DNA of 55,706 bases from Candidatus Uhrbacteria bacterium RIFOXYC2_FULL_47_19 (lineage in GTDB: Bacteria > Patescibacteriota > Patescibacteriia > SG8-24). Shown here in pieces: positions 1 through 55,706 of this stretch (position 1 is the stretch's first letter; the number at the start of each line of letters is the position of its first letter). The DNA is taken from positions 1 through 55,706 of the forward strand of contig MGFG01000026.1 of assembly GCA_001791745.1 (NCBI GenBank). Reading direction: 5' to 3'. The position numbers and the translations under genes were made by a program. The notes under the pieces were generated by a model, which was not told where the DNA came from, searched no databases, and was given only the letters and a program-made list of their open reading frames with translations.

Positions 1-32
1 CCTACGTCAGATACCAGCAAGGACAGGATTCA

Positions 33-89
33 GGTCAAGCGAAGCTTGTGCTGGAGTAGTACCACGGGCTTGCCCGTGGGGATCTATTT
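33..89. repeat. 57-bp dispersed repeat with CCACGGG-CTTG-CCCGTGG hairpin, copy 1
   Basis: Identical to 22307-22363. The hairpin resembles IS200/IS605-type or REP-type ends. Confidence 0.8.
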
Positions 90-179
90 AGAGCGGTTTT
101 TAGGCGATCGCCTTCTATACTCCCCTACTTTTATATATGCTGGTGTCATCGAATGAAATTTGGTCACCAATTTTGAGAT

Positions 180-2915
180 ATGAAAAAACGTCTAATTGTA
201 ATCGATGGTCATGCACTACTGCATCGGGCTTGGCATGCATTACCACCTCTTTCTACTAAAGATGGGTTGGTTGTTTCTGGGGCCTATGGATTTTTTATGA
301 TCCTACTGAAGGCCATAAAGGAACTAAAACCATCTCACTTGGTAGTAACTTTCGATTTGGCTGGACCAACTTTTAGACATAAGGAGTACAAAGCTTACAA
401 AGCTACTCGTGAGGAAAAGCCTGATGAACTTTATGCGCAAGTGCCGATTATCGAGGAGATCCTAAAGCAGATGGATATTCCAGTTTGTTCAGCCTCTGGT
501 TTCGAGGCTGATGATGTGATAGGTACTATCGCTGTTACGGTCAGGGATCAGAATCCAGAAGTTGAAGTGATTATTGTAACTGGAGATAAAGATACTTTGC
601 AGTTGGTTAATGATGGAGTATCAGTATATACCCTAAGAAAAGGAATGACCGATACAGTTCTTTATAATCCAGCTGGAGTAGAAGAAAAAATGGGTGTTCG
701 ACCGGATCAGATGGTCGACTATAAAGCTTTACGCGGTGACCCATCTGACAACATTCCTGGTGTTCGAGGTGTTGGCGAAAAAACAGCCGTAGATCTTATA
801 CAAAGATTTGGTTCGTTGGCCAATTTATATAAGGCATTGGATGCTAATCAAGCGGAAATCAGTGATTCAGTCCGGCGGAAGTTAATTGAAGGCAAAGACG
901 ATGCTTTAATGTCTCAAAATTTGTGTCGTATCCGGACTGATGTGAAGATTAATTTTCATCTTGTGGACGCAGAGTTTAAACCAGTCACCAGAGAAGCGGT
1001 TCAGGATTCTTTTGAACGCTATCAATTTAGTCGACTACTTACTCAATTACCAAAATCCGATTCCGAAGAGGGACGCAAGGCTGGTGGTCAATTGGGATTA
1101 TTGGGTGAGACCGGTTCGGTGGAGGAAGAAGAACAGCAGTTTGTAAAACATGCCTGGATCGAGGTTAAGACTGTTGCTGAATTGAATAAAATAGTCGAGA
1201 TGCTCAAAAAAACCAAACGTCTGGCCTTTCGTTCTACTGTGTTATTGAATGATAATAACAACTCCTCTATCTCACCCGATCTTTTGGTTTTGAGTGATGA
1301 AAAGGTAGTTTATCTGATATCTAAGGAGATTTTAACAGAGGGTGCAGGTGTTATTAGTAGTCTTTTTTCTGGTCACGGAACGGAGTTGATTTGTCATGAT
1401 CTTAAGACTGAGATTCGTCGGCTTCAAACCCTAGGAATTGAGATCAAAAATCGTACTTTTGATCTAATGTTAGCCTCGTATTTGCTCCATGCTGGAGAGC
1501 GACGTCATTCTCTTGAGGCTATACTTTCTTTTTTGCGTGGTATATCGACCCCAACCAAACATGATGATGTCTCGACCAATCAATTACAGGAACGATTGGT
1601 AGTCGAGGTTAGTCAACTTGCCTCTTTAGCTGATGAATTTTCTATCCAACTCAGGAACAATGGACTACTTGAGGTGTTTTGGGATATGGAGGTTCCACTT
1701 GCTCACGTTCTGGTGCGCTTAGAACACAATGGAGTGGGGTTGGATTCCAAATATCTTTTGAAGTTTTCGGAGGAGTTAGAGAAAAAGATTGATAGTTTGA
1801 CTGCCGAAATTTATGGTTTGGCCGGAGAAGAATTTAATTTAAATTCACCCGGGCAACTCAAAGATGTGTTGTTTGTTCACTTAGGTTTATCGGCTGCTGG
1901 ATTGAAGAAGACTGTAAGTGGGCAAACTTTATCGACAGCTGCTGCAGAGCTAGAGAAGATAAAAGATCAACATGAGATTATTGGGCGAATACTTGATTAT
2001 CGCGAATTAGCCAAGCTTCAATCGACTTATGTCGAGGCTCTGCCTCCATTGGTTGATCCAAAGACCGGTCGGATACACGCCGATTTTAATCAAACTGTGA
2101 CAGCTACCGGTCGATTATCTTCCTCAAATCCGAATCTTCAGAATATTCCAACAGCCGGTTCGGAGTATGGGAAAAAAGTTCGTGATGCTTTTGTCGCACG
2201 GGAAGGTTCAGTCTTACTAGCAGCTGACTATTCGCAGATTGAACTTAGAATAGCGGCGCATATTGCCAACGAGCAAACCATGATTAATGCCTTCTCTTCT
2301 GGTGAAGATATTCATTATCGGACCGCAGTTGAGATGTTTGGTGAAGACAAGGCTAAAGAGAGTAGACGAATTGCCAAGGCTATTAATTTTGGAATTCTGT
2401 ATGGTATGGGCGCTCAACGTCTGGCAGCTAGTACTGATCTGCCAGTAACTGAAGCTCGGAACTACATTGATCAATATTTTGCTCTTCATGGCGGTATTGA
2501 GCAGTACATTCAAGAGACTAAGGAAAAATTAGCTACCGACGGATTTGTTGAAACTATCTTTGGAAGAAAGCGTTTCTTTCCTAACTTTCATCTTCTTAAT
2601 CAGAGAGAGCGAGCCGAGGCTGAACGCCAAGCGGTAAATATGCCAATTCAAGGTTCTTCGGCTGATATGATTAAGAAAGCCATGATCAATATCGATCGCC
2701 TACTAGGTGAACGCTATGGATATGGGGATGATTCGCCAGTTCAGATGATCTTACAGGTTCATGACGAGCTTATTTTTGAAGCCAAAAAAGAACTTGTTGC
2801 TGAAGTAGCCAAACTAGTAACCAAAGAAATGGAGAGTGTGATCAAGCTAAAAGTCCAGATTACTGTAGACATTAAGACCGGAGAACGTTGGGGTTCAATG
2901 GAAAAATTGGTTTAA
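180..2915 (+). CDS. polA: DNA polymerase I
   Basis: 5'-3' exonuclease motifs (IDG, EADD, TGDKD, GDPSDNIPGVRGVG) and family A motifs (TATGRLSS.PNLQNIP, DYSQIELR, KAINFGILYG, QVHDEL). The 3'-5' exonuclease domain looks degenerate. Confidence 0.98.
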   Translation: MKKRLIVIDGHALLHRAWHALPPLSTKDGLVVSGAYGFFMILLKAIKELKPSHLVVTFDLAGPTFRHKEYKAYKATREEKPDELYAQVPIIEEILKQMDIPVCSASGFEADDVIGTIAVTVRDQNPEVEVIIVTGDKDTLQLVNDGVSVYTLRKGMTDTVLYNPAGVEEKMGVRPDQMVDYKALRGDPSDNIPGVRGVGEKTAVDLIQRFGSLANLYKALDANQAEISDSVRRKLIEGKDDALMSQNLCRIRTDVKINFHLVDAEFKPVTREAVQDSFERYQFSRLLTQLPKSDSEEGRKAGGQLGLLGETGSVEEEEQQFVKHAWIEVKTVAELNKIVEMLKKTKRLAFRSTVLLNDNNNSSISPDLLVLSDEKVVYLISKEILTEGAGVISSLFSGHGTELICHDLKTEIRRLQTLGIEIKNRTFDLMLASYLLHAGERRHSLEAILSFLRGISTPTKHDDVSTNQLQERLVVEVSQLASLADEFSIQLRNNGLLEVFWDMEVPLAHVLVRLEHNGVGLDSKYLLKFSEELEKKIDSLTAEIYGLAGEEFNLNSPGQLKDVLFVHLGLSAAGLKKTVSGQTLSTAAAELEKIKDQHEIIGRILDYRELAKLQSTYVEALPPLVDPKTGRIHADFNQTVTATGRLSSSNPNLQNIPTAGSEYGKKVRDAFVAREGSVLLAADYSQIELRIAAHIANEQTMINAFSSGEDIHYRTAVEMFGEDKAKESRRIAKAINFGILYGMGAQRLAASTDLPVTEARNYIDQYFALHGGIEQYIQETKEKLATDGFVETIFGRKRFFPNFHLLNQRERAEAERQAVNMPIQGSSADMIKKAMINIDRLLGERYGYGDDSPVQMILQVHDELIFEAKKELVAEVAKLVTKEMESVIKLKVQITVDIKTGERWGSMEKLV

Positions 2916-3100
2916 GCACCGGTTGGTAGCAAGACTGTTACGAAATAACGGCTTTTGTTTTTGTAAGATTTTTTGTTTGATGGACACGATTAAAATCGTA
3001 AACTAAGCTGAAGCGAGGGTGGTTAGTCTTTAGGATCAAATAATGACCATAGGATTGTTGCTTTTGATCTAAAATAAGCCAAAAAATTCGAATTTGGGAT

Positions 3101-4075
3101 ATGCGTTTTTTGATTTGTGGTTCGGACATCTTTAGATCTAGAAAAAAACTCGCTTTAATACGCGAGCGTTTTAAGCAAACTCGTGATCCGTCCGGATTAA
3201 ATACGGATATTTTTCGAGCTGGTGATCGTACTTCAGTCGAGCTGGCCGAGGCTATACTTACCTACCCGTTTTTAGGTGAACGAAAAATGATCATTGCTGA
3301 TGGTTTTTTGTCACATAATAAAGCAGACCAGGAAGTGATTTTAAGTGCTCTACAACGACAACCAGAAACAACAGTCGCGGTATTTTACGAACCGACAGAT
3401 TTAGCTAATCTTAGTGGCTCTCCCCTACTTCCATTTTTGATTAACGATAGGTTTACCGAGGAATTCAAATCATTAGTTGGTGAACAGGTCACTGGATTCA
3501 TTGCCTCGGAATGTGAGAATTATGGTCTGAAGATAGAGATTAGGGCTTGTACTGAGTTAGCTCAAGCCACCGGAGCTGATTCTTGGCGATTGGTTCAGGA
3601 AATCTCCAAACTCTGTTCATTTGCTGCTGCAAGAGGTGAGCAGGTCATCTCTACTTCAATGATTAAGGAGTTGGTAGTCGGAACTAACGAAGAATCAATT
3701 TTTGATTTTTTAGATGCCTGTTTTGACGGTCGTTCCAGACGTGCTATTCCCCTACTAGATCGATTGATTCAATCCGGAGTGAATGATTTGCAGATTTTGG
3801 CAATGTTACAGCGACAATTGCGGATTTTGATAGGCGCTCGAGATTTATTAAATCGTGGTATTAGTGATCGCCAGACCATTGCTGGAAAGTTGGGTGTTCA
3901 TCCTTACCCCGCTGGTAAGGCTATAGCCTCGGTTCAACAGCTACAACTTACAGACCTAAAAAAAGCCTCTACTGAGTTAGTGGAAATTGAACGTAGATTT
4001 AAGTCTGGGACTGGCAAACTTTTAGCGGAGCTGACTTTGTTTGCTTGTTCAGTTCAACAACCAAGAAGACCTTAA
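3101..4075 (+). CDS. holA: DNA polymerase III delta subunit
   Basis: About 324 aa. PFLGERK, EISKL, IFDFLDA, LGVHPY and a C-terminal K.G motif typical of HolA; converges on rpsT as is common. Confidence 0.9.
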   Translation: MRFLICGSDIFRSRKKLALIRERFKQTRDPSGLNTDIFRAGDRTSVELAEAILTYPFLGERKMIIADGFLSHNKADQEVILSALQRQPETTVAVFYEPTDLANLSGSPLLPFLINDRFTEEFKSLVGEQVTGFIASECENYGLKIEIRACTELAQATGADSWRLVQEISKLCSFAAARGEQVISTSMIKELVVGTNEESIFDFLDACFDGRSRRAIPLLDRLIQSGVNDLQILAMLQRQLRILIGARDLLNRGISDRQTIAGKLGVHPYPAGKAIASVQQLQLTDLKKASTELVEIERRFKSGTGKLLAELTLFACSVQQPRRP

Positions 4076-4105
4076 TTTTAGCTTAAGAAGATCTTTTTAG
4101 ATAAC

Positions 4106-4134
4106 AAAAACCCCGACTTGCATCGGGATTTTTT
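4106..4134. terminator. Bidirectional intrinsic terminator between holA and rpsT
   Basis: AAAAA-CCCCGA-CTTGCA-TCGGGA-TTTTTT hairpin between convergent genes. Confidence 0.7.
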
Positions 4135-4141
4135 GGCTTTT

Positions 4142-4423
4142 CTACTTAGAAGCCTTTTTAGCAGCCTCTTTTCTGATACCGATCGTTAGGCGTGATTTGA
4201 TGCGTGAAACAGTGTTCTTTTTGAGGACTCCGTTTTGCGCTGCCTTATCGACCGATTTCACTACACTCTTGGCTAAAGCTTCAGCCTTCTTGATATCTCC
4301 AGCTTCCAAGGCTTTACGAGCCTGCCTTCGGAGATAAGTCACGTTTTCTTTGACTCTCTTATTGCGCGCTTCCCGGGTTTGGGTCTGGCGCAAGGCTTTC
4401 ATTGCCGACTTTTTGTTGGGCAT
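4142..4423 (-). CDS. rpsT: 30S ribosomal protein S20
   Basis: MPNKKSAMKALRQ...RN...DKAA..GV.KKN..SR.KSRL. Confidence 0.97.
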   Translation of the reverse strand: MPNKKSAMKALRQTQTREARNKRVKENVTYLRRQARKALEAGDIKKAEALAKSVVKSVDKAAQNGVLKKNTVSRIKSRLTIGIRKEAAKKASK

Positions 4424-4491
4424 AAACGACTATTTCTTAGTTGTTCCAGGATTCAGAGACAACGGGATGATAGCTCAAGCTGCTCTGGTCG

Positions 4492-5478
4492 TCAAGCCTG
4501 ATCATCCCCTTCTATAAGTCCCGGGCTAATATCATCCAAGAGCTTAACTTGATCGAGCTTGCCGGCCAATTTTGAGTAACCAGAATGAACGGTATCCATG
4601 GCCCCCTTAGCATTGGTGACATGCCTAGATAAAACATTGATAGTACCTTCGAATTTTATAGATTCTTGCTGTACTCCTTTTAAAATATCCCAAATCTTTT
4701 GAGATTGTTCTTGGAGTTTGGTTCTTTCCATACCCATCAGTATCACTCGCAGGAAGTTTAGAAAGCCGTGTGGCGAGGTCATTAGGACATTTTTCCCTTT
4801 GGCATAGTCGAGTAGATTTGATTCGTCATCGGTCAGAATGTGGTAATAGACATTCTCTGATGGGATGTACATGACGGCAAAATTGACCGTACCCTCGTCA
4901 GGTAGTAGATATTTTTTGCTAATGTCATCAATATGCCGCTTTACTGCCTTAATGAATTCTCGTTGTGATGATTTGCGTAAGTCATCAGTCTCGGCTCTGG
5001 AGAGTTGTTTAAAGTTCTCTAGTGGGAACTTGGAGTCAATTGGGATAAGGCCGGATTTAGTGCGGATAATAGCATCGACAGTTTGGCCATCACGGAATTT
5101 ATATTGAAGTTCATAATGACCTAACGAAAACACCTGAGCCAGCATGTCTGCTAAGATTTGCTCTCCAATATTCCCCCGTAGTTTAGGATGAAGCAGCTCA
5201 CTAAACTCCTCAAACCCTTTAAATCGCTCCTGAACGGTCCCTAGTTCGCGTTGAACCGACATGATGACCTGAGCAGCACGGTCAAGACGTGAATTTATTG
5301 ATTCGGTCGTCTTATCTAGTCTTTCATTCATTCCCTGAATATTCTGGTTCAACATGACCAGACCACGATCGTTGCCACGAGCATCATCAGTAATTTTGAT
5401 ACGACGACTTAATGAAAAGAAGGCAAAAATTAAAAAAGCTACTGCTAAAACGAGTACGAAAAGTAAGAGTTCAGTCAT
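4492..5478 (-). CDS. rmuC: DNA recombination protein RmuC
   Basis: N-terminal TM helix, coiled coil, PKLRGNIGE, PIDSKFP, HI.DISKKY, FAVMYIPSE. Confidence 0.93.
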   Translation of the reverse strand: MTELLLFVLVLAVAFLIFAFFSLSRRIKITDDARGNDRGLVMLNQNIQGMNERLDKTTESINSRLDRAAQVIMSVQRELGTVQERFKGFEEFSELLHPKLRGNIGEQILADMLAQVFSLGHYELQYKFRDGQTVDAIIRTKSGLIPIDSKFPLENFKQLSRAETDDLRKSSQREFIKAVKRHIDDISKKYLLPDEGTVNFAVMYIPSENVYYHILTDDESNLLDYAKGKNVLMTSPHGFLNFLRVILMGMERTKLQEQSQKIWDILKGVQQESIKFEGTINVLSRHVTNAKGAMDTVHSGYSKLAGKLDQVKLLDDISPGLIEGDDQA

Positions 5479-5746
5479 AGTATCCTAGAGTATATGTCTT
5501 AAGGCTTTCCTTCGGAAGGTTAAGCGGTGGATAAGAATTTAGATCCTCAAAAACCACCGTCTCCATTTAAGAGATTAAATATATTAATATAGTATTTTAC
5601 GACGCATCTTTTTAGCTTATTTATCATAAAATTTAAAGATTACCTCTCTAGTTTTTCGAGTAATTTTTTAAGTCAAAGTCTTCGCTTAATCGAACTTTAG
5701 AATCTTCACAAACCCGAATTATCATGTTATACTCATTCGCGAGCTG

Positions 5747-5821
5747 GTCCCTGTAGCTCAATGGATAGAGCAGATCTCTCCTAAGGATAAGATGGAGGTT
5801 CGACTCCTCCCGGGGACACCA
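5747..5821 (+). tRNA. tRNA-Arg(CCT)
   Basis: Acceptor GTCCCTG/CGGGGAC, anticodon loop CT-CCT-AA, GGTTCGACTCC T-arm, encoded CCA. Confidence 0.92.
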
Positions 5822-5916
5822 CTTGAGCGTATATTCACACATGTGCATAAACTGTTACTACTGTGGATATAAAGAAATCATTAAAGATTTTTAAGGCTTA
5901 AAATAAAAAAGTATTA

Positions 5917-5992
5917 GGGCCCGTAGCTCATCTGGTAGAGCGCTGCGTTCGCATCGCAGAGGTGAGGAGTTCGAGTCTCCTCGGGTCCACCA
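5917..5992 (+). tRNA. tRNA-Ala(CGC)
   Basis: G3:U70 pair, anticodon arm CTGCG-TTCGCAT-CGCAG, TTCGA loop, CCA. Confidence 0.95.
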
Positions 5993-6023
5993 TGCCCTAT
6001 AGCAATCAGTTTAATAGGGAACC

Positions 6024-6050
6024 AAAAAAACCAGAGAGATCTGGTTTTTT
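6024..6050 (+). terminator. Terminator after tRNA-Ala
   Basis: AAAAAAACCAGA-GAGA-TCTGGTTTTTT. Confidence 0.7.
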
Positions 6051-6372
6051 GTTTCTCGTGTAACTTGTTTTAGGTAATAATTTTTTATTACCTGCAAAAT
6101 CTTGGATCTTAGCCTAAGGGATTTTTTAAGAAATTAATTAGTGGGGATTTTTTGAAGTTTCTTATGAAACAAGGAATCAAATTTTTTTCTTCATAAGAAT
6201 GAGCCTTTTTCTAAGGAAGACGGAGAGAGGTGTTTTATCTTTTTAAGATTTTTGTGTTTTTAAGTTGTAAAACTTACTAATTTTGATTTTTTATCTTTTT
6301 AAAGTAGTTTTTTAATTTAAGCTTATTTTATAATTGTACGACACTATAAAGATGATTAGGATTAATTATTTT

Positions 6373-6511
6373 TTATCCACATCCATAAAAATTGATTGTG
6401 GATAATTCCTTTTTAAGATTAGAAATTCTTTAAAGTAATCCACAGAAGTTTTTATCCACAAAGAAATAATAGAAAAAGACCTAAGATTAGCGAAAAAAAC
6501 AGTGTTGATAA
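6373..6511. promoter_or_regulatory. Cluster of DnaA boxes in AT-rich intergenic DNA
   Basis: TTATCCACA 6373-6381, TGTGGATAA 6397-6405, TAATCCACA 6436-6444, TTATCCACA 6452-6460, TGTTGATAA 6503-6511. Confidence 0.75.
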
Positions 6512-6513
6512 CT

Positions 6514-6542
6514 TTGACCATAGCTCAGAAAAATGTTACCAT
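6514..6542 (+). promoter_or_regulatory. Sigma70-type promoter of the surface gene cluster
   Basis: TTGACC-17 bp-TACCAT with an extended -10 TG. Confidence 0.6.
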
Positions 6543-6551
6543 ATTATATGT

Positions 6552-7385
6552 ATGGGGAGGGCAATGGTAAAAAACAAAATGGGGATTTTTAAGATAAAAA
6601 AAACGATATATTCAGAATCCATTTTTTTGGTGATGGTTTTTACCGTCATTTTTTTTGCCTGCTGGTCTGGTGATGCAGTTGAGGCTATGAGTTCAGCTAA
6701 TTATGAGGTTACTGGTGACACCATCAGTATTGGGGGAGGTAACTCTAGTTCTGCAAGTTACGTTGCTGAAGACACTTTTGGTGATATAGCCTCAGGCGAA
6801 GACCTACAAAGCGCTAATTACAGTGGATGTTCAGGCTTTCAGTGCGTCGATGGGTCACCTTATATCAGTTTTTCCGTGAAAGAGGGGACTTCAAAACCTG
6901 GTGTGGAGGGGACAGGGGTAGCTCTGGGTTCGCTTTCTACCTCTTCAGTTACGACCTCTGATGGAGTGGGTGTAAATTCAGTCTTTGTTTTAACTGAAAC
7001 ATCTGCAGATAACGGATTGGCAGTCGGAGTCATTAGCACTTATTCTGGCTTAAAGCGATTTTCAACCTCAGACATCATCAGTTCTTCTTCGGCCACACTC
7101 TCTGCTGGTAGTGAAGGATATGGAGTTTGTGTTGGTTCAGCTGCTGAAGATTTAGACAGCCCAGATACACTTTCAGCTTCTGCGCCTTACGATGGAGTTT
7201 GTAATAAAGTCAACGGTCATGATGTGGGTTTGGTGGATGGTACACTTCGAACGATTGTTGATTCCTCGGGACAGATTAAAGGTGGAGATATTGAGATATT
7301 GGTCAAGGCCTCAATAAGTCCAGTCTCTGCAGCTGGTAATGATTACATTGATACACTGACCTTTATAGCGACAGGAACTTATTAG
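6552..7385 (+). CDS. Secreted pilin/WxL-like subunit (minor); start may be 6564 or 6579
   Basis: Signal peptide ending near AVEA, MSSANY N-terminal motif, Ser/Gly-rich beta protein, C-terminus AGNDYIDTLTFIATGTY. Confidence 0.7.
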   Translation: MGRAMVKNKMGIFKIKKTIYSESIFLVMVFTVIFFACWSGDAVEAMSSANYEVTGDTISIGGGNSSSASYVAEDTFGDIASGEDLQSANYSGCSGFQCVDGSPYISFSVKEGTSKPGVEGTGVALGSLSTSSVTTSDGVGVNSVFVLTETSADNGLAVGVISTYSGLKRFSTSDIISSSSATLSAGSEGYGVCVGSAAEDLDSPDTLSASAPYDGVCNKVNGHDVGLVDGTLRTIVDSSGQIKGGDIEILVKASISPVSAAGNDYIDTLTFIATGTY

Positions 7386-7422
7386 AGTTTTATCGATATT
7401 CAGGCCTCCTTATTAAGGAAAT

Positions 7423-8598
7423 ATGGAAAAGACACTCAAAAAAATGTTGGCCAAATTAGCAGTGATTTCACTGTTGGTGTCTTCTTTCATGGTTGTTGGC
7501 CCAGTCGAAGCTAATAGCTTCACTTCCATGAGTGACACCATGACGCGCCTTAAGACGAGTACTACAGCTGATCACACGATCGGACTGACCCTTCCGGCTA
7601 CTTATAATTTTGATGCCACTGGTAGTACTGATGTGATTATGATCGACTTTCCTGCAGCTAACTTTGTGATGGGTGGTGTTTGGGCAACAACCGACTTTAC
7701 TTTTAGTGACGGCACCTCTAGGACGATAAACGCTATTAATCAAGGTGCAGGCATCACCACAGTTGTTTGTGCTGATGGTGCTAATAATGTTGGAGTAGCG
7801 ATAGACACGACAGCACTGGATTTTCGGGTTATGCCTTGTGGTTCCAGTTATACTCCACAAGTAGCTGGTGCAACTATTGCCTTTACAATTGATGGGACAA
7901 CAACTGATGGGACTTTAACTAATCCAGCGGCGGCAAATACCTATACGATTAGTTTGGCCATGACCGACGAGGGTTCAGTTAACGCTCACACTGGTAGTAT
8001 TTCAATCGGTGTAGTGGACAATGATCAAGTCGCCGTTTCAGCCAACATAGATCCCACTATTACCTTTGATATAGACACTTCGACTAATATCGAGGCCGAT
8101 ACAGCGACTCCGTATACCGTTTCTTTTGGGACAGTTACTACGGCGGATAGCAGAGTCTCTGGTGATACCGACTCTGTTAATTACATATTATTAGATCTAG
8201 CTACTAATGCAGCTTCAGGTGCATCTATAACCATACAAAATGCGAATGGCACATCCGGTATGGTGTCAACCTCTACTCCAGCCGATACCATAGATAATTC
8301 TGATGGGGCCATTGCCGACGGAACTGAACGTTATGGATTTTGTGTTAACACTACTACCTGGACATCTGGTTCACCTTTGACGATCAGTGCTGATTATCTT
8401 GGTATGACCTGCAATGCTGATGGTGAAACCAACGATGTCGAAGACCTTAATACTAATGGCAAGAGTATTGTCGAAGCAGCTGGTCCGATTGCTGGAGGGC
8501 GTGCGGTCATAGTGGCCAATGTTTCTGTTAGTGCAGTTACCGAGGCTCATGATGATTATGCAGATACACTGACTTTTGTGGCTACGGCTACATTCTAG
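7423..8598 (+). CDS. Secreted two-domain pilin/WxL-like subunit (probable major)
   Basis: Signal peptide (PVEA), Thr-rich. C-domain paralogous to 6552 (YG.CV, DY.DTLTF.AT.T[FY]); N-domain paralogous to the start of 9730. Confidence 0.72.
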   Translation: MEKTLKKMLAKLAVISLLVSSFMVVGPVEANSFTSMSDTMTRLKTSTTADHTIGLTLPATYNFDATGSTDVIMIDFPAANFVMGGVWATTDFTFSDGTSRTINAINQGAGITTVVCADGANNVGVAIDTTALDFRVMPCGSSYTPQVAGATIAFTIDGTTTDGTLTNPAAANTYTISLAMTDEGSVNAHTGSISIGVVDNDQVAVSANIDPTITFDIDTSTNIEADTATPYTVSFGTVTTADSRVSGDTDSVNYILLDLATNAASGASITIQNANGTSGMVSTSTPADTIDNSDGAIADGTERYGFCVNTTTWTSGSPLTISADYLGMTCNADGETNDVEDLNTNGKSIVEAAGPIAGGRAVIVANVSVSAVTEAHDDYADTLTFVATATF

Positions 8599-8620
8599 GT
8601 CAGTTGAACAATAAGAGCTT

Positions 8621-9658
8621 ATGGAGGAGACAAAAAAAATCGGTTTTAACCATTCCAGTGGAACAAAGAAAACCGTGCTAGCCATCAGCTCTAGTTTTTT
8701 GTTACTAATAGCTGTGTTTTTTCCGCGAGGAACGGAAGCGTTGACTCTTTCTCCACCACATTTTGATTATTCTTTGAATGCAGAGGATTCCGTTTTAGAT
8801 GTTATCAAGCTATTTAATGAGACTAATTCGACCGAAGTTTTTTATCCGATAGTAATGAACTTTGGGGCGAGCAACAACGAGGATGGTACGCCCAGATTTT
8901 ATCCAGCCTCTGAGGATAGATTAGGTGAAGGGATGGCGGAGTGGATTAGTATTGAGACCAACAAAATAGAGCTTGCTCCTGGTGGACGTTATAATCTGCC
9001 GTTTTCCATTAACCTTCCAAAGGAAAATGTAAAACCGGGCGGTCATTATGGAGCGATATTACTTTCTTCGTCTCCGCCGTCTCAGGACGGTGGCGCTGTT
9101 GGTGTGGCGTCTCAACTAGCAACGATAATTTTGGTTCGTGTATCGGGTGATGTGCAAGAGATTGGTGGTATAGCTGAGTTTGGCTTCTCTGATCCCCAGC
9201 CTTGGTATAATCATCTGCCAGTCGAGATGTTCATGCGTTTTGAAAACGCCGGTAATGTACATCTGAAACCAACTGGAAATTTAATCATAGAGAATTGGTA
9301 TGGCCGAAAAGTAGCTGATATTGGAGTCAATCCTGAGGCTAAAAATGTATTACCGTTGAGTATACGTAAGTTCGTCTTCGGATGGGGTAGTAAGATTAGT
9401 GACGAAGAGATGGGTCCAATAGAGACAGAGTTCCGGAACTTTGCTTTAGGTAAGTACACCGCTCGCTTGGTGATTAGTTACGGTACTACTAGTCAGGTGC
9501 TAGCTGCTGAGAGGATTTTTTATGTTTGGCCTTGGAGATTGATGCTGGTTATTGGAGTCGGTCTGATCGCACTTTTGATTATTTTAGTGGCGTTGAAGCG
9601 AGCCTACGATCGATCTCTCATTAAAAAGTTTAGTCGGACCAAGGGTGGTAGACTCTGA
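8621..9658 (+). CDS. DUF916/WxL-interacting-like membrane-anchored protein
   Basis: Signal peptide, LSPP start, LFN, WI, PGGHYGAI, FENAGNVHLKP.G, VLP.S.R, GKYTA, C-terminal TM helix and basic tail. Confidence 0.72.
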   Translation: MEETKKIGFNHSSGTKKTVLAISSSFLLLIAVFFPRGTEALTLSPPHFDYSLNAEDSVLDVIKLFNETNSTEVFYPIVMNFGASNNEDGTPRFYPASEDRLGEGMAEWISIETNKIELAPGGRYNLPFSINLPKENVKPGGHYGAILLSSSPPSQDGGAVGVASQLATIILVRVSGDVQEIGGIAEFGFSDPQPWYNHLPVEMFMRFENAGNVHLKPTGNLIIENWYGRKVADIGVNPEAKNVLPLSIRKFVFGWGSKISDEEMGPIETEFRNFALGKYTARLVISYGTTSQVLAAERIFYVWPWRLMLVIGVGLIALLIILVALKRAYDRSLIKKFSRTKGGRL

Positions 9659-9729
9659 TTCAGAAAATTGTATTTTTGGGATAGGGAAAGCTTGGACTGA
9701 CCCGATTAGGAGGAAAGGAGTTAATCAAA

Positions 9730-12700
9730 ATGAAAAACAAACGGACAACCTATCATCCGTTTGGGCTGAATAGGAAACTATCCCGCCTTAATTTGGTTAT
9801 AGTTACAGCTTTTGTTGTCATTGTTATTTTGACTTCGGCTGTATTATCTATCCAGGTTGCGTCTGCTCTCAATTTTAGTCTTCGTGATCTGATTTCCAAT
9901 CAAGCAGCTAATGGGTCTTCTGCCCATCGGATAAGTTTCAATCTTTCTGGTGCCAATACATTTACATTCGGGGAAGAGATTATTGTAGATTTTCCTGCCG
10001 ATTTTATACTTGGCGGAATTTGGGATGTTACCGACTTTACTTTTACTGATAGTTTGACCAGGACAGTGGATGCGGTTGATTCTGGTCCGGGGGTAGATAC
10101 AGTTGCTTGTGCTGACGGCGCTCTAAATGTTGGTGTGGCCATCGATACTACAAATAATATCTTTAGGGTCATACCTTGCGGAGGTTCTTTTACTGCTAGT
10201 GCAGCTAGTGCTGCAGTGGTTTTTACCATAGCTGGTGTTGGAGCGAACGGAATATTGATGCTTAATCCAGCTTTCCCCGGCAGTTACATCATATCTGTAA
10301 CTGACGCAGCTGGAGATTGTTCCAGTGGTTGTGACATGGCGGTTTCAATCATTGATGCCTCAACAGTTTCAGTTTCGGTTGAAGTAAGTAGTGGTCCGGT
10401 CTGCGGTAATAGTGTGATTGAGGCTGGTGAGACTTGCGACGATGGTAACGTGGTTTCTGGCGATGGCTGCAGTGCACTCTGTGCGCTGGAGGGTGCTGGA
10501 CCACCTCCACCTGGTGACGTTACACCTCCAGTCATCACCTATCATTGTGCCACTACCATCAATAGAAATTCGGCGGTTATTACTTGGGAAACCAATGAAG
10601 CAGCCAATTCTACCATTCAATGCGGGTTGACCGCTGCCTATGGGCTAACCGTTTTTAATCCATCATTCGTTGTTTCTCACAGTTTGACTATAAATGATTT
10701 AGCCGAAGGGACACTCTATCATTGTCGAGCTTGTTCCAGTGATTCTCCTGGTAATTCAACTTGTTCGTCAGATTGCACCTTTACAACTTTAGATGAAACT
10801 CCTCCAATTATTTCTGATCTGTCTTGTGCTGACATTACTACCACATCTTTTCGGGTGACCTGGAATACCAATGAGAATGCGTCCTCGTTCATTGATTATG
10901 GGTTAGAGGTCGGTCCACCTTATCCCACCAATGCTGGAGCAGCAGAATTAATTCTAGCTCATTCAGTTACGGTTTCTGGATTATTACCAGCTACTACTTA
11001 TCATTATCGAGTGCGAACTGGCGATGCTTCTAGTAACGAGGCTTTATCGGCTGACCTGACTTGCACGACCAGTGACGGTGCTATTGTTCCGCCAGTGATT
11101 TCGAATATTAGAGTGACGGATATCAGTTGTGTAGCTCCAGTTTCTGCTACGGTTCGTTGGGACACTAACGAAGCCGCAGATTCAAAAGTCGATTATGGCC
11201 CAGTAGTTGGTCCTCCATATACGAATTTAGCTTCCACCCCGGCTGATTTGCTGAGTCATATCATAACCTTGACCGGACTGAGTACCGGGCAAACTTATCA
11301 TTATCGAGTTAGATCGGAAGATCCGACTGATCTCGAGACGGCCAGTGCTGATAATGTTTTTATTACACCTAGTGGGAGTCCACCGGTGATTTCTGGGATA
11401 TCTACTTCTGATATAACAGCTGGATCGGCCACTATTTTATGGTCTACCGATGTCAGTTCTAGTTCATTGGTCGACTATGGTCCGACGGTTGCTTATGGTA
11501 GTGATCAAAGTAATGTTTCTGCGGTTTTGGCACACTCCTTAGTTATTCCCGGACTCAATGCTTGTACTACTTACCACTATCGAGTTAGGTCGGGGCACGC
11601 CTGTGCAACGGAGACGGTTTCGGTGGATCAGAGTTTTACCACTACTGCACTAGCCATGCCAGTTATTTCTGATCTTGAAGTTACTCATATCGGTGAGAAC
11701 TCCGCTCGTGTTTCGTGGACCACTGCTACACCAACCAGTTCAACTGTTGATTATGGTCCAACTGTTGCCTATGGTCAGGTTTCATCTGCGCCAGGCTTAA
11801 CACTTAATCATCTGGTCGTCATTAGTGGTTTGTTACCTGGTACCACCTATCATTTTCGTGCTCGATCCGAAGATACCTGCAATCAGGGGACTGCGACTGA
11901 CGATGGTACTTTTAGTACCATTCCCGATTTAATACCGCCAGGATGCGTCATGAATCTGGTCGCCAATCCTGGTAGCGCGGTAATTCGTCTCGGCTGGACT
12001 AATCCACCAGATGCTGATTTGCAAGGTGTACGTTTAGTTCGTCGTCAGGGTGTTTGTCCAGCCGGCCGTGCTGATGGGATGACGGTTTATGATGGTTTAG
12101 AGAATTCTTTTGATGATTTCGGTGTAGTGAATGGGCTGAATTATTGTTATGGAGCCTTTGGTTATGATGAAGCGGGTAATTTTGGTTGTGGGGCGATCGC
12201 TTCTGCAACTCCGGTTGGTCCGGCCGACGTAGTACCACCTGCTTGCTCAGCGGGTTTTACTGTCTCGGTTGGTAATAGGCAAATCACTTTGAATTGGAGT
12301 AATCCAGCTGATCGCGACTTTGCTGGAACACGCATTGTGCGGCGAACGGACCGTTTCCCAGTCGATAGGTCAGATGGAACAGTCATTTTTGATGGTGCTG
12401 GTACTGGTTGGACTGATGTTGGTCTGGTTAATGGCACTACCTATTATTACGGGGCATTTTCTTATGACTTATCGGGAAACAATTGTGCTGGCGTGTTTAA
12501 CCAAGGGGTGCCAGCCGCTGGAGTGGATTTAGTGCCTCCAGTTTGCGCTTCCGGCCTGACTGCAACAGCCGGAGATAGTCAGGTTTTGGTCGTTTGGAGT
12601 AATCCAGCTGATCCAGGATTGTCTGGAACACGCATTGTTCGACGGGATGATCATGCACCAACTGGACCTGCTGATGGCCTAGCTGTCTTCGAGGGAATTG

Positions 12701-15528
12701 CCGACAACTATTTTGATCTTGGATTGACTAATGGTCGGACGTATTACTACGGAGCTTATACTTACGATGCTTCACGTAATTACTGCTTGGGGCCGACCAC
12801 CTCGGCGACTCCAGAGTTCGGTCTTCCACCTCCTCGCTTGGAATGTACTGATACTGATGGTGGTATCGATTATTTTGTCCGTGGGACAACAACTACCTCC
12901 GCCGGATCATTCTTAGACGCCTGTGTAAATCGATCTGTACTAAGAGAAAACTTTTGTTCTGGCGGTGATTTAAGCACCACCGACTATCGGTGTAGTGCTG
13001 GATACAAGTGTTCATCTGGTCGTTGTCTTCCAGCTACAGCTGTCGTATCAACTTCGACTTGTGGTAATGGAGTTTGCGAACGTCGGGACTGTAGAATCGA
13101 ATGTAATTTAATGACCTTCGATTTATATATAGTGAATCCTGATGGCACTGAGCGGCATATGAGTACCGGAGCGGTCCGCTCAGAGCAACTTTCACCAGGA
13201 CGTCTCAGGTTGAGTTTCGATGATGATGGTTTGGATATGGATTACGATGATGTCGTCTTGATTCTCGATACCAATGCTTGTGGTTCGGCGGGTGTTACTT
13301 TGGTCAGTCGTAATTCTCCACTCAATCATCAGGTCAGACTAGCAGTTAGTTATCATGGCGTTCCCAAGCTCGATCGTCTGGTTTGGCAGGACTCGACAAT
13401 TGCACCTGGATCAACAACCTCTTTGAACGTTAGTGACGATCCAGCTATTTGTGAAGGGAACGAAGATGAGCTCAGTTGCCCGGTCGATTGTCAGGCTGAA
13501 CCAATGGAACCGTTAGTTGAGGAAGGGGATACAGTTTCCGAGTCAGATAGGCTATCAGCAACAGTTCTTAGGTATTACGCAACTTCGGCTAGGATTCCAT
13601 TACTCTCGACGAGTGGCGACGTCTCAGTCTTTCCTGGAATGTCGGTTATTATTTCTTTGCCAAGCACGAACTTACTTCAGACGCCACGTACAGTGCATTT
13701 GAATCTGGCTGCTGGTTCGTATGTTATGTCGCCTACAGGTGATGCTTTTGAAGCTAGAATAGTAACGCCGGTAGATTTAGCTCGACATCTATTTTCAGTG
13801 GTGATTGATTATGGCGATGACTTAACAGAGACAATTCGTGCTGGAATTGAAGTTGTACCGTTTAGCCGAGTAGTCGAGGAAAAGGATGGTAAAAAAATTG
13901 GGGTATCCGAGGCCAGAGTGACACTGTATTCTGAGTTTGAAAATGGTAGTTTTGGTCTTTGGTCAGGGGATAGTTCAGGACAGATCAATCCAGTAGTAAG
14001 TGCTGAGGGTGGTACCTATGATTTCATTGTTCCTAACGGTACTTATCGACTTAGTGTAGAGAAGGATGGTTATCGCACTAAGGAGACTATGGCTTTTCCA
14101 GTGATCAACGGTTTAGTTATTCGTGACGTCGTTCTGATTGCGGAACCACAGAAGACCGCTGATTCGTTTCAAAATATTATCAATCAAGTTGATTTTCAGA
14201 CTAAGGTCGTAGTCGAGGATATTAAGGAATTCACCAACAATCCTTTTATTGAGGAAGGGGCACAGAAGCGTGTCGCTCCAGCAGCGGTGGCGGTGGCGAC
14301 AGCTAATGTGGCTGTAGCTGGTGCTGCGACAGCCACTGCCTTTCCATACCTTCTATATCTATATACGTTACTGACTCATCCATCACTACTCTTCGGTGCT
14401 AAGAAGCGCAAAAAGTGGGGTGTGGTTTATGATGCGGTAACTAAACAACCAGTTGATTTGGCCATTGTTCGTCTAATCAACGATCAAACCGGACGCATCA
14501 TCAGATCGACAGTGACCGACCGTGAAGGACGCTACTTTTTTATGGCCGGTCGTGGTTCTTACCGAATGATAGTTGCTAAGTCTGGCTACGTGTTTCCGAC
14601 TGCCTATTTGAAAAATGTTCGTGAGGATGTGCGGTTTATCAATCTTTATCACAGCGAGACCATAGCTGTTTCGGATGACGCAACCATAGCAGCCAATATT
14701 CCAGTTGATCCGTTGATGAAGGAGAAAGCTCCGCGTCGAGTGTTCTGGGAGGGTGTAGCTCGTCGAGTTCAGCGGAGTGTGAGTGTTTTGACCTTGCTCG
14801 CTTTAATTGTAGCTGTAGTCATTTCTCCAACCCCATTCGTGATTTTGATGCTCGCCGTCAATTTATTGATGCACCTATTGTTCCGTCGATTAGCGGCCGG
14901 TCGTCAACCCAAGAATTGGGGTATTGTTTACGACCAGCAAACTAAGAGGCCAATTCGAAATGCCATTGTTCGTATTTTTGAGGCTCGTTACAACAAGTTG
15001 CTAGAAACCAGAGTGACCGACCTGCGTGGGCGTTATGCATTCTTGGTCGGTAATAATGTTTATTATGTCACTTACGAAAAGCCTGGTTATCAAAAGAAAC
15101 AGGTTGGACCGTTGGATTTGGTAGCGGTTAAGAAGAAAGAAGATCAATTAGTGGCCGGTGATATCGGCTTGGTTTCGGAGCGCCCAGTTAGTTTCTGGTC
15201 AGGTCTCAGGTTTAGATTGGGAACGGCACTCGGTTTAATTAATAAAGTAGACAAGGCCCCATCGTTGAATAAGCCGCCATTAGCGGAGAAGATTGGCCAA
15301 ACTGGGCACTTAATTGTTCAACCTGGGGATAAAGCGGCTAAAGGTACGGTTAGTCAGTCAGTTGTGACACAGCCTGGAAAACAAGCTGTGGATAATTTAG
15401 GTGAACAAAAAACTAAAACTCCTTGGGAGCTTCAAGTTTTAGAGCAGATACAAAAAAAGGCAATTGAATCTGATTCACCGATACTGAAAAATGATTCTGG
15501 TCCAAAGAATGATGAGTCAGCGAAATAA
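9730..15528 (+). CDS. Giant membrane-anchored surface protein (FN3-like repeats, Cys-rich modules, carboxypeptidase-regulatory-like domains)
   Basis: CGN..E.GE.CDDGN...GDGCS repeat; five W.T.E.A.S.V.YG...YHYRV repeats; three W.NP.D..G.R..RR repeats; WG.VYD..TK.P domains flanking TM helices. Confidence 0.85.
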   Translation: MKNKRTTYHPFGLNRKLSRLNLVIVTAFVVIVILTSAVLSIQVASALNFSLRDLISNQAANGSSAHRISFNLSGANTFTFGEEIIVDFPADFILGGIWDVTDFTFTDSLTRTVDAVDSGPGVDTVACADGALNVGVAIDTTNNIFRVIPCGGSFTASAASAAVVFTIAGVGANGILMLNPAFPGSYIISVTDAAGDCSSGCDMAVSIIDASTVSVSVEVSSGPVCGNSVIEAGETCDDGNVVSGDGCSALCALEGAGPPPPGDVTPPVITYHCATTINRNSAVITWETNEAANSTIQCGLTAAYGLTVFNPSFVVSHSLTINDLAEGTLYHCRACSSDSPGNSTCSSDCTFTTLDETPPIISDLSCADITTTSFRVTWNTNENASSFIDYGLEVGPPYPTNAGAAELILAHSVTVSGLLPATTYHYRVRTGDASSNEALSADLTCTTSDGAIVPPVISNIRVTDISCVAPVSATVRWDTNEAADSKVDYGPVVGPPYTNLASTPADLLSHIITLTGLSTGQTYHYRVRSEDPTDLETASADNVFITPSGSPPVISGISTSDITAGSATILWSTDVSSSSLVDYGPTVAYGSDQSNVSAVLAHSLVIPGLNACTTYHYRVRSGHACATETVSVDQSFTTTALAMPVISDLEVTHIGENSARVSWTTATPTSSTVDYGPTVAYGQVSSAPGLTLNHLVVISGLLPGTTYHFRARSEDTCNQGTATDDGTFSTIPDLIPPGCVMNLVANPGSAVIRLGWTNPPDADLQGVRLVRRQGVCPAGRADGMTVYDGLENSFDDFGVVNGLNYCYGAFGYDEAGNFGCGAIASATPVGPADVVPPACSAGFTVSVGNRQITLNWSNPADRDFAGTRIVRRTDRFPVDRSDGTVIFDGAGTGWTDVGLVNGTTYYYGAFSYDLSGNNCAGVFNQGVPAAGVDLVPPVCASGLTATAGDSQVLVVWSNPADPGLSGTRIVRRDDHAPTGPADGLAVFEGIADNYFDLGLTNGRTYYYGAYTYDASRNYCLGPTTSATPEFGLPPPRLECTDTDGGIDYFVRGTTTTSAGSFLDACVNRSVLRENFCSGGDLSTTDYRCSAGYKCSSGRCLPATAVVSTSTCGNGVCERRDCRIECNLMTFDLYIVNPDGTERHMSTGAVRSEQLSPGRLRLSFDDDGLDMDYDDVVLILDTNACGSAGVTLVSRNSPLNHQVRLAVSYHGVPKLDRLVWQDSTIAPGSTTSLNVSDDPAICEGNEDELSCPVDCQAEPMEPLVEEGDTVSESDRLSATVLRYYATSARIPLLSTSGDVSVFPGMSVIISLPSTNLLQTPRTVHLNLAAGSYVMSPTGDAFEARIVTPVDLARHLFSVVIDYGDDLTETIRAGIEVVPFSRVVEEKDGKKIGVSEARVTLYSEFENGSFGLWSGDSSGQINPVVSAEGGTYDFIVPNGTYRLSVEKDGYRTKETMAFPVINGLVIRDVVLIAEPQKTADSFQNIINQVDFQTKVVVEDIKEFTNNPFIEEGAQKRVAPAAVAVATANVAVAGAATATAFPYLLYLYTLLTHPSLLFGAKKRKKWGVVYDAVTKQPVDLAIVRLINDQTGRIIRSTVTDREGRYFFMAGRGSYRMIVAKSGYVFPTAYLKNVREDVRFINLYHSETIAVSDDATIAANIPVDPLMKEKAPRRVFWEGVARRVQRSVSVLTLLALIVAVVISPTPFVILMLAVNLLMHLLFRRLAAGRQPKNWGIVYDQQTKRPIRNAIVRIFEARYNKLLETRVTDLRGRYAFLVGNNVYYVTYEKPGYQKKQVGPLDLVAVKKKEDQLVAGDIGLVSERPVSFWSGLRFRLGTALGLINKVDKAPSLNKPPLAEKIGQTGHLIVQPGDKAAKGTVSQSVVTQPGKQAVDNLGEQKTKTPWELQVLEQIQKKAIESDSPILKNDSGPKNDESAK

Positions 15529-15783
15529 TGGCTAAGGTAAGGCCTTGATTTCAAACCAGGAATGATTGGAATTGAAGTAAGAAGTAGTTGTTTTGATCCT
15601 TGAAACTGTCATGTTTAGTTGTTTGAACCGAACTCAGATAGTTTTAGAATAGATTTATCTAATAACACAGCCGGGGGCTGGTAAAAAGAGTCAAAAAATG
15701 CAATAATAGAGGTAATGAAGAGAGATCTGTAGATTGACAAAAAGACAAGTGGTGAATGGTCGCGTTACCTTAAAAGGTGGGTA

Positions 15784-18700
15784 ATGTCCCAATCTCCAGT
15801 TGGACAAAACAAAAAAGATCCAAGGAGGATAAAAACAAAAAAGATGCTCCAGGCATCAATTAAAAAGGAGAAAATCGGTTCTAGCCTCAAGTCGTTGAGG
15901 CTAGTTTGGTTTTTGTCCTATTTTATAATTTTGTTCGGACTGGTTTCGCCTCTTGGTTTCGCCGAAGCGTCAGGTCCATCTTCGAATCGTGTTCTTAATT
16001 ATCAAATCAGGCTAACTGATTCGAGTGGAATTAGGGTACCGGACGGTATAGTTGAGCTTGAGTTGACTATTTACGATTTAGCAATTGGCGGTAGTCAACT
16101 TTATACAGCCTGCTCTGTTGATGGTCTTCCAGGTAGTGCTCCGACTGCGGTTCAAGCCACTTTTACTAACGGAATCTCCTCGATTCTTATTGGTAGCAGC
16201 TTAACCTGCGCTGTCGGTTCAGCGGTTGCAATACCAGCTACATTGTTTACTAATACAGCCATGTATTTGGGAGTGACGGTTGAGGCTGATGCCGAAATGA
16301 CTCCCAGGAAACAGATTGTGGCTTCTGGGTACTCCATGAACGCTGATCTTTTGGATGACTTGAATACGAGTAATGCTGGTGGCACATCAGCCTTTGTTCC
16401 AATTACCGACTCCAGTGGTAATTTGACTTTGACTGGTAATCCGCAAGGTGCAGGAGTGACACAAGGTTCGTTGACCGTAAATCCGGCTACAGCTGATGCT
16501 AATGAAATTTTGTTCGGCGTAGCGCTGGGTGGTGTGACTAGGTTTAGTGTTGATGAGGATGGAGATGTGGTAATTGCCGGCAGATTGGATATGCCAGCTC
16601 ATGGTAATGATGTCGGTCTGAAGTTACCCGTTAATGCCGGTGCGCCAGTGGCAGCTGGAGGAACGGTCGAAGGTGACATTGTTTGGGACAGTACTGGAGA
16701 TGCTCTTTATGTTTACAATGGGGCGGCTTTTGTACAGGTCGACACTGATACCGATACAGGTATTACCCAAATTGGTTCAATGACTTCAGATACATCTTTT
16801 GGTGATGCCACGGCGGATGATGATTGGCTGGGTCTTGGTGCCGCAGCTGGTCGTATTATTTTCGATGATCAAGCGACCGATGAAGTGCTAATCATGGATG
16901 CTAACTTTGGTATTGGTGATGCTACCCCAACAGCACTTCTGACTGTAGGTGATGGCGATCTGTTTACAGTGGATTCGAGTGGTAATGTCGGGGTTACTGC
17001 TCGGCTCAACATGGGTACTCATAGTGACAATGTTGGTCTTAAGGTGCCTACCAATGCAGGTAATCCGGTAGAAAAGGCAGGTACGGTCGAAGGTGACATG
17101 GTTTGGAATAGTATAGGTGATGCTCTTTATGTTTATGATGGAACTTCTTTCGTCTTATCCTACACAGATACCGGCATCACTCAAATCGGTTCCATGACCT
17201 CGGCAACCTCTTTTGGTGATGCCACGGCGGATGATGATTGGCTGGGTCTTGGTGCCGCAGCTGGTCGTATTGTTTTCGATGATTCAGCGACCGATTACGT
17301 AATGGTTATGAGTGCCTTGATGGGTGTTGGTATTAGTGTTCCAAAATCAATGCTGCATGTTAGTGGTGCTGGTGGCATCGTTGGTGATTTTTCCAATTTA
17401 ATGACCATCGCTTCGACTACAGACACAGCAACCGGCATTAGTTTGAATACGACCAATGAACAATGGCTTATTGGGCAGAATTTGCCACCAGATAACCCAA
17501 CCCTTGCTGATGATTTCTTCGTCTATAACGTTGACGACAATAATACACGATTGGCTATTCAGCATGCCACTGGTTATACAGCTATCTCTGCGTTAGCTGG
17601 TGCAACTGCCAATGATTTATGTTACGACAATATTACTATTAATGGGATGTACACGTTTACAACATGTCTTCCCTCATCGATTCGTTATAAAGAGAATGTT
17701 CGTCCATTGGATGTGGATATTGAGAAGGTTTTGGCCTTAGAACCAGTACGTTTTGATTGGAAAGAGAAATTTATTACAGATGATCAAGGAAATATTGTTA
17801 ATGTAACTCCAAAAGGAGTTAGTATTGGTCTCATTGCCGAGAATACACTTCCTTTAATTCCAGATTTAGTCGAGTTCAATTCTGAGGGTCAGGTTGAGAG
17901 CATTGAATATAAGCTGTTGTCCGTCTACAACCTGGCCGTAATCAAGCAGCACAACATCGATATCTCTAGATCCTTAAAGCTCGACCAACTGACCGGGACG
18001 GCCTACGAGATCGATCCGCTACAGCCAGCCGACGCCATCACCACGGCAGTCGATTCTAAAATGTTGACCTTCTCTGGTTCGGCTTGGAATGGCGTCACTG
18101 CCGCGGCGGACGATGTTAGTTTAACGCTGCGTAATCAAGTTTACGGTTTAGATGATTACAATTTGGTTTTAACCGACAATGCCAGCAACGAAATTGCTCG
18201 AATCAACAATCAGGGAGATCTGTATTTGAGTGGTCGAATGTACCTTTCGGACCGGGGCACCATGCAGGATCAGCGTTACATTTATTATGATGGCTCGGCT
18301 GGTCCGGGTGGCGACTTCATTCGCACCAACGCCGCGGGTTGGTCCACGGGCAGCTATGACTTCGCCGAGATGTTCGGATCTTCGGAAAGTCTCGGCACTG
18401 GGGAGCTGGTTATGATTGACATGGGTTCCTCGCACAAAGTTCGGCGGGCCACAAATAGTCTAGAGTCCAACGGTTACCTGCTGGCCGGTATCGTCAGCAC
18501 TCGTCCCGGCTTTTTGGCCGGCATGAACGACGCGGATAGTTATCCGGTCGCTCTGCAAGGTCGTGTTCCGACCAAGGTTAATTTGGAAAACGGCCCGATT
18601 AGTATTGGCGATCCGATCGCTATCTCCTCAATACCTGGCGTTGGTATGAGAGCTACACAGGCTGACTATGTGGTTGGTTTAGCCCTTGAGAGTTATAACG

Positions 18701-19440
18701 GTAACGGCGACGGGCTGATCACAGTTTTCCTCAAGGTTGGTTGGTATGACGGTCGGTCTATCAATCAGGCCGACACTGAAGCTTCGGCCATGTCGCTTTC
18801 CGGTGTGAACGGCATTTTGGACATGAGTGGACAGCCGATCGTCGGTATTGGTGCACTCGAAGGCTTCGGTGGACTATGGTCGCTCGATAGCAACGGTAAG
18901 TTGACTGTGAATGAGGTCGAGGCCGATGGTGTCAGTGCTGAAAAATTGACTGTGCGGGCTGATGACGTACAGACTACGGTCGGTGAGGGTATCATTCCGG
19001 TCGGGTCTTACGAATACGTCATCGACAACCCAGCCGTCAAGTTTAATAGCCGTATCTTTGTCACTTTCTTCGGTAACATTGAGGGTAGTTGGTGGGTGAC
19101 AGAACGCACCGACGGACGGTTCAAGATCAAGCTCAGCTCGGTGGCTGCGACCGATATTCAATTTGAGTATTGGATTCTCGATGTGGTTGACGATCGTACT
19201 CATTCCACTCCGGAACCTCCGGCTGATGATGTTGAGGATAATGATGTAGTCCCGCCGTCGGCGGTTGAAGAGGAGGTGGAAGACGAGCAAGAACTTATTG
19301 ATGCTGAACCTGAGCCGGAAGTTGAGGAGGAGGTTGTTATTACCGAGCCCGAACCTGAGCCGGAAGTTGAGGAGGAGGTTGTTATTACCGAGCCCGAACC
19401 TGAGCCGGAGTTACCGATTGAGGAGGAAGTTCAGGAGTAA
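15784..19440 (+). CDS. Large fibre/adhesin with peptidase S74-like chaperone and a second DFAE-type chaperone-like domain
   Basis: Signal/TM, LNYQ.RLTDS.G N-domain, GIG..TP...L.V fibre repeats, SSIRYKEN..L.PV.F.WK..GLIAE, YDFAEMF...GIVST.PG..PVAL.GRVP.KV, acidic Pro-Glu tail. Confidence 0.8.
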   Translation: MSQSPVGQNKKDPRRIKTKKMLQASIKKEKIGSSLKSLRLVWFLSYFIILFGLVSPLGFAEASGPSSNRVLNYQIRLTDSSGIRVPDGIVELELTIYDLAIGGSQLYTACSVDGLPGSAPTAVQATFTNGISSILIGSSLTCAVGSAVAIPATLFTNTAMYLGVTVEADAEMTPRKQIVASGYSMNADLLDDLNTSNAGGTSAFVPITDSSGNLTLTGNPQGAGVTQGSLTVNPATADANEILFGVALGGVTRFSVDEDGDVVIAGRLDMPAHGNDVGLKLPVNAGAPVAAGGTVEGDIVWDSTGDALYVYNGAAFVQVDTDTDTGITQIGSMTSDTSFGDATADDDWLGLGAAAGRIIFDDQATDEVLIMDANFGIGDATPTALLTVGDGDLFTVDSSGNVGVTARLNMGTHSDNVGLKVPTNAGNPVEKAGTVEGDMVWNSIGDALYVYDGTSFVLSYTDTGITQIGSMTSATSFGDATADDDWLGLGAAAGRIVFDDSATDYVMVMSALMGVGISVPKSMLHVSGAGGIVGDFSNLMTIASTTDTATGISLNTTNEQWLIGQNLPPDNPTLADDFFVYNVDDNNTRLAIQHATGYTAISALAGATANDLCYDNITINGMYTFTTCLPSSIRYKENVRPLDVDIEKVLALEPVRFDWKEKFITDDQGNIVNVTPKGVSIGLIAENTLPLIPDLVEFNSEGQVESIEYKLLSVYNLAVIKQHNIDISRSLKLDQLTGTAYEIDPLQPADAITTAVDSKMLTFSGSAWNGVTAAADDVSLTLRNQVYGLDDYNLVLTDNASNEIARINNQGDLYLSGRMYLSDRGTMQDQRYIYYDGSAGPGGDFIRTNAAGWSTGSYDFAEMFGSSESLGTGELVMIDMGSSHKVRRATNSLESNGYLLAGIVSTRPGFLAGMNDADSYPVALQGRVPTKVNLENGPISIGDPIAISSIPGVGMRATQADYVVGLALESYNGNGDGLITVFLKVGWYDGRSINQADTEASAMSLSGVNGILDMSGQPIVGIGALEGFGGLWSLDSNGKLTVNEVEADGVSAEKLTVRADDVQTTVGEGIIPVGSYEYVIDNPAVKFNSRIFVTFFGNIEGSWWVTERTDGRFKIKLSSVAATDIQFEYWILDVVDDRTHSTPEPPADDVEDNDVVPPSAVEEEVEDEQELIDAEPEPEVEEEVVITEPEPEPEVEEEVVITEPEPEPELPIEEEVQE
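19306..19409 (+). repeat. 45-bp in-frame tandem repeat (about 2.3 copies) encoding EPEPEVEEEVVITEP
   Basis: Identical units at 19306-19350 and 19351-19395 plus a partial third copy. Confidence 0.9.
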
Positions 19441-19620
19441 TCTCAATTTTGTCGAATAGAGATCGATTTTAGTCAATCGATCTTTTTCCATTATTTTTTC
19501 GTCTTTTCTTCTTGACTTAGTCATCAATTTATGATGACGTACCGAGGTTGATAGTCTATACTTCCCATCAGTTATAACCGTAATCGGATACGGAGATCAG
19601 GCCGTATCGAACCAGTCTCT

Positions 19621-22074
19621 ATGCAGGAAACTATACAAGTTGGTCAGACGTCAGCAGTCGGACTTAAGCCGCAATCACTGGCTAGAATCTGCGATGTTGT
19701 GACCAGATGGTCACTAATTATCTTAGTATTTTTGATTCCAGTCTTTATTCTGCCGTGGACCACAGAGGTGGCTGATTTTAATAAGCAGATGCTGTTGTTT
19801 GTGGGTGTTAGTGTCGCAGCAATAGCTTGGATGGGGAAGATGTTGGCCGAACGGCGTTTTGAATATCGTCGTAGTGTAGTCAATCTTATTGTGTTGGTTT
19901 TTTTGGGTATTTACGCCATTAGCACCTGGCTGTCAGTCAATCCGTATCTGAGTTTGACTGGTAATTATGGCCAGGCCCGAGATGGTTTACTAACGGTGAT
20001 TGCTTTGGCCGTTCTTTATTTCGTGACTATCAATAGCGTTCAGACTGAATCAGAGCTCAAGCGTTTGCTAATGGCAGTGGTTTCTGGTGGTTTTGTTGCG
20101 GTGGTTTATGGATTGCTTCAGGGGCTGGGAGTCTTTATTCTTCCTTTTACTTTTGCTAGTAAAGCGGGTTTCAATACCGTTGGTACAGTGTCAGCATTGG
20201 GTATTTTGGCGGCCTTTTTGGTAATGCTGTGCAGTGGTCTGCTTCTCTATGGTCATGGCCGGCCAAGTCAGTCCGGAGTCAAGGTTTACGCCACCAAGGT
20301 TTTACTGGTAATGACTTCGATCATCTCTCTCTGGTTGGTGGCAGCTATCGGATTTTGGCCCGCTACGGTTGCTTTATTGGTTTCGTCACTAGTACTCATT
20401 GGTTACACTTTCGTTCATGCCAATTCGTTACGTGGATTGAACGGTGTTATTTTGCCAGCAGCTGCAGTTGTCGTGACCATCTTAGCTCTGCTCTTTAGCT
20501 GGTCGTTAGGGCTTCATTTTCCATTAGAAGTGATGCCTTCTACTAGTACGTCATTCAGTATCGCTACTCAGACTATTCGTGAGTTTCCATTCCTAGGCTC
20601 TGGTCCCGGGACATACATTTTCGATTTCGCTAAGTATCATCCAGTAGAACTTAACGACACTAATTTTTGGAATGTCCGTTTCGATCGAGGGTCATCGCGA
20701 TTTCTTACCTTACTTCCTAGCTTAGGGTTGCTGGGTACCTTGACCTGGTTGTTGGTTTTACTGCTACTACTCGGTTCTGCTGGTAAAAAGTTGCTACGAG
20801 CTGACGAGGCCACCTGGCATATTCTGATCGGGATTTTTTCGGCTTGGTTCTTGTTGATTCTTTCGAAGTTTCTCTACAGTTCATCGTTGACTCTAGAGGT
20901 TTTGTTTTGGGTGATGATGGCCATGTTGGTAATTGTTCATAAACATGACTTTTACTCAGTGCGGTTCGAGAAATCGCCGCGCGCCTCCATGTTAGTGACT
21001 TTTGCCTTTATTCTGAGTTTGGTCTTTATCTTATCCGGCGCCTTTGTTCAAGTTCAGCGTTACTCTGGTGAGGTCGCTTTTGCCAGGGCTATGGAAGCAA
21101 GGAATAGCCAGGATTATGATTTGGCGATTGAACAGTTGACCAAGGCAACCAACCTCAATAAACACAATGATGTTTATCTACGGAATCTGGCTTTGGTACT
21201 AATGTCCAAAACAGAGCAGATGGCCGCCAAACAGATATCTTTAGTTCAAGAGGAAGGAGAGAGTAAAGAGGCTTTTGCTGCACGACAGACTAAGGCAACA
21301 CAGGAGCGTTCTCAGATCGCCTCGATGCTGACTACTAAAGCCGTGCAATCAGCCAAAGCAGCAACTGAGATTAGTAAAGTGAATGTAGCTAATTGGTCAG
21401 TATTAGGGTCCATCTATAGAAAGTTGATTGGTGTTACCGAAGGTGCTGAGAATTGGACTCTAGCAACCTACGAGCAGGCTTCACAGCTTGAACCCAGCAA
21501 TCCATCATTACCGACAGAAGTGGGCAAGATGTATCTATTATTGTCGGATTTGGCTAGGAAAAATTTAGCACCATCGGGCAAGGCTGCTGATGAGGGATGG
21601 GCTAAAGTGACCAGTCTTCAAGATAAAGCCAATGAGTATTTTAATCGGGCAGTCGAGCTTAAGTCTGATTATGGTCCAGCTCGTTACAACTTGGCGTTAA
21701 TACTCGATCGTCAGGGTAAGTTAGTTGAGGCGATCAGTGGTATGGAATCGGTGGCTAGAGATAATCCCAAGGATGTTGGGGTTGGTTTCCAATTAGCACT
21801 TCTCTATTATCGCAATGATCAGAAAGAGGCAGCTATAAAATTGTTGGAGTCGGTGATCAAGCTCACATCTAACTTTTCGAATGCTAGATGGTATTTGGCT
21901 GCTATGTACGAAGAGCGAGGTGAATTGGCGAAAGCTATCTCCGAGATCGAGATCGTTCAGTCGTTCAATCCTGACAATCAGCAGGTCGCAGCTAAGTTAG
22001 TGTCTTTGCGAGATGAGTTAAAGGCTGGAACCGCCGGCGACGAAGGTGGGGAGCTGCCACCACCGGTCGAGTAG
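19621..22074 (+). CDS. O-antigen ligase/O-OTase-like polytopic membrane protein with C-terminal TPRs
   Basis: About 13 TM segments, loop PFLGSGPGTY typical of the Wzy_C-like fold, TPR helices in the last 330 aa. Confidence 0.78.
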   Translation: MQETIQVGQTSAVGLKPQSLARICDVVTRWSLIILVFLIPVFILPWTTEVADFNKQMLLFVGVSVAAIAWMGKMLAERRFEYRRSVVNLIVLVFLGIYAISTWLSVNPYLSLTGNYGQARDGLLTVIALAVLYFVTINSVQTESELKRLLMAVVSGGFVAVVYGLLQGLGVFILPFTFASKAGFNTVGTVSALGILAAFLVMLCSGLLLYGHGRPSQSGVKVYATKVLLVMTSIISLWLVAAIGFWPATVALLVSSLVLIGYTFVHANSLRGLNGVILPAAAVVVTILALLFSWSLGLHFPLEVMPSTSTSFSIATQTIREFPFLGSGPGTYIFDFAKYHPVELNDTNFWNVRFDRGSSRFLTLLPSLGLLGTLTWLLVLLLLLGSAGKKLLRADEATWHILIGIFSAWFLLILSKFLYSSSLTLEVLFWVMMAMLVIVHKHDFYSVRFEKSPRASMLVTFAFILSLVFILSGAFVQVQRYSGEVAFARAMEARNSQDYDLAIEQLTKATNLNKHNDVYLRNLALVLMSKTEQMAAKQISLVQEEGESKEAFAARQTKATQERSQIASMLTTKAVQSAKAATEISKVNVANWSVLGSIYRKLIGVTEGAENWTLATYEQASQLEPSNPSLPTEVGKMYLLLSDLARKNLAPSGKAADEGWAKVTSLQDKANEYFNRAVELKSDYGPARYNLALILDRQGKLVEAISGMESVARDNPKDVGVGFQLALLYYRNDQKEAAIKLLESVIKLTSNFSNARWYLAAMYEERGELAKAISEIEIVQSFNPDNQQVAAKLVSLRDELKAGTAGDEGGELPPPVE

Positions 22075-22092
22075 GTGGCTGAAAGTAAAAAC

Positions 22093-22127
22093 AAATCGCC
22101 GGCTCTTGCGTAGGGTCGGCGATTTTT
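22093..22127 (+). terminator. Terminator at the end of the surface cluster
   Basis: AAATCGCCGGC...GTCGGCGATTTTT. Confidence 0.7.
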
Positions 22128-22168
22128 GTTTTGTGGTTAGATCTTTTTTATCTTTTAGATTTTTACTC

Positions 22169-22475
22169 CTGGGTCCCGGATACCACTCGCTACGCTCGCA
22201 GTTCCGGGACGACAGGACAGGAGGAGGGAGTGTTCGGTTCAGAGGCCGGGACGACAAAGTTTTATCAACTAACCCAAAAGACCACGCCCTTGGGCGTGGT
22301 TGAATGGGTCAAGCGAAGCTTGTGCTGGAGTAGTACCACGGGCTTGCCCGTGGGGATCTATTTTGTCATCCCGGAAATTGCGTCAGCAATTATCCGGGAT
22401 CCAGAAGCCAATCCCAATCTTTTTTACTCCTGGGTCCCGGATACCACTCGCTACGCTCGCAGTTCCGGGACGACA
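22169..22475. repeat. Palindromic MITE/REP-like cluster 1 (TGTCATCCCGGAA...TTCCGGGACGACA family), including copy 2 of the 57-bp repeat
   Basis: Half unit 22169-22214, full unit 22364-22475, 57-bp repeat 22307-22363, hairpin ACCACGCCCTTGGGCGTGGT 22281-22300. Confidence 0.85.
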
Positions 22476-22571
22476 AAGTAATGAATCTTCGTCTCAACAT
22501 CTCATCCTCTCGCCACCCTTCGAATCCCTTTCGGTTTAAACAAAAAATGACATCTATGTAATGTCATCTTT

Positions 22572-22647
22572 TGGTGGACCGCAAGGGATTCGAACCCTTC
22601 ACCCCTTCCATGCCATGGAAGTGCTCTACCAAATGAGCTAGCGGCCC
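22572..22647 (-). tRNA. tRNA-Ala(GGC)
   Basis: GGGCCGC/GCGGTCC acceptor with G3:U70, anticodon arm CTTCC-ATGGCAT-GGAAG, CCA. Confidence 0.95.
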
Positions 22648-22803
22648 AAGGCAGTACAATATTAGCCGCAGCTACCAGGTGTGTCAACGTCTGGCTGATA
22701 TTTTATTCCATTAAGTTCGACTATAACTCAATCCTTTCCAGTTTCGTTAAAATTACGTACCATTCGCTCCGCACACTAAGTGTCTTATTCATCAGCCAAA
22801 ACT

Positions 22804-23877
22804 ATGTCCCTGAAAGTAGGTATCGTCGGGCTTCCCAATGTCGGTAAATCGACCCTTTTTAAGGCTGTGACTAAGAAGCAAGTCGATTGTGCTAATTTTC
22901 CGTTCTGCACCATTGAGCCGAATGTGGGAGTGGTAGCTGTGCCAGATGAACGACTGACCGAACTATCTCGTGTTTCTAAGTCTAAACAAACGATCCCGAC
23001 AACTGTTGATTTTCTAGATATTGCCGGTTTGGTTAAGGGTGCATCCCAGGGTGAGGGGCTAGGCAATCAGTTTTTGTCGCATATTCGTGAGGTGGATGCC
23101 ATTGTTGAAGTGGTTCGAGCCTTCGAGAACGATGACATCGTGCATGTCTCCGGTAAAATTGATCCAACTGATGATGTTGAAACCATCAATTTAGAATTGA
23201 TCTACGCTGATTTGTCGGTCGTAAGTAAACGACTAGAAGGTCTTAAAAAGTCGATGAAGGCTGGTGAGACTCACGAACAAAAGCTGGCTTTGTCTGCCTT
23301 TGAGAAGGTTAATGTTTTATTGTCGGCAGGCCGGCCGGCCCGTGAAGCGGCTCTAACAGAAGACGAGGTTAAACCTATTAAGGACGTTCATCTGCTGACT
23401 GCCAAGCCGCTCTTGTATGTAGTTAATGTGAATGAGACTCAGCTTAGGTCCGACTTTCGGATTTCATCACTGCCGTCCGAGTTGCAGATTCCGCTATGTG
23501 TGAAAATGGAGGAGGAGATTGCGGCCTTACCAGATGAAGAAGTGCAGGAATATCTAGACGCATTGGGTTTATCGATGACCGGACTCGATCAGTTGATTCG
23601 GGCCAGCTATGACCTATTGGGATTGATTACTTATTTTACTTCTGGTGAAAAAGAGAGTCGGGCTTGGACCGTCAAACGCGGCACCAAAGCACCGCAGGCT
23701 GCCGGTGTAATTCATACCGATTTTGAGAAAGGATTCATTCGGGCTGAAGTAATCAATTGGCAAGACTTTGTGGAATTAGGAGAGGTCGGCTCCAAGGAAG
23801 CCGGAAAACTTCGAGTTGAAGGGAAGGAGTATACGATCCAGGATGGAGATACCTGTCATTTTAGGGTTTCGACCTAA
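22804..23877 (+). CDS. ychF: Redox-regulated ATPase YchF (Obg family)
   Basis: GIVGLPNVGKST, ANFPFCTIEPN, DIAGLVKGAS.GEGLGNQFL, AAGVIHTDF. Start set at ATG 22804. Confidence 0.97.
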   Translation: MSLKVGIVGLPNVGKSTLFKAVTKKQVDCANFPFCTIEPNVGVVAVPDERLTELSRVSKSKQTIPTTVDFLDIAGLVKGASQGEGLGNQFLSHIREVDAIVEVVRAFENDDIVHVSGKIDPTDDVETINLELIYADLSVVSKRLEGLKKSMKAGETHEQKLALSAFEKVNVLLSAGRPAREAALTEDEVKPIKDVHLLTAKPLLYVVNVNETQLRSDFRISSLPSELQIPLCVKMEEEIAALPDEEVQEYLDALGLSMTGLDQLIRASYDLLGLITYFTSGEKESRAWTVKRGTKAPQAAGVIHTDFEKGFIRAEVINWQDFVELGEVGSKEAGKLRVEGKEYTIQDGDTCHFRVST

Positions 23878-24002
23878 GTTAAGCGGCCAGTGGTCCGAGC
23901 GTGCTGCGTTCGGCTTCCTTTGTTTCTTGTTCGACGTACATCTTGAGTACGCCTCACTTTGTCGTTTTGACTAGCCGAACACATCATCTAATCTTTCTGC
24001 TC

Positions 24003-24527
24003 CTGGGTCCCGGATAGCCGCTGTCGCGACTTCCGGGACGACAGTGTTTTTTGTCATCTCAATTCTTCTTACGTATTTGTCATCCCGAAAATCGCGAGTC
24101 TTTCCAGCTGTCATCCCGGAAGGCCGAGCGGAGCGATGTCTATCCGGGATCCAGAAGCTAATCCCAATCTTTTTTACTTCTGGGTCCCGGATACTGTTCG
24201 ACTCGCTACACTCGCTCACAGTTCCGGGACGACAGTATTTTTTGTTATCTCAATCCTTCTTATGTTTTTGTCATCCTTACTTTTTATTTTGTCATCTTGA
24301 AACCTCAAGCCTTTTTTAATATGTCATCCCGGAAGGCCGAGCGGAGCGAGGTCTATCCGGGATCCAGGAGCTAATCCCAATCTTTTTTACTTCTGGGTCC
24401 CGGATAGTCGCTGCGCTCCTTCCGGGACGACAGTATTTAAGGAATAATGTTCAGCTCACAGTTCCGGGACGACAGTGTTTTAATATGTCATCCCGGAAAT
24501 TGCGTCAGCAATTATCCGGGATCCAGC
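24003..24527. repeat. Palindromic MITE/REP-like cluster 2 (same family as cluster 1)
   Basis: Two full units (about 24108-24234 and 24322-24432) and several half units; constant arms with variable inner hairpins. Confidence 0.85.
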
Positions 24528-24613
24528 CCAAAGTACAGGTTGACTTTTTGATTAAAAAATGTTTTATTCATTTATGGTCGGCCGGTTAAATATCCCGGTC
24601 GTAGGAGGATAGC

Positions 24614-24820
24614 GTGGCGAAAATCGGAAAAAATGGAAGGTGCCCGGATTGTCAGTTTCCTGAGTCGAGGTGTCAGGGATGCACTGACCGTATCGCTGCC
24701 TGGTCGTCGTCAGGAGGCGACTGGGAAAGGAGAAGGGTGAGAAAAGTCCTGGGTCGAGGTGGAAGAGAGTTTTCTTCCACGGAGGTGAGGCAACTCCTCA
24801 CCAACGGAGAGATTGGCTAG
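24614..24820 (+). CDS. Small Cys-rich hypothetical protein (possible Zn binder)
   Basis: AGGAGG Shine-Dalgarno, TTGACT -35 at 24540, CPDC...CQGC, terminator near 24855-24883. Confidence 0.55.
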   Translation: MAKIGKNGRCPDCQFPESRCQGCTDRIAAWSSSGGDWERRRVRKVLGRGGREFSSTEVRQLLTNGEIG

Positions 24821-24973
24821 TCATTATTTTGATGGCTAGTAGGTAGATGGACTCAACCGGTCGCTTATCGGCCGGTTCTTTTTATCTAACAGATTTAATC
24901 AAGCCGTGTTTGAGATCGGTGTCTAATACCCCGGGCGTAAGCCCGTGGGAAATTTATTGAAAATTCGATAAGT

Positions 24974-26221
24974 TTACTTTTTTCGCAATCGGACAATTTC
25001 ACGCCAAACTAATTGACCAGAACGTCCATAAACCAGACCGTCATTCGGTCCGACTCGTCCATCAATAGATTTAATCAAGTCTTTTTCAAGTAGAGGTTCA
25101 ATATGATAATCATGACCAGCGATCTCTACTAGATCGATACCCATCAGATTATGATTATTGTCGAGATAGATCGGTAGAGCCAGGATTAGAGATGCATCCT
25201 TGGTTAGAGTAGGCTTTATAGCCATCATCGATTTGGTGTAGAGGTCAGTCAGTTCGTCCAGCCGGCGGTTTAGTTCTTGTCGATCTTCATGTCCATCACG
25301 CGGTCGACCAAGGAATGGTTCGGTCACTACAGCGGAGATAGTTCGATTTGGAATTTCTCTAGTTTGCACCGACGCATCAGCGACAAAAAGTTTAACTTGA
25401 GAAGTCTCAAGAGATGGATGCTTATCTTTTAACCACTCTACATTACGCTTCGCATCCACGATGGCTTGTGGTGATAGATCGCTGCTGTAAATAGCAGTTA
25501 CGTCTAGCTGTAGTGCCTCGGTCAGGACCGTGCCCGAGCCACAAAATGGATCCCAGACTACCGAGTCGGTGGTTACCCCCGCTAGGTTGAGCATGATGCG
25601 AGCCAGTTTGGGTGGAAGCATTCCACGGAAGGCGTCGCGCCCCGGTCGACCATAATCAAGTTCAGAAAACTCTTCAAAGGGTTGGACCACGGAGGTGATA
25701 CCGACCATGCCATGATTACCATGATCAGAAACCAATACTACGAATTCAGAACCGTTATCATTAAGCAGTCCGTTTTTCGCGACCGAGACCGAGGTTAAGG
25801 TTGTTCCTTCAGTTGGTCGAACCCAGCGGGCGGCCAGTCCACTCTCTTTGAGTCGACGTTTGGTTTCCATACCGCAACGTTTAAGTCTAGTCGCAGTTTT
25901 GGTCGGAGATGATATGTTGGCGGAGTATAGACTGTAACCAAAGGTTGCACGTCCATCAAAAGATCGTTCGATGATCGTATTGGCCATCAATTCGGACAAT
26001 GCATCTGTTGACAGCTCAACATTTTCAGCCACGATTTGCCCAATTTTGATCGTACCGCCAAGTTTGGTCATCAATTTTGTCAGCTCCAGATCATCAGATA
26101 CCCTTAAAACCAAAACTTGAGAGCTGGTTTGTTGCACGGTAAAACTACCCGTCGGTAGAACCGATAGGACTTCCGCTATTGATAACGATGGATTGGATCC
26201 TAGAATGAAGAAAATAAGCAT
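24974..26221 (-). CDS. TRM11-like SAM-dependent (RNA) methyltransferase
   Basis: GMLPPKLARIM.NL, DPFCGSGT, V.DA, TEPFLG. Confidence 0.85.
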   Translation of the reverse strand: MLIFFILGSNPSLSIAEVLSVLPTGSFTVQQTSSQVLVLRVSDDLELTKLMTKLGGTIKIGQIVAENVELSTDALSELMANTIIERSFDGRATFGYSLYSANISSPTKTATRLKRCGMETKRRLKESGLAARWVRPTEGTTLTSVSVAKNGLLNDNGSEFVVLVSDHGNHGMVGITSVVQPFEEFSELDYGRPGRDAFRGMLPPKLARIMLNLAGVTTDSVVWDPFCGSGTVLTEALQLDVTAIYSSDLSPQAIVDAKRNVEWLKDKHPSLETSQVKLFVADASVQTREIPNRTISAVVTEPFLGRPRDGHEDRQELNRRLDELTDLYTKSMMAIKPTLTKDASLILALPIYLDNNHNLMGIDLVEIAGHDYHIEPLLEKDLIKSIDGRVGPNDGLVYGRSGQLVWREIVRLRKK

Positions 26222-26460
26222 ATCTCAAGTTCAGCGATCAGTATTACACGAATTCAGCCGGGGGCAAACTCGACTAAAGATATTTTTTGGCTTATTTAGC
26301 CATTAGATTAAGGTTGATGAGCCAATACCCCAGCCCTTGCATCTTTAATTTGGCCGTGCTAACGTTGGCCCGATAACGCCGTTTAAGGCGTCAGTAAAGC
26401 CTTTCTACCACGATTCGGTCAAGACCGGATCCGCGGTAACACCGCGAGATTGGCCAAAAC

Positions 26461-26931
26461 ATGAAGAAATACGAAATCATGTTCATTATTCCTTCCAAGT
26501 ATACGGAAGGTGAAATGGACGGTATTATAAAGAAAGTAAACTCCATGCTCGAGGAGTCTGGGGCCAAATTGTCCGATACACACAATCTGGGTAAGAGACG
26601 CTTGGCCTATCCAATTAGTGATCAGCGGAACGGTACTTATATCATCACTTATTTTGAGAGTGAGCCGGCCGAATTAGCTAAGATGGATCAGACTATCAGA
26701 CTTTCGGGCGAGGTGATGCGGCATATCATCATTGAGCGCGATCCGCATATTACGCAGATGCCGAATTTGATTGAGGTCGAAGATCGACGTTCTGAAGAAA
26801 ACCGTGAGCGTCAGAGTGAATCTACTCCAGTGCGAGCAGTTCCATCCAAACCGGTTGCCAAGCCGGAGAGTGTGAACATGCAGGAGTTAGATAAGAAGCT
26901 GGATGAAATTTTAACTGAAGAAGTACTTTAG
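26461..26931 (+). CDS. rpsF: 30S ribosomal protein S6 with C-terminal extension
   Basis: YEIMFI, GKRRLAYPI, V.RH; rpsF-ssb-rpsR order. Confidence 0.96.
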   Translation: MKKYEIMFIIPSKYTEGEMDGIIKKVNSMLEESGAKLSDTHNLGKRRLAYPISDQRNGTYIITYFESEPAELAKMDQTIRLSGEVMRHIIIERDPHITQMPNLIEVEDRRSEENRERQSESTPVRAVPSKPVAKPESVNMQELDKKLDEILTEEVL

Positions 26932-26985
26932 CCTCTATCTAATAGAGATGTGGAACGGACCTATACCTAACTAAGATATAGACGT

Positions 26986-27423
26986 ATGAATCTCAACCGC
27001 GCCATGATTATCGGCAACCTGACTCGTGATCCAGAGTTGCGAACTACTCCGAACGGTCAAAATGTGGCCACTTTTGGTGTCGCTACCAATCACACCTGGA
27101 CCGATTCCTCCGGTCAGCGTCAAGAGAAAGCCGAGTTTCACAACATTGTGGCCTGGGGCAAGCTGGCCGAAATCTGCAGCCAATACCTGGGTAAGGGCCG
27201 CAAGGTCTACATTGAAGGTCGTCTGCAAACACGAGAGTGGGAGAGTCAGGATGGAGCTAAGCGTAATCGGACTGAGATTGTGGCCGAGAACATGATTATG
27301 TTGGATCGTGCAGGTGCTGGATCAGCACCAGCCATGGCTACACAGACTGCGACCGCTACAGCACAGCCGGCCAACACCACCAGTGGTGAGGAAGAGATAC
27401 GCGTCGAGGATATACCTTTTTAA
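26986..27423 (+). CDS. ssb: Single-stranded DNA-binding protein
   Basis: N...[20 protein letters not shown]-terminal DIPF. Confidence 0.98.
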
Positions 27424-27426
27424 ACT

Positions 27427-27663
27427 ATGCGGAGAAATAAGAAAGATGATGTCATCGTCCGACAGAAGCATTGCTGGTTCTGTATCAACGGAACCAAGTC
27501 TATAGACTATAAAGACCTCGGGACACTACGTCGGTACATTTCGTCCTTTGGTAAGATTGTCCCGCGTCGTCGGAGTGGGGTCTGTGCGTTGCATCAACGG
27601 AAGTTGGCTACGGCCATCAAGCGGGCGAGGATCATGGCTTTACTGCCATTCACGACTAGATAA
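27427..27663 (+). CDS. rpsR: 30S ribosomal protein S18 (Zn-binding type)
   Basis: CWFC, IDYKD, GKI.PRR, C..HQR, AIKRAR..ALLPF. Confidence 0.97.
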
Positions 27664-27745
27664 TTCTGGACCCGGAAAAGCTCGCTTCTCGGCGGGCTTT
27701 TCCATAGGTGGAATCGTGTGTATCCGCAATTGACGTCCGGATTAT

Positions 27746-28822
27746 ATGGAAAAGAATTGGAAAAGAATTGTAGATGATATTGATTTTCGTCGTCGTATGG
27801 AAAGGCGATCGGAGATAATTTTTGGAATTCGTCGTTTTTTTCGAGAGCTTGGTTTTTTTGAAGTTGAAACTCCAACTTTAGTGGCTAGTCCGGGTATGGA
27901 GCCAGAACTGGATCCGTTTATGACTGAAGTGATTGCTCAAAATGGAACCAGAAGCGGAGTCGGATTAATTACTTCACCTGAGTATTCATTGAAGAAGCTG
28001 CTAGCTGCCGGTTACGAGCGTATTTTTGAGATTACCCGTGGTTATCGGAATCACGAACCTTGGGGTGGTTTGCATAATCCCGAGTTCACCATGATTGAGT
28101 GGTATCGGACTGGATCTGACTATCGGGCCATTATGGAGGACACCGAGCGGTTAGTAGAGTCGCTCTCTAAGTCACTTTATAATCAGTCAATCATTGAGTA
28201 TCAAGGTCAACAAATCGACTTATCTGCGCCATGGGTTCGATTATCGGTTGAAGAGGCCTTTAAAAAATATGCCAATCTAGATTTGGGTGACATGCTCGAT
28301 GATGTCGAACGGTTCGGTCGTGCGGTTCGTGATCGTGGTTGTGAGACTAACAAGAGCGACACTTTCGACGACCTGTTTTATCGTCTTTTTTTGAGGGATA
28401 TCGAGCCAAATTTGGGTTGGGATCGACCGGTCATCCTCTATGATTATCCGCATCAGATGGCTTCACTATCACGACTCAAACCAACTGATCTACTTTATGC
28501 TGAACGTTTTGAGGCTTATATTTGTGGTCTAGAGTTATGCAATGCTTTTTCTGAGTTGAATGATCCAGTCGAACAACGGAAAAGATTAGACCATGAGCGA
28601 CAAGAACGGATCTCTCAAGGTAAAACTGCCTTTCCAATTGATGAAGATTTTATCGAAGCAGTGGGTAGAATGCCGAACTCAGCTGGGATTGCCTTGGGTG
28701 TAGACCGTCTGGTAATGTTGCTGACGAATGCGAGAACGATCGAGGATGTGATGTTTTTTCCAGCCGTCGATCTGTTTGGATCTCGAAAAGAGGATTCGGA
28801 CACTAAAATTAGTTTTAACTAG
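27746..28822 (+). CDS. epmA: EF-P lysine ligase (EpmA/GenX/PoxA)
   Basis: LysRS catalytic domain only: EVETP, TSPE...KKLL, HNPEFTMIEWY, ERFE...G.EL.N.F.EL, GIALGVDRL; adjacent to efp. Confidence 0.93.
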   Translation: MEKNWKRIVDDIDFRRRMERRSEIIFGIRRFFRELGFFEVETPTLVASPGMEPELDPFMTEVIAQNGTRSGVGLITSPEYSLKKLLAAGYERIFEITRGYRNHEPWGGLHNPEFTMIEWYRTGSDYRAIMEDTERLVESLSKSLYNQSIIEYQGQQIDLSAPWVRLSVEEAFKKYANLDLGDMLDDVERFGRAVRDRGCETNKSDTFDDLFYRLFLRDIEPNLGWDRPVILYDYPHQMASLSRLKPTDLLYAERFEAYICGLELCNAFSELNDPVEQRKRLDHERQERISQGKTAFPIDEDFIEAVGRMPNSAGIALGVDRLVMLLTNARTIEDVMFFPAVDLFGSRKEDSDTKISFN

Positions 28823-28828
28823 TGGAAT

Positions 28829-29395
28829 ATGGCCGACACGACAGTTTTGAAGAAGGATACGTTTATTATGTTTAAAGGTGCGGTGCATCAGGTAGTTGAT
28901 TTTCAGCACGTAAATCCGGGTAAGGGGAGTGCCTTTGTTCGGACCAAGCTTAGGAACGTACAGACCGGGCGAACACTCGACAATACCTTCAAGGTCAGCG
29001 AGTCGGTGGATCCGGTAGAATTGGATCGGGCCAACATGCAGTATTTGTATAGTGACGATTTGGGCTATAACTTCATGGACAACTCCAGTTACGAGCAGGT
29101 TTGTATTCCAAAAGAGCTGTTGGGAGATCGGGGTCTCTATTTGACTGAGGGTCAGGAGGTGATGGTTTTGATGTATAATGGTCAGCCGTTGTCTGTCGAC
29201 CTGCCCAAGAAGCTGATTTTCGCCGTGACCGAGGCTATGCCGGCGGTGAAGGGAGACAGTGCGCAGGGGCGAGTCACTAAAGAGGTAACAATCGAGACCG
29301 GCATGAAAGTTCAGGTGCCGCTGTTCATCGAGGAGGGTAATCAGGTGGTGATTAACACCGAGTCCGGCGAGTACGTCGAGCGTGCACAGCAGTAA
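28829..29395 (+). CDS. efp: Elongation factor P
   Basis: HVNPGKGSAFVRTKL, VKGD, VPLFI, GEYVER. Confidence 0.98.
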   Translation: MADTTVLKKDTFIMFKGAVHQVVDFQHVNPGKGSAFVRTKLRNVQTGRTLDNTFKVSESVDPVELDRANMQYLYSDDLGYNFMDNSSYEQVCIPKELLGDRGLYLTEGQEVMVLMYNGQPLSVDLPKKLIFAVTEAMPAVKGDSAQGRVTKEVTIETGMKVQVPLFIEEGNQVVINTESGEYVERAQQ

Positions 29396-29409
29396 GAGAT
29401 TGATACTAG

Positions 29410-29436
29410 AAACCCGGGCGGTAAGTCCCGGGTTTT
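29410..29436 (+). terminator. efp terminator
   Basis: AAACCCGGG...CCCGGGTTTT. Confidence 0.7.
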
Positions 29437-29493
29437 GGTATCCTAGGAATAAACTCGGCCGTTATTCAGCTGGTTGGTGAATATTAAGCGATT

Positions 29494-30588
29494 ATGGAGA
29501 GAACATCTAAGTTGGAAGGTCTTACTTCATCTTCAGAGGACATCATTAATGAGTCAGCTGTTGAGGTAGATTCTTCGCCAGAAGGGCGGATTGAGGCTTT
29601 TGAGGAAACAGGTGATGACCTATTAGTCGAACCTGACGTTGTGTCGCAGGTCGATCAGATAAAGAAACAGCAGGCCGAAAATAGACAAATGGAAGCTTTA
29701 CGAGCAGAACTGGCGGTCGATCCCATGCTGGCCAAGGAAAGGGAACTGATCGCTCAGGATCCGGAGTTGGCTCGAGCTTATCGTGAGATTGTGGAGAACG
29801 AGAATCAGGATTTTTTGCGCGAGAAGAGTGCTGCCCAAGTTAAGGAGTTGGAACAGCATTTTTTTGGTCCGTTTTCGATTTTCAAGATCGGCGAGCGTCG
29901 GCGAAAAAAGGCCAAACTTGAGGAGTTTCAGCGGTTCGTCGACGGAATGACACCTGTTCGGGCAGACAAGAACGATTTTGACGAGTTTAAAAGTCCTGAA
30001 ATGTCAGGCCTGGTTTCAAGTTATGGCGCGCAAGATACCTTGGTTCGTGCCGAGAGGTACGTCTACGGTTCGTTCGTCGAGATAGGGCACTTCATGTCTC
30101 GGGGAAAAAATCAGCGGGAGTTGGATCGAGCTGATATCGAGCCGCGGGCGCAGATTGTCATGAATGACGTGGCTAATGTACAAGCCAGAAGAAAAGACGG
30201 ATCGTTCATGAAGAAGTACCTGACTAACGTCTTTGATTTTGAAAACGGCCGGAAGGTATTGGCGTTGTATCTGGCCAGCGTTTTCGATACGCCGGATCAG
30301 GCCGTTCGGATGATCGGTAAGTGCGGTGTCACCGAAGCGCAGCGCTGGGACGAACTGGACCTGCTGAGCTACAGCGATCCGTCGTTCCGGTCAGAGTCGG
30401 CAGAGGACTTTAAAGCGCAGCAGAAGCGTGAGGCCGAACTTTCCGACCTGTTCGTCGGCCGCATGAAAGATCTTTTGAGGGAGACCGGTCTTGAGCCGCC
30501 GCTCAGTTTGGAGATCAGGGTACGGGACACGGCTCGGGTGAAACGGTCGGACAGCGGCCTGGCTGGTGATTCAGCTCGCGCCGCCTGA
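29494..30588 (+). CDS. Hypothetical protein
   Basis: 364-aa ORF with acidic/coiled-coil N-terminus; no motif recognised. Confidence 0.7.
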   Translation: MERTSKLEGLTSSSEDIINESAVEVDSSPEGRIEAFEETGDDLLVEPDVVSQVDQIKKQQAENRQMEALRAELAVDPMLAKERELIAQDPELARAYREIVENENQDFLREKSAAQVKELEQHFFGPFSIFKIGERRRKKAKLEEFQRFVDGMTPVRADKNDFDEFKSPEMSGLVSSYGAQDTLVRAERYVYGSFVEIGHFMSRGKNQRELDRADIEPRAQIVMNDVANVQARRKDGSFMKKYLTNVFDFENGRKVLALYLASVFDTPDQAVRMIGKCGVTEAQRWDELDLLSYSDPSFRSESAEDFKAQQKREAELSDLFVGRMKDLLRETGLEPPLSLEIRVRDTARVKRSDSGLAGDSARAA

Positions 30589-30698
30589 GTTGTTGGGTTT
30601 CGGTTTTGGTCAGCAGGAAAAATTCCGTAATTAGAAAGCGCCCCGCTGAAAAGCAACAGGGCGCTTGTTTGTGAGAGGGTGAGGTGGGGGGGGGAGCG

Positions 30699-31169
30699 CT
30701 AGCGGCCCTCTTTCCCTTCCATAGCGTCGAGGTAAGCCTCGATCGCCATTCGGGGATCGGACGGCTGCCGGCAGGCGTAGTCGCTGTCCGGGTAGTCGGA
30801 CTGCCACAGGCCGTTCTCGTTCTGCCAGTACTTGTAGGTCCCGTTCGAGAACGGAACAAAGCCGGTACCGGCGCAGCCTCTGTGGGTCCAGGTGATGCCC
30901 TTGGAACGGAACCAGGTTTTGAGCTCGGTGAGCTGGGCCTGGTTTCCGTGATGGGCACGGAGGTGGGTTTCACTCACTTTACCCTCTAAGATCAGGGGGT
31001 TAGTGAAAACCCAGGCTTGGTGTTCCGGGCTGTTTTTGATCTCCCGGACCATGGCCGAGAATCGGCCATTGGGGTTAGGCCACATGGCTACGACTCCGTT
31101 GTTGTGACCGAAGATGAAATCTTCGGTCGGTCCGGTGGCATGGCGGGCGGCGGCGGTGTTTTCGCTCAT
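30699..31169 (-). CDS. Hypothetical protein
   Basis: AAGGAG Shine-Dalgarno before the ATG at 31169 (MSENT...); GC-rich codons; 156 aa. Confidence 0.65.
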   Translation of the reverse strand: MSENTAAARHATGPTEDFIFGHNNGVVAMWPNPNGRFSAMVREIKNSPEHQAWVFTNPLILEGKVSETHLRAHHGNQAQLTELKTWFRSKGITWTHRGCAGTGFVPFSNGTYKYWQNENGLWQSDYPDSDYACRQPSDPRMAIEAYLDAMEGKEGR

Positions 31170-31411
31170 GACTGTTCTCCTTGGCAGCTTCCCTGTCCTT
31201 TTTTCAGGGTCAGCCCCGGTGAGAGGCCGATCGGGACGCTTCCGTCGCACTGTGCGGCGGCCAGCTCCAGACCGGTGTGTCGGTTGTCAGACCGACGACG
31301 TTGAAGTCTATCGGCAAAAACCGTCTTTGTCAAGGTTTGGCTACCGATTTAACCAAAAACGCCGCCTTTTACAGCGACGTCTTTTGTCTGAACCTAATTA
31401 CTTTGAAAGTC

Positions 31412-33310
31412 CTATCGTAGGACGCCGCCCCACTCGACGACAGTGAAACCCCGGCGAACGAAAGGTCGGATAGTCGGGGGATTCGAAGGTTCCGGTCCGT
31501 CGAGTTCGATGAAGTCCATGAGGATGCGCAGGACACTGTCCGGCGATGGAGTGGTCTCGAGAGGAGCGATCCGATCCATCGTCTCAGTGTCGTGGAAGCC
31601 GATGCGGTAGTAAACTGAGGCTTCCATACGGGGCAACCAGAACTCCGTGAAGTCAGCAATCTCGTGGTCGACGAGGCCGATTTCGACCAGCGTGTCGTGC
31701 AGGAAACTCGGTACGTCTTCCTTAGCCACAACCCAGTAATTTTCTGGATCTTCATAGAGTCCGCCGATCCCTTCCCAGAACAGGTAGGGGTAGGACTCGC
31801 CATCGTTGCGGTCTACAAGCTGTCCGTCCGGACTGGCCGTAATGCGCCAACCATTATTGTAGGTCGGTTCGGTCGCGGAGAATCCGCCGGTCGGTTCGAG
31901 ACGTACGTCGATGTTGGTCTCGGTTTCCGGATAGAGGTAGATGACCGGCTTGCCGCATTCACCTTGCGGACCAACCATGATGTTAGTGAGGCGTATCCAG
32001 CGGCCAAGTCCGTCACGTACAAAGACTACGGAGTCTTGTTCGGTGCGCCAGTCGCCGGCTGCTTTCTGCTCCTCTGTTTGGTAGGTCGTCTCCATGAGGT
32101 CGGTATAGGCGGCTGAGTCGAGGTTCTCCGAGCGATAAATCGGAACATCAAACTGTCCGGTGGTGACGTTGCGCAGGTCACCGACTTTAGTCAGTGGTTT
32201 GATGTCATCCTCAGTGAAGACGGAAGTGAAATGAGAGAAGCCACAGCCTCCGCGGGTGCCGGGGGTCATCCTGACCGTTTGCTCGCTGCCGTCCGTCCAT
32301 CTGAAATTAAGGTCGGAAACCATTTCGTTTCGGTTGTTCATGAACGGAAGTGCTATCTCTAGTCTGAGCATCATCCCATCCTCGCGTAGATAGTAGAACG
32401 AGCCATCTTCCCTTTCATAGGTTTCTATTTCGGCCTTGGGTCCGGTCAGACGGACGGCCTTGCCATTCTTAGGTGTGGAAATGGCATTTTCGCGGTTTAG
32501 TATGTTGACGATCGAGAAGCTGTTGCCTTGATCGTCGGAAAACATACCGACATTGTCGAATGTGGGAATGTGTGTCTCGGTCTCGAAGGCAGTTCCTGCG
32601 GCAATGATGTCCAATGTTCCCTCTGGAAAATCGTCCGTGAGCCATTTGCGGACTGATTTAGCATTGGATGCAGTAGTAGCTCCTATTAGTCCTGTATCGT
32701 ACGGCGGATACGAGTCCAGGATGACTGAACGGCTGAGTGGTGAGGACGGAACAAGGACGTAGAAGTTAGGGAAAGAAGCTCCCATGCCGAGAAAGATAAC
32801 CGTCTGTTGGGTCAGTTCATAGCCGTCATAAGCACCACCTCGGACTTGGCCTAGAGGGTAAGAATCTCCAGCGAAGAAAGAATCATTACCTACATCAGAA
32901 GTGTGCGTTTTATCATCGGAAAAATAACCGAGGGCTGCCCTGAACGACGGCAGTGGGGCGGACCTTTTTTGCAGGTCGACCGGTATCCAATCGATGTCCA
33001 GCTCGCCACCGTAGGAGACTACAGTCGGTTCAGTTTGGCCGTTGGCCAGCTCGGTTATGAGAGATGATTCGGTCGAGTCTGGATCCTGATTCGTTTGTTC
33101 GTCGCGGAGCGTGAGTAGTTCGTCTTTGGCTTGCTGGAGCTGCTCCTTGAGCAGTGTATTTGACTCCGTTCTTTCTTTGATAGTGGAGGCGGTCATACTG
33201 CCGATAATGATCGCACCACCGATCGCTAGCAATAGAAAGATGCCGACAGCTACGCCGGTCATCAGTTGCCGTTTGGTTACCTGTTTTTCGTTCGGATTGT
33301 CTAAAGACAT
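31412..33310 (-). CDS. Membrane-anchored protein with C-terminal KPVIYLYP domain
   Basis: N-terminal TM helix and coiled coil; KPVIYLYP, YLFWEG, F..FW.P.M, VVEWGG. Confidence 0.8.
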   Translation of the reverse strand: MSLDNPNEKQVTKRQLMTGVAVGIFLLLAIGGAIIIGSMTASTIKERTESNTLLKEQLQQAKDELLTLRDEQTNQDPDSTESSLITELANGQTEPTVVSYGGELDIDWIPVDLQKRSAPLPSFRAALGYFSDDKTHTSDVGNDSFFAGDSYPLGQVRGGAYDGYELTQQTVIFLGMGASFPNFYVLVPSSPLSRSVILDSYPPYDTGLIGATTASNAKSVRKWLTDDFPEGTLDIIAAGTAFETETHIPTFDNVGMFSDDQGNSFSIVNILNRENAISTPKNGKAVRLTGPKAEIETYEREDGSFYYLREDGMMLRLEIALPFMNNRNEMVSDLNFRWTDGSEQTVRMTPGTRGGCGFSHFTSVFTEDDIKPLTKVGDLRNVTTGQFDVPIYRSENLDSAAYTDLMETTYQTEEQKAAGDWRTEQDSVVFVRDGLGRWIRLTNIMVGPQGECGKPVIYLYPETETNIDVRLEPTGGFSATEPTYNNGWRITASPDGQLVDRNDGESYPYLFWEGIGGLYEDPENYWVVAKEDVPSFLHDTLVEIGLVDHEIADFTEFWLPRMEASVYYRIGFHDTETMDRIAPLETTPSPDSVLRILMDFIELDGPEPSNPPTIRPFVRRGFTVVEWGGVLR

Positions 33311-33354
33311 ATTGCTTGATTAATGAGATGGACATCGTTAGTGACGACGCACTA

Positions 33355-35259
33355 TCAGTACGATCTTATCACACTATCAAGTCTTCCACTGCGTAGTTGA
33401 GCCGTAAGTTGCGGATCTGACCGTTCGGCGATCGACTTGAAGATGGCTGTCGCCGCCGTGTCGGAGATCGGAGTCGGCCGTCCGCCTCGGCCGTAGGTCG
33501 GCAGCAGACGCAGGGACAGGTTTTCCCCGTCAGTCATCACGCCGATTGCAAGCTGGTTCCAGCCTTCTACGTTGTACTGGTCGAAGATGAAGTTGCCCAA
33601 GGAGTAGACGACCGGCACGCCATCAACCAGCTCGATATCCTGGACCATATGCGGATGCGAACCAACAATCAGGTCCGCACCGACCCTGATCATTTTTTGA
33701 GCCAGTGCATGTTGAGCCGCCGAATGGGTGAGTGCGTATTCATTGCCCCAGTGTGGCATGACAATGACGAGTCGTCCGTCTCTCTTTTCCGACGCAATCA
33801 CGTCTAATAGCTCAAGTTCGTTCGGCGCGAAGGCATGGTAGCCGATGATGCTGTAAGACAATCCGTCGATTTCGCCGTGATGGACCGGTAATGGCGTGCG
33901 CCATGAGCCGAACCAAAGGAATCCGATTTCATCGAGCTGATTTTGCATCTCCGTTTCGCCGCTGCTCCCCAGATCGCGTGTATGGTTGTTCGCCAGCGAG
34001 ACGAGATCGAGATGCGAGCTGGCTTCGATGACAGCTTCCGGACTCATGACCAGTTCGAACGGAGGATCGTAGGTCATCTTACTACTGCGGTCGCTCAGCA
34101 CTCCTTCGAGATTTCCAACCGCCAGGTTAGTTCCAGATAGGAAGCGGTCCATTTCCCGCCATGGTGCATCGACCCCGTCGCGGCCAATCATTAGTCTAAT
34201 GTCGCGATCTAGCATGACGTCGCCGACGAAGATCATGCTCGCCAGACTCTCGCCTTCCGCCGGTCCCTCGGTGAAGCGTCCGATGATGTGGCTGGTGTTT
34301 TCTCGCCAGGCCGACGAATTCACGTCAGTCGTACCGAGCAGGTCGAGCGAACTACCGTGGTACATCTCCATCCAAGTCTGTTCGCCACGCAGACGGTTCA
34401 CTTCGAATAGAACGCTCATGACCGCGTTCGCGTCGATTTCTAGGCTGCAGGTTCCGTCGCAGCGTCCTCGTTCGAGGGCCGCTTGGGTTATCTCGTCATG
34501 GAACGACGCCGCATACAATGGAAGGTTATGCGACATATCCATACTCGCCACGACGATTGCGTCCGGAATCGAGGAGACTATGGCGGCAGCGAGCGCCTGC
34601 TGACCTTCGAGCGGGAAGCTGTCGTGAAGTACGATGGGCACGATGTGGGCGTTCGGGAACGAGCGTGCCACGAACGGAGTGATTGAGCCGATACCGTGCT
34701 CACCAGGGAAGGCGCGCTCGTCGACACGAACATCGTGTCGAATGTGTTCGGTCGGGGGCAGATCGAGTCCGGCCGTTGCTTTGAGCAACAGGTCGACCGC
34801 GTCCGTGTCGGTGCTGACTGGGCCATACGGCGTGTTCCAGGTTCCGCGGCTCAAGAGGGCTGAGCTGCCGCCGATGGAGAAATGATTAGGACTCAGGATA
34901 ACGACGGTCTGAGGTTGATCATCTCCAATGGACTCGAATAGTTCGGCGATTCTTGGAGCGACCAGCAGGTGATGTGCCACCAGAACACTTCGAGCGGGGA
35001 CGTGTGGCAACTCGTCGGCTTGTTCGTAGGCCCGATCAAAGAATTCGGCCGGCTCCATTCCACTTGAGTAAGACGGTACCAGCTCGTCTTCCAAAGTTTT
35101 TCGATCAGCAGGTGGCCGGATAACTGAGAAGGTCGATTTTATGTCGATGTCACGTTCATCTTCCCAGACCATCCAAGCAAACACTCCCGATCCGAGGGTG
35201 ATAGCTACGGCAATAACAGTGAGGAAGTGAGTAGGGCGCATATGCCGAAAGAATACCAC
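33355..35259 (-). CDS. MEMO1 (AmmeMemoRadiSam B)-CapA/PGA_cap metallophosphatase fusion
   Basis: AHH, SPNH, EH.I, S.D.SH (MEMO); GDVMLDR, NLEG, LANNH, PHWG.EY, GSHPH, YSLGNFIFDQ (CapA); N-terminal TM helix. Confidence 0.88.
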   Translation of the reverse strand: MVFFRHMRPTHFLTVIAVAITLGSGVFAWMVWEDERDIDIKSTFSVIRPPADRKTLEDELVPSYSSGMEPAEFFDRAYEQADELPHVPARSVLVAHHLLVAPRIAELFESIGDDQPQTVVILSPNHFSIGGSSALLSRGTWNTPYGPVSTDTDAVDLLLKATAGLDLPPTEHIRHDVRVDERAFPGEHGIGSITPFVARSFPNAHIVPIVLHDSFPLEGQQALAAAIVSSIPDAIVVASMDMSHNLPLYAASFHDEITQAALERGRCDGTCSLEIDANAVMSVLFEVNRLRGEQTWMEMYHGSSLDLLGTTDVNSSAWRENTSHIIGRFTEGPAEGESLASMIFVGDVMLDRDIRLMIGRDGVDAPWREMDRFLSGTNLAVGNLEGVLSDRSSKMTYDPPFELVMSPEAVIEASSHLDLVSLANNHTRDLGSSGETEMQNQLDEIGFLWFGSWRTPLPVHHGEIDGLSYSIIGYHAFAPNELELLDVIASEKRDGRLVIVMPHWGNEYALTHSAAQHALAQKMIRVGADLIVGSHPHMVQDIELVDGVPVVYSLGNFIFDQYNVEGWNQLAIGVMTDGENLSLRLLPTYGRGGRPTPISDTAATAIFKSIAERSDPQLTAQLRSGRLDSVIRSY

Positions 35260-35309
35260 AGGACTGATCCAGGCAGTTGTGGGTTTGGAGTAAGCAAGAC
35301 ATTCAGACC

Positions 35310-35336
35310 AAAAACGCCACCGCAGTGGTGGCGTTT
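35310..35336 (-). terminator. recA terminator
   Basis: AAACGCCACC-loop-GTGGCGTTT hairpin with T tract on the minus strand. Confidence 0.65.
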
Positions 35337-35360
35337 GGCTCGCTATAATTTTTTACCTTC

Positions 35361-36443
35361 TCAAGCCTGAGCTTTATCCTTCTCTTTAACCATTGGTGCA
35401 TTTTCTGCAGCCTGGGCCTTGTCCATGATTTCCTTTCTCAGTTTGGCGATCAGTTTCGGATCAGCTTTCAGGAAGGCCTTGGCCGTCTCCCGTCCAACAC
35501 CCAGCTTGATTTCGTTGTAGGAGTAGCTGTTACCGGATTTGGTGATCACTCCCTGCTCAACTCCTTGGTCAAGCACATCACCCGAGATTGAGATTCCTTC
35601 GTTGTACATAATGTCAAAAGTGCAGGTGCGGAATGGTGGTGCTACCTTGTTTTTGACGATTTTAACCTTGACCTGATTGCCGATAATTTTGTCACCTTGC
35701 TTGATTTGAGCCGAGCGGCGTACCTCCACACGGACCGAGCAGTAGAATTTGAGCGCATTACCACCAGAAGTGGTTTCTGGATTACCAAAGACGATGCCAA
35801 TTTTATGTCGAATCTGATTGATGAAGATGACGACGGTGTTGGTCTTAGCCGTGATACCGGTCAGTTTTCTGAGCGCCTGACTCATCAGCCTAGCTTGCAG
35901 TCCCATATGTTGGTCACCCATTTCACCCTCAATTTCGGCCTTGGGTACTAGAGCGGCTACCGAGTCGATTACTACTACATCGATCGCACCAGAGCGAACC
36001 AATGTTTCGGTAATTTCGAGTGCTTGTTCACCGTTATCTGGTTGGGAGATCAACAGTTCGTTAATGTTGACACCGATCTTGGTCGCGTATTCCGGATCCA
36101 GCGCATGCTCGGCATCCACGAAGGCGGCTGTCCCACCCAGTTTTTGAATCTCGGCAATGACGTGCTGGGCCAGGGTGGTTTTACCCGATGCTTCTGGACC
36201 GAAGATTTCAACCACTCGGCCGCGCGGCATTCCACCAACTCCCAAGGCTAAGTCGAGCGATAGACAACCTGTTGGTATGGCGTCTACATTGGTTCGCTTG
36301 GCATCGCCAAGTTTCATGATTGATCCGTCTCCGTACCTCTGTTTGATCTGCTCGATTGCAGCTCCCACAGCTTGCAGTCGTGCGCCCTTGTTATTGTCGG
36401 TCGAGCCTTTGGCATCGGCTTGACCCGTGTTTTTAGGAGCCAT
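35361..36443 (-). CDS. recA: Recombinase A
   Basis: [46 protein letters not shown]. Confidence 0.99.
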
Positions 36444-36520
36444 AGTAGTGCGTGGTTTAAGAGTTATGGCCTTAGTTGCTTAACTGATTGATTAATTTGG
36501 CGCAAGGGCCAAAGTCGGTT

Positions 36521-37240
36521 CTACCGTTCGGAGGTTCCACCTAGAGCGGCGGTTGGTCTATCTCGTGGATCGACAACTACTCGACGGGTTAGTTCGGTGC
36601 TTTTGCCGTGTCTTCGAGCTGCTGTCACAGTGATGACGTTGAGTCCATCACGTAAATCCATCTGGTCAGTAAAGTTTCCGCTATCGTCAATGGTGATCAG
36701 TTTACCATTTACTAGTAATTGAACCTCTCGTTCAGTTCTTCCTTCAATGGTTAACATCTTGTCGTGGAGTACCAGACCATCTTGTGGCGAAGCTAGAGTT
36801 AGCATCGGTGGTGCAACCATGTGATAGGTTCTAACTGCAAAAAAAAGACCAACACCAAAGACAGCCAGAACAATTAAAGAAGTTCGGATTATGTTGGGTG
36901 TGACTAGTAACTTGGTAGTAGGTATATGGGTAAGTGGATGACGACGTAGACGCGGTGAGAATTCAATTGGTGTAGAAGGAAGAAGTTGTTGTTCATTTCG
37001 ATAGGCCGCAACAATTGTTTTAGGATCAAATCGTAAAAAGTGGCAGTATTCAGCCAGCTTGTTTCGAGCAAAAACATCGGCTGTCACGCCACTCTTTAAG
37101 TCGCCTTCAAAAAAGGCAATATATCTTTCGGGTACACCGGACTTAGCTGCTGCTTCTGAACGCGTTAGACCTTCATCAGCTCTAGCACCGCTGAGTATTT
37201 GAGCTACCCGGACGTTTCCATTGTTTTTTTTCTTTTCCAT
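36521..37240 (-). CDS. RodZ-like protein (XRE HTH, TM helix, Ig-like domain)
   Basis: HTH region L..AR...GL...A...I..E, central TM helix, C-terminal L.DG.N.I.V.A; located between ftsK and recA. Confidence 0.7.
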   Translation of the reverse strand: MEKKKNNGNVRVAQILSGARADEGLTRSEAAAKSGVPERYIAFFEGDLKSGVTADVFARNKLAEYCHFLRFDPKTIVAAYRNEQQLLPSTPIEFSPRLRRHPLTHIPTTKLLVTPNIIRTSLIVLAVFGVGLFFAVRTYHMVAPPMLTLASPQDGLVLHDKMLTIEGRTEREVQLLVNGKLITIDDSGNFTDQMDLRDGLNVITVTAARRHGKSTELTRRVVVDPRDRPTAALGGTSER

Positions 37241-37277
37241 CTAAAATCTTTAGTTGACCGAGCAATTTACATCATCG

Positions 37278-39449
37278 TCATTCCTCGTCGTCTTCGGAGA
37301 AATGGACTCCATCCTCATCGTTGATGCCATGAACTAAAATCTGCCTCGGTTTGGCTCCATCTCCGGGTCCAATGATACCTCGTTCTTCGAGCAAGTCCAA
37401 CAATCGTGCAGCTCGCGCATAGCCAACTTTTAGACGTCGTTGTAGATAAGAGGCCGAGGCTTTACCAGCTTTGACTACAGTTGCCCGGGCCTCATCATAA
37501 AGTTCATCGTCATCATCGTCGGCTCCGGAGAAGCTCGAACTACCACCAGTCTTCTTTTCGGTAACACCTTCAACATATTCAACTGGTTCATCCATCTTCT
37601 CGACAATGAAGCCAACTACTTGTTTGATGTCTCGATCACTAACGTAGCAACACTGGATACGTTTAGGTTTGGATAGGTCGGAAGATACGAAGAGCATGTC
37701 ACCACGACCAACTAGTTTTTCCGCCCCAGGTGTATCGAGAATAGTTCGAGAATCCATGGACGAGGCGACCGAGAAGGCGATACGCGAGGTAATGTTGGCT
37801 TTGATTAGTCCAGTGATAACGTCGACTGATGGACGTTGAGTAGCAATGACGAGATGAATACCAACCGCCCGAGACATTTGGGCCAGACGAATGATAGCCG
37901 CCTCGACTTCGGCAGCCGAAGCCACCATTAAATCAGCCAGTTCATCGACTACCAGTACAATGTAAGGCAATTTGTCATCCGGATTTCTTTCATTGTAACT
38001 ACCAATATCGCGACAGGCTGACTTAGAGAGTAAATCGAACCGTCGTTCCATCTCACCAATGGCCCATTTGAATGAGTTGATGATTTTTGGGACTTCGGTA
38101 ATGGCCGGTGTCAATAAGTGAGGAATACCGTTATAGACTGGCAGTTCGACTCGTTTTGGATCTATTAGTAGTAACTTCAAATCTTCAGGACTGTTCTGGT
38201 AAATGAGTGACAAGATGATGGTGTTGAGACAGACCGTCTTACCGGAACCAGTGGCACCAGCGACTAGCAAGTGTGGCATTTTGGACATGTCGGCCAACCA
38301 AGCCTTACCTGCCACATCACGACCCAAGCAGATCGTTAGTTGAGATTTGCGTTGGGCGAATTCTTTTGACTCCAATACTTCGCGCAGAGTAACCGTAGCT
38401 ACTGTATGGTTCGGGACCTCGATTCCAACTAGTGACTTGCCAGGTATTGGTGCCTCAATACGGATCGGGTGTGCGGCTAAAGCTAGTGCCAGATCGTTCG
38501 ATAATGAAGTAATGCGTGCTAGTTTGACTCCGTCGGATGGTTTGAGAGTGAATTGAGTTACTGTTGGTCCGACACTCACATCACCCATCTCCACCGGTAC
38601 ACCGAAGTTCTCGAGTGTTTTTCGGATAGTCATCATTCGACCATGGATGTCGCCAGAGGTTGGTTTGGAAATGCGGTTTTCGAGTAGGTCAATAGGAATT
38701 GGTATTTTGCGATAGTGCTTTCTTGGTTTAGGGACTGGTTCTAGATCGTAGTCACTAACACGAACAGAATCTTTCGATGACTCATCGGTTTCCTCGTCAT
38801 CTTTTTCTGCATCTTCGTCGTCTTCAATTGTATCCTCATCTTCAAACTCTTCTTCATCGTCATCCATACTATCTTTGTTACCGAAGGGGATCAGATCCGA
38901 ATACCTGACTTTCTCCCAGAGCTCGTGGAGCGATAGATTGGAAGCTAGGACCACAGAGGCTAGTATGACTGCCACGATAATAATAACTGCAGCCCAGAGT
39001 CCTAGTAGTGCGACCAAGGGGTAGGCTAGGATCAGGCCGAGGTATCCGCCAGCTGAGCTGATTTCTTCAATATATAGAGAACCACTTTCACTAGCCGATT
39101 TTATAATATCGATCAGCGCGGCAATGGAAACTAATAAGAAGCCGATGCTGATGATTGTTATACGGCGGATTGGATAACGTTCAGGAAAAGCCAGACAAGC
39201 TGCAATGACTAGCAGTACGACTGGGAAGATGTATTTTAGTAAACCGAAAAGTGTGCCAAGTGACACGTTAAGTAGGTGGCCGACCGGTCCAGCTATCTGA
39301 AAGAAGGCTAAGGTGGAGACTAAAGCTAGAACCACCAGTAATACGGCAGCTAGTTCACGTTTAGCCTTGGGCGACATTTCGAAGGTTGGTCCGTCGTTTC
39401 GACGGGATGTTTTTTCTCTCCGTCGGTAGTTTCTTCTGGCCATAAACAA
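37278..39449 (-). CDS. ftsK: DNA translocase FtsK
   Basis: N-terminal TM helices, IRIEAPIPGK, PHLLVAGATGSGK, DELADLM, ATQRPSVDV, gamma domain LQRRLKVGYARAARL. Confidence 0.98.
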   Translation of the reverse strand: MFMARRNYRRREKTSRRNDGPTFEMSPKAKRELAAVLLVVLALVSTLAFFQIAGPVGHLLNVSLGTLFGLLKYIFPVVLLVIAACLAFPERYPIRRITIISIGFLLVSIAALIDIIKSASESGSLYIEEISSAGGYLGLILAYPLVALLGLWAAVIIIVAVILASVVLASNLSLHELWEKVRYSDLIPFGNKDSMDDDEEEFEDEDTIEDDEDAEKDDEETDESSKDSVRVSDYDLEPVPKPRKHYRKIPIPIDLLENRISKPTSGDIHGRMMTIRKTLENFGVPVEMGDVSVGPTVTQFTLKPSDGVKLARITSLSNDLALALAAHPIRIEAPIPGKSLVGIEVPNHTVATVTLREVLESKEFAQRKSQLTICLGRDVAGKAWLADMSKMPHLLVAGATGSGKTVCLNTIILSLIYQNSPEDLKLLLIDPKRVELPVYNGIPHLLTPAITEVPKIINSFKWAIGEMERRFDLLSKSACRDIGSYNERNPDDKLPYIVLVVDELADLMVASAAEVEAAIIRLAQMSRAVGIHLVIATQRPSVDVITGLIKANITSRIAFSVASSMDSRTILDTPGAEKLVGRGDMLFVSSDLSKPKRIQCCYVSDRDIKQVVGFIVEKMDEPVEYVEGVTEKKTGGSSSFSGADDDDDELYDEARATVVKAGKASASYLQRRLKVGYARAARLLDLLEERGIIGPGDGAKPRQILVHGINDEDGVHFSEDDEE

Positions 39450-39532
39450 ATTTAATGGATGGAGTCTGCCTTTCGGGAAGGATTATATCAAATTGGGCGA
39501 CACCTAAGAAATTTTTTTACTAAAAACAGAAA

Positions 39533-39726
39533 ACGACTCGCTATAGGGCCGCAGCTACCGAGAAAGTGTCTGTCCGAGAAGTGCCGATGCCGAGTGCATT
39601 CGACGAGAGGGCAGAACCCTGAGGGTCAGGGAAAGGGGATGGATCAGAGACGAAGACGTCATTGGGCCATCTCTAATGCCCGGATGGATTTAACTTGACT
39701 GTAGCCGCGGCTATGCAGAGAGTCGT
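39533..39726 (-). ncRNA. Candidate 6S-like structured RNA (strand tentative)
   Basis: 194 nt closed by ACGACTC/GAGTCGT and CCGCAGCTAC/GTAGCCGCGG; GC-rich island in AT-rich spacer; minus strand gives a G-U pair and a 3' U tract. Confidence 0.5.
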
Positions 39727-39985
39727 CTATTATTTAATAATGATACTTCTTTTTTTGGTCTTAGACTAGGTTTAAAGGTGTTTTTTACACCCCTTTCTTA
39801 TTAGAAAGGTATTATTTCAGCTGGTGAAAAAATACAACCTTGATGGTTAAGGCTAAAAGACCTTGTGGATAAGTTTTTAAGGCTTCTAAGAGTTTTTTCA
39901 ACTACTGAGGTCTAGTTGAAATGATCAAAAAATCGCTTATTTTAGTTAATTATTTTGAACTCTTGACAAGATGAAAGGTCAGCTC

Positions 39986-40014
39986 TTGACCTTTAAATCA
40001 ATTTTTGATAGATT
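39986..40014 (+). promoter_or_regulatory. rpoB promoter
   Basis: TTGACC-17 bp-TAGATT with extended -10 TG, about 325 nt upstream of the ATG. Confidence 0.6.
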
Positions 40015-40339
40015 TGTCGACGACGCGCCACTAGGCGTAATAAGGGTAATTTTGCCCTAAGTAGACGTAAATAAGTGATGTTGGCCGAAACTGTCGCCTA
40101 ACTTGGCCATCACAACAATCGCCTTGCTCCGGTTGCCAAAAACGGTGTCCGAATAGCAAGGGGATGTTTTTGTTTATTAGCCAAAATAAAGAAATTAGTT
40201 GTGTGAAGTGGATCGAGCGTCGGAAGAGGAGGCTTGATGCAACCGGCGCTATAGCTCAACTATTTCTATCAAGATCGTAAATAAGACGCATTGAGATCGG
40301 GCTTCGTCACCCCGAACTTGAAGCGATTCACAGTTACCT

Positions 40340-43300
40340 ATGAGATTTAAACGCGTCAAGCCAGTATCGAGGGAGCGCAAGTCTTTTACGGGCATCGTGG
40401 ATTCGATGGAGTTGCCCGATTTAATCGAGATTCAGAAGAATTCCTATGGGTGGCTCTTCAATGATGGCTTGCGAGAGCTATTCGAAGAGATCTCTCCGGT
40501 CAGGGATTTTATCGGTCGTGATCTAGAGTTGTACTTTCTTGACTACTATCTAGATGAGCCCAAGTTCGATGAGGTGACAGCCCGAGCTAAGAACTTAACT
40601 TTCGAGGCTCCGTTGCGAGTGCGTGCTCGTTTGATTAACAAACGGACAGCTGAGACCAAAGAACAGGAGATTTATTTAGGCGATTTTCCACTAATGACCG
40701 ATCGTGGAACCTTCGTCATTAATGGTATCGAGCGTGTTATTGTCTCTCAGTTGGTTCGCTCGGCTGGTGTATTTTTCACCGTAGATAACGTTCGTGGTCG
40801 TAAGTATTTCGGTGCCAAGATTATTCCGAATCGTGGTGCTTGGCTCGAGATGGAGACCGACTCTAACAATGTTATTTGGGTAAAGATTGATCGAAAGAGG
40901 AAGGTGGCAGTCAGTTCACTACTGCGTGCTTTTGGTTACTCCAGTGACGAAGAGATACTGGCATTGTTTGCTGATGTTGATGTGCATCCTTCTATTAATT
41001 ACATGCAGAGCACAGTCGATAAAGACATTGCCAAAGAAGAGGACACAGGATTAAAAGAGGTTTACAAACGTATTCGACCGGGTGACCTGGCAACTGTCGA
41101 TAATGCTCGTTCTTTGATTTACTCGATGTTCTTCAACTTCGATCGTTACGATTTGGGTAAGGTGGGTCGTTATAAATTCTCGCAACGGTTTGGATTGAAC
41201 TACACTCAGGACGATATCGACCGACCAGAGAACCGAATCTTGAGACGTGAGGACCTGGTAACTATTGTTCGTGAATTAATTCGGTTAAACATCACTCAAG
41301 AAGAACCAGATGATGTCGATCATCTTGGTAATCGTCGTGTGCGTTCTGCTGGTGAGCTAGTACAAAACAGGTTGCGTGTCGGTATGTCTCGCATGGAGCG
41401 CATCATCAAGGATCGCATGTCTACCATGGACATTCTGACCTTGTCGCCATCCAAATTGGTCAATGCTCGACCGATTATTGGTGTGATTCGTGAGTTCTTC
41501 ATGTCTTCTCAGTTGTCGCAGTTCATGGATCAGGTCAATCCGTTAGCTGAACTCGAACACAAACGGCGTCTATCAGCCATGGGTCCAGGTGGATTGTCGC
41601 GTGAGCGGGCCGGATTCGACGTACGTGACGTACATCCGACTCACTATGGACGTATTTGCCCGATTGCCACACCTGAAGGTCCGAACATTGGACTAGTTGG
41701 TCACTTGGCGAGCTACGCTAGGATCAATGAATACGGGTTTATTGAGACTCCCTATCGTAAGGTTTTGCGCGCAGTTAAGAATGATGGTCAAAGCGCAACT
41801 GGGGAGATGGCGAGAGGTGACATTCTTGATGGTAAGAAGGTGTTGGTTAAAGATGGCAACGAAATTTCGGCTGCCGATGCCAAGAGTATTGCTAAGCTAG
41901 GTTTAGAATCAGTTCCAATCAAGCCACGAGCTACGAGTGAGATCGTCTATTTGAATGCTTTCACTGAAGAGAAATCGATCACAACTTCCGCGACTACTAA
42001 GTTGGACGAACGCGGCTACTTTATTGAGCCACGTGTTAGTGTACGTAAATTTGGTGAACCGTCTGTCGAAGATGTCGATCAGATCGATTACATGGACGTT
42101 TCTTCTAAACAGATTGTCTCCATTCAGACCTCCTGCGTTCCATTCCTCGAACACGATGATGCCAACCGTGCTTTGATGGCGTCAAACATGCAGCGACAAG
42201 CTGTGCCTTGCATCAATCCGGATGCACCAATCGTTGGCACAGGCATGGAGCGTCGAGCTGCATTGGATTCTGGACATGTCATGGTATCTAAGTGCGATGG
42301 AAAGGTGACTTTGGTTCAGTCTGATCGCATTGTTGTAACTGGTAAGGATGGCAATGAGGATGTTTTCAACTTGAGTAAATTTGTACGGTCGAATGGTTCG
42401 ACCTGTATGAATCAGCGTCCGCGGGTTGATCTGGGACAGGAAGTCAAAACCGGTGATTTGTTGGCTGATGGATCTTCCATTGATCATGGTGAGTTGGCTC
42501 TGGGACAGAATCTACTAGTAGCTTTCCTCTCTTGGGAGGGTTACAACTACGAGGACGCCATCATCGTCTCTGAACGAATGGTCCAGAAGGATCGCTTTAC
42601 ATCCATACACATAGAGAATTTCCCAATCGACGTACGTGAGACCAAACTTGGTCCAGAATTGGTGACTTCTGATATTCCGAACATTAGTGAAGAGAAGCTG
42701 GCAAATCTAGATGCCGAAGGTATTGTCCGAATCGGTGCTGAAGTCAGTTCAGGTGATATTTTAGTCGGTAAGATTACCCCTAAAGGTGAGACTGAGCTTT
42801 CCGCTGAAGAGAAGTTATTGCGTGCGATTTTCGGCGAGAAAGCTCGTGATGTGCGAGATAGTTCTCTGTATCTGGAGCACGGTGGTCATGGCAAGGTGGT
42901 GGATATTAAGGTTTTCTCTCGTGAACAGGGTGACAAGCTCCCACCGGGAGTCATTCAGTCTATTCAGGTTTCGATCGCCACGCTACGCAAGATCCAGGTT
43001 GGCGATAAGATGGCTGGCCGACACGGTAACAAGGGTGTGGTTTCCAAGATCGTTCCAGTTGAAGACATGCCTTTCCTAGAGGACGGTACTTCGGTCGACA
43101 TCATCCTGTCGCCGCTCGGTGTCGTGTCACGTATGAACCTAGGCCAGATTTTAGAAACTCATCTAGGTCTGGCAGCTAATGCTCTGGGCTACCACGTAGT
43201 TACTCCGACTTTGAACGGTATCACTGAAGATGAAATTCGCGGAGAGCTTAGGGAGGCCGGGTTCCCGGAGACTGGACAGCTGACTTTGTTTGATGGTCGT

Positions 43301-43819
43301 ACAGGTGTGCCCTTCGATAACAAGGTCACTATCGGCCATAAGTACATGCTCAAACTGAACCACATGGTCGAGGACAAGATCCATCAACGTTCGATTGGTC
43401 CGTACTCGCTCATAACTCAACAGCCTTTGGGTGGTAAGGCTCAATTTGGTGGACAGAGGTTTGGTGAAATGGAAGTTTGGGCTTTGGAAGCCTATGGTGC
43501 AGCTCATACTTTGCAAGAGATCCTGACCATTAAGTCTGATGACGTACCTGGTAGAGCTAAGGCGTATGAGTCGATCATTAAAGGTGAACCAATCAGGAAA
43601 ATTAATATTCCTGAGTCGTTCAACGTACTCATTCGTGAGTTGAAGGGATTGGCACTTGATGTCGAACTCATGAAGGGTGGGAAGCGAGTGGATGCCGAAG
43701 AGCTGCGGCAAGGTACCATGCCTTCGTTGTTGGTTGGCGTAGCATCGGGCAGGTCGGCCGATGCTGGATCAGAAAAGCGATCTGCGTCTAGCGGAAATCG
43801 CGAAGAGTACGAGGACTAA
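40340..43819 (+). CDS. rpoB: RNA polymerase beta subunit
   Basis: GTFVINGIERVIVSQL, TPEGPNIGL, GDKMAGRHGNKGV, GGQRFGEME. Confidence 0.99.
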   Translation: MRFKRVKPVSRERKSFTGIVDSMELPDLIEIQKNSYGWLFNDGLRELFEEISPVRDFIGRDLELYFLDYYLDEPKFDEVTARAKNLTFEAPLRVRARLINKRTAETKEQEIYLGDFPLMTDRGTFVINGIERVIVSQLVRSAGVFFTVDNVRGRKYFGAKIIPNRGAWLEMETDSNNVIWVKIDRKRKVAVSSLLRAFGYSSDEEILALFADVDVHPSINYMQSTVDKDIAKEEDTGLKEVYKRIRPGDLATVDNARSLIYSMFFNFDRYDLGKVGRYKFSQRFGLNYTQDDIDRPENRILRREDLVTIVRELIRLNITQEEPDDVDHLGNRRVRSAGELVQNRLRVGMSRMERIIKDRMSTMDILTLSPSKLVNARPIIGVIREFFMSSQLSQFMDQVNPLAELEHKRRLSAMGPGGLSRERAGFDVRDVHPTHYGRICPIATPEGPNIGLVGHLASYARINEYGFIETPYRKVLRAVKNDGQSATGEMARGDILDGKKVLVKDGNEISAADAKSIAKLGLESVPIKPRATSEIVYLNAFTEEKSITTSATTKLDERGYFIEPRVSVRKFGEPSVEDVDQIDYMDVSSKQIVSIQTSCVPFLEHDDANRALMASNMQRQAVPCINPDAPIVGTGMERRAALDSGHVMVSKCDGKVTLVQSDRIVVTGKDGNEDVFNLSKFVRSNGSTCMNQRPRVDLGQEVKTGDLLADGSSIDHGELALGQNLLVAFLSWEGYNYEDAIIVSERMVQKDRFTSIHIENFPIDVRETKLGPELVTSDIPNISEEKLANLDAEGIVRIGAEVSSGDILVGKITPKGETELSAEEKLLRAIFGEKARDVRDSSLYLEHGGHGKVVDIKVFSREQGDKLPPGVIQSIQVSIATLRKIQVGDKMAGRHGNKGVVSKIVPVEDMPFLEDGTSVDIILSPLGVVSRMNLGQILETHLGLAANALGYHVVTPTLNGITEDEIRGELREAGFPETGQLTLFDGRTGVPFDNKVTIGHKYMLKLNHMVEDKIHQRSIGPYSLITQQPLGGKAQFGGQRFGEMEVWALEAYGAAHTLQEILTIKSDDVPGRAKAYESIIKGEPIRKINIPESFNVLIRELKGLALDVELMKGGKRVDAEELRQGTMPSLLVGVASGRSADAGSEKRSASSGNREEYED

Positions 43820-43841
43820 TCCTGGATCATCATAGAATCAT

Positions 43842-46800
43842 ATGAACCCCATAGCAGAGCAGTTCAAGATTCAGGACTTCGACGCCGTACGTCTTAAGTT
43901 GGCGTCGCCGGAGGTGATCCGTGGTTGGTCTTACGGAGAGGTCTCCAATCCTGAAACGATTAACTATCGTACCCAAAAACCGGAGAAGGGTGGCCTTTTC
44001 GCTGAGGAAATTTTCGGTCCGTCGAAGGATTGGGAATGTTACTGCGGTAAATACAAGAAGGTGCGTTACAAGGGAATTATTTGCGATAAATGCGGTGTCG
44101 AAGTGACTCACTCATTGGTGCGTCGTGAGCGCATGGGTCACATCGAACTATCAGCTCCAGTTTCGCATATCTGGTTTTTGCGTGGTGTGCCTTCGAAGAT
44201 TGGTTTAGTCCTCGATTTGTCGGTGCAAAATCTTGAAAAGGTTATCTATTTTGCTAACTTCATTGTCACTGCAGTACGCGAGGATGCTAAGACTGAGACG
44301 TTGGAGCAGGTGAAAGAAGAATACAAGTCCAAGAAAAAGCAGATTGAGAATGAGTATAAGCGGATCGTTGACGAGTCTGAGAAGAATACCGATAAGAAGA
44401 TTGATCAGGAGAAACTGTTGGCTGAAGCTTTTGATCTCAAGACTCAGAAGCTTAAAGATTTAGATGAAGATTTCCGTACAGTTGAGAAGGAACTCAAGGA
44501 GATTACAGTCAATCGGATCATCTCTGAGAGTGTTTATCAGGATTGGTCACTGAAGTATGGTCACATTTTCGATGCTGGTATTGGTGCAGAGGCCATTCGT
44601 TATCTGCTCGAGAAGACTGACATCGATGTTAAAATTGCCGAGCTAGAAGAAGAGATGCTCGATGTGATGGTTGGTGCTCGTTACGACAAATTGGTCCGTC
44701 GGGTCAAGTTGCTCAAGGCACTTAAAACTAATGGTATTAGACCTGAGTGGATGGTTATGGTTGCGGTCCCGGTTATTCCGCCAGACCTCCGTCCAATGGT
44801 TCCCCTTGATGGTGGACGTTTTGCTGCTTCTGACCTTAATGATCTGTACCGTCGGGTTATCAATCGGAACAATCGTTTGAAGAAATTGATGGACTTGAAT
44901 GCACCGGAAGTTATTACCCGGAATGAGAAGCGCATGATGCAGGAGGCAGTCGATGCTTTGATCGACAACTCCGCCCGTCAGGCTAAGACTGTGGTCGCTG
45001 CTACCGGTAAGAAGCGTCAGCTTAAGTCGTTAGCCGATATTTTGAAGGGTAAGCAAGGTCGTTTCCGTCAGAACTTGTTGGGTAAGCGTATCGACTATTC
45101 GGGACGTTCCGTCATTGTGGTTGGTCCAACTTTGAAGTTGAATCAATGCGGTTTGCCAAAAATGATGGCCTTAGAGTTGTTTAAGCCGTTTGTTATCTCG
45201 CAGTTGATCAAGCGTAGTTACTGCCACAACATCCGGAGTGCTAATCGTTACATTGAATCTGATCATCCAGAGGTTTGGGATATTCTCGAAGAGATTACTA
45301 GTGATTCTTTGGTCTTACTGAATCGTGCTCCGACCTTGCATCGACTAGGTATTCAAGCTTTTCAGCCCAAACTGATTGAAGGTAAGGCCATTCAAATTCA
45401 TCCGATGGTCTGCCCGTCTTTCAATGCGGACTTCGATGGTGACCAGATGGCTGTTCATGTACCACTCACCGAAGAAGCCAAGAAAGAAGCTCGTGAGCGA
45501 ATGATGGCTACTCATAATTTACTCAAGCCAGCCACTGGTGCTCCAATCATTCGTCCGGATAAGGATGTGGCTTGGGGTATCTACTACATGACCTCGACCA
45601 TTCCTCCTCAAGGAGGATTGGAGAAGCCACGTTTATTCAGTAATCCCAAGGAGGCTGTTTTGGCCTATCGTCTGCGCAAGATTGAAATGCGTGAGTTGAT
45701 TTCGGTTCGGTTGCAGCCGGGCGAGAAACCAGTCGATACTAATGTTGGACGCATTATCTTAAATCGAGTCATTCCAGAGCATTTCGGCTACGTCAATCAA
45801 CAACTCGATGCTAAGCAGGTTGGTGAGATTGTACGTGAGTGTTTGGAGAAGTGTGGGCAAGAACGAACTGTTCAATTGGTTGATGATTTGAAGAACATTG
45901 GCTACCACTACATTACTGTTTCTGGTTATTCGTGGGGTATGGCCGATCTACCAGCCATTCCATCGAAAAATTTGTTGATCGAGGAAGGAGACAAATCCAT
46001 TGAGGAGGTTGAAGAACAGTATCAAGAAGGTTTGCTGACTAAATCAGAGCGTCACTCCAAGATCGTCGATATTTGGTCCAACATCAAAGATCGAGTAACT
46101 AAGTTAGCTAAGGAGAATTTACCGAAGGATGGTCCGACTTCGTCGATGATTGAGTCGGGTGCGCGTGGATCTTGGGGCCAGCTTACTCAGATTATTGGTA
46201 TGAAGGGTCTGGTGGCCAGCCCATCAGGTGAAATTATTGAATTACCGGTTAAAGCTAACTTCAAAGAAGGATTTGATGTACTGGAGTATTTTATCTCGAC
46301 ACATGGTGCACGTAAGGGTTCATCCGATACGGCTTTACGTACTGCTAACGCTGGTTACCTAACTCGTCGTCTAGTCGATGTGTCGCAAGACGTGGTTATT
46401 CGCGAAGAGGATTGTGGTGACACCAAGGGTAATCTGATTACCAAAAAAGAGAGCGAGGAGATGGGGCAGACCGTGGTCGGCCGCATCTTAGGTCGATACT
46501 TACTAGAGGAGATCAAAGATCCAGAGAGTGGCAAGGCTCTTATTAAGAAGGGTGAATTGGTAACCGAGAGTGTTGCTCGCAATTTGACTTCTTTAGACCT
46601 TGAACAAGTACACGTCAGATCAGTGCTTGAGTGCCGTTTACCTAAAGGTATTTGTAAGAAATGCTACGGTTACGATTTGGCTTACAATAAGCCGGTCAAG
46701 ATTGGTGTTCCGGTCGGTATTATGGCCGCTCAGTCGATCGGTGAACCAGGAACCCAGCTCACTATGCGTACCTTCCATAGTGGAGGTGTGGCTGGTGGTT

Positions 46801-47858
46801 CTGATATCACTCAAGGTCTACCACGTGTCGAAGAATTGTTTGAGGCACGACCACCTAAGCGTCGGGCCTACATGACTGAGGTCTCAGGTCAGGTGACGGT
46901 CGAGGAGATCGAACGACACATGATTGAAGGCCCTGAAGGTCAGAAGTTACTTGCTCCTTTTGTTGGACATAAGATCGTTCGGGTCCGCTATCAGGATAAG
47001 GATGGTGAAACTTATAAGTTGAACCGGGATGAGGAGGTGTTAGTCGAAGAGGGTGCCAAAGTTAAGGAAGGTCAGTTGCTTATTAGACGTAAGGATGGTA
47101 CCGAGATTGTTTCCGAACGTTCGGGCAGCGCCAAGATCAACAAGAAGAGCGTCAAAGTTGTTCGTGATATCGAGAAGGATAAAGACTACATCATTCCTCC
47201 GGGTTATGTGATTTACGTTCGAACCGGTGATCAGGTCGAAGCTGGGCAACCCATCACTGATGGCCATCTTGATCTTCAGTTGTTGTACAAACTCCGTGGT
47301 AAGGAGGCGGTGCAGAAGTATGTTCTCAAAGATGTGCAGGCCATTTATACGTCACAAGGTCAGAAACTCAACGACAAGCACATCGAGATTATCGTCCGTC
47401 AAATGTTCTCTCGTGTTAACGTTAGCGATGCTGGAGATACTGATTTGTTGCCTGGAGAGATCATTGAGAAGGCTCAGTTCATGATTGAGAATGCCAAGAT
47501 CAAGGAGAGTGGTGGTCAGCTCGCTAAAGCACAAGAGTTGTTCCTGGGTATCACTAAGATCTCGCTCTCTACTCAGAGCTTCTTGTCGTCTGCCTCATTC
47601 CAAGAGACAGCTCGGGTACTAATCAACGCAGCGGTTACTGGTAAGATTGATCCGCTCGAGGGTCTTAAGGAAAACATTATTATCGGTCGACTGATTCCAG
47701 CGGGTACTGGATTGGATCCGGTCACAGTCTACCCTGAAGATGGTAGTTGGCCAGTATTAGCGACGGAGGTTGCGGATGAAGCAACTAACGATAGTGGTGA
47801 CCAGCAAACACTAAAGGAGGAAGCTCCAGACGTTGGATCTGATCAGGCCAAGGAGTAG
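43842..47858 (+). CDS. rpoC: RNA polymerase beta' subunit
   Basis: Zn finger [33 protein letters not shown]. Confidence 0.99.
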
Positions 47859-47881
47859 TTGGTCTTTCGGTCAAAAATAAC

Positions 47882-47915
47882 AAACAAAACTCCGTCCTCT
47901 GGCGGGGTTTTGTTT
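47882..47915 (+). terminator. rpoC terminator
   Basis: AAACAAAACTCCG...CGGGGTTTTGTTT. Confidence 0.75.
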
Positions 47916-48041
47916 ATTCGTACGTATTTCGTACTCATCTTAAATTTGACTGCTAAACAATTCGGCCTTTTTGCCTCATTGAGGCAACTGTTTGTTGATG
48001 GTAGAGTGCAGGATGTTGGTCAACCTAGCGATTTTTCTTTT

Positions 48042-48758
48042 ATGTCAGGACATTCGAAATGGGCGAACATCAAACATCGGAAAGGTGCTGCTGATTTGAG
48101 GCGTGCGGCACTTTTCACCAAACTATCCAAGAATATTACTGTGACTGCTCGCAATGGTGGAGATCCGGAGTTCAATTTTTCGTTGCGTACAGCGATCGAC
48201 AAGGCGTTAGCTGCCAACATGACCAAAGACAAGGTCGATCAGGCCATTAAACGCGGAACAGGGGAGATTGCTGGTGGCATTATTGAGGAGGTGCTGTATG
48301 AGGGGTTCGGTCCAGGTGGAGTGGCTGTACTGGTTGAGGCTCTAACTGACAACCGGAATCGCACTAGCTCTAGTCTCAAGCATGTTTTTAGTAAGCATGG
48401 TGGAAATTTAAGTGGTAGCGGTTCTGTGCAATGGATGTTTGTCCGTCGGGGAGTGGTTAGAGCTCGAGGTAAATCCGGATTGTCTGACGATGAACAGCTA
48501 ACGTTAATCGAAGCAGGTACAGATGATCTCGCTACGGAGAATGGGGTGCAGATCTTAACCTGCCAGCCAGATTCTTTGATGCAGGTCCGTCAAGCTGCAG
48601 CTGGAATCAGTCTCGATACATTTGAGGTTGGTTTGGAATGGGAAGCTAAAGAGACAGCCGAGGTCGAGTCAGCTATTCGCGGACAGATTGAAAGTCTATT
48701 CGAAGCACTTGATGACGATGAGGATGTTTCAGATATCTACTCCAATGTTGAATTATAA
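48042..48758 (+). CDS. yebC: YebC/PmpR family protein
   Basis: MSGHSKWANIKHRK, YEGFGPGGVA, TDNRNRT, D.DEDV..IYSN. Confidence 0.96.
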   Translation: MSGHSKWANIKHRKGAADLRRAALFTKLSKNITVTARNGGDPEFNFSLRTAIDKALAANMTKDKVDQAIKRGTGEIAGGIIEEVLYEGFGPGGVAVLVEALTDNRNRTSSSLKHVFSKHGGNLSGSGSVQWMFVRRGVVRARGKSGLSDDEQLTLIEAGTDDLATENGVQILTCQPDSLMQVRQAAAGISLDTFEVGLEWEAKETAEVESAIRGQIESLFEALDDDEDVSDIYSNVEL

Positions 48759-49257
48759 ACATGAAAAAACTGAGCAGATTATTCTTGGCATAGATCCGGG
48801 CTATGCAGATATGGGCTACGGTTTAATTTCACGTTCTTGTGGTCGTGATCGTTGTTTGGCTTACGGTAGCCTGCGGACTGCGGCTGGTGCACCAACTGGA
48901 GAACGTTTGCAGGATATTCACGATGGTTTGGTGAAGTTAATAACAGAATTTCATCCAGATCAGGCAGCTGTTGAGCGATTATTTTTTTCTAGAAATGCTA
49001 AAACCGCAATTCCAGTGGCTGAGGCACGTGGGGTGATCCTTTTATGCCTAACTCAACAGGGTGTATCGTGCATTGAATTTAGTCCGGCCGAGGTAAAGAT
49101 GGCCGTTTGTGGACACGGACGAGCAGATAAGACAGAGATGCAGAAGATGGTTCAGATTCTTCTTAGATTAGAGCAGTTGCCAAGACCAGATGATGCAGCC
49201 GATGCGTTGGCTCTGGCCTTGGCCTTGGCTAGTACTAATGTACCAATAATGGTTTAG
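48745..49257 (+). CDS. ruvC: Holliday junction resolvase
   Basis: ILGIDPG, VERLFF..N, ARGV, VK.AV.G.G.A.K, DDAADALA. Start placed at ATG 48745. Confidence 0.93.
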   Translation: MLNYKHEKTEQIILGIDPGYADMGYGLISRSCGRDRCLAYGSLRTAAGAPTGERLQDIHDGLVKLITEFHPDQAAVERLFFSRNAKTAIPVAEARGVILLCLTQQGVSCIEFSPAEVKMAVCGHGRADKTEMQKMVQILLRLEQLPRPDDAADALALALALASTNVPIMV

Positions 49258-49360
49258 GGTCATTTTTTAATTTAAAATTAGCGAAATTGGAGAGCGGATT
49301 TCGATTCCGCTCTTTTCAAGTCCTCAAAAAAGTGCTATACTTAGCCTAATAAAAACAAAC

Positions 49361-50128
49361 ATGGATCTTCGAATTAAAATAGGTGTCGGAGTAGTGTTGG
49401 TTTTCTGCTTGTTCGGAAATAGCAGTGTGGCCTCGGTCTCGGCTGTAACTGAGCTAGATACCGACGGTGACGGTTTGACCGACAGGTTAGAAGAGACGGT
49501 CTACTTTACCGACCGATTAGTTTCGGATACCGATGGTGATGGTTATGCCGACGGGCTCGAGATAGTGAACGGCTACTCGCCGCGCCATGCCGATGAACGT
49601 CGTTTAGTTGATGTAGATTCGGATCTGGACTACTTGAACGACGACTGGGAGATAAAATTAGGCACTGGATTACTGAACCCCGACTCGGACGGGGATTTAT
49701 TTTTGGACGGAACCGAAGTAGCGGCTGGATTCGATCCAATTAGTTTGGAGCCAGTGAAGTTGGAGAAATTAATTCGGGTTGATGATAAGAATTTAACTCT
49801 GACTTACAGTTTTGGTGGACGGGACTTGGATACGATTCCTGTTTCAACAGGCAAACCAGGTATGCCGACTCCACGGGGCGAGTTTACGATCTTGGACAAG
49901 ATTCCGGTCAAACACTATGGCGGTCCAGGTTTCGACTTGCCTAATACCAAATGGAATTTGCTGTTTACCCGCAGTTCCTCCGGTCTGGGCTATTACATCC
50001 ACGGTGCCTACTGGCACAATCTGTTCGGTAAGGCTCGTGTTTCGCATGGCTGTGTCAACGTCAGATATGCTGATATGGAGCGTCTTTACTTTTGGACCCA
50101 GCAGGGGACGAGGGTGGTGGTGGAATAG
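49361..50128 (+). CDS. L,D-transpeptidase (YkuD) with DxDxDG Ca-binding repeats
   Basis: Signal peptide, four D.D.D repeats, VSTG, TP.G.F, IHG...SHGCV catalytic motif. Confidence 0.92.
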   Translation: MDLRIKIGVGVVLVFCLFGNSSVASVSAVTELDTDGDGLTDRLEETVYFTDRLVSDTDGDGYADGLEIVNGYSPRHADERRLVDVDSDLDYLNDDWEIKLGTGLLNPDSDGDLFLDGTEVAAGFDPISLEPVKLEKLIRVDDKNLTLTYSFGGRDLDTIPVSTGKPGMPTPRGEFTILDKIPVKHYGGPGFDLPNTKWNLLFTRSSSGLGYYIHGAYWHNLFGKARVSHGCVNVRYADMERLYFWTQQGTRVVVE

Positions 50129-50172
50129 GGTTTCTGTTACATTAAGCTAAATAAGTTTTTCACTTGGTTTTT

Positions 50173-51693
50173 ATGCCGACAAGAAGAGGGATCCAATCCG
50201 AAACGACACATGAAAAAGGATTTAATTCAGAGGTAGATAGGGAATGCGGTGAATCTCCCGTTTCGGCTGACTTTGGTTCCTTTCAAGAAGCCAGAAAGAA
50301 GCTGGGCAAACAACTCTTGGATCGGACACGTGACGAAGAGGAGATGTGTGTTACCTCTCCGGAAGAGGCGGCTGGACTAAAAGTTTTAGCTCGATTCGGT
50401 CCGTTGTCCATCCGTGAAGTGGAAAGCAAGGAAGTCCTGCGTGGAGATGCGAATTTCTCTAAATCCTTGTCGAGTTTTTGCAGCTCGGTTAGAATGTTTC
50501 TGTCTCAAAAAGATAGAGAACACCTGCAGATCTACAGTTTGGTTTCCTATTTGGAACGGTGTGCGGGTTCTGGATACATGGACGAGATAGAATTTGAGTG
50601 TTGGGGACGCGAAGAAAAGACAAATTTCAACAAAAACTTTGAGGTAATCGACAGACAGCGTCGCGGACGTGATTCCATCCGTATCTTTTACGTCAGAAGA
50701 AAAATTGAGGTTGATAGGGTTCGTCTTGAGATGGCGATGAGATTGGTGCAAGAAATCATTTCCGAAAGCGATAAATTACATGACGGCAGGTATCGGGGAA
50801 CGGTGCCTGATTCTGTCATCACGGAAAATAGAAATGTTATCTACAAATTCATCAAAAGTTTTTCTGGAGAGGAGGGGATAGAACTTCCGTGCGTTATGGA
50901 CAGCGTTACGGCTAAGTTCGCTGTAGTCGACGATCGCGTTCTCTCCAAGAGCCGGGAAAGTGAGGAGAAGAAGGATCGACTGGAAGTCAGTTTTGACTTG
51001 AGTCTCCTGACGGAAAAGGAGGTGGGTGAGATTCCTGACGCCCTGCTGCGGCTCGGAAAGATCAGCATACCCAAAAGTAGCCTGTCAGTCCTGATCGGAT
51101 ATAACGGATCGGGTAAGACCACATTGTTGAATTCCCTGCGCGTGGCCGCCAGCCACTTCGGCAGACGTTTAGGAGAGGACTATAGTGACATAGCCTGTGA
51201 TCTTGAGAAAAGAGAGTATTGGAACGGTTCCATACCGACCTTCGTTCCTAGTTTTGCCCGTACCATGGATATCGGTGGTCTCTCGGTTCCGGAAGGTGAG
51301 AATAGCGTTATCTATCTTAATTTTTCGAGATTCGCTCAGAACATAGCGTCACACAACGATTTATCGGCCAACCCACTGTCCAACATGATGAGGAAGCAGA
51401 GCGTCAACCAAGGATCGACAGGCGAATTGCAGTTGGCTTTCTTCGAGGATTCGATAAAAAAGTTTAACTTAGGTGAGTTTAAGGGTCTTTTGCTGATAGA
51501 CGAGCCGGAAAAGGGGCTTGATCCATGGAAGTTGCGGGACATGAAGAGACGGATCAGGGAAATGGCTCCGCAGGCGACCGTTATCGTAGCCACCCATAAT
51601 CCCATGCTGGCCTTCGATAAGGAGATAAGGAGGATAGACCTGCGTTTCCCAGAGAGGGGTTACCACGAGAACCAAGAGGAAGAAATGTTCTGA
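50173..51693 (+). CDS. Protein with C-terminal ABC-type ATPase domain and unknown N-terminal 270 aa
   Basis: Walker A GYNGSGKT, degenerate signature STGE, Walker B LLIDEPE, H-loop VATH. Confidence 0.75.
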   Translation: MPTRRGIQSETTHEKGFNSEVDRECGESPVSADFGSFQEARKKLGKQLLDRTRDEEEMCVTSPEEAAGLKVLARFGPLSIREVESKEVLRGDANFSKSLSSFCSSVRMFLSQKDREHLQIYSLVSYLERCAGSGYMDEIEFECWGREEKTNFNKNFEVIDRQRRGRDSIRIFYVRRKIEVDRVRLEMAMRLVQEIISESDKLHDGRYRGTVPDSVITENRNVIYKFIKSFSGEEGIELPCVMDSVTAKFAVVDDRVLSKSRESEEKKDRLEVSFDLSLLTEKEVGEIPDALLRLGKISIPKSSLSVLIGYNGSGKTTLLNSLRVAASHFGRRLGEDYSDIACDLEKREYWNGSIPTFVPSFARTMDIGGLSVPEGENSVIYLNFSRFAQNIASHNDLSANPLSNMMRKQSVNQGSTGELQLAFFEDSIKKFNLGEFKGLLLIDEPEKGLDPWKLRDMKRRIREMAPQATVIVATHNPMLAFDKEIRRIDLRFPERGYHENQEEEMF

Positions 51694-51754
51694 TGGTGGG
51701 GTCGAATCCCATCAGAACGGTTACCGCCCCTATCTGCCCGTCCGATTCCCGTCG

Positions 51755-51811
51755 TTCCGCCTCGAACGAAACAGCCGCCACCCGCAAGAGGTGACGGCCG
51801 TTTCATGGAGC
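51755..51811. repeat. 57-bp direct repeat, left copy (target-site-like)
   Basis: 54/57 identical to 54714-54770; contains the tRNA-Gly end TGGAGC and a hairpin. Confidence 0.9.
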
Positions 51812-52163
51812 TGTTTTTATGCGGAAGCTCGAACTTTTTTTGAAGAGAACATTTGAGAAAGTGTTTCATTTCGCTCCGCTTTCGCTCGCAAATTTTTGAG
51901 AAATTTGCGTTTCAAAACAGAAAAATTTTCCTCCAATTTTTTCGATTTCGCGCCCCCCCAATTTTTCAAAAAAGGAAAAGAAAATTTTTGTTTTGGATTT
52001 TTGTGAAACAAAAAGGCGGAAGCGGGGCTACGGCCTACGAATAAAAGGAAAGCGTACTTGACCCACCCAAACCCATTCGCGCACGCTTAAATCAATATAA
52101 CTCCCTTTTGGGATTTTAGCAGGGGTTTAGCGCCTTTTGTAAAATTTAAAAAGGCTTGGCAGC

Positions 52164-52206
52164 TACTTTACTTGACTAAATCACTGCACTATGCTAAAGT
52201 GCCAGT
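52164..52206 (+). promoter_or_regulatory. Leaderless promoter with two overlapping ACTTTA-N6-TAAAGT-like operators
   Basis: TTGACT 52172, 17 bp spacer, TAAAGT 52195, then GCCAGT-ATG; sites ACTTTA-cttgac-TAAATC and ACTGCA-ctatgc-TAAAGT. Confidence 0.7.
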
Positions 52207-52521
52207 ATGGATTGGAATGACAAAGGAAAAGAGCAGTTAATAAAGGCAATTTTATTGCTTAAAAACGCTGATGAAACACAGCGATTTTTGCGTGACTTGA
52301 TGACAGAAAAAGAAATCAAGGAGTTCGCAAAACGACTAAAAGCAGCGGAAATGCTTACAGAAAAAATACCATATTCTACAATCGAAAAAGAGACTGGCTT
52401 AAGTTCAACTACTGTTGCTCGTGTTGCAAAGTGGTTAAATGGAAAAGGCGGTGGCTACAAAATAATTATAAATAAACTCCATCATCATAACTCTATCCAA
52501 TCACGGAGAGGGTTGTCTTGA
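52207..52521 (+). CDS. TrpR-like YerC/YecD (HisR-type) repressor with C-terminal His3
   Basis: FLRDLMT..E......RL.AA.ML, Y..I..ETG.SSTTVARV helix-turn-helix. Confidence 0.9.
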   Translation: MDWNDKGKEQLIKAILLLKNADETQRFLRDLMTEKEIKEFAKRLKAAEMLTEKIPYSTIEKETGLSSTTVARVAKWLNGKGGGYKIIINKLHHHNSIQSRRGLS

Positions 52522-52581
52522 TGTAATTTCTCATCATCGCATGAACATAACCCCCTCCGTAATTGGAGGGGGTTTACGTTT
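52480..52581 (+). promoter_or_regulatory. His-codon transcription attenuator embedded in the repressor 3' end
   Basis: CAT CAT CAT 52480-52488; mutually exclusive 1:2, 2:3 (13/14 pairs) and 3:4 (10 bp) helices. Confidence 0.75.
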
Positions 52582-52632
52582 GCCTACCCACAATAAAACG
52601 GTAAACACAGTTCTTTAAAAAAGGAGAGAATC

Positions 52633-53520
52633 ATGCAGAAGCTCATCAGTTACTTCACAGACGGAATCTCGTCGGGGACGCTTCAGACAATTGGAGCGGA
52701 AGTCGAAACGCAGTTTGTGGACAAGGACGGCAAAGCAGTCCAGACCCAAACGTCTCAACAAATGTTGAGACACCTCGCCGAAAATGGTTGGGAAGTTGAT
52801 TGCCGTAAAGACAATCTCATCACAACCCTTGTTGATCAGAACGACAACAAAATTTTCTACGAGCTTGGCCGTCACAACATGGAGGTTTCAACGGCGGCCT
52901 CAACTTCCGCTTGCGTCCTCGATGTTATGCGGAAATGTCTTGCTCAACTCTACGAGTCCGCTCGAAGAGTTGGTGCGGAGCCGTTCTTCGCACCGATACT
53001 ATTTGGCGAAGAAGACCTACTGGTCATTCCCGACGAGAGAGACGCAGTCTGGTTGGAATTGGACGGACGAAACGCCCTTGCTCCGCTTGCGCGTACGTCA
53101 TCGGTTCAATTCACAATCTCGGTTTCTCCGCAGGATGCCATGAAAATCTTGAACAAGTTCGGGAAAAAGGTCGGTTCGTTCTTGACGGATTTTCCGCAAG
53201 ACGCGGTTTGGAAACGATACATCGTGGACTCGTCCGCGAAATATCTTTCTAACCGGTATGGTGGTCCTCTGGCATTCGAGTCGTTGGAGGATTACTGCCA
53301 AGCTCTTGTCCGACACGATGTTGTTCAAGGAGCGCGTCTCGTGCCGTTTCAGGATGTTAGTAATCTGGAGATATCTCTCTACCTACGCAGTATTTGGTGG
53401 CACTTCAGGCTCAAGCGTTATGGCAACGCTTTGTGCATTGAGGTACGCCCCATGGCTCGTAGGACAGACGAACAATTCCAACACCAACTAGATAAGGTGT
53501 TGGCAATCGTCTGCGCATAG
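52633..53520 (+). CDS. Glutamate--cysteine ligase (GCS2)-like carboxylate-amine ligase
   Basis: IGAEVE, YELG..NME, SSVQF, W..R.K, IEVR; AAGGAG Shine-Dalgarno. Confidence 0.65.
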   Translation: MQKLISYFTDGISSGTLQTIGAEVETQFVDKDGKAVQTQTSQQMLRHLAENGWEVDCRKDNLITTLVDQNDNKIFYELGRHNMEVSTAASTSACVLDVMRKCLAQLYESARRVGAEPFFAPILFGEEDLLVIPDERDAVWLELDGRNALAPLARTSSVQFTISVSPQDAMKILNKFGKKVGSFLTDFPQDAVWKRYIVDSSAKYLSNRYGGPLAFESLEDYCQALVRHDVVQGARLVPFQDVSNLEISLYLRSIWWHFRLKRYGNALCIEVRPMARRTDEQFQHQLDKVLAIVCA

Positions 53521-53546
53521 CGCAAAAACCTTGTGTGGTCTAACGA

Positions 53547-54374
53547 CTACACAAGGCTTTCTTTTTCTTCGCCTAAAAGAAAAACTTCGTCGCCAACTTT
53601 TGTGCCTTTGTGAGCAAAGAGTATTAGACTTTGCTTTGAAGTTTTTACTTCTTCTTGTCCGTCAATTCCGATAAGTTGATTTTCTTTCAACACCTCAAAA
53701 TTCTCAAATAGCTTCGACAAAGTAAATTTATCTGTTTTTGCGAAATATTTTTTGAACATTCGAACGTAGGCCTGTTTTTGCGGAATAAGATTATTTTTTA
53801 TGTGTCCTCTCGCTTTCAGAAAAGCAAAAACACTTTCTTCCGCTATTTTTATTGATTGTGGATCTTTCATGTAGCCACACTCCAAGCATATTCCCACTTT
53901 CCCAATACTGTTCATGTAATAATCTGTTCCACCCGGTTCTACTTTGTCGAAGCCAGACACTACAAGGTTAATTGGAAAAAATTTTACAATTTCTTTTGCA
54001 TTTGCTTCGCAAATTGCAAACGCCTTACTGTTTGGGATAGAGCTTGCATGTATATCGAGAAGTGCCTCGGCTTCGTTAAGATAATTTTTCAGAAATTGGG
54101 CGCGACCATATTCATAACTTTCTTTCTCACTTGTGGTAAATTGTTCATTGCGATTGAACATTCTATTCAAGTTGACTTCTGTATATCGTTTGTTCGTTTC
54201 AATCGCTCGCGGGTTTCCATAGCCAAATAAAACTGTCCCGCGCTCAATTTCGAGGTTTGGTAAAATTTTTTCCAATGCTTCCACTCCGCATTTTTCGTCA
54301 CCATGCACACCAACTAGAACGATACTGATCGTCCCTTTTTCTCTACCGTTGAGTTGAATTATTTTTTCAAACAT
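53547..54374 (-). CDS. Succinylglutamate desuccinylase/aspartoacylase family Zn hydrolase
   Basis: GVHGDE, NLNR, LDIH, LECG. Confidence 0.9.
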   Translation of the reverse strand: MFEKIIQLNGREKGTISIVLVGVHGDEKCGVEALEKILPNLEIERGTVLFGYGNPRAIETNKRYTEVNLNRMFNRNEQFTTSEKESYEYGRAQFLKNYLNEAEALLDIHASSIPNSKAFAICEANAKEIVKFFPINLVVSGFDKVEPGGTDYYMNSIGKVGICLECGYMKDPQSIKIAEESVFAFLKARGHIKNNLIPQKQAYVRMFKKYFAKTDKFTLSKLFENFEVLKENQLIGIDGQEEVKTSKQSLILFAHKGTKVGDEVFLLGEEKESLV

Positions 54375-54409
54375 ACTGGCACTTTAACAAACTAAAGCAA
54401 CCAGGTCAA
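54375..54409 (-). promoter_or_regulatory. Leaderless promoter with overlapping operator
   Basis: Minus strand TTGACC-17 bp-TAAAGT-GCCAGT-ATG; operator ACTTTA-acaaac-TAAAGC at 54381-54398. Confidence 0.7.
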
Positions 54410-54713
54410 GAGGAGTGAATGCCGTTGGGAATTTCGCAATGTCGCCAGCGTTGGGTTGGGTGGGACAATGGCGACCAAAAGTATAAATGGCTATAATAAT
54501 TGCTTCTGCCGTCCAGCTCTTTCGAAAAAGAGACTGGACTTCCAAAACAAAAATTTTCTTTTCCTTTTTTGAAAAATTGGGGGGGGGCGCGAAATCGAAA
54601 AAATTGGAGGAAAATTTTTCTGTTTTGAAACGCAAATTTCTCAAAAATTTGCGAGCGAAAGCGGAGCGAAATGAAACACTTTCTCAAATGTTCTCTTCAA
54701 AAAAAGTTCGAGC

Positions 54714-54783
54714 TTCCGCCTCGAACGAAACGGCCGCCACCCGCAAGAGGTGACGGCCATTTCGTGGAGCGGGTGACGGGAAT
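54714..54783. repeat. Right copy of the 57-bp direct repeat, extended by a 19-bp duplicate of the tRNA-Gly 3' end
   Basis: 54765-54783 TGGAGCGGGTGACGGGAAT equals 54973-54991. Confidence 0.9.
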
Positions 54784-54972
54784 TTCGCGTTGCGGTCCGA
54801 TCCATCTGGACTGGACCGCTTCCTTGCCTGGGTTGCGTCCGGTCCTGCACTAGTTCGGACCGGCCGACGCTCGGCTCGTCGTTCCTAGATAGGAACAACG
54901 AGCCTCACTTTCAACCCGTTCGATTCCCATATTATCTGCAACTCAAAACCGGCCTGTTGGCCGGTTTTGGCA

Positions 54973-55046
54973 TGGAGCGGGTGACGGGAATCGAACCCAC
55001 GTAGCCACCTTGGAAGAGTGGTGTTCTACCATTGAACTACACCCGC
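54973..55046 (-). tRNA. tRNA-Gly(TCC)
   Basis: GCGGGTG acceptor, anticodon loop CT-TCC-AA, U73 discriminator, CCA. Confidence 0.95.
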
Positions 55047-55076
55047 TTATTTTTATTTACTTCAATAACAGTTGAG

Positions 55077-55152
55077 TGGTCGGGGCGGGGAGATTCGAAC
55101 TCCCAATCCCTTGCTCCCAAAGCAAGTGCCTTAGCCATTAGGCCACGCCCCG
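55077..55152 (-). tRNA. tRNA-Pro(TGG)
   Basis: CGGGGCG acceptor, CTTGC-TTTGGGA-GCAAG, CCA. Confidence 0.95.
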
Positions 55153-55185
55153 TCGCAACAAATCTTAGCAAAAATCGACTTTCCA

Positions 55186-55222
55186 TGGTGCCGAGGGCCA
55201 GGATTGAACTGGCGACACGAGG
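55186..55222 (-). repeat. Duplicate 3' half of tRNA-Phe
   Basis: 37 bp identical to 55250-55286. Confidence 0.9.
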
Positions 55223-55249
55223 CCCCAGCGAAGAACTTTTTCCAGATCG

Positions 55250-55324
55250 TGGTGCCGAGGGCCAGGATTGAACTGGCGACACGAGGATTTTCAGTCCTCT
55301 GCTCTACCACTGAGCTACCTCGGC
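55250..55324 (-). tRNA. tRNA-Phe(GAA)
   Basis: GCCGAGG acceptor, GAGGA-CTGAAAA-TCCTC, CCA. Confidence 0.95.
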
Positions 55325-55386
55325 ACGCACCACGGTCTGGGAAATGTTTTAAGCGGATAAAATATGGCCGCACGCGCTAGCGTGCT

Positions 55387-55417
55387 GTCCTCTGCTCTAC
55401 CACTGAGCTACCTCGGC
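55387..55417 (-). repeat. Duplicate 5' half of tRNA-Phe
   Basis: 31 bp identical to 55294-55324. Confidence 0.9.
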
Positions 55418-55529
55418 ATTACGGAAAGCCGATTTTTTATCTTTTCAAGTTGACCATTTTGTTTTTCGGGTTAGATAGTCAGAGTTGATAATCGACTTAA
55501 ACTATCGATCTATCTAGCTAGCCTTGATC

Positions 55530-55706
<177 letters not shown>

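What the first reader, a model, noticed from the sequence alone, without database searches (positions are those of the whole stretch)
51755..54783. Integrase-free cassette with 178-bp TIRs that duplicated a 57-bp palindromic tRNA trailer on insertion
Seen: DR(57)-TGTTTTTAT-TIR-cargo-TIR-DR(57). Removing the cassette restores one long imperfect palindrome, ATTCCCGTC..CCGC..ACGAAA.GGCCGCCACC-loop-GGTGACGGCC.TTTCGT..GCGG..GACGGGAAT, whose right arm is the tRNA-Gly 3' end. The junctions fall on opposite arms, at TGGAGC and TTCCGC, the latter shared with the TIR tip. The TIR tip holds a T-loop mimic (GTTCGAG) and the left junction reads WSCFYAEARTFFEENI-stop, reminiscent of a recombinase tail (unverified). 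Known: DDE target duplications are usually 2-14 bp, tRNA-site integrases do not leave long TIRs, and Cas1-type integration duplicates a palindromic repeat by staggered attack. Inference: an undescribed tRNA-palindrome-targeted mobile cassette, recent given the near-identical TIRs.
Basis: partly seen in the sequence, partly recalled or inferred. Interest (0 to 1): 0.85.

Follow-up and report, generated by a model that had tools for sequence, protein, structure and literature searches.

The report
Orphan cargo module of tRNA-targeting recombinase element
The repeat-framed three-gene cassette is real, but it is a leftover cargo piece of a common, apparently undescribed mobile element of ultra-small bacteria that inserts at tRNA gene ends with a serine recombinase, not a new kind of transposon.

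Summary
The direct repeats (57 nt, 54 of 57 alike) and the inverted repeats (177/179 nt, differing only in a homopolymer) are real, unique in the genome and carried by contigs of independent runs. The inverted repeats are not transposon ends. They are the "B arms" of a family of Patescibacteria elements. In that family a large serine recombinase (LSR) gene, framed by its own inverted repeat, abuts a tRNA 3' end, and a second inverted-repeat pair frames variable cargo.

The left junction of the window is a canonical family junction:
- the crossover falls at the tRNA-Gly acceptor end;
- a T-loop-like motif lies 5 bp further out than in a tRNA;
- the arm tip encodes the conserved C-terminal tail of the recombinase;
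- a conserved hairpin lies further inside the arm.

The right arm lacks its tip. It joins native sequence at a 6-nt homology, and the LSR module is gone. The 57-nt repeat is the native palindromic terminator after tRNA-Gly. It was most likely duplicated by a secondary rearrangement, not by staggered cutting.

The genome holds two LSR genes elsewhere. This scan has met the family many times on other DNA; my four literature searches found no description of it.

The parts
51733..51762 (+). Degenerate tRNA-like 3' end (T-loop-like and acceptor-like) that forms the left outer arm of the native palindrome
   Evidence: Read directly. The analogous plus-strand tRNA-like end lies before the palindrome in G002. 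ARAGORN and Rfam do not call it a tRNA.
51755..51811 (.). Left copy of the 57-nt direct repeat: native tRNA-Gly trailer with palindromic hairpin, ending in the crossover core TGGAGC
   Evidence: Terminators of the same design follow tRNA-Gly directly in G002 and G009.
51806..51856 (+). Recombinase tail exon in the arm tip (WSCFYAEARTFFEENI, stop at 51854-51856). It starts at the crossover core.
   Evidence: In silico circle junctions of 16 relatives give the LSR a tail with the same [IVL]R[TI] core in 15 of 16 (RTFF itself in 8); the window frame reads ARTFFEENI-stop.
51812..51997 (+). The T-loop-like motif lies at the attP-type distance from the crossover.
   Evidence: The nhmmer B-arm model is matched to its last position. 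The motif register is -24, as in 35 of 40 relatives. Arm identity.
51910..52001 (.). Conserved hairpin element inside the arm (mirror copy in the right arm at about 54541-54625)
   Evidence: 22 sequences, 17 predicted pairs, 15 of them with compensatory double changes. Homologues sit in B arms of LSR loci and in 120 of 401 genomes of the class at E <= 0.01, many of those hits weak.
52207..52521 (+). Cargo gene 1: YerC/YecD TrpR-related regulator
   Evidence: Pfam PF01371 E 3e-20; TIGR02531 E 8e-21.
52633..53520 (+). Cargo gene 2: 295-aa protein with no Pfam or NCBIfam hit. The glutamate-cysteine-ligase-like (GCS2) assignment is a lead only.
   Evidence: Searches give no family. ESM Atlas neighbours carry PF04107 in 30-97% of members.
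53547..54374 (-). Cargo gene 3: AstE/AspA-family (succinylglutamate desuccinylase / aspartoacylase-like) hydrolase
   Evidence: PF24827 E 1.4e-20. NCBIfam hits lie below their cut-offs.
54541..54719 (-). Right B arm, truncated at its tip (lacks the last ~12-17 nt and the core)
   Evidence: The nhmmer match stops at model position 196 of 213. In the alignment of the two arms the outer 9 nt do not match.
54714..54770 (.). Right copy of the 57-nt direct repeat. Its first 6 nt (TTCCGC) are shared with the arm, giving a junction at microhomology.
54765..54783 (-). 19-nt copy of the tRNA-Gly 3' end. With the right repeat copy it re-creates an unoccupied attB-like junction.
   Evidence: (family D10).
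54784..54972 (.). 189-nt spacer (structured sequence plus terminator) between the 19-nt copy and the intact tRNA-Gly: a separate small insertion
   Evidence: 81% identical to G001:C8, with changes that keep the hairpins.
54973..55046 (-). tRNA-Gly(TCC), the target tRNA

Best explanation
The cassette is the cargo module of a tRNA-targeting large-serine-recombinase (LSR) element of Patescibacteria. It has lost its recombinase module and is now stranded.

Layout of intact relatives, read along the tRNA strand: tRNA, crossover at acceptor nucleotides 71-73 / CCA, arm A, LSR gene, arm A inverted, core inverted, arm B, cargo, arm B inverted, core, native tRNA trailer. The A-inverted/B junction is an intact, inverted spare copy of the element's attachment site (attP). 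The outer junctions are attL and attR. The B-arm tip is the attP half-site: a T-loop-like motif 5 bp further from the crossover than the tRNA's own T-loop. The tip also encodes the recombinase's proper C-terminal tail, which is joined to the gene only in the excised circle or after the LSR module flips.

In the window the left junction is such an attR. The native trailer is a palindromic terminator, which is the 57-nt repeat.

Shown: family membership of both arms, the canonical left junction, the truncated right arm, the native origin of the palindrome, and the absence of a recombinase gene in the cassette.

Inferred: after a normal integration at tRNA-Gly, a second event at a 6-nt homology (TTCCGC) joined the right arm to a second copy of the trailer. 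TTCCGC is present both near the arm tip and at the tRNA-like end left of the palindrome. Two routes are possible. One is unequal exchange between sister chromosomes, followed by excision of the complete element copy. The other is deletion to a circle that re-entered by homology within the palindrome. Either route removes the LSR module, restores an attB-like junction next to the tRNA fragment and leaves the palindrome on both sides.

The cassette now has one att-type junction only, so recombinase-mediated excision is not expected. Loss would have to go through recombination between the 57-nt repeats.
For: Family context:
- Homologues of the arm core occur as inverted pairs around other cargo, for example a type III restriction-modification system in G052.
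- In 6 loci the neighbouring inverted-repeat pair holds an LSR gene next to a tRNA. The LSRs carry Resolvase, Recombinase and Zn_ribbon_recom domains.
- Of 80 LSR loci from genome contigs, 61 have an inverted repeat bracketing the LSR. Of those 61, 41 abut a minus-strand tRNA and 20 have an abutting second pair with 0.75-7.4 kb of cargo.
- Anchored on the discriminator base, 35 of 40 B arms carry the T-loop-like hexamer at -24 against -19 in the tRNA. This is the 5-bp attP/attB shift described for serine integrases (PMC3783163, passages read).

The window itself:
- The left junction is in the same register.
- The left arm matches the B-arm model to its end, whereas the right arm stops at position 196 of 213.
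- The tail exon matches the family tail, which appears in 15 of 16 in silico circle junctions.
- The conserved hairpin is present and shows covariation.

Native origin of the palindrome: there is a single-copy analogue after the YkuD orthologue in G002, and a terminator of the same design directly follows tRNA-Gly(TCC) in G009.

Decay of such elements is common in this genome. One example is a 41-nt palindromic stub between two B-arm tips on C29; another is a single B arm with no LSR next to tRNA-Ser on C27.

The repeat copies differ at 3 of 57 positions and the arms at 0 of 177.
Against: - The secondary event is reconstructed, not observed. No intermediate, complete relative of this cassette or excised form was found: the exact-match scan of metagenome contigs found 0, and no joints appear in the contigs laid.
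- A 6-nt junction homology is also what a recombinase acting at a pseudo-site would leave, so the enzyme behind the right junction is open.
- Long direct repeats that span a terminator and tRNA ends recur nearby: 71 nt on G000 C4 and about 56 nt in G001 C22. That could point to a regular process that I have not identified.
- G002's palindrome lies at tRNA-Gly(GCC), not tRNA-Gly(TCC), so it is an analogue rather than a strict empty site.
- No LSR in this assembly has a tRNA-Gly-type core. The C12 copy is Ser-type; the C13 copy could not be typed.
Confidence: 0.7

Rival explanations
1. This is a non-autonomous transposon with 178-bp terminal inverted repeats. An unknown enzyme inserts it into the palindromic tRNA trailer by attacking the two arms of the palindrome on opposite strands, and repair then duplicates the 57 bp between the cuts (Cas1- or casposase-like, or DDE-like with an extreme stagger).
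For: - The layout direct repeat / inverted repeat / cargo / inverted repeat / direct repeat is real.
- The repeat ends fall on symmetric features of the palindrome.
- Two other long duplications bounded by tRNA-end features exist in this genus.
Against: - The two ends are not equivalent. The left arm runs 9 nt plus a core further than the right arm and fits the family consensus to its last position.
- The arms belong to a family with an LSR partner and conservative junctions. The junction tables of the 20 two-module relatives show only a 3-18-nt core at the boundaries; I ran no direct-repeat scan on them.
- No Cas1 or DDE gene lies in the cassette.
- The repeat copies are more diverged than the arms.
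Confidence: 0.08
2. The cassette is still a working unit. Either it is an invertible segment flipped by recombination between its arms, or it is a module that the genome's own LSRs (C12, C13) move in trans.
For: - The arms are identical over 177 nt, so homologous inversion is possible.
- Two LSR genes exist in the genome.
- In 5 of the 80 LSR loci a plus-strand tRNA lies within 400 nt upstream of the LSR, the opposite of the usual layout, so modules do flip or enter either way.
Against: - Only one canonical att-type junction is left; the right tip and core are missing.
- The C12 recombinase sits at tRNA-Ser with a different core, and no tRNA-Gly-type LSR is present.
- No inverted or excised form appears in contigs of 4 runs, which is weak evidence because contigs drop rare forms.
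Confidence: 0.12
3. Assembly artefact: the repeats and junctions are chimeric joins in a metagenome bin.
For: - The contig ends 900 nt further on, in duplicated tRNA fragments with many alternative joints.
- Repeats of this family often break contigs.
Against: - Contigs from different runs and studies cover the left junction, the right junction and the arm-to-cargo joins without differences.
- The same architecture recurs in 61 of 80 independent loci; one of the 80 (L101) is titled a complete chromosome.
Confidence: 0.02

Closest known systems
Large serine integrases of phages and integrative elements (A118/LI, Bxb1, phiC31, SPbeta SprA)
   Same: - Same three domains in the family's recombinase.
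- Short shared core at the crossover.
- attP-type half-site motif 5 bp further out than the attB-type motif, as described in PMC3783163 (passages read).
   Different: - The target is the acceptor end of many different tRNAs: 8 tRNA types among 41 loci.
- attP lies inside the 3' end of the recombinase gene.
- Every complete element keeps a second, inverted attP copy with 50-330 nt of flanking identity.
- The window's copy has no recombinase at all.
Dehalococcoides ssrA-specific genomic islands with the CcrB-like serine recombinase DsiB (McMurdie et al. 2011, PMC3146451; passages read), and SCCmec-type cassette arrays (SCCmec recalled)
   Same: - A serine recombinase inserts islands with variable cargo at the tRNA-like 3' end of a small RNA gene.
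- Arrays form in tandem.
- Recombinase-less members are read as cis-mobilisable or fixed remnants.
   Different: - Those islands are flanked by 20-bp direct repeats of the ssrA end, with the crossover in the T-loop.
- That paper does not contain the term 'inverted repeat'.
- Here the cores alternate in orientation, the arms are long inverted repeats, and the crossover lies at nucleotides 71-73.
Yeast 2-micron plasmid (two long inverted repeats, each carrying the recombinase site; recalled, not read)
   Same: The inferred circular form would carry two inverted copies of a long site that divide it into a recombinase segment and a cargo segment.
   Different: - 2-micron uses a tyrosine recombinase (FLP), has no integration at tRNA, and its inversion serves copy-number amplification.
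- No free circle of this family was seen here. In viral contigs 19 relatives were found, only 3 of them close, and all 3 lie at contig ends.
Casposons / Cas1 integration and DDE transposons
   Same: Inverted repeats at the ends of a cargo-bearing unit next to a tRNA gene, plus a flanking direct repeat.
   Different: - No Cas1, polymerase or DDE gene is present.
- The ends are asymmetric.
- The junctions fit serine-recombinase sites.
- At 57 nt, the repeat is far beyond the 14-15 bp recalled for casposons.

Membership tests
tRNA-targeting LSR elements of Patescibacteria with a spare inverted attP (as defined by the loci) | B arm whose tip carries a T-loop-like motif starting 24 nt from the crossover (attP-type spacing) | tested here: met
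   The window's left junction has the motif in the same register as 35 of 40 relatives. The left arm matches the B-arm model to its last position.
tRNA-targeting LSR elements of Patescibacteria with a spare inverted attP | Crossover at acceptor nucleotides 71-73 / CCA of a tRNA | tested here: met
   The left arm is preceded by TGGAGC, the complement of the tRNA-Gly end. The same hexamer heads the 19-nt tRNA-Gly copy at 54765-54783.
tRNA-targeting LSR elements of Patescibacteria with a spare inverted attP | Arm tip encodes the conserved C-terminal tail of the recombinase | tested here: met
   51806-51856 reads WSCFYAEARTFFEENI-stop. A tail with the same core appears in 15 of 16 in silico circle junctions.
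tRNA-targeting LSR elements of Patescibacteria with a spare inverted attP | Conserved hairpin element inside the B arm | tested here: met
   (15 of 17 pairs with compensatory changes).
tRNA-targeting LSR elements of Patescibacteria with a spare inverted attP | LSR gene bracketed by its own inverted repeat between the tRNA and the cargo module | tested here: not met
   No LSR lies in the window near the cassette. The LSR genes of the genome lie on C12 and C13. The locus is therefore filed as a remnant, not a complete member.
tRNA-targeting LSR elements of Patescibacteria with a spare inverted attP | Both arms complete, each ending in the core | tested here: not met
   The right arm stops at model position 196 of 213 and has no core.
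Large serine recombinase (for the family's enzyme) | Resolvase catalytic domain with the serine, plus recombinase domain and zinc ribbon | tested here: met
   Pfam finds all three domains in 4 of 4 proteins tested, including both G000 copies. An invariant R-K-S motif lies near the N-terminus in the alignment of 5. Activity is not testable here.
Transposon with target-site duplication (DDE or Cas1 type) | Equivalent termini and a transposase or casposase gene or partner | tested here: not met
   The termini are unequal. None of the three cargo proteins hits a transposase or Cas1 family.
Transposon with target-site duplication (DDE or Cas1 type) | Direct duplication of the target flanking the element | tested here: inconclusive
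   A 57-nt repeat is present, but it differs at 3 of 57 positions, starts in a 6-nt homology with the arm, and the junction tables of the 20 complete relatives show only a short core; no direct-repeat scan was run on them.
Integron gene cassette (attC) | attC site with inverse core and core sites, cassettes in one orientation, and an IntI tyrosine recombinase | tested here: not met
   By reading, the palindrome lacks a good GTTRRRY / RYYYAAC pair (consensus recalled). The cores alternate in orientation in relatives. The associated recombinase is of the serine type.

The most novel reading that the evidence does not exclude
The long direct repeat is not an accident. Where two tRNA-like 3' ends face each other across a palindromic terminator, the recombinase sees two inverted attB-like sites. 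By acting on one site in each of two sister duplexes, or by entering at one site and leaving by the other, it duplicates the terminator and strands cargo modules without their recombinase. This would be a regular route by which these elements hand genes over to the chromosome. Alongside this, the covarying hairpin kept in both arms would be a single-strand function, for example priming of the complementary strand after uptake of either strand. That would explain why the attachment region is carried twice in opposite orientations.
Probability: 0.2. Interest if true: 0.8.

Novelty: new variant of a known kind. Interest (0 to 1): 0.6.

Why it matters
Candidate-phyla-radiation bacteria have tiny genomes and few recognised routes of gene exchange. 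It uses almost any tRNA end as a landing site, swaps cargo such as restriction systems and metabolic genes, and splits its own recombinase gene at the attachment site. That makes it a likely major vehicle of gene flow in these organisms, and a natural source of serine integrases whose half-site mimics a tRNA T-loop.

This locus adds the end of the life cycle. It shows how a cargo module, here a TrpR-like regulator with two enzymes under matching promoters, becomes fixed after the recombinase is lost. It also warns that long repeats around such modules can mimic a transposon with a giant target duplication.

Tried and rejected
- Repetitive extragenic palindrome (REP-like): rejected. The 57-nt unit has only these two copies in the genome.
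- Integron attC: rejected (see membership test).
- Known RNA in or beside the repeats: Rfam at E <= 1 gave only the tRNAs and sub-threshold chance hits. Rfam on four related loci gave only tRNAs.
- Model of independent TIR elements with palindromic attP and nested insertion: considered. Set aside because it would require the recombinase to use attL/attR-like hybrids as targets. The one-circle model with two inverted attP copies needs only attP x attB.
- The palindrome as a stub of a deleted LSR module: considered because such a stub exists on C29. Not favoured, because similar palindromes follow tRNA-Gly in G002 and G009 with no B arm and because the palindrome does not resemble the A arms of the two tRNA-Gly-type relatives.
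- Strict empty site: not found. G001 and G002 contigs end about 550-600 nt after the YkuD orthologue, or carry tRNA-Gly(GCC) there.
- Near-identical copies of the arm elsewhere: 0 exact matches of a 24-mer in metagenome contigs (records of this genome may be left out).
- Free circular forms: viral contigs gave 19 recombinase relatives, only 3 of them close and all cut by contig ends.
- Excised, inverted or empty forms: none among the contig joints of 4 runs. Contigs show presence, not absence.
- Cargo homologues in G040 and G009 (65-78% nt identity) have no B-arm match, so they do not show the cassette moving as a unit.
- Supplementary files of the two papers read were not available. Supplementary Figure S6B of PMC3783163 (ZD motifs of other integrases) could bear on the half-site comparison.


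Full report
**1.

The window is a whole contig (C26) of a 1.04-Mb, 34-contig genome. The 57-nt direct repeat lies at 51755-51811 and 54714-54770, with 54 of 57 positions alike. The inverted repeat lies at 51821-51997 and 54541-54719. Both are present and occur nowhere else in the assembly. The arms differ only by a 2-nt change in a C/G homopolymer. The repeat copies differ at three positions.

tRNA-Gly(TCC) lies at 54973-55046 on the minus strand, and a 19-nt copy of its 3' end lies at 54765-54783.

Logan contigs of four runs from three studies were laid on 49000-55706. They cover the left junction (49912-51835), the right junction (54541-54794) and the arm-to-cargo joins without differences. 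They show no joint that skips or inverts the cassette. The homopolymer length varies between runs. Chimeric assembly is therefore very unlikely.

**2. What the arms are**

A DNA search of 61 relatives showed an 83-nt piece of the arm at 77% identity in G052. There it forms a 300-nt perfect inverted pair around a type III restriction-modification system. In a sample of 401 genomes of the class, 120 had a match at E <= 0.01. Many of these were weak AT-rich hits. The best lay in inverted pairs 2-6.5 kb apart or at contig ends.

In the fetched loci the cargo pair abuts a second inverted pair, and six loci share one protein inside that second pair. That protein is a large serine recombinase (LSR) with Resolvase, Recombinase and Zn_ribbon_recom domains. 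The LSR pair abuts a tRNA 3' end. Neighbouring pairs overlap by a short core whose orientation alternates.

At that point I noted the model of a circle with two inverted copies of one long site, one of which is split on integration. Only afterwards did I look at the scan's earlier notes. They report the same family and the same reading on many other genomes. So this scan has found the family before on other DNA.

**3. The family, measured**

The best 80 loci are nearly all Patescibacteria MAGs. Counts over these 80 loci:
- 61 have an inverted repeat bracketing the LSR.
- 41 of those 61 abut a minus-strand tRNA: Gln 16, Ser 14, Asn 5, Gly 2, and Trp, Ala, Asp, His 1 each.
- 20 of the 61 have an abutting second pair around 0.75-7.4 kb of cargo.
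- 15 of the 19 without a repeat lie within 150 nt of a locus end.
- 5 have a plus-strand tRNA upstream of the LSR, that is, the flipped layout.

I then anchored the junctions on the discriminator base. The tRNA/A-arm junction, the inverted B-arm/A-arm junction and the B-arm/native-trailer junction share only nucleotides 71-73, often plus CCA.

The B arm carries a T-loop-like hexamer starting at -24 in 35 of 40 loci, against -19 in the tRNA itself. A 5-bp outward shift of the zinc-ribbon motif in attP relative to attB is what Rutherford et al. described for serine integrases (PMC3783163, passages read). The junctions therefore read as attL, an inverted intact attP, and attR.

The LSR reading frames have no stop of their own before the junction and run into the antisense of the tRNA. 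When the circle junction is rebuilt in silico, 15 of 16 loci give the LSR a conserved tail encoded by the B-arm tip.

The inner part of the B arm is a hairpin with 17 predicted pairs, 15 of them with compensatory double changes across 22 sequences.

Arm pairs are nearly perfect as a rule: 42 of 61 A pairs and 15 of 20 B pairs are at least 98% identical.

**4. The window in that frame**

Read on the minus strand, the left junction has the T-loop-like motif in the family register. The left arm matches a B-arm profile to its last position. The right arm stops at 196 of 213.

The frame across the left junction reads WSCFYAEARTFFEENI-stop, which is the family's tail exon.

The right arm ends in TTCCGC and continues directly into the second repeat copy. 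The same hexamer precedes the first copy, at the tRNA-like end on the left. The right copy is followed by the 19-nt tRNA-Gly end. That side therefore looks like an unoccupied attB.

No LSR gene is near. The genome's two LSR genes lie at contig ends on C12 (next to tRNA-Ser) and C13.

**5. The palindrome is native**

In G002 (same genus) the orthologue of the YkuD gene (49361-50128) is followed by a plus-strand tRNA-like end, then one similar palindrome, then a minus-strand tRNA-Gly(GCC). In G009 (same family, syntenic contig) tRNA-Gly(TCC) is followed at once by a palindromic terminator of the same design. The repeated unit is therefore the tRNA's own terminator. It is what an attR junction should be followed by.

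**6. How the 57-nt repeat arose (inferred)**

A normal integration would give this order: trailer, B arm, cargo, B arm, A arm, LSR, A arm, tRNA-Gly. The observed state differs only on the tRNA side. The last 12-17 nt of the B arm, the core and the whole LSR module are replaced by a second copy of the trailer, and the join falls at the 6-nt homology.

There are two routes to this state:
- Unequal exchange at TTCCGC between sister chromosomes, followed by excision of the complete element copy.
- Deletion between the two TTCCGC copies to a 2,959-bp circle, which re-entered an unoccupied locus by homology within the palindrome.

I cannot tell them apart, nor say whether the join was made by the recombinase at a pseudo-site or by the host.

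Points in favour of a secondary event:
- The unequal arms.
- The greater divergence of the repeat copies: 3 of 57 against 0 of 177, p = 0.014. Homogenisation of the arms could also produce this difference.
- The junction tables of the 20 complete relatives show only a short core and no long flanking duplication, though I ran no direct-repeat scan on them.
- Other decayed copies in this genome.

A point that keeps a regular mechanism open: two more long duplications bounded by tRNA-end features occur nearby, one of 71 nt on C4 and one of about 56 nt in G001 C22, each around a small structured insert.

**7. Cargo**

The cargo consists of a YerC/YecD TrpR-related regulator, a 295-aa protein with only a GCS2-like lead, and an AstE/AspA-family hydrolase. 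The two outer genes face inwards. Both start from closely similar promoter-like sequences that end in the same 15 nt before the ATG (read).

The trio occurs at 65-78% nucleotide identity in 2 of 60 other relatives searched (G040, G009). There it has its own 40-48-nt inverted promoter copies and no B-arm match. Cargo GC is 43% against 47% for the genome.

**8. Comparison and novelty**

The enzyme and the site logic are those of large serine integrases.

The closest described system that I could read is the Dehalococcoides ssrA islands. These also use a serine recombinase, target a tRNA-like 3' end, form tandem arrays and include recombinase-less members. But they have 20-bp direct repeats and a T-loop crossover, and the paper makes no mention of inverted repeats (PMC3146451).

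Four full-text searches were made, combining serine recombinase, tRNA, inverted repeats, attP and Patescibacteria or Candidate Phyla Radiation. Judged by listings and abstracts, none returned a paper describing this layout.

I file the family as a new variant of a known kind, and this locus as a decayed member of it. The specific claim of a giant target duplication by staggered attack is not supported.

Noticed in passing
window 54784-54972: A 189-nt spacer lies between the intact tRNA-Gly and the 19-nt copy of its 3' end. It is highly structured and 81% identical to G001:C8 5646-5766, with changes that keep the hairpins. Similar pieces lie about 100 nt downstream of tRNAs on G000 C21 (39044-39102) and C12 (4367-4431). 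[quoted passage not shown] Rfam finds nothing.
   Followed up: partly
G000 contig C4 11864-12103; G001:C22 (L157 1300-1530): A 71-nt direct repeat runs from the T-loop of a plus-strand tRNA-like end, through a terminator, to the T-loop of tRNA-Gly(GCC). It flanks a 98-nt GC-rich insert. Nearly the same insert sits at tRNA-Gly(TCC) in G001 with a repeat of about 56 nt. The mechanism is unexplained.
   Followed up: partly
window 55186-55706 (contig end): Duplicated tRNA pieces: a 37-nt and a 32-nt repeat of tRNA-Phe parts, and a 53-nt-period array of another tRNA's 3' end. Many alternative joints and very high summed depth appear in Logan contigs. This is either an assembly tangle in conserved tRNA sequence or further att-type duplications.
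   Followed up: no
window 50164-51693: A 509-aa AAA_21/ABC-type ATPase ORF is absent from the syntenic position in G001 and G002. It has weak NCBIfam hits to anti-phage ATPases (MADS3, PtuA), far below their cut-offs. It has replaced the body of the plus-strand tRNA-like gene that G002 has there.
   Followed up: partly
G000 contig C29 26072-26436: Two B arms face each other tip to tip across a 41-nt palindrome flanked by CCA and TGG. This is a recombinase module reduced to a stub.
   Followed up: partly
G000 contigs C12 8921-10599 and C13 1-1743: There are two LSR genes, each inside its own inverted repeat next to a tRNA. Each is cut by a contig end inside the repeat. The C12 protein is 86% identical to that of G074.
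   Followed up: yes
window 51949-51958 and 54576-54586: The C/G homopolymer in the loop of the arm hairpin is 7 nt in one arm and 9 in the other. It differs again in contigs of two runs (+3, +1).
   Followed up: no
L151 (LCCP01000005.1) 2563-10416: Three abutting inverted-repeat pairs in a row (two cargo modules plus the LSR module). The simple two-attP circle does not explain this without a further event.
   Followed up: no
window 52165-52209 and 54375-54420: The two outer cargo genes share a promoter-like sequence and the same 15 nt before the ATG. Homologous gene trios in G040 and G009 have 40-48-nt inverted copies at the same places. This suggests autoregulation by the YerC-like protein.
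   Followed up: no

What the first reader, a model, noticed from the sequence alone, without database searches (positions are those of the whole stretch)
52440..52632. A repressor gene that doubles as its own attenuator leader peptide (His sensing)
Seen: the TrpR/YerC-like ORF ends ...KL-HHH-NSIQSRRGLS-stop. Segment 1 ATAACTCTATCC (52487-52498) pairs with segment 2 GGAGAGGGTTGT (52505-52516). Segment 2 extended (52503-52516) pairs 13/14 with segment 3 ATAACCCCCTCCGT (52547-52560). Segment 3 pairs 10/10 with segment 4 GGAGGGGGTT (52565-52574), followed by a modest T-rich tract. A ribosome stalled on His codons would cover segment 1 and allow 2:3 antitermination; one reaching the stop would cover segment 2 and allow 3:4 termination. 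Known: this is his/trp attenuator geometry, normally with a dedicated short leader, and YerC-type proteins are predicted His-regulon repressors (HisR). Inference: repression and attenuation are fused in one gene.
Basis: partly seen in the sequence, partly recalled or inferred. Interest (0 to 1): 0.85.

Follow-up and report, generated by a model that had tools for sequence, protein, structure and literature searches.

The report
Histidine repressor gene doubling as attenuator leader
The last codons of a histidine-repressor gene in this tiny-genome bacterium carry three histidine codons and overlap an RNA stop/go switch, so the repressor's own reading frame most likely serves as the leader peptide of a histidine-sensing attenuator for the next gene.

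Summary
Observation confirmed; interpretation supported. ORF 52207-52521 is a YerC/HisR-type TrpR-family repressor (Pfam E 3e-20) ending KLHHHNSIQSRRGLS. The fold (hairpin 1:2 plus terminator 3:4) beats 200 of 200 shuffles.

In 45 related Patescibacteria loci the antiterminator (52497-52519 with 52544-52566) is 88.8% paired. 18 of its 19 pairs show compensatory changes.

The three His positions are conserved as codons (CAT/CAC interchange). The codons after them are conserved as RNA. The stop codon keeps its column in 38 of 41 in-register rows.

A covariance model of the element also finds it behind free-standing 22-30-codon His leader ORFs, with or without a tail-less hisR upstream.

Relatives place hisR in front of hisG-hisD or hisS. 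The published HisR operator overlaps the hisR promoter (52182-52201). A second copy precedes the convergent AstE/AspA-like gene (54380-54399).

The gated gene (52633-53520) has a glutamate-cysteine-ligase fold. The genome gave no HisG or HisD hit.

There are no expression data, so the mechanism is inferred. My searches found no paper on the fused form. This scan noted it before on other DNA (e1-2034128). Verdict: a new variant of leader-peptide attenuation.

The parts
52172..52177 (+). -35 box TTGACT of the hisR promoter
   Evidence: Promoter scan, TTGACT-17-TAAAGT with TG. A TTGAC box sits in the same place in nearly all related loci.
52182..52201 (+). HisR operator CACTGCACTATGCTAAAGTG overlapping the -10 box (TAAAGT, 52195-52200)
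   Evidence: 12 of 14 specified positions of the published consensus cacTTTAnnnnnnTAAAgtg (PMC9413887, section 6). 1 of 200 shuffles did as well. Related loci carry 12-14 of 14 at the same -25 position.
52207..52521 (+). hisR (YerC/TrpR-family repressor, 104 aa), probably on a leaderless mRNA; its last 14 codons act as the leader peptide
   Evidence: Pfam PF01371 E 3.3e-20 over residues 9-91. TIGR02531. PDB 3frw, 3kor and 3g1c match residues 7-93 only. The ATG lies 6 nt after the -10 box and has no SD.
52480..52488 (+). Three His codons (CAT CAT CAT), the proposed stalling site and the only His codons in the ORF
   Evidence: His in 36, 33 and 31 of 41 in-register rows, with CAT/CAC interchange. 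HHH in 109 of 120 closest homologues, and 1 His in 10,473 body residues.
52487..52498 (+). Segment 1 (5' arm of hairpin 1:2, the anti-antiterminator)
   Evidence: MFE fold. 84.1% and 78.4% of cells paired in A1 and A3.
52497..52519 (+). Segment 2 extended: 5' strand of the antiterminator, running into the first base of the stop codon
   Evidence: RNAalifold consensus. 93.4% and 88.8% paired; 13 of 19 and 18 of 19 pairs with compensatory change.
52544..52566 (+). Segment 3 extended: 3' strand of the antiterminator; also holds the 5' arm of the terminator
52549..52583 (+). Intrinsic terminator: stem 52549-52559 with 52564-52574, loop TAAT, then TTTACGTTTG
   Evidence: -20.9 kcal/mol. 88.9% paired in A1. 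The exact hairpin occurs once in the genome. 48 of 51 tail-bearing loci have such a hairpin within 130 nt of the stop.
52578..52606 (+). Conserved extra hairpin GTTTGCC / loop TACCCACAATAAAAC / GGTAAAC; function unknown
   Evidence: My reading of the rows finds it in about 17 of 94 loci, with compensatory stem changes and a conserved loop start TACC.
52621..52628 (+). Shine-Dalgarno region (AAGGAGAG) of the gated gene, preceded by conserved GTTCTTT
52633..53520 (+). Gated gene: 295-aa carboxylate-amine ligase with a glutamate-cysteine-ligase / glutamine-synthetase fold
   Evidence: No Pfam or NCBIfam hit. AF2 pLDDT 95. Foldseek 2gwc E 5.8e-10, TMq 0.68-0.74, then YbdK 1r8g. No promoter-like site between the terminator and the gene.
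54380..54399 (-). Second HisR operator (TGCTTTAGTTTGTTAAAGTG), 5 nt before the ATG of the AstE/AspA-like gene
   Evidence: One of 5 places in the genome with 2 or fewer mismatches. Same TTGAC-operator-ccagtATG layout as the hisR promoter.
53547..54374 (-). AstE/AspA-family deacylase-like gene, convergent, a second HisR-operator target
   Evidence: Pfam PF24827 E 1.4e-20. The same family follows a hisR leader in L109.

Best explanation
This is a ribosome-mediated, histidine-sensing transcription attenuator in which the leader ORF is the HisR repressor gene itself. Transcription starts at a HisR-repressible promoter, probably right at the ATG, so the mRNA would be leaderless. The first ribosome follows the polymerase through 104 codons. 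With charged tRNA-His plentiful, the ribosome runs to the stop codon (52519-52521) and covers segment 2. Segment 3 is then free to pair with segment 4, the terminator forms, and only hisR is transcribed. With charged tRNA-His scarce, the ribosome stalls on the three His codons (52480-52488). Its footprint covers segment 1 and ends at about 52498. Segment 2 (52497-52519) pairs with segment 3 (52544-52566) before segment 4 is made. The polymerase then reads through into the ligase-like gene. Free histidine (through HisR at the operator) and charged tRNA-His (through the ribosome) are thus sensed in series, as Trp is in the E. coli trp operon. Shown here: the structures, their covariation, the codon-level conservation of His, the fused and free forms of the leader, and the operator. 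Inferred: stalling, coupling, the leaderless start, the footprint figure (general ribosome-profiling knowledge, from no call) and the response to histidine.
For: (1) The fold is as described and beats 200 of 200 shuffles.

(2) Antiterminator: on 28 loci it is 93.4% paired, 13 of 19 pairs have changes on both sides, the covariation score is 0.444 against 0.192 for shuffles, and 0 of 500 shuffles reach any of the five measures; slid partners reach at most 59%. On 45 loci it is 88.8% paired, with 18 of 19 pairs and 142 cells changed on both sides. RNAalifold picks it unprompted.

(3) Without an alignment: in 37 of 48 loci the ORF tail pairs with the terminator's 5' arm better than every other window of the same gene; median z -3.4.

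(4) His is the best-kept amino acid of the tail (36, 33 and 31 of 41 rows), with CAT/CAC interchange. Later codons change amino acid (R/G/E, R/K) yet keep pairing. The stop is in the same column in 38 of 41 rows.

(5) In L033 and L051 the stop comes early, yet segment 2 is kept downstream.

(6) Across the family, 49 of 140 single-domain cluster representatives have HH in their last 25 residues. It lies a median of 10 residues before the end, while its distance from the domain varies. His makes up 5.7% of tails and 0.8% of bodies. Among the 120 closest homologues, 109 have HHH, and there is 1 His in 10,473 body residues.

(7) Free-standing leaders: covariance model R1 finds the element behind 22-28-codon ORFs carrying HH, HHH or HQHNH with no hisR upstream (L122, L125, L129). 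It also finds it behind a separate 30-codon ORF after a tail-less hisR (L131). More separate His ORFs follow tail-less hisR in L072, L079, L081, L086, L094, L097 and L101.

(8) His context: hisR precedes HisG then HisD in L110, a leader then HisG in L105, and operons ending in HisS in L106 and L116. The HisR operator is on the promoter.

(9) Solved homologues align only to residues 7-93, so the tail lies outside the fold.

(10) Energies fit a kinetic switch: 2:3 is -28.9, 3:4 is -20.9, and 1:2 plus 3:4 is -40.7 kcal/mol.
Against: There are no expression, Term-seq or reporter data, and no RNA run holding the stretch was listed.

The U tract is interrupted, and the consensus scan does not call a terminator.

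There are only three His codons here. Seven tail-bearing loci lack adjacent HH (L005, L006, L023, L028, L034, L044, L048).

Once segment 4 is present, the terminator is the minimum-energy fold even with segment 1 masked. The model therefore rests on folding order.

With no ribosome and only segment 3 made, 2:3 already beats 1:2 (-23.7 against -11.6). The 1:2 helix has weaker covariation: 6 pairs and 13 cells in A1, and 49 of 500 shuffles reach its pair count in A3.

11 of 48 loci fail the alignment-free test, 4 of them clearly.

Transcription-translation coupling is untested in this phylum.

The gated gene has no known link to histidine. The related loci are kin, so the counts overstate independence.
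Confidence: 0.75

Rival explanations
1. The terminator/antiterminator switch is real and driven by the ribosome, but it reports general translation or coupling status (any slowing of the lead ribosome near the 3' end), not histidine specifically.
For: The helices and the fixed stop position show only that ribosome position matters. There are just three His codons, and some loci have one or none adjacent. Segment 2 is rich in AGA, CGG and GGG codons, which could also slow ribosomes.
Against: His is the one amino acid conserved in tails that otherwise diverge. HH is enriched near the stop across the family. Free-standing leaders also carry HH or HHH. HH tops the list of doubled residues in short downstream ORFs: 10 of 43 loci, against LL 9 and SS 8. 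The neighbours include hisG, hisD and hisS.
Confidence: 0.1
2. The switch is set by a trans factor or ligand (a protein such as HisR, a small RNA or a metabolite). The His run is then a protein feature of the repressor, for example a metal-binding or ligand-binding tail, and not a stalling site.
For: C-terminal His runs bind metals in other proteins (general knowledge). One locus (L034) has a His-rich 66-aa peptide downstream. Nothing here excludes an RNA-binding factor.
Against: The same RNA element and His run occur in 22-30-codon ORFs with no repressor domain. The His run keeps its distance from the stop, not from the domain. The antiterminator is a nearly continuous helix with no conserved unpaired pocket. 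No Rfam family matches; the best E is 0.42.
Confidence: 0.08
3. Hairpin 3:4 is just the ordinary terminator of hisR (or a DNA palindrome bound by the repressor), and the complementarity with the coding tail has no function.
For: It stands where a gene-end terminator is expected. The published attenuator screen of PMC2965389 discards such terminators by design (passages read).
Against: Compensatory changes in 18 of 19 antiterminator pairs. 0 of 83 windows of the same gene pair as well. The arms change sequence between loci (CCCCCTCC, CCCCTTCTC, CCTCTTCCC), which fits RNA and not a fixed operator. The real HisR operator is a different motif found elsewhere.
Confidence: 0.04

Closest known systems
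Enterobacterial his operon leader (hisL attenuator; Rfam RF00514) and the trp leader
   Same: Tandem regulatory codons just before or inside segment 1. Three overlapping helices (1:2, 2:3, 3:4). A stop codon placed so that a terminating ribosome masks segment 2. A terminator with a U tract.
   Different: The leader ORF is a complete 104-codon repressor, not a dedicated 14-16-codon peptide. There are three His codons rather than seven (the hisL number is recalled). There is no sequence match to RF00514. The gated gene is not a his biosynthesis gene, and the host gave no HisG or HisD hit.
E. coli trp operon double control (TrpR repression plus trpL attenuation; recalled textbook case)
   Same: A TrpR-family repressor senses the free amino acid at the promoter, and a leader-peptide attenuator senses the charged tRNA, in series on one transcript.
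   Different: Here the repressor gene lies inside the controlled transcript and is itself the leader. The promoter is the repressor's own.
HisR (YerC) regulons and His-leader attenuators of Firmicutes (Ashniev et al. 2022, PMC9413887: abstract, sections 5, 6, 9 and passages read; Naville and Gautheret 2010, PMC2965389: passages read)
   Same: The same repressor family and the same operator consensus. The Firmicutes leaders have three to five His codons.
   Different: In the parts I read, attenuators are reported only in lineages that lack HisR, always with separate short ORFs, and no Patescibacteria are named. The supplementary files could not be seen.
B. subtilis pyr operon (pyrR first, attenuators in the leader and between pyrR, pyrP and pyrB; recalled, not checked here)
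   Same: A regulator gene is the first cistron and a terminator/antiterminator switch follows it within the operon.
   Different: The pyr switches are set by PyrR protein binding to RNA, not by ribosome position, and they do not use the regulator's codons as the sensor.

Membership tests
Leader-peptide (ribosome-mediated) transcription attenuator, his/trp type | Tandem codons for the regulatory amino acid near the end of a translated ORF | tested here: met
   CAT CAT CAT at 52480-52488, 10 codons before the stop. Conserved as His in 31-36 of 41 rows.
Leader-peptide (ribosome-mediated) transcription attenuator, his/trp type | The ORF is a short dedicated leader peptide | tested here: not met
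   The ORF is a 104-aa repressor with a full TrpR-family domain. Relatives do have short dedicated versions.
Leader-peptide (ribosome-mediated) transcription attenuator, his/trp type | Intrinsic terminator downstream of the ORF | tested here: met
   An 11-bp G+C-rich stem at -20.9 kcal/mol followed by TTTACGTTTG. Present in 48 of 51 loci. The U tract is weak here.
Leader-peptide (ribosome-mediated) transcription attenuator, his/trp type | Mutually exclusive antiterminator supported by covariation | tested here: met
   18 of 19 pairs with compensatory change and 0 of 500 shuffles as high.
Leader-peptide (ribosome-mediated) transcription attenuator, his/trp type | Anti-antiterminator (1:2) overlapping the regulatory codons | tested here: inconclusive
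   Present in the MFE fold and 78-84% paired. It is weak (-11.6 kcal/mol) and is out-competed by 2:3 in a free RNA.
Leader-peptide (ribosome-mediated) transcription attenuator, his/trp type | Readthrough rises when the charged tRNA falls | not testable with these tools
   No RNA run holding the stretch was listed. This needs bench work.
Rfam His_leader (RF00514) | Match to the covariance model | tested here: not met
   Not among the matches at gathering score or at E up to 10.
T-box leader | Match to the Rfam T-box model (stem I, specifier, T-box bulge) | tested here: not met
   No T-box match. The antiterminator is a near-continuous helix.
HisR / YerC (TrpR family) | TrpR-family domain of the YerC/YecD type | tested here: met
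   PF01371 E 3.3e-20. TIGR02531 E 7.9e-21, above its cut-off. PDB 3g1c E 7.7e-12.
HisR / YerC (TrpR family) | 20-bp palindromic operator cacTTTAnnnnnnTAAAgtg at target promoters | tested here: met
   12 of 14 at 52182-52201 and 12 of 14 at 54380-54399. 12-14 of 14 in most related loci.
HisR / YerC (TrpR family) | Association with histidine genes | tested here: met
   In relatives: HisG, HisD and HisS downstream of hisR. Not in this window, and the own genome gave no HisG or HisD hit.
HisR / YerC (TrpR family) | Histidine as co-repressor | not testable with these tools
   The text of PMC9413887 says it was confirmed in vitro (section 9). I did not read the validation section.

The most novel reading that the evidence does not exclude
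The whole hisR transcript is a single leaderless sensor RNA. One promoter, one ORF and one attenuator combine free histidine (HisR at its own operator) with charged tRNA-His (the ribosome on the repressor's own last codons). The fused form would have arisen from free-standing His leaders by loss of the stop between hisR and the leader. In histidine-auxotrophic Patescibacteria the output is not biosynthesis. It is a horizontally moving cassette, bracketed here by about 175-bp inverted repeats, of a GCL-fold ligase, an AstE/AspA deacylase and, elsewhere, Zn-ribbon GNATs and M20 peptidases. Such a cassette could salvage or sense histidine taken from a host.
Probability: 0.35. Interest if true: 0.85.

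Novelty: new variant of a known kind. Interest (0 to 1): 0.7.

Why it matters
Leader-peptide attenuation is a textbook mechanism, defined by short dedicated leader ORFs. Here a functional transcription-factor ORF appears to play that part, so one gene both makes the sensor of free histidine and is the sensor of charged tRNA-His.

This has three consequences:
- Gene-end terminators that published attenuator screens discard by design (PMC2965389) can hide switches.
- Protein C-terminal tails can be dictated by RNA structure.
- Ribosome-mediated attenuation, and so close transcription-translation coupling, would extend to the Candidate Phyla Radiation, where almost nothing is known about regulation.

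It also marks a set of unknown enzymes as histidine-starvation genes in organisms that cannot make histidine. That is a concrete handle on how these episymbionts read their nutrient supply. All of it is directly testable with small reporter constructs.

Tried and rejected
- **RNA evidence.** The look-up of sequencing runs listed no RNA holder of the stretch.
- **Known RNA families.** Only tRNAs reach gathering score. Nothing scores better than E 0.42 at the permissive setting. His_leader and T-box are both absent.
- **The 3:4 palindrome as a DNA operator.** Rejected. Its arms change sequence between loci while keeping pairing. The true HisR operator motif is different and lies at the promoters.
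- **Genome-wide operator scan.** At up to 3 mismatches it is not enriched: 30 matches per strand against 42 for the reversed control. Only the 5 places with 2 or fewer mismatches were considered, and two of those are the promoters in this window.
- **His leader in front of the genome's own hisS.** None found.
- **Equilibrium folding with segment 1 masked.** It does not yield the antiterminator once segment 4 is present. The antiterminator appears only when folding stops before segment 4.
- **ATG overlapping the stop (TGATGTAA).** Read as a possible start-stop mini-ORF. It is not conserved and was dropped.
- **Toxin-antitoxin reading (small HTH gene followed by a GNAT).** Considered because of the GNAT neighbours. 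Dropped because the downstream genes are diverse and the link to his genes is consistent.
- **Naming hits.** Naming the His-tailed cluster representatives by cluster look-up gave almost no names; one member is labelled Gracilibacteria.

Full report
**The observation**

The window was read at 51900-53200 and its ORFs were listed. ORF 52207..52521 (+, 104 aa) ends ...KLHHHNSIQSRRGLS. It is a TrpR/YerC-family protein:
- Pfam PF01371, E 3.3e-20, residues 9-91;
- NCBIfam TIGR02531 yecD_yerC, E 7.9e-21;
- solved homologues 3frw, 3kor and 3g1c align to residues 7-93 only.

RNAfold of 52470-52600 returns hairpin 1:2 plus hairpin 3:4 at -42.0 kcal/mol, z -5.98, and none of 200 shuffles does as well.

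**Relatives**

The genome is 1.04 Mb in 34 contigs, scored 100% complete.
- A protein search found homologues in 13 of 61 related genomes, G000 included.
- It found them in 100 of 401 genomes sampled across the phylum.
- A scan of species-representative genomes gave 27 loci. Most are labelled Patescibacteria or candidate phyla, some only 'bacterium', and three carry other taxon labels.
- Loci were oriented on the gene, and their 3' ends were printed.

Most close and many distant homologues carry the same architecture: a His run, about ten more codons, a stop, and then a G+C-rich hairpin with a T tract 20-60 nt later.

**Covariation**

In the window it is 52497-52519 with 52544-52566, and it includes CCAAT:ATTGG.
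- Antiterminator 2:3: 93.4% of cells paired; 13 of 19 pairs and 68 cells changed on both sides; covariation score 0.444 against 0.192 for shuffles; 0 of 500 shuffles reach any of the five measures; slid partners reach at most 59.3%.
- Terminator 3:4: 88.9% paired; 6 of 11 pairs changed on both sides.
- Hairpin 1:2: 84.1% paired; 6 of 11 pairs and 13 cells changed on both sides.

*Alignment A3 (45 loci).* Four rows are out of register.
- Antiterminator 2:3: 88.8% paired; 18 of 19 pairs and 142 cells changed on both sides; score 0.487 against 0.224; 0 of 500 shuffles.
- Hairpin 1:2: 78.4% paired; 10 of 11 pairs changed on both sides, a count that 49 of 500 shuffles reach.

These sequences are kin, so the shuffle counts are not probabilities.

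*Alignment-free check.* 51 non-identical tail-bearing loci were examined. 48 had a terminator-like hairpin within 130 nt of the stop. In 37 of those 48, the last 33 nt of the ORF paired with the terminator's 5' arm better than every other window of the same gene; the median z was -3.4. Eleven loci had at least one window as good. L008, L048, L060 and L069 failed clearly.

**Codon level against RNA level**

In the 41 in-register rows of A3:
- the three positions are His in 36, 33 and 31 rows, with CAT and CAC interchanging;
- the following codons change amino acid freely (N/S/A/H/D, I/S/A/T/F, R/G/E, R/K) while keeping the pairing;
- the stop is in the same column in 38 rows.

L033 and L051 stop early yet keep segment 2 downstream.

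Among the 120 closest proteins (of 1008 with E at most 1e-5):
- 109 have HHH and 117 have HH in the last 20 residues;
- the rest of the protein holds 1 His in 10,473 residues.

Among the best 150 cluster representatives (of 1722 with E at most 0.001), 140 are 160 aa or shorter. For these:
- 49 have HH in the last 25 residues, and only 4 have HH elsewhere;
- HH lies a median of 10 residues before the end, whatever its distance from the domain.

**Free-standing leaders**

This is the key test of the idea that the tail is a leader peptide.

In the phylum sample, several tail-less hisR genes are followed by a separate short ORF with HH or HHH a few codons before its stop. These are L072, L079, L081, L086, L094, L097 and L101. 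In 43 loci without a HH tail, HH was the commonest doubled residue in short downstream ORFs: 10 loci, against LL 9 and SS 8. At least one of the ten, L044, looks spurious.

Covariance model R1, built on A3 with the antiterminator, hit:
- one place in the own genome, E 9.3e-24;
- 21 of 101 genomes, G000 included.

The strong hits in G009, G040, G044, G051 and G056 overlap the 3' ends of the hisR genes found. Ten further hits were fetched and read:
- Three have a 22-28-codon ORF with HH, HHH or HQHNH and no hisR upstream (L122, L125, L129).
- One has a tail-less hisR followed by a separate leader (L131).
- Five are fused (L123, L126, L127, L128, L130).
- One weak hit (L124) has only a single His.

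The three stand-alone leaders have ordinary promoter-like sequences upstream and no HisR operator; the best matches are 8-9 of 14.

**Histidine context**

Ashniev et al. 2022 (PMC9413887; abstract, sections 5, 6 and 9, and passages read) give the following:
- HisR is defined as the orthologue of B. subtilis YerC.
- The text states that histidine was confirmed as co-repressor; I did not read the validation section.
- The operator consensus is cacTTTAnnnnnnTAAAgtg.
- His-leader attenuators with three to five His codons are reported only in Firmicutes lineages that lack HisR.
- No Patescibacteria are named. The supplements could not be seen and might list more.

That consensus lies at 52182-52201 (12 of 14; 1 of 200 shuffles as good). 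It follows TTGACT directly and overlaps the -10 box. Most of the 36 loci scanned carry 12-14 of 14 at the same distance from the ATG.

A second copy lies at 54380-54399 on the minus strand, 5 nt before the ATG of the AstE/AspA-like gene. It has the same TTGAC-operator-ccagtATG layout.

The -10 box ends 6 nt before each ATG and no SD is present, so both mRNAs are probably leaderless. This is an inference.

In relatives, hisR is followed by:
- HisG (E 2.7e-45) and then HisD (E 2.5e-161) in L110;
- a leader and then HisG in L105;
- a radical-SAM-like gene and then HisS in L106;
- an M20 peptidase, a GNAT and then HisS in L116;
- an AstE/AspA gene and then a GNAT in L109.

The own genome gave no HisG or HisD hit but has hisS. 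Its hisS has no His leader.

**The gated gene**

ORF 52633-53520 has no Pfam or NCBIfam hit.
- It has 287 homologues. All those that carry a name are 'hypothetical protein', and two carry PF04107.
- An AlphaFold model built on 40 sequences has pLDDT 95.0 and pTM 0.91.
- Foldseek ranks plant glutamate-cysteine ligase 2gwc first (E 5.8e-10, TMq 0.68-0.74). E. coli GshA, YbdK and glutamine synthetases follow.

It is therefore a compact carboxylate-amine ligase of unknown substrate. No promoter-like site lies between the terminator and this gene.

**Mechanism and its weak points**

Energies:

| Structure | kcal/mol |
|---|---|
| 1:2 | -11.6 |
| 3:4 | -20.9 |
| 2:3 | -28.9 |
| 1:2 plus 3:4 (full MFE) | -40.7 |

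A ribosome with a His codon in the A site should cover RNA to about 52492-52498. This uses a footprint of roughly 12 nt beyond the A site, which is general ribosome-profiling knowledge and comes from no call. Such a ribosome would mask segment 1 and leave 52497-52519 free. Folded up to 52566, that RNA forms 2:3.

A ribosome on the stop codon should cover RNA to about 52533. It would mask segment 2, and the RNA from 52533 on forms 3:4.

Against the model:
- Once segment 4 exists, 3:4 is the minimum-energy fold even with segment 1 masked. The switch must therefore be kinetic, as in the classical cases.
- A free RNA already prefers 2:3 to 1:2 before segment 4 is made, so the role of 1:2 is uncertain.
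- The U tract is interrupted.
- Coupling in this phylum is untested.
- There are no RNA data.

**Comparison and novelty**

The element works like the his and trp leaders. It fails one defining feature of that family, the short dedicated ORF, and it matches no Rfam model.

Literature searches and the two papers read found no report of a repressor ORF serving as leader, and no report of attenuators in Patescibacteria. Naville and Gautheret 2010 (PMC2965389, passages read) discard terminators close to the upstream gene, and that rule would hide this class.

Earlier notes of this scan describe the same theme on other genomes. They are e1-2034128, e1-2044342 and e1-854313. They agree with what I tested here but are not independent evidence.

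Verdict: a real, conserved, most likely histidine-sensing attenuator fused to hisR, and a new variant of a known kind.

Noticed in passing
window 51821-51994 and 54546-54719 (inverted); 51755-51811 and 54714-54770 (direct): The 2.5-kb HisR module (hisR, ligase-like gene, AstE/AspA-like gene) is bracketed by about 175-nt inverted repeats (90% complementary ungapped, 99% by BLAST) plus a 57-nt direct repeat (95%). The repeat occurs nowhere else in the genome. This suggests a mobile or invertible cassette. It fits the patchy spread of hisR (13 of 61 relatives) and the 76-86% identity of hisR to genomes of other families.
   Followed up: partly
window 52578-52606: A conserved hairpin lies right after the terminator. 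Its 5' arm is the terminator's U tract and its loop starts TACCC. By my reading it occurs in about 17 loci, with compensatory stem changes. Conserved GTTCYTT follows it, a few bases before the SD. Its function is unknown; it may be a second, translational layer.
   Followed up: partly
window 54380-54399 (-) and 53547-54374 (-): The AstE/AspA-family gene has its own HisR operator and a promoter that is a near copy of the hisR promoter. Both end ...TAAAGTGccagtATG. Both look leaderless.
   Followed up: partly
L034 3417-3614: In one related locus the gene after the attenuator encodes a 66-aa peptide that is extremely rich in His and Asp. This is odd cargo for a His-starvation switch.
   Followed up: no
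related loci L002, L003, L018, L023, L025, L028, L029, L031, L032, L035, L116: A recurrent downstream gene is a GNAT acetyltransferase with an inserted CxxC...CxxC zinc-ribbon-like motif (FGGEPWNEG.xCPxC) and no specific family assignment. In L116 it sits between an M20 peptidase and hisS.
   Followed up: partly
window 54976-55324 (-) and 55510-55706: Three tRNA genes lie at 54976-55324. They are followed by repeated units whose translations recur in several frames at the window's end. These were not examined.
   Followed up: no
window 50164-51693 (+): A 509-aa protein with an AAA_21 / ABC-type ATPase domain (AbiEii-like, Pfam E 2.2e-14) lies just upstream of the left inverted repeat.
   Followed up: no
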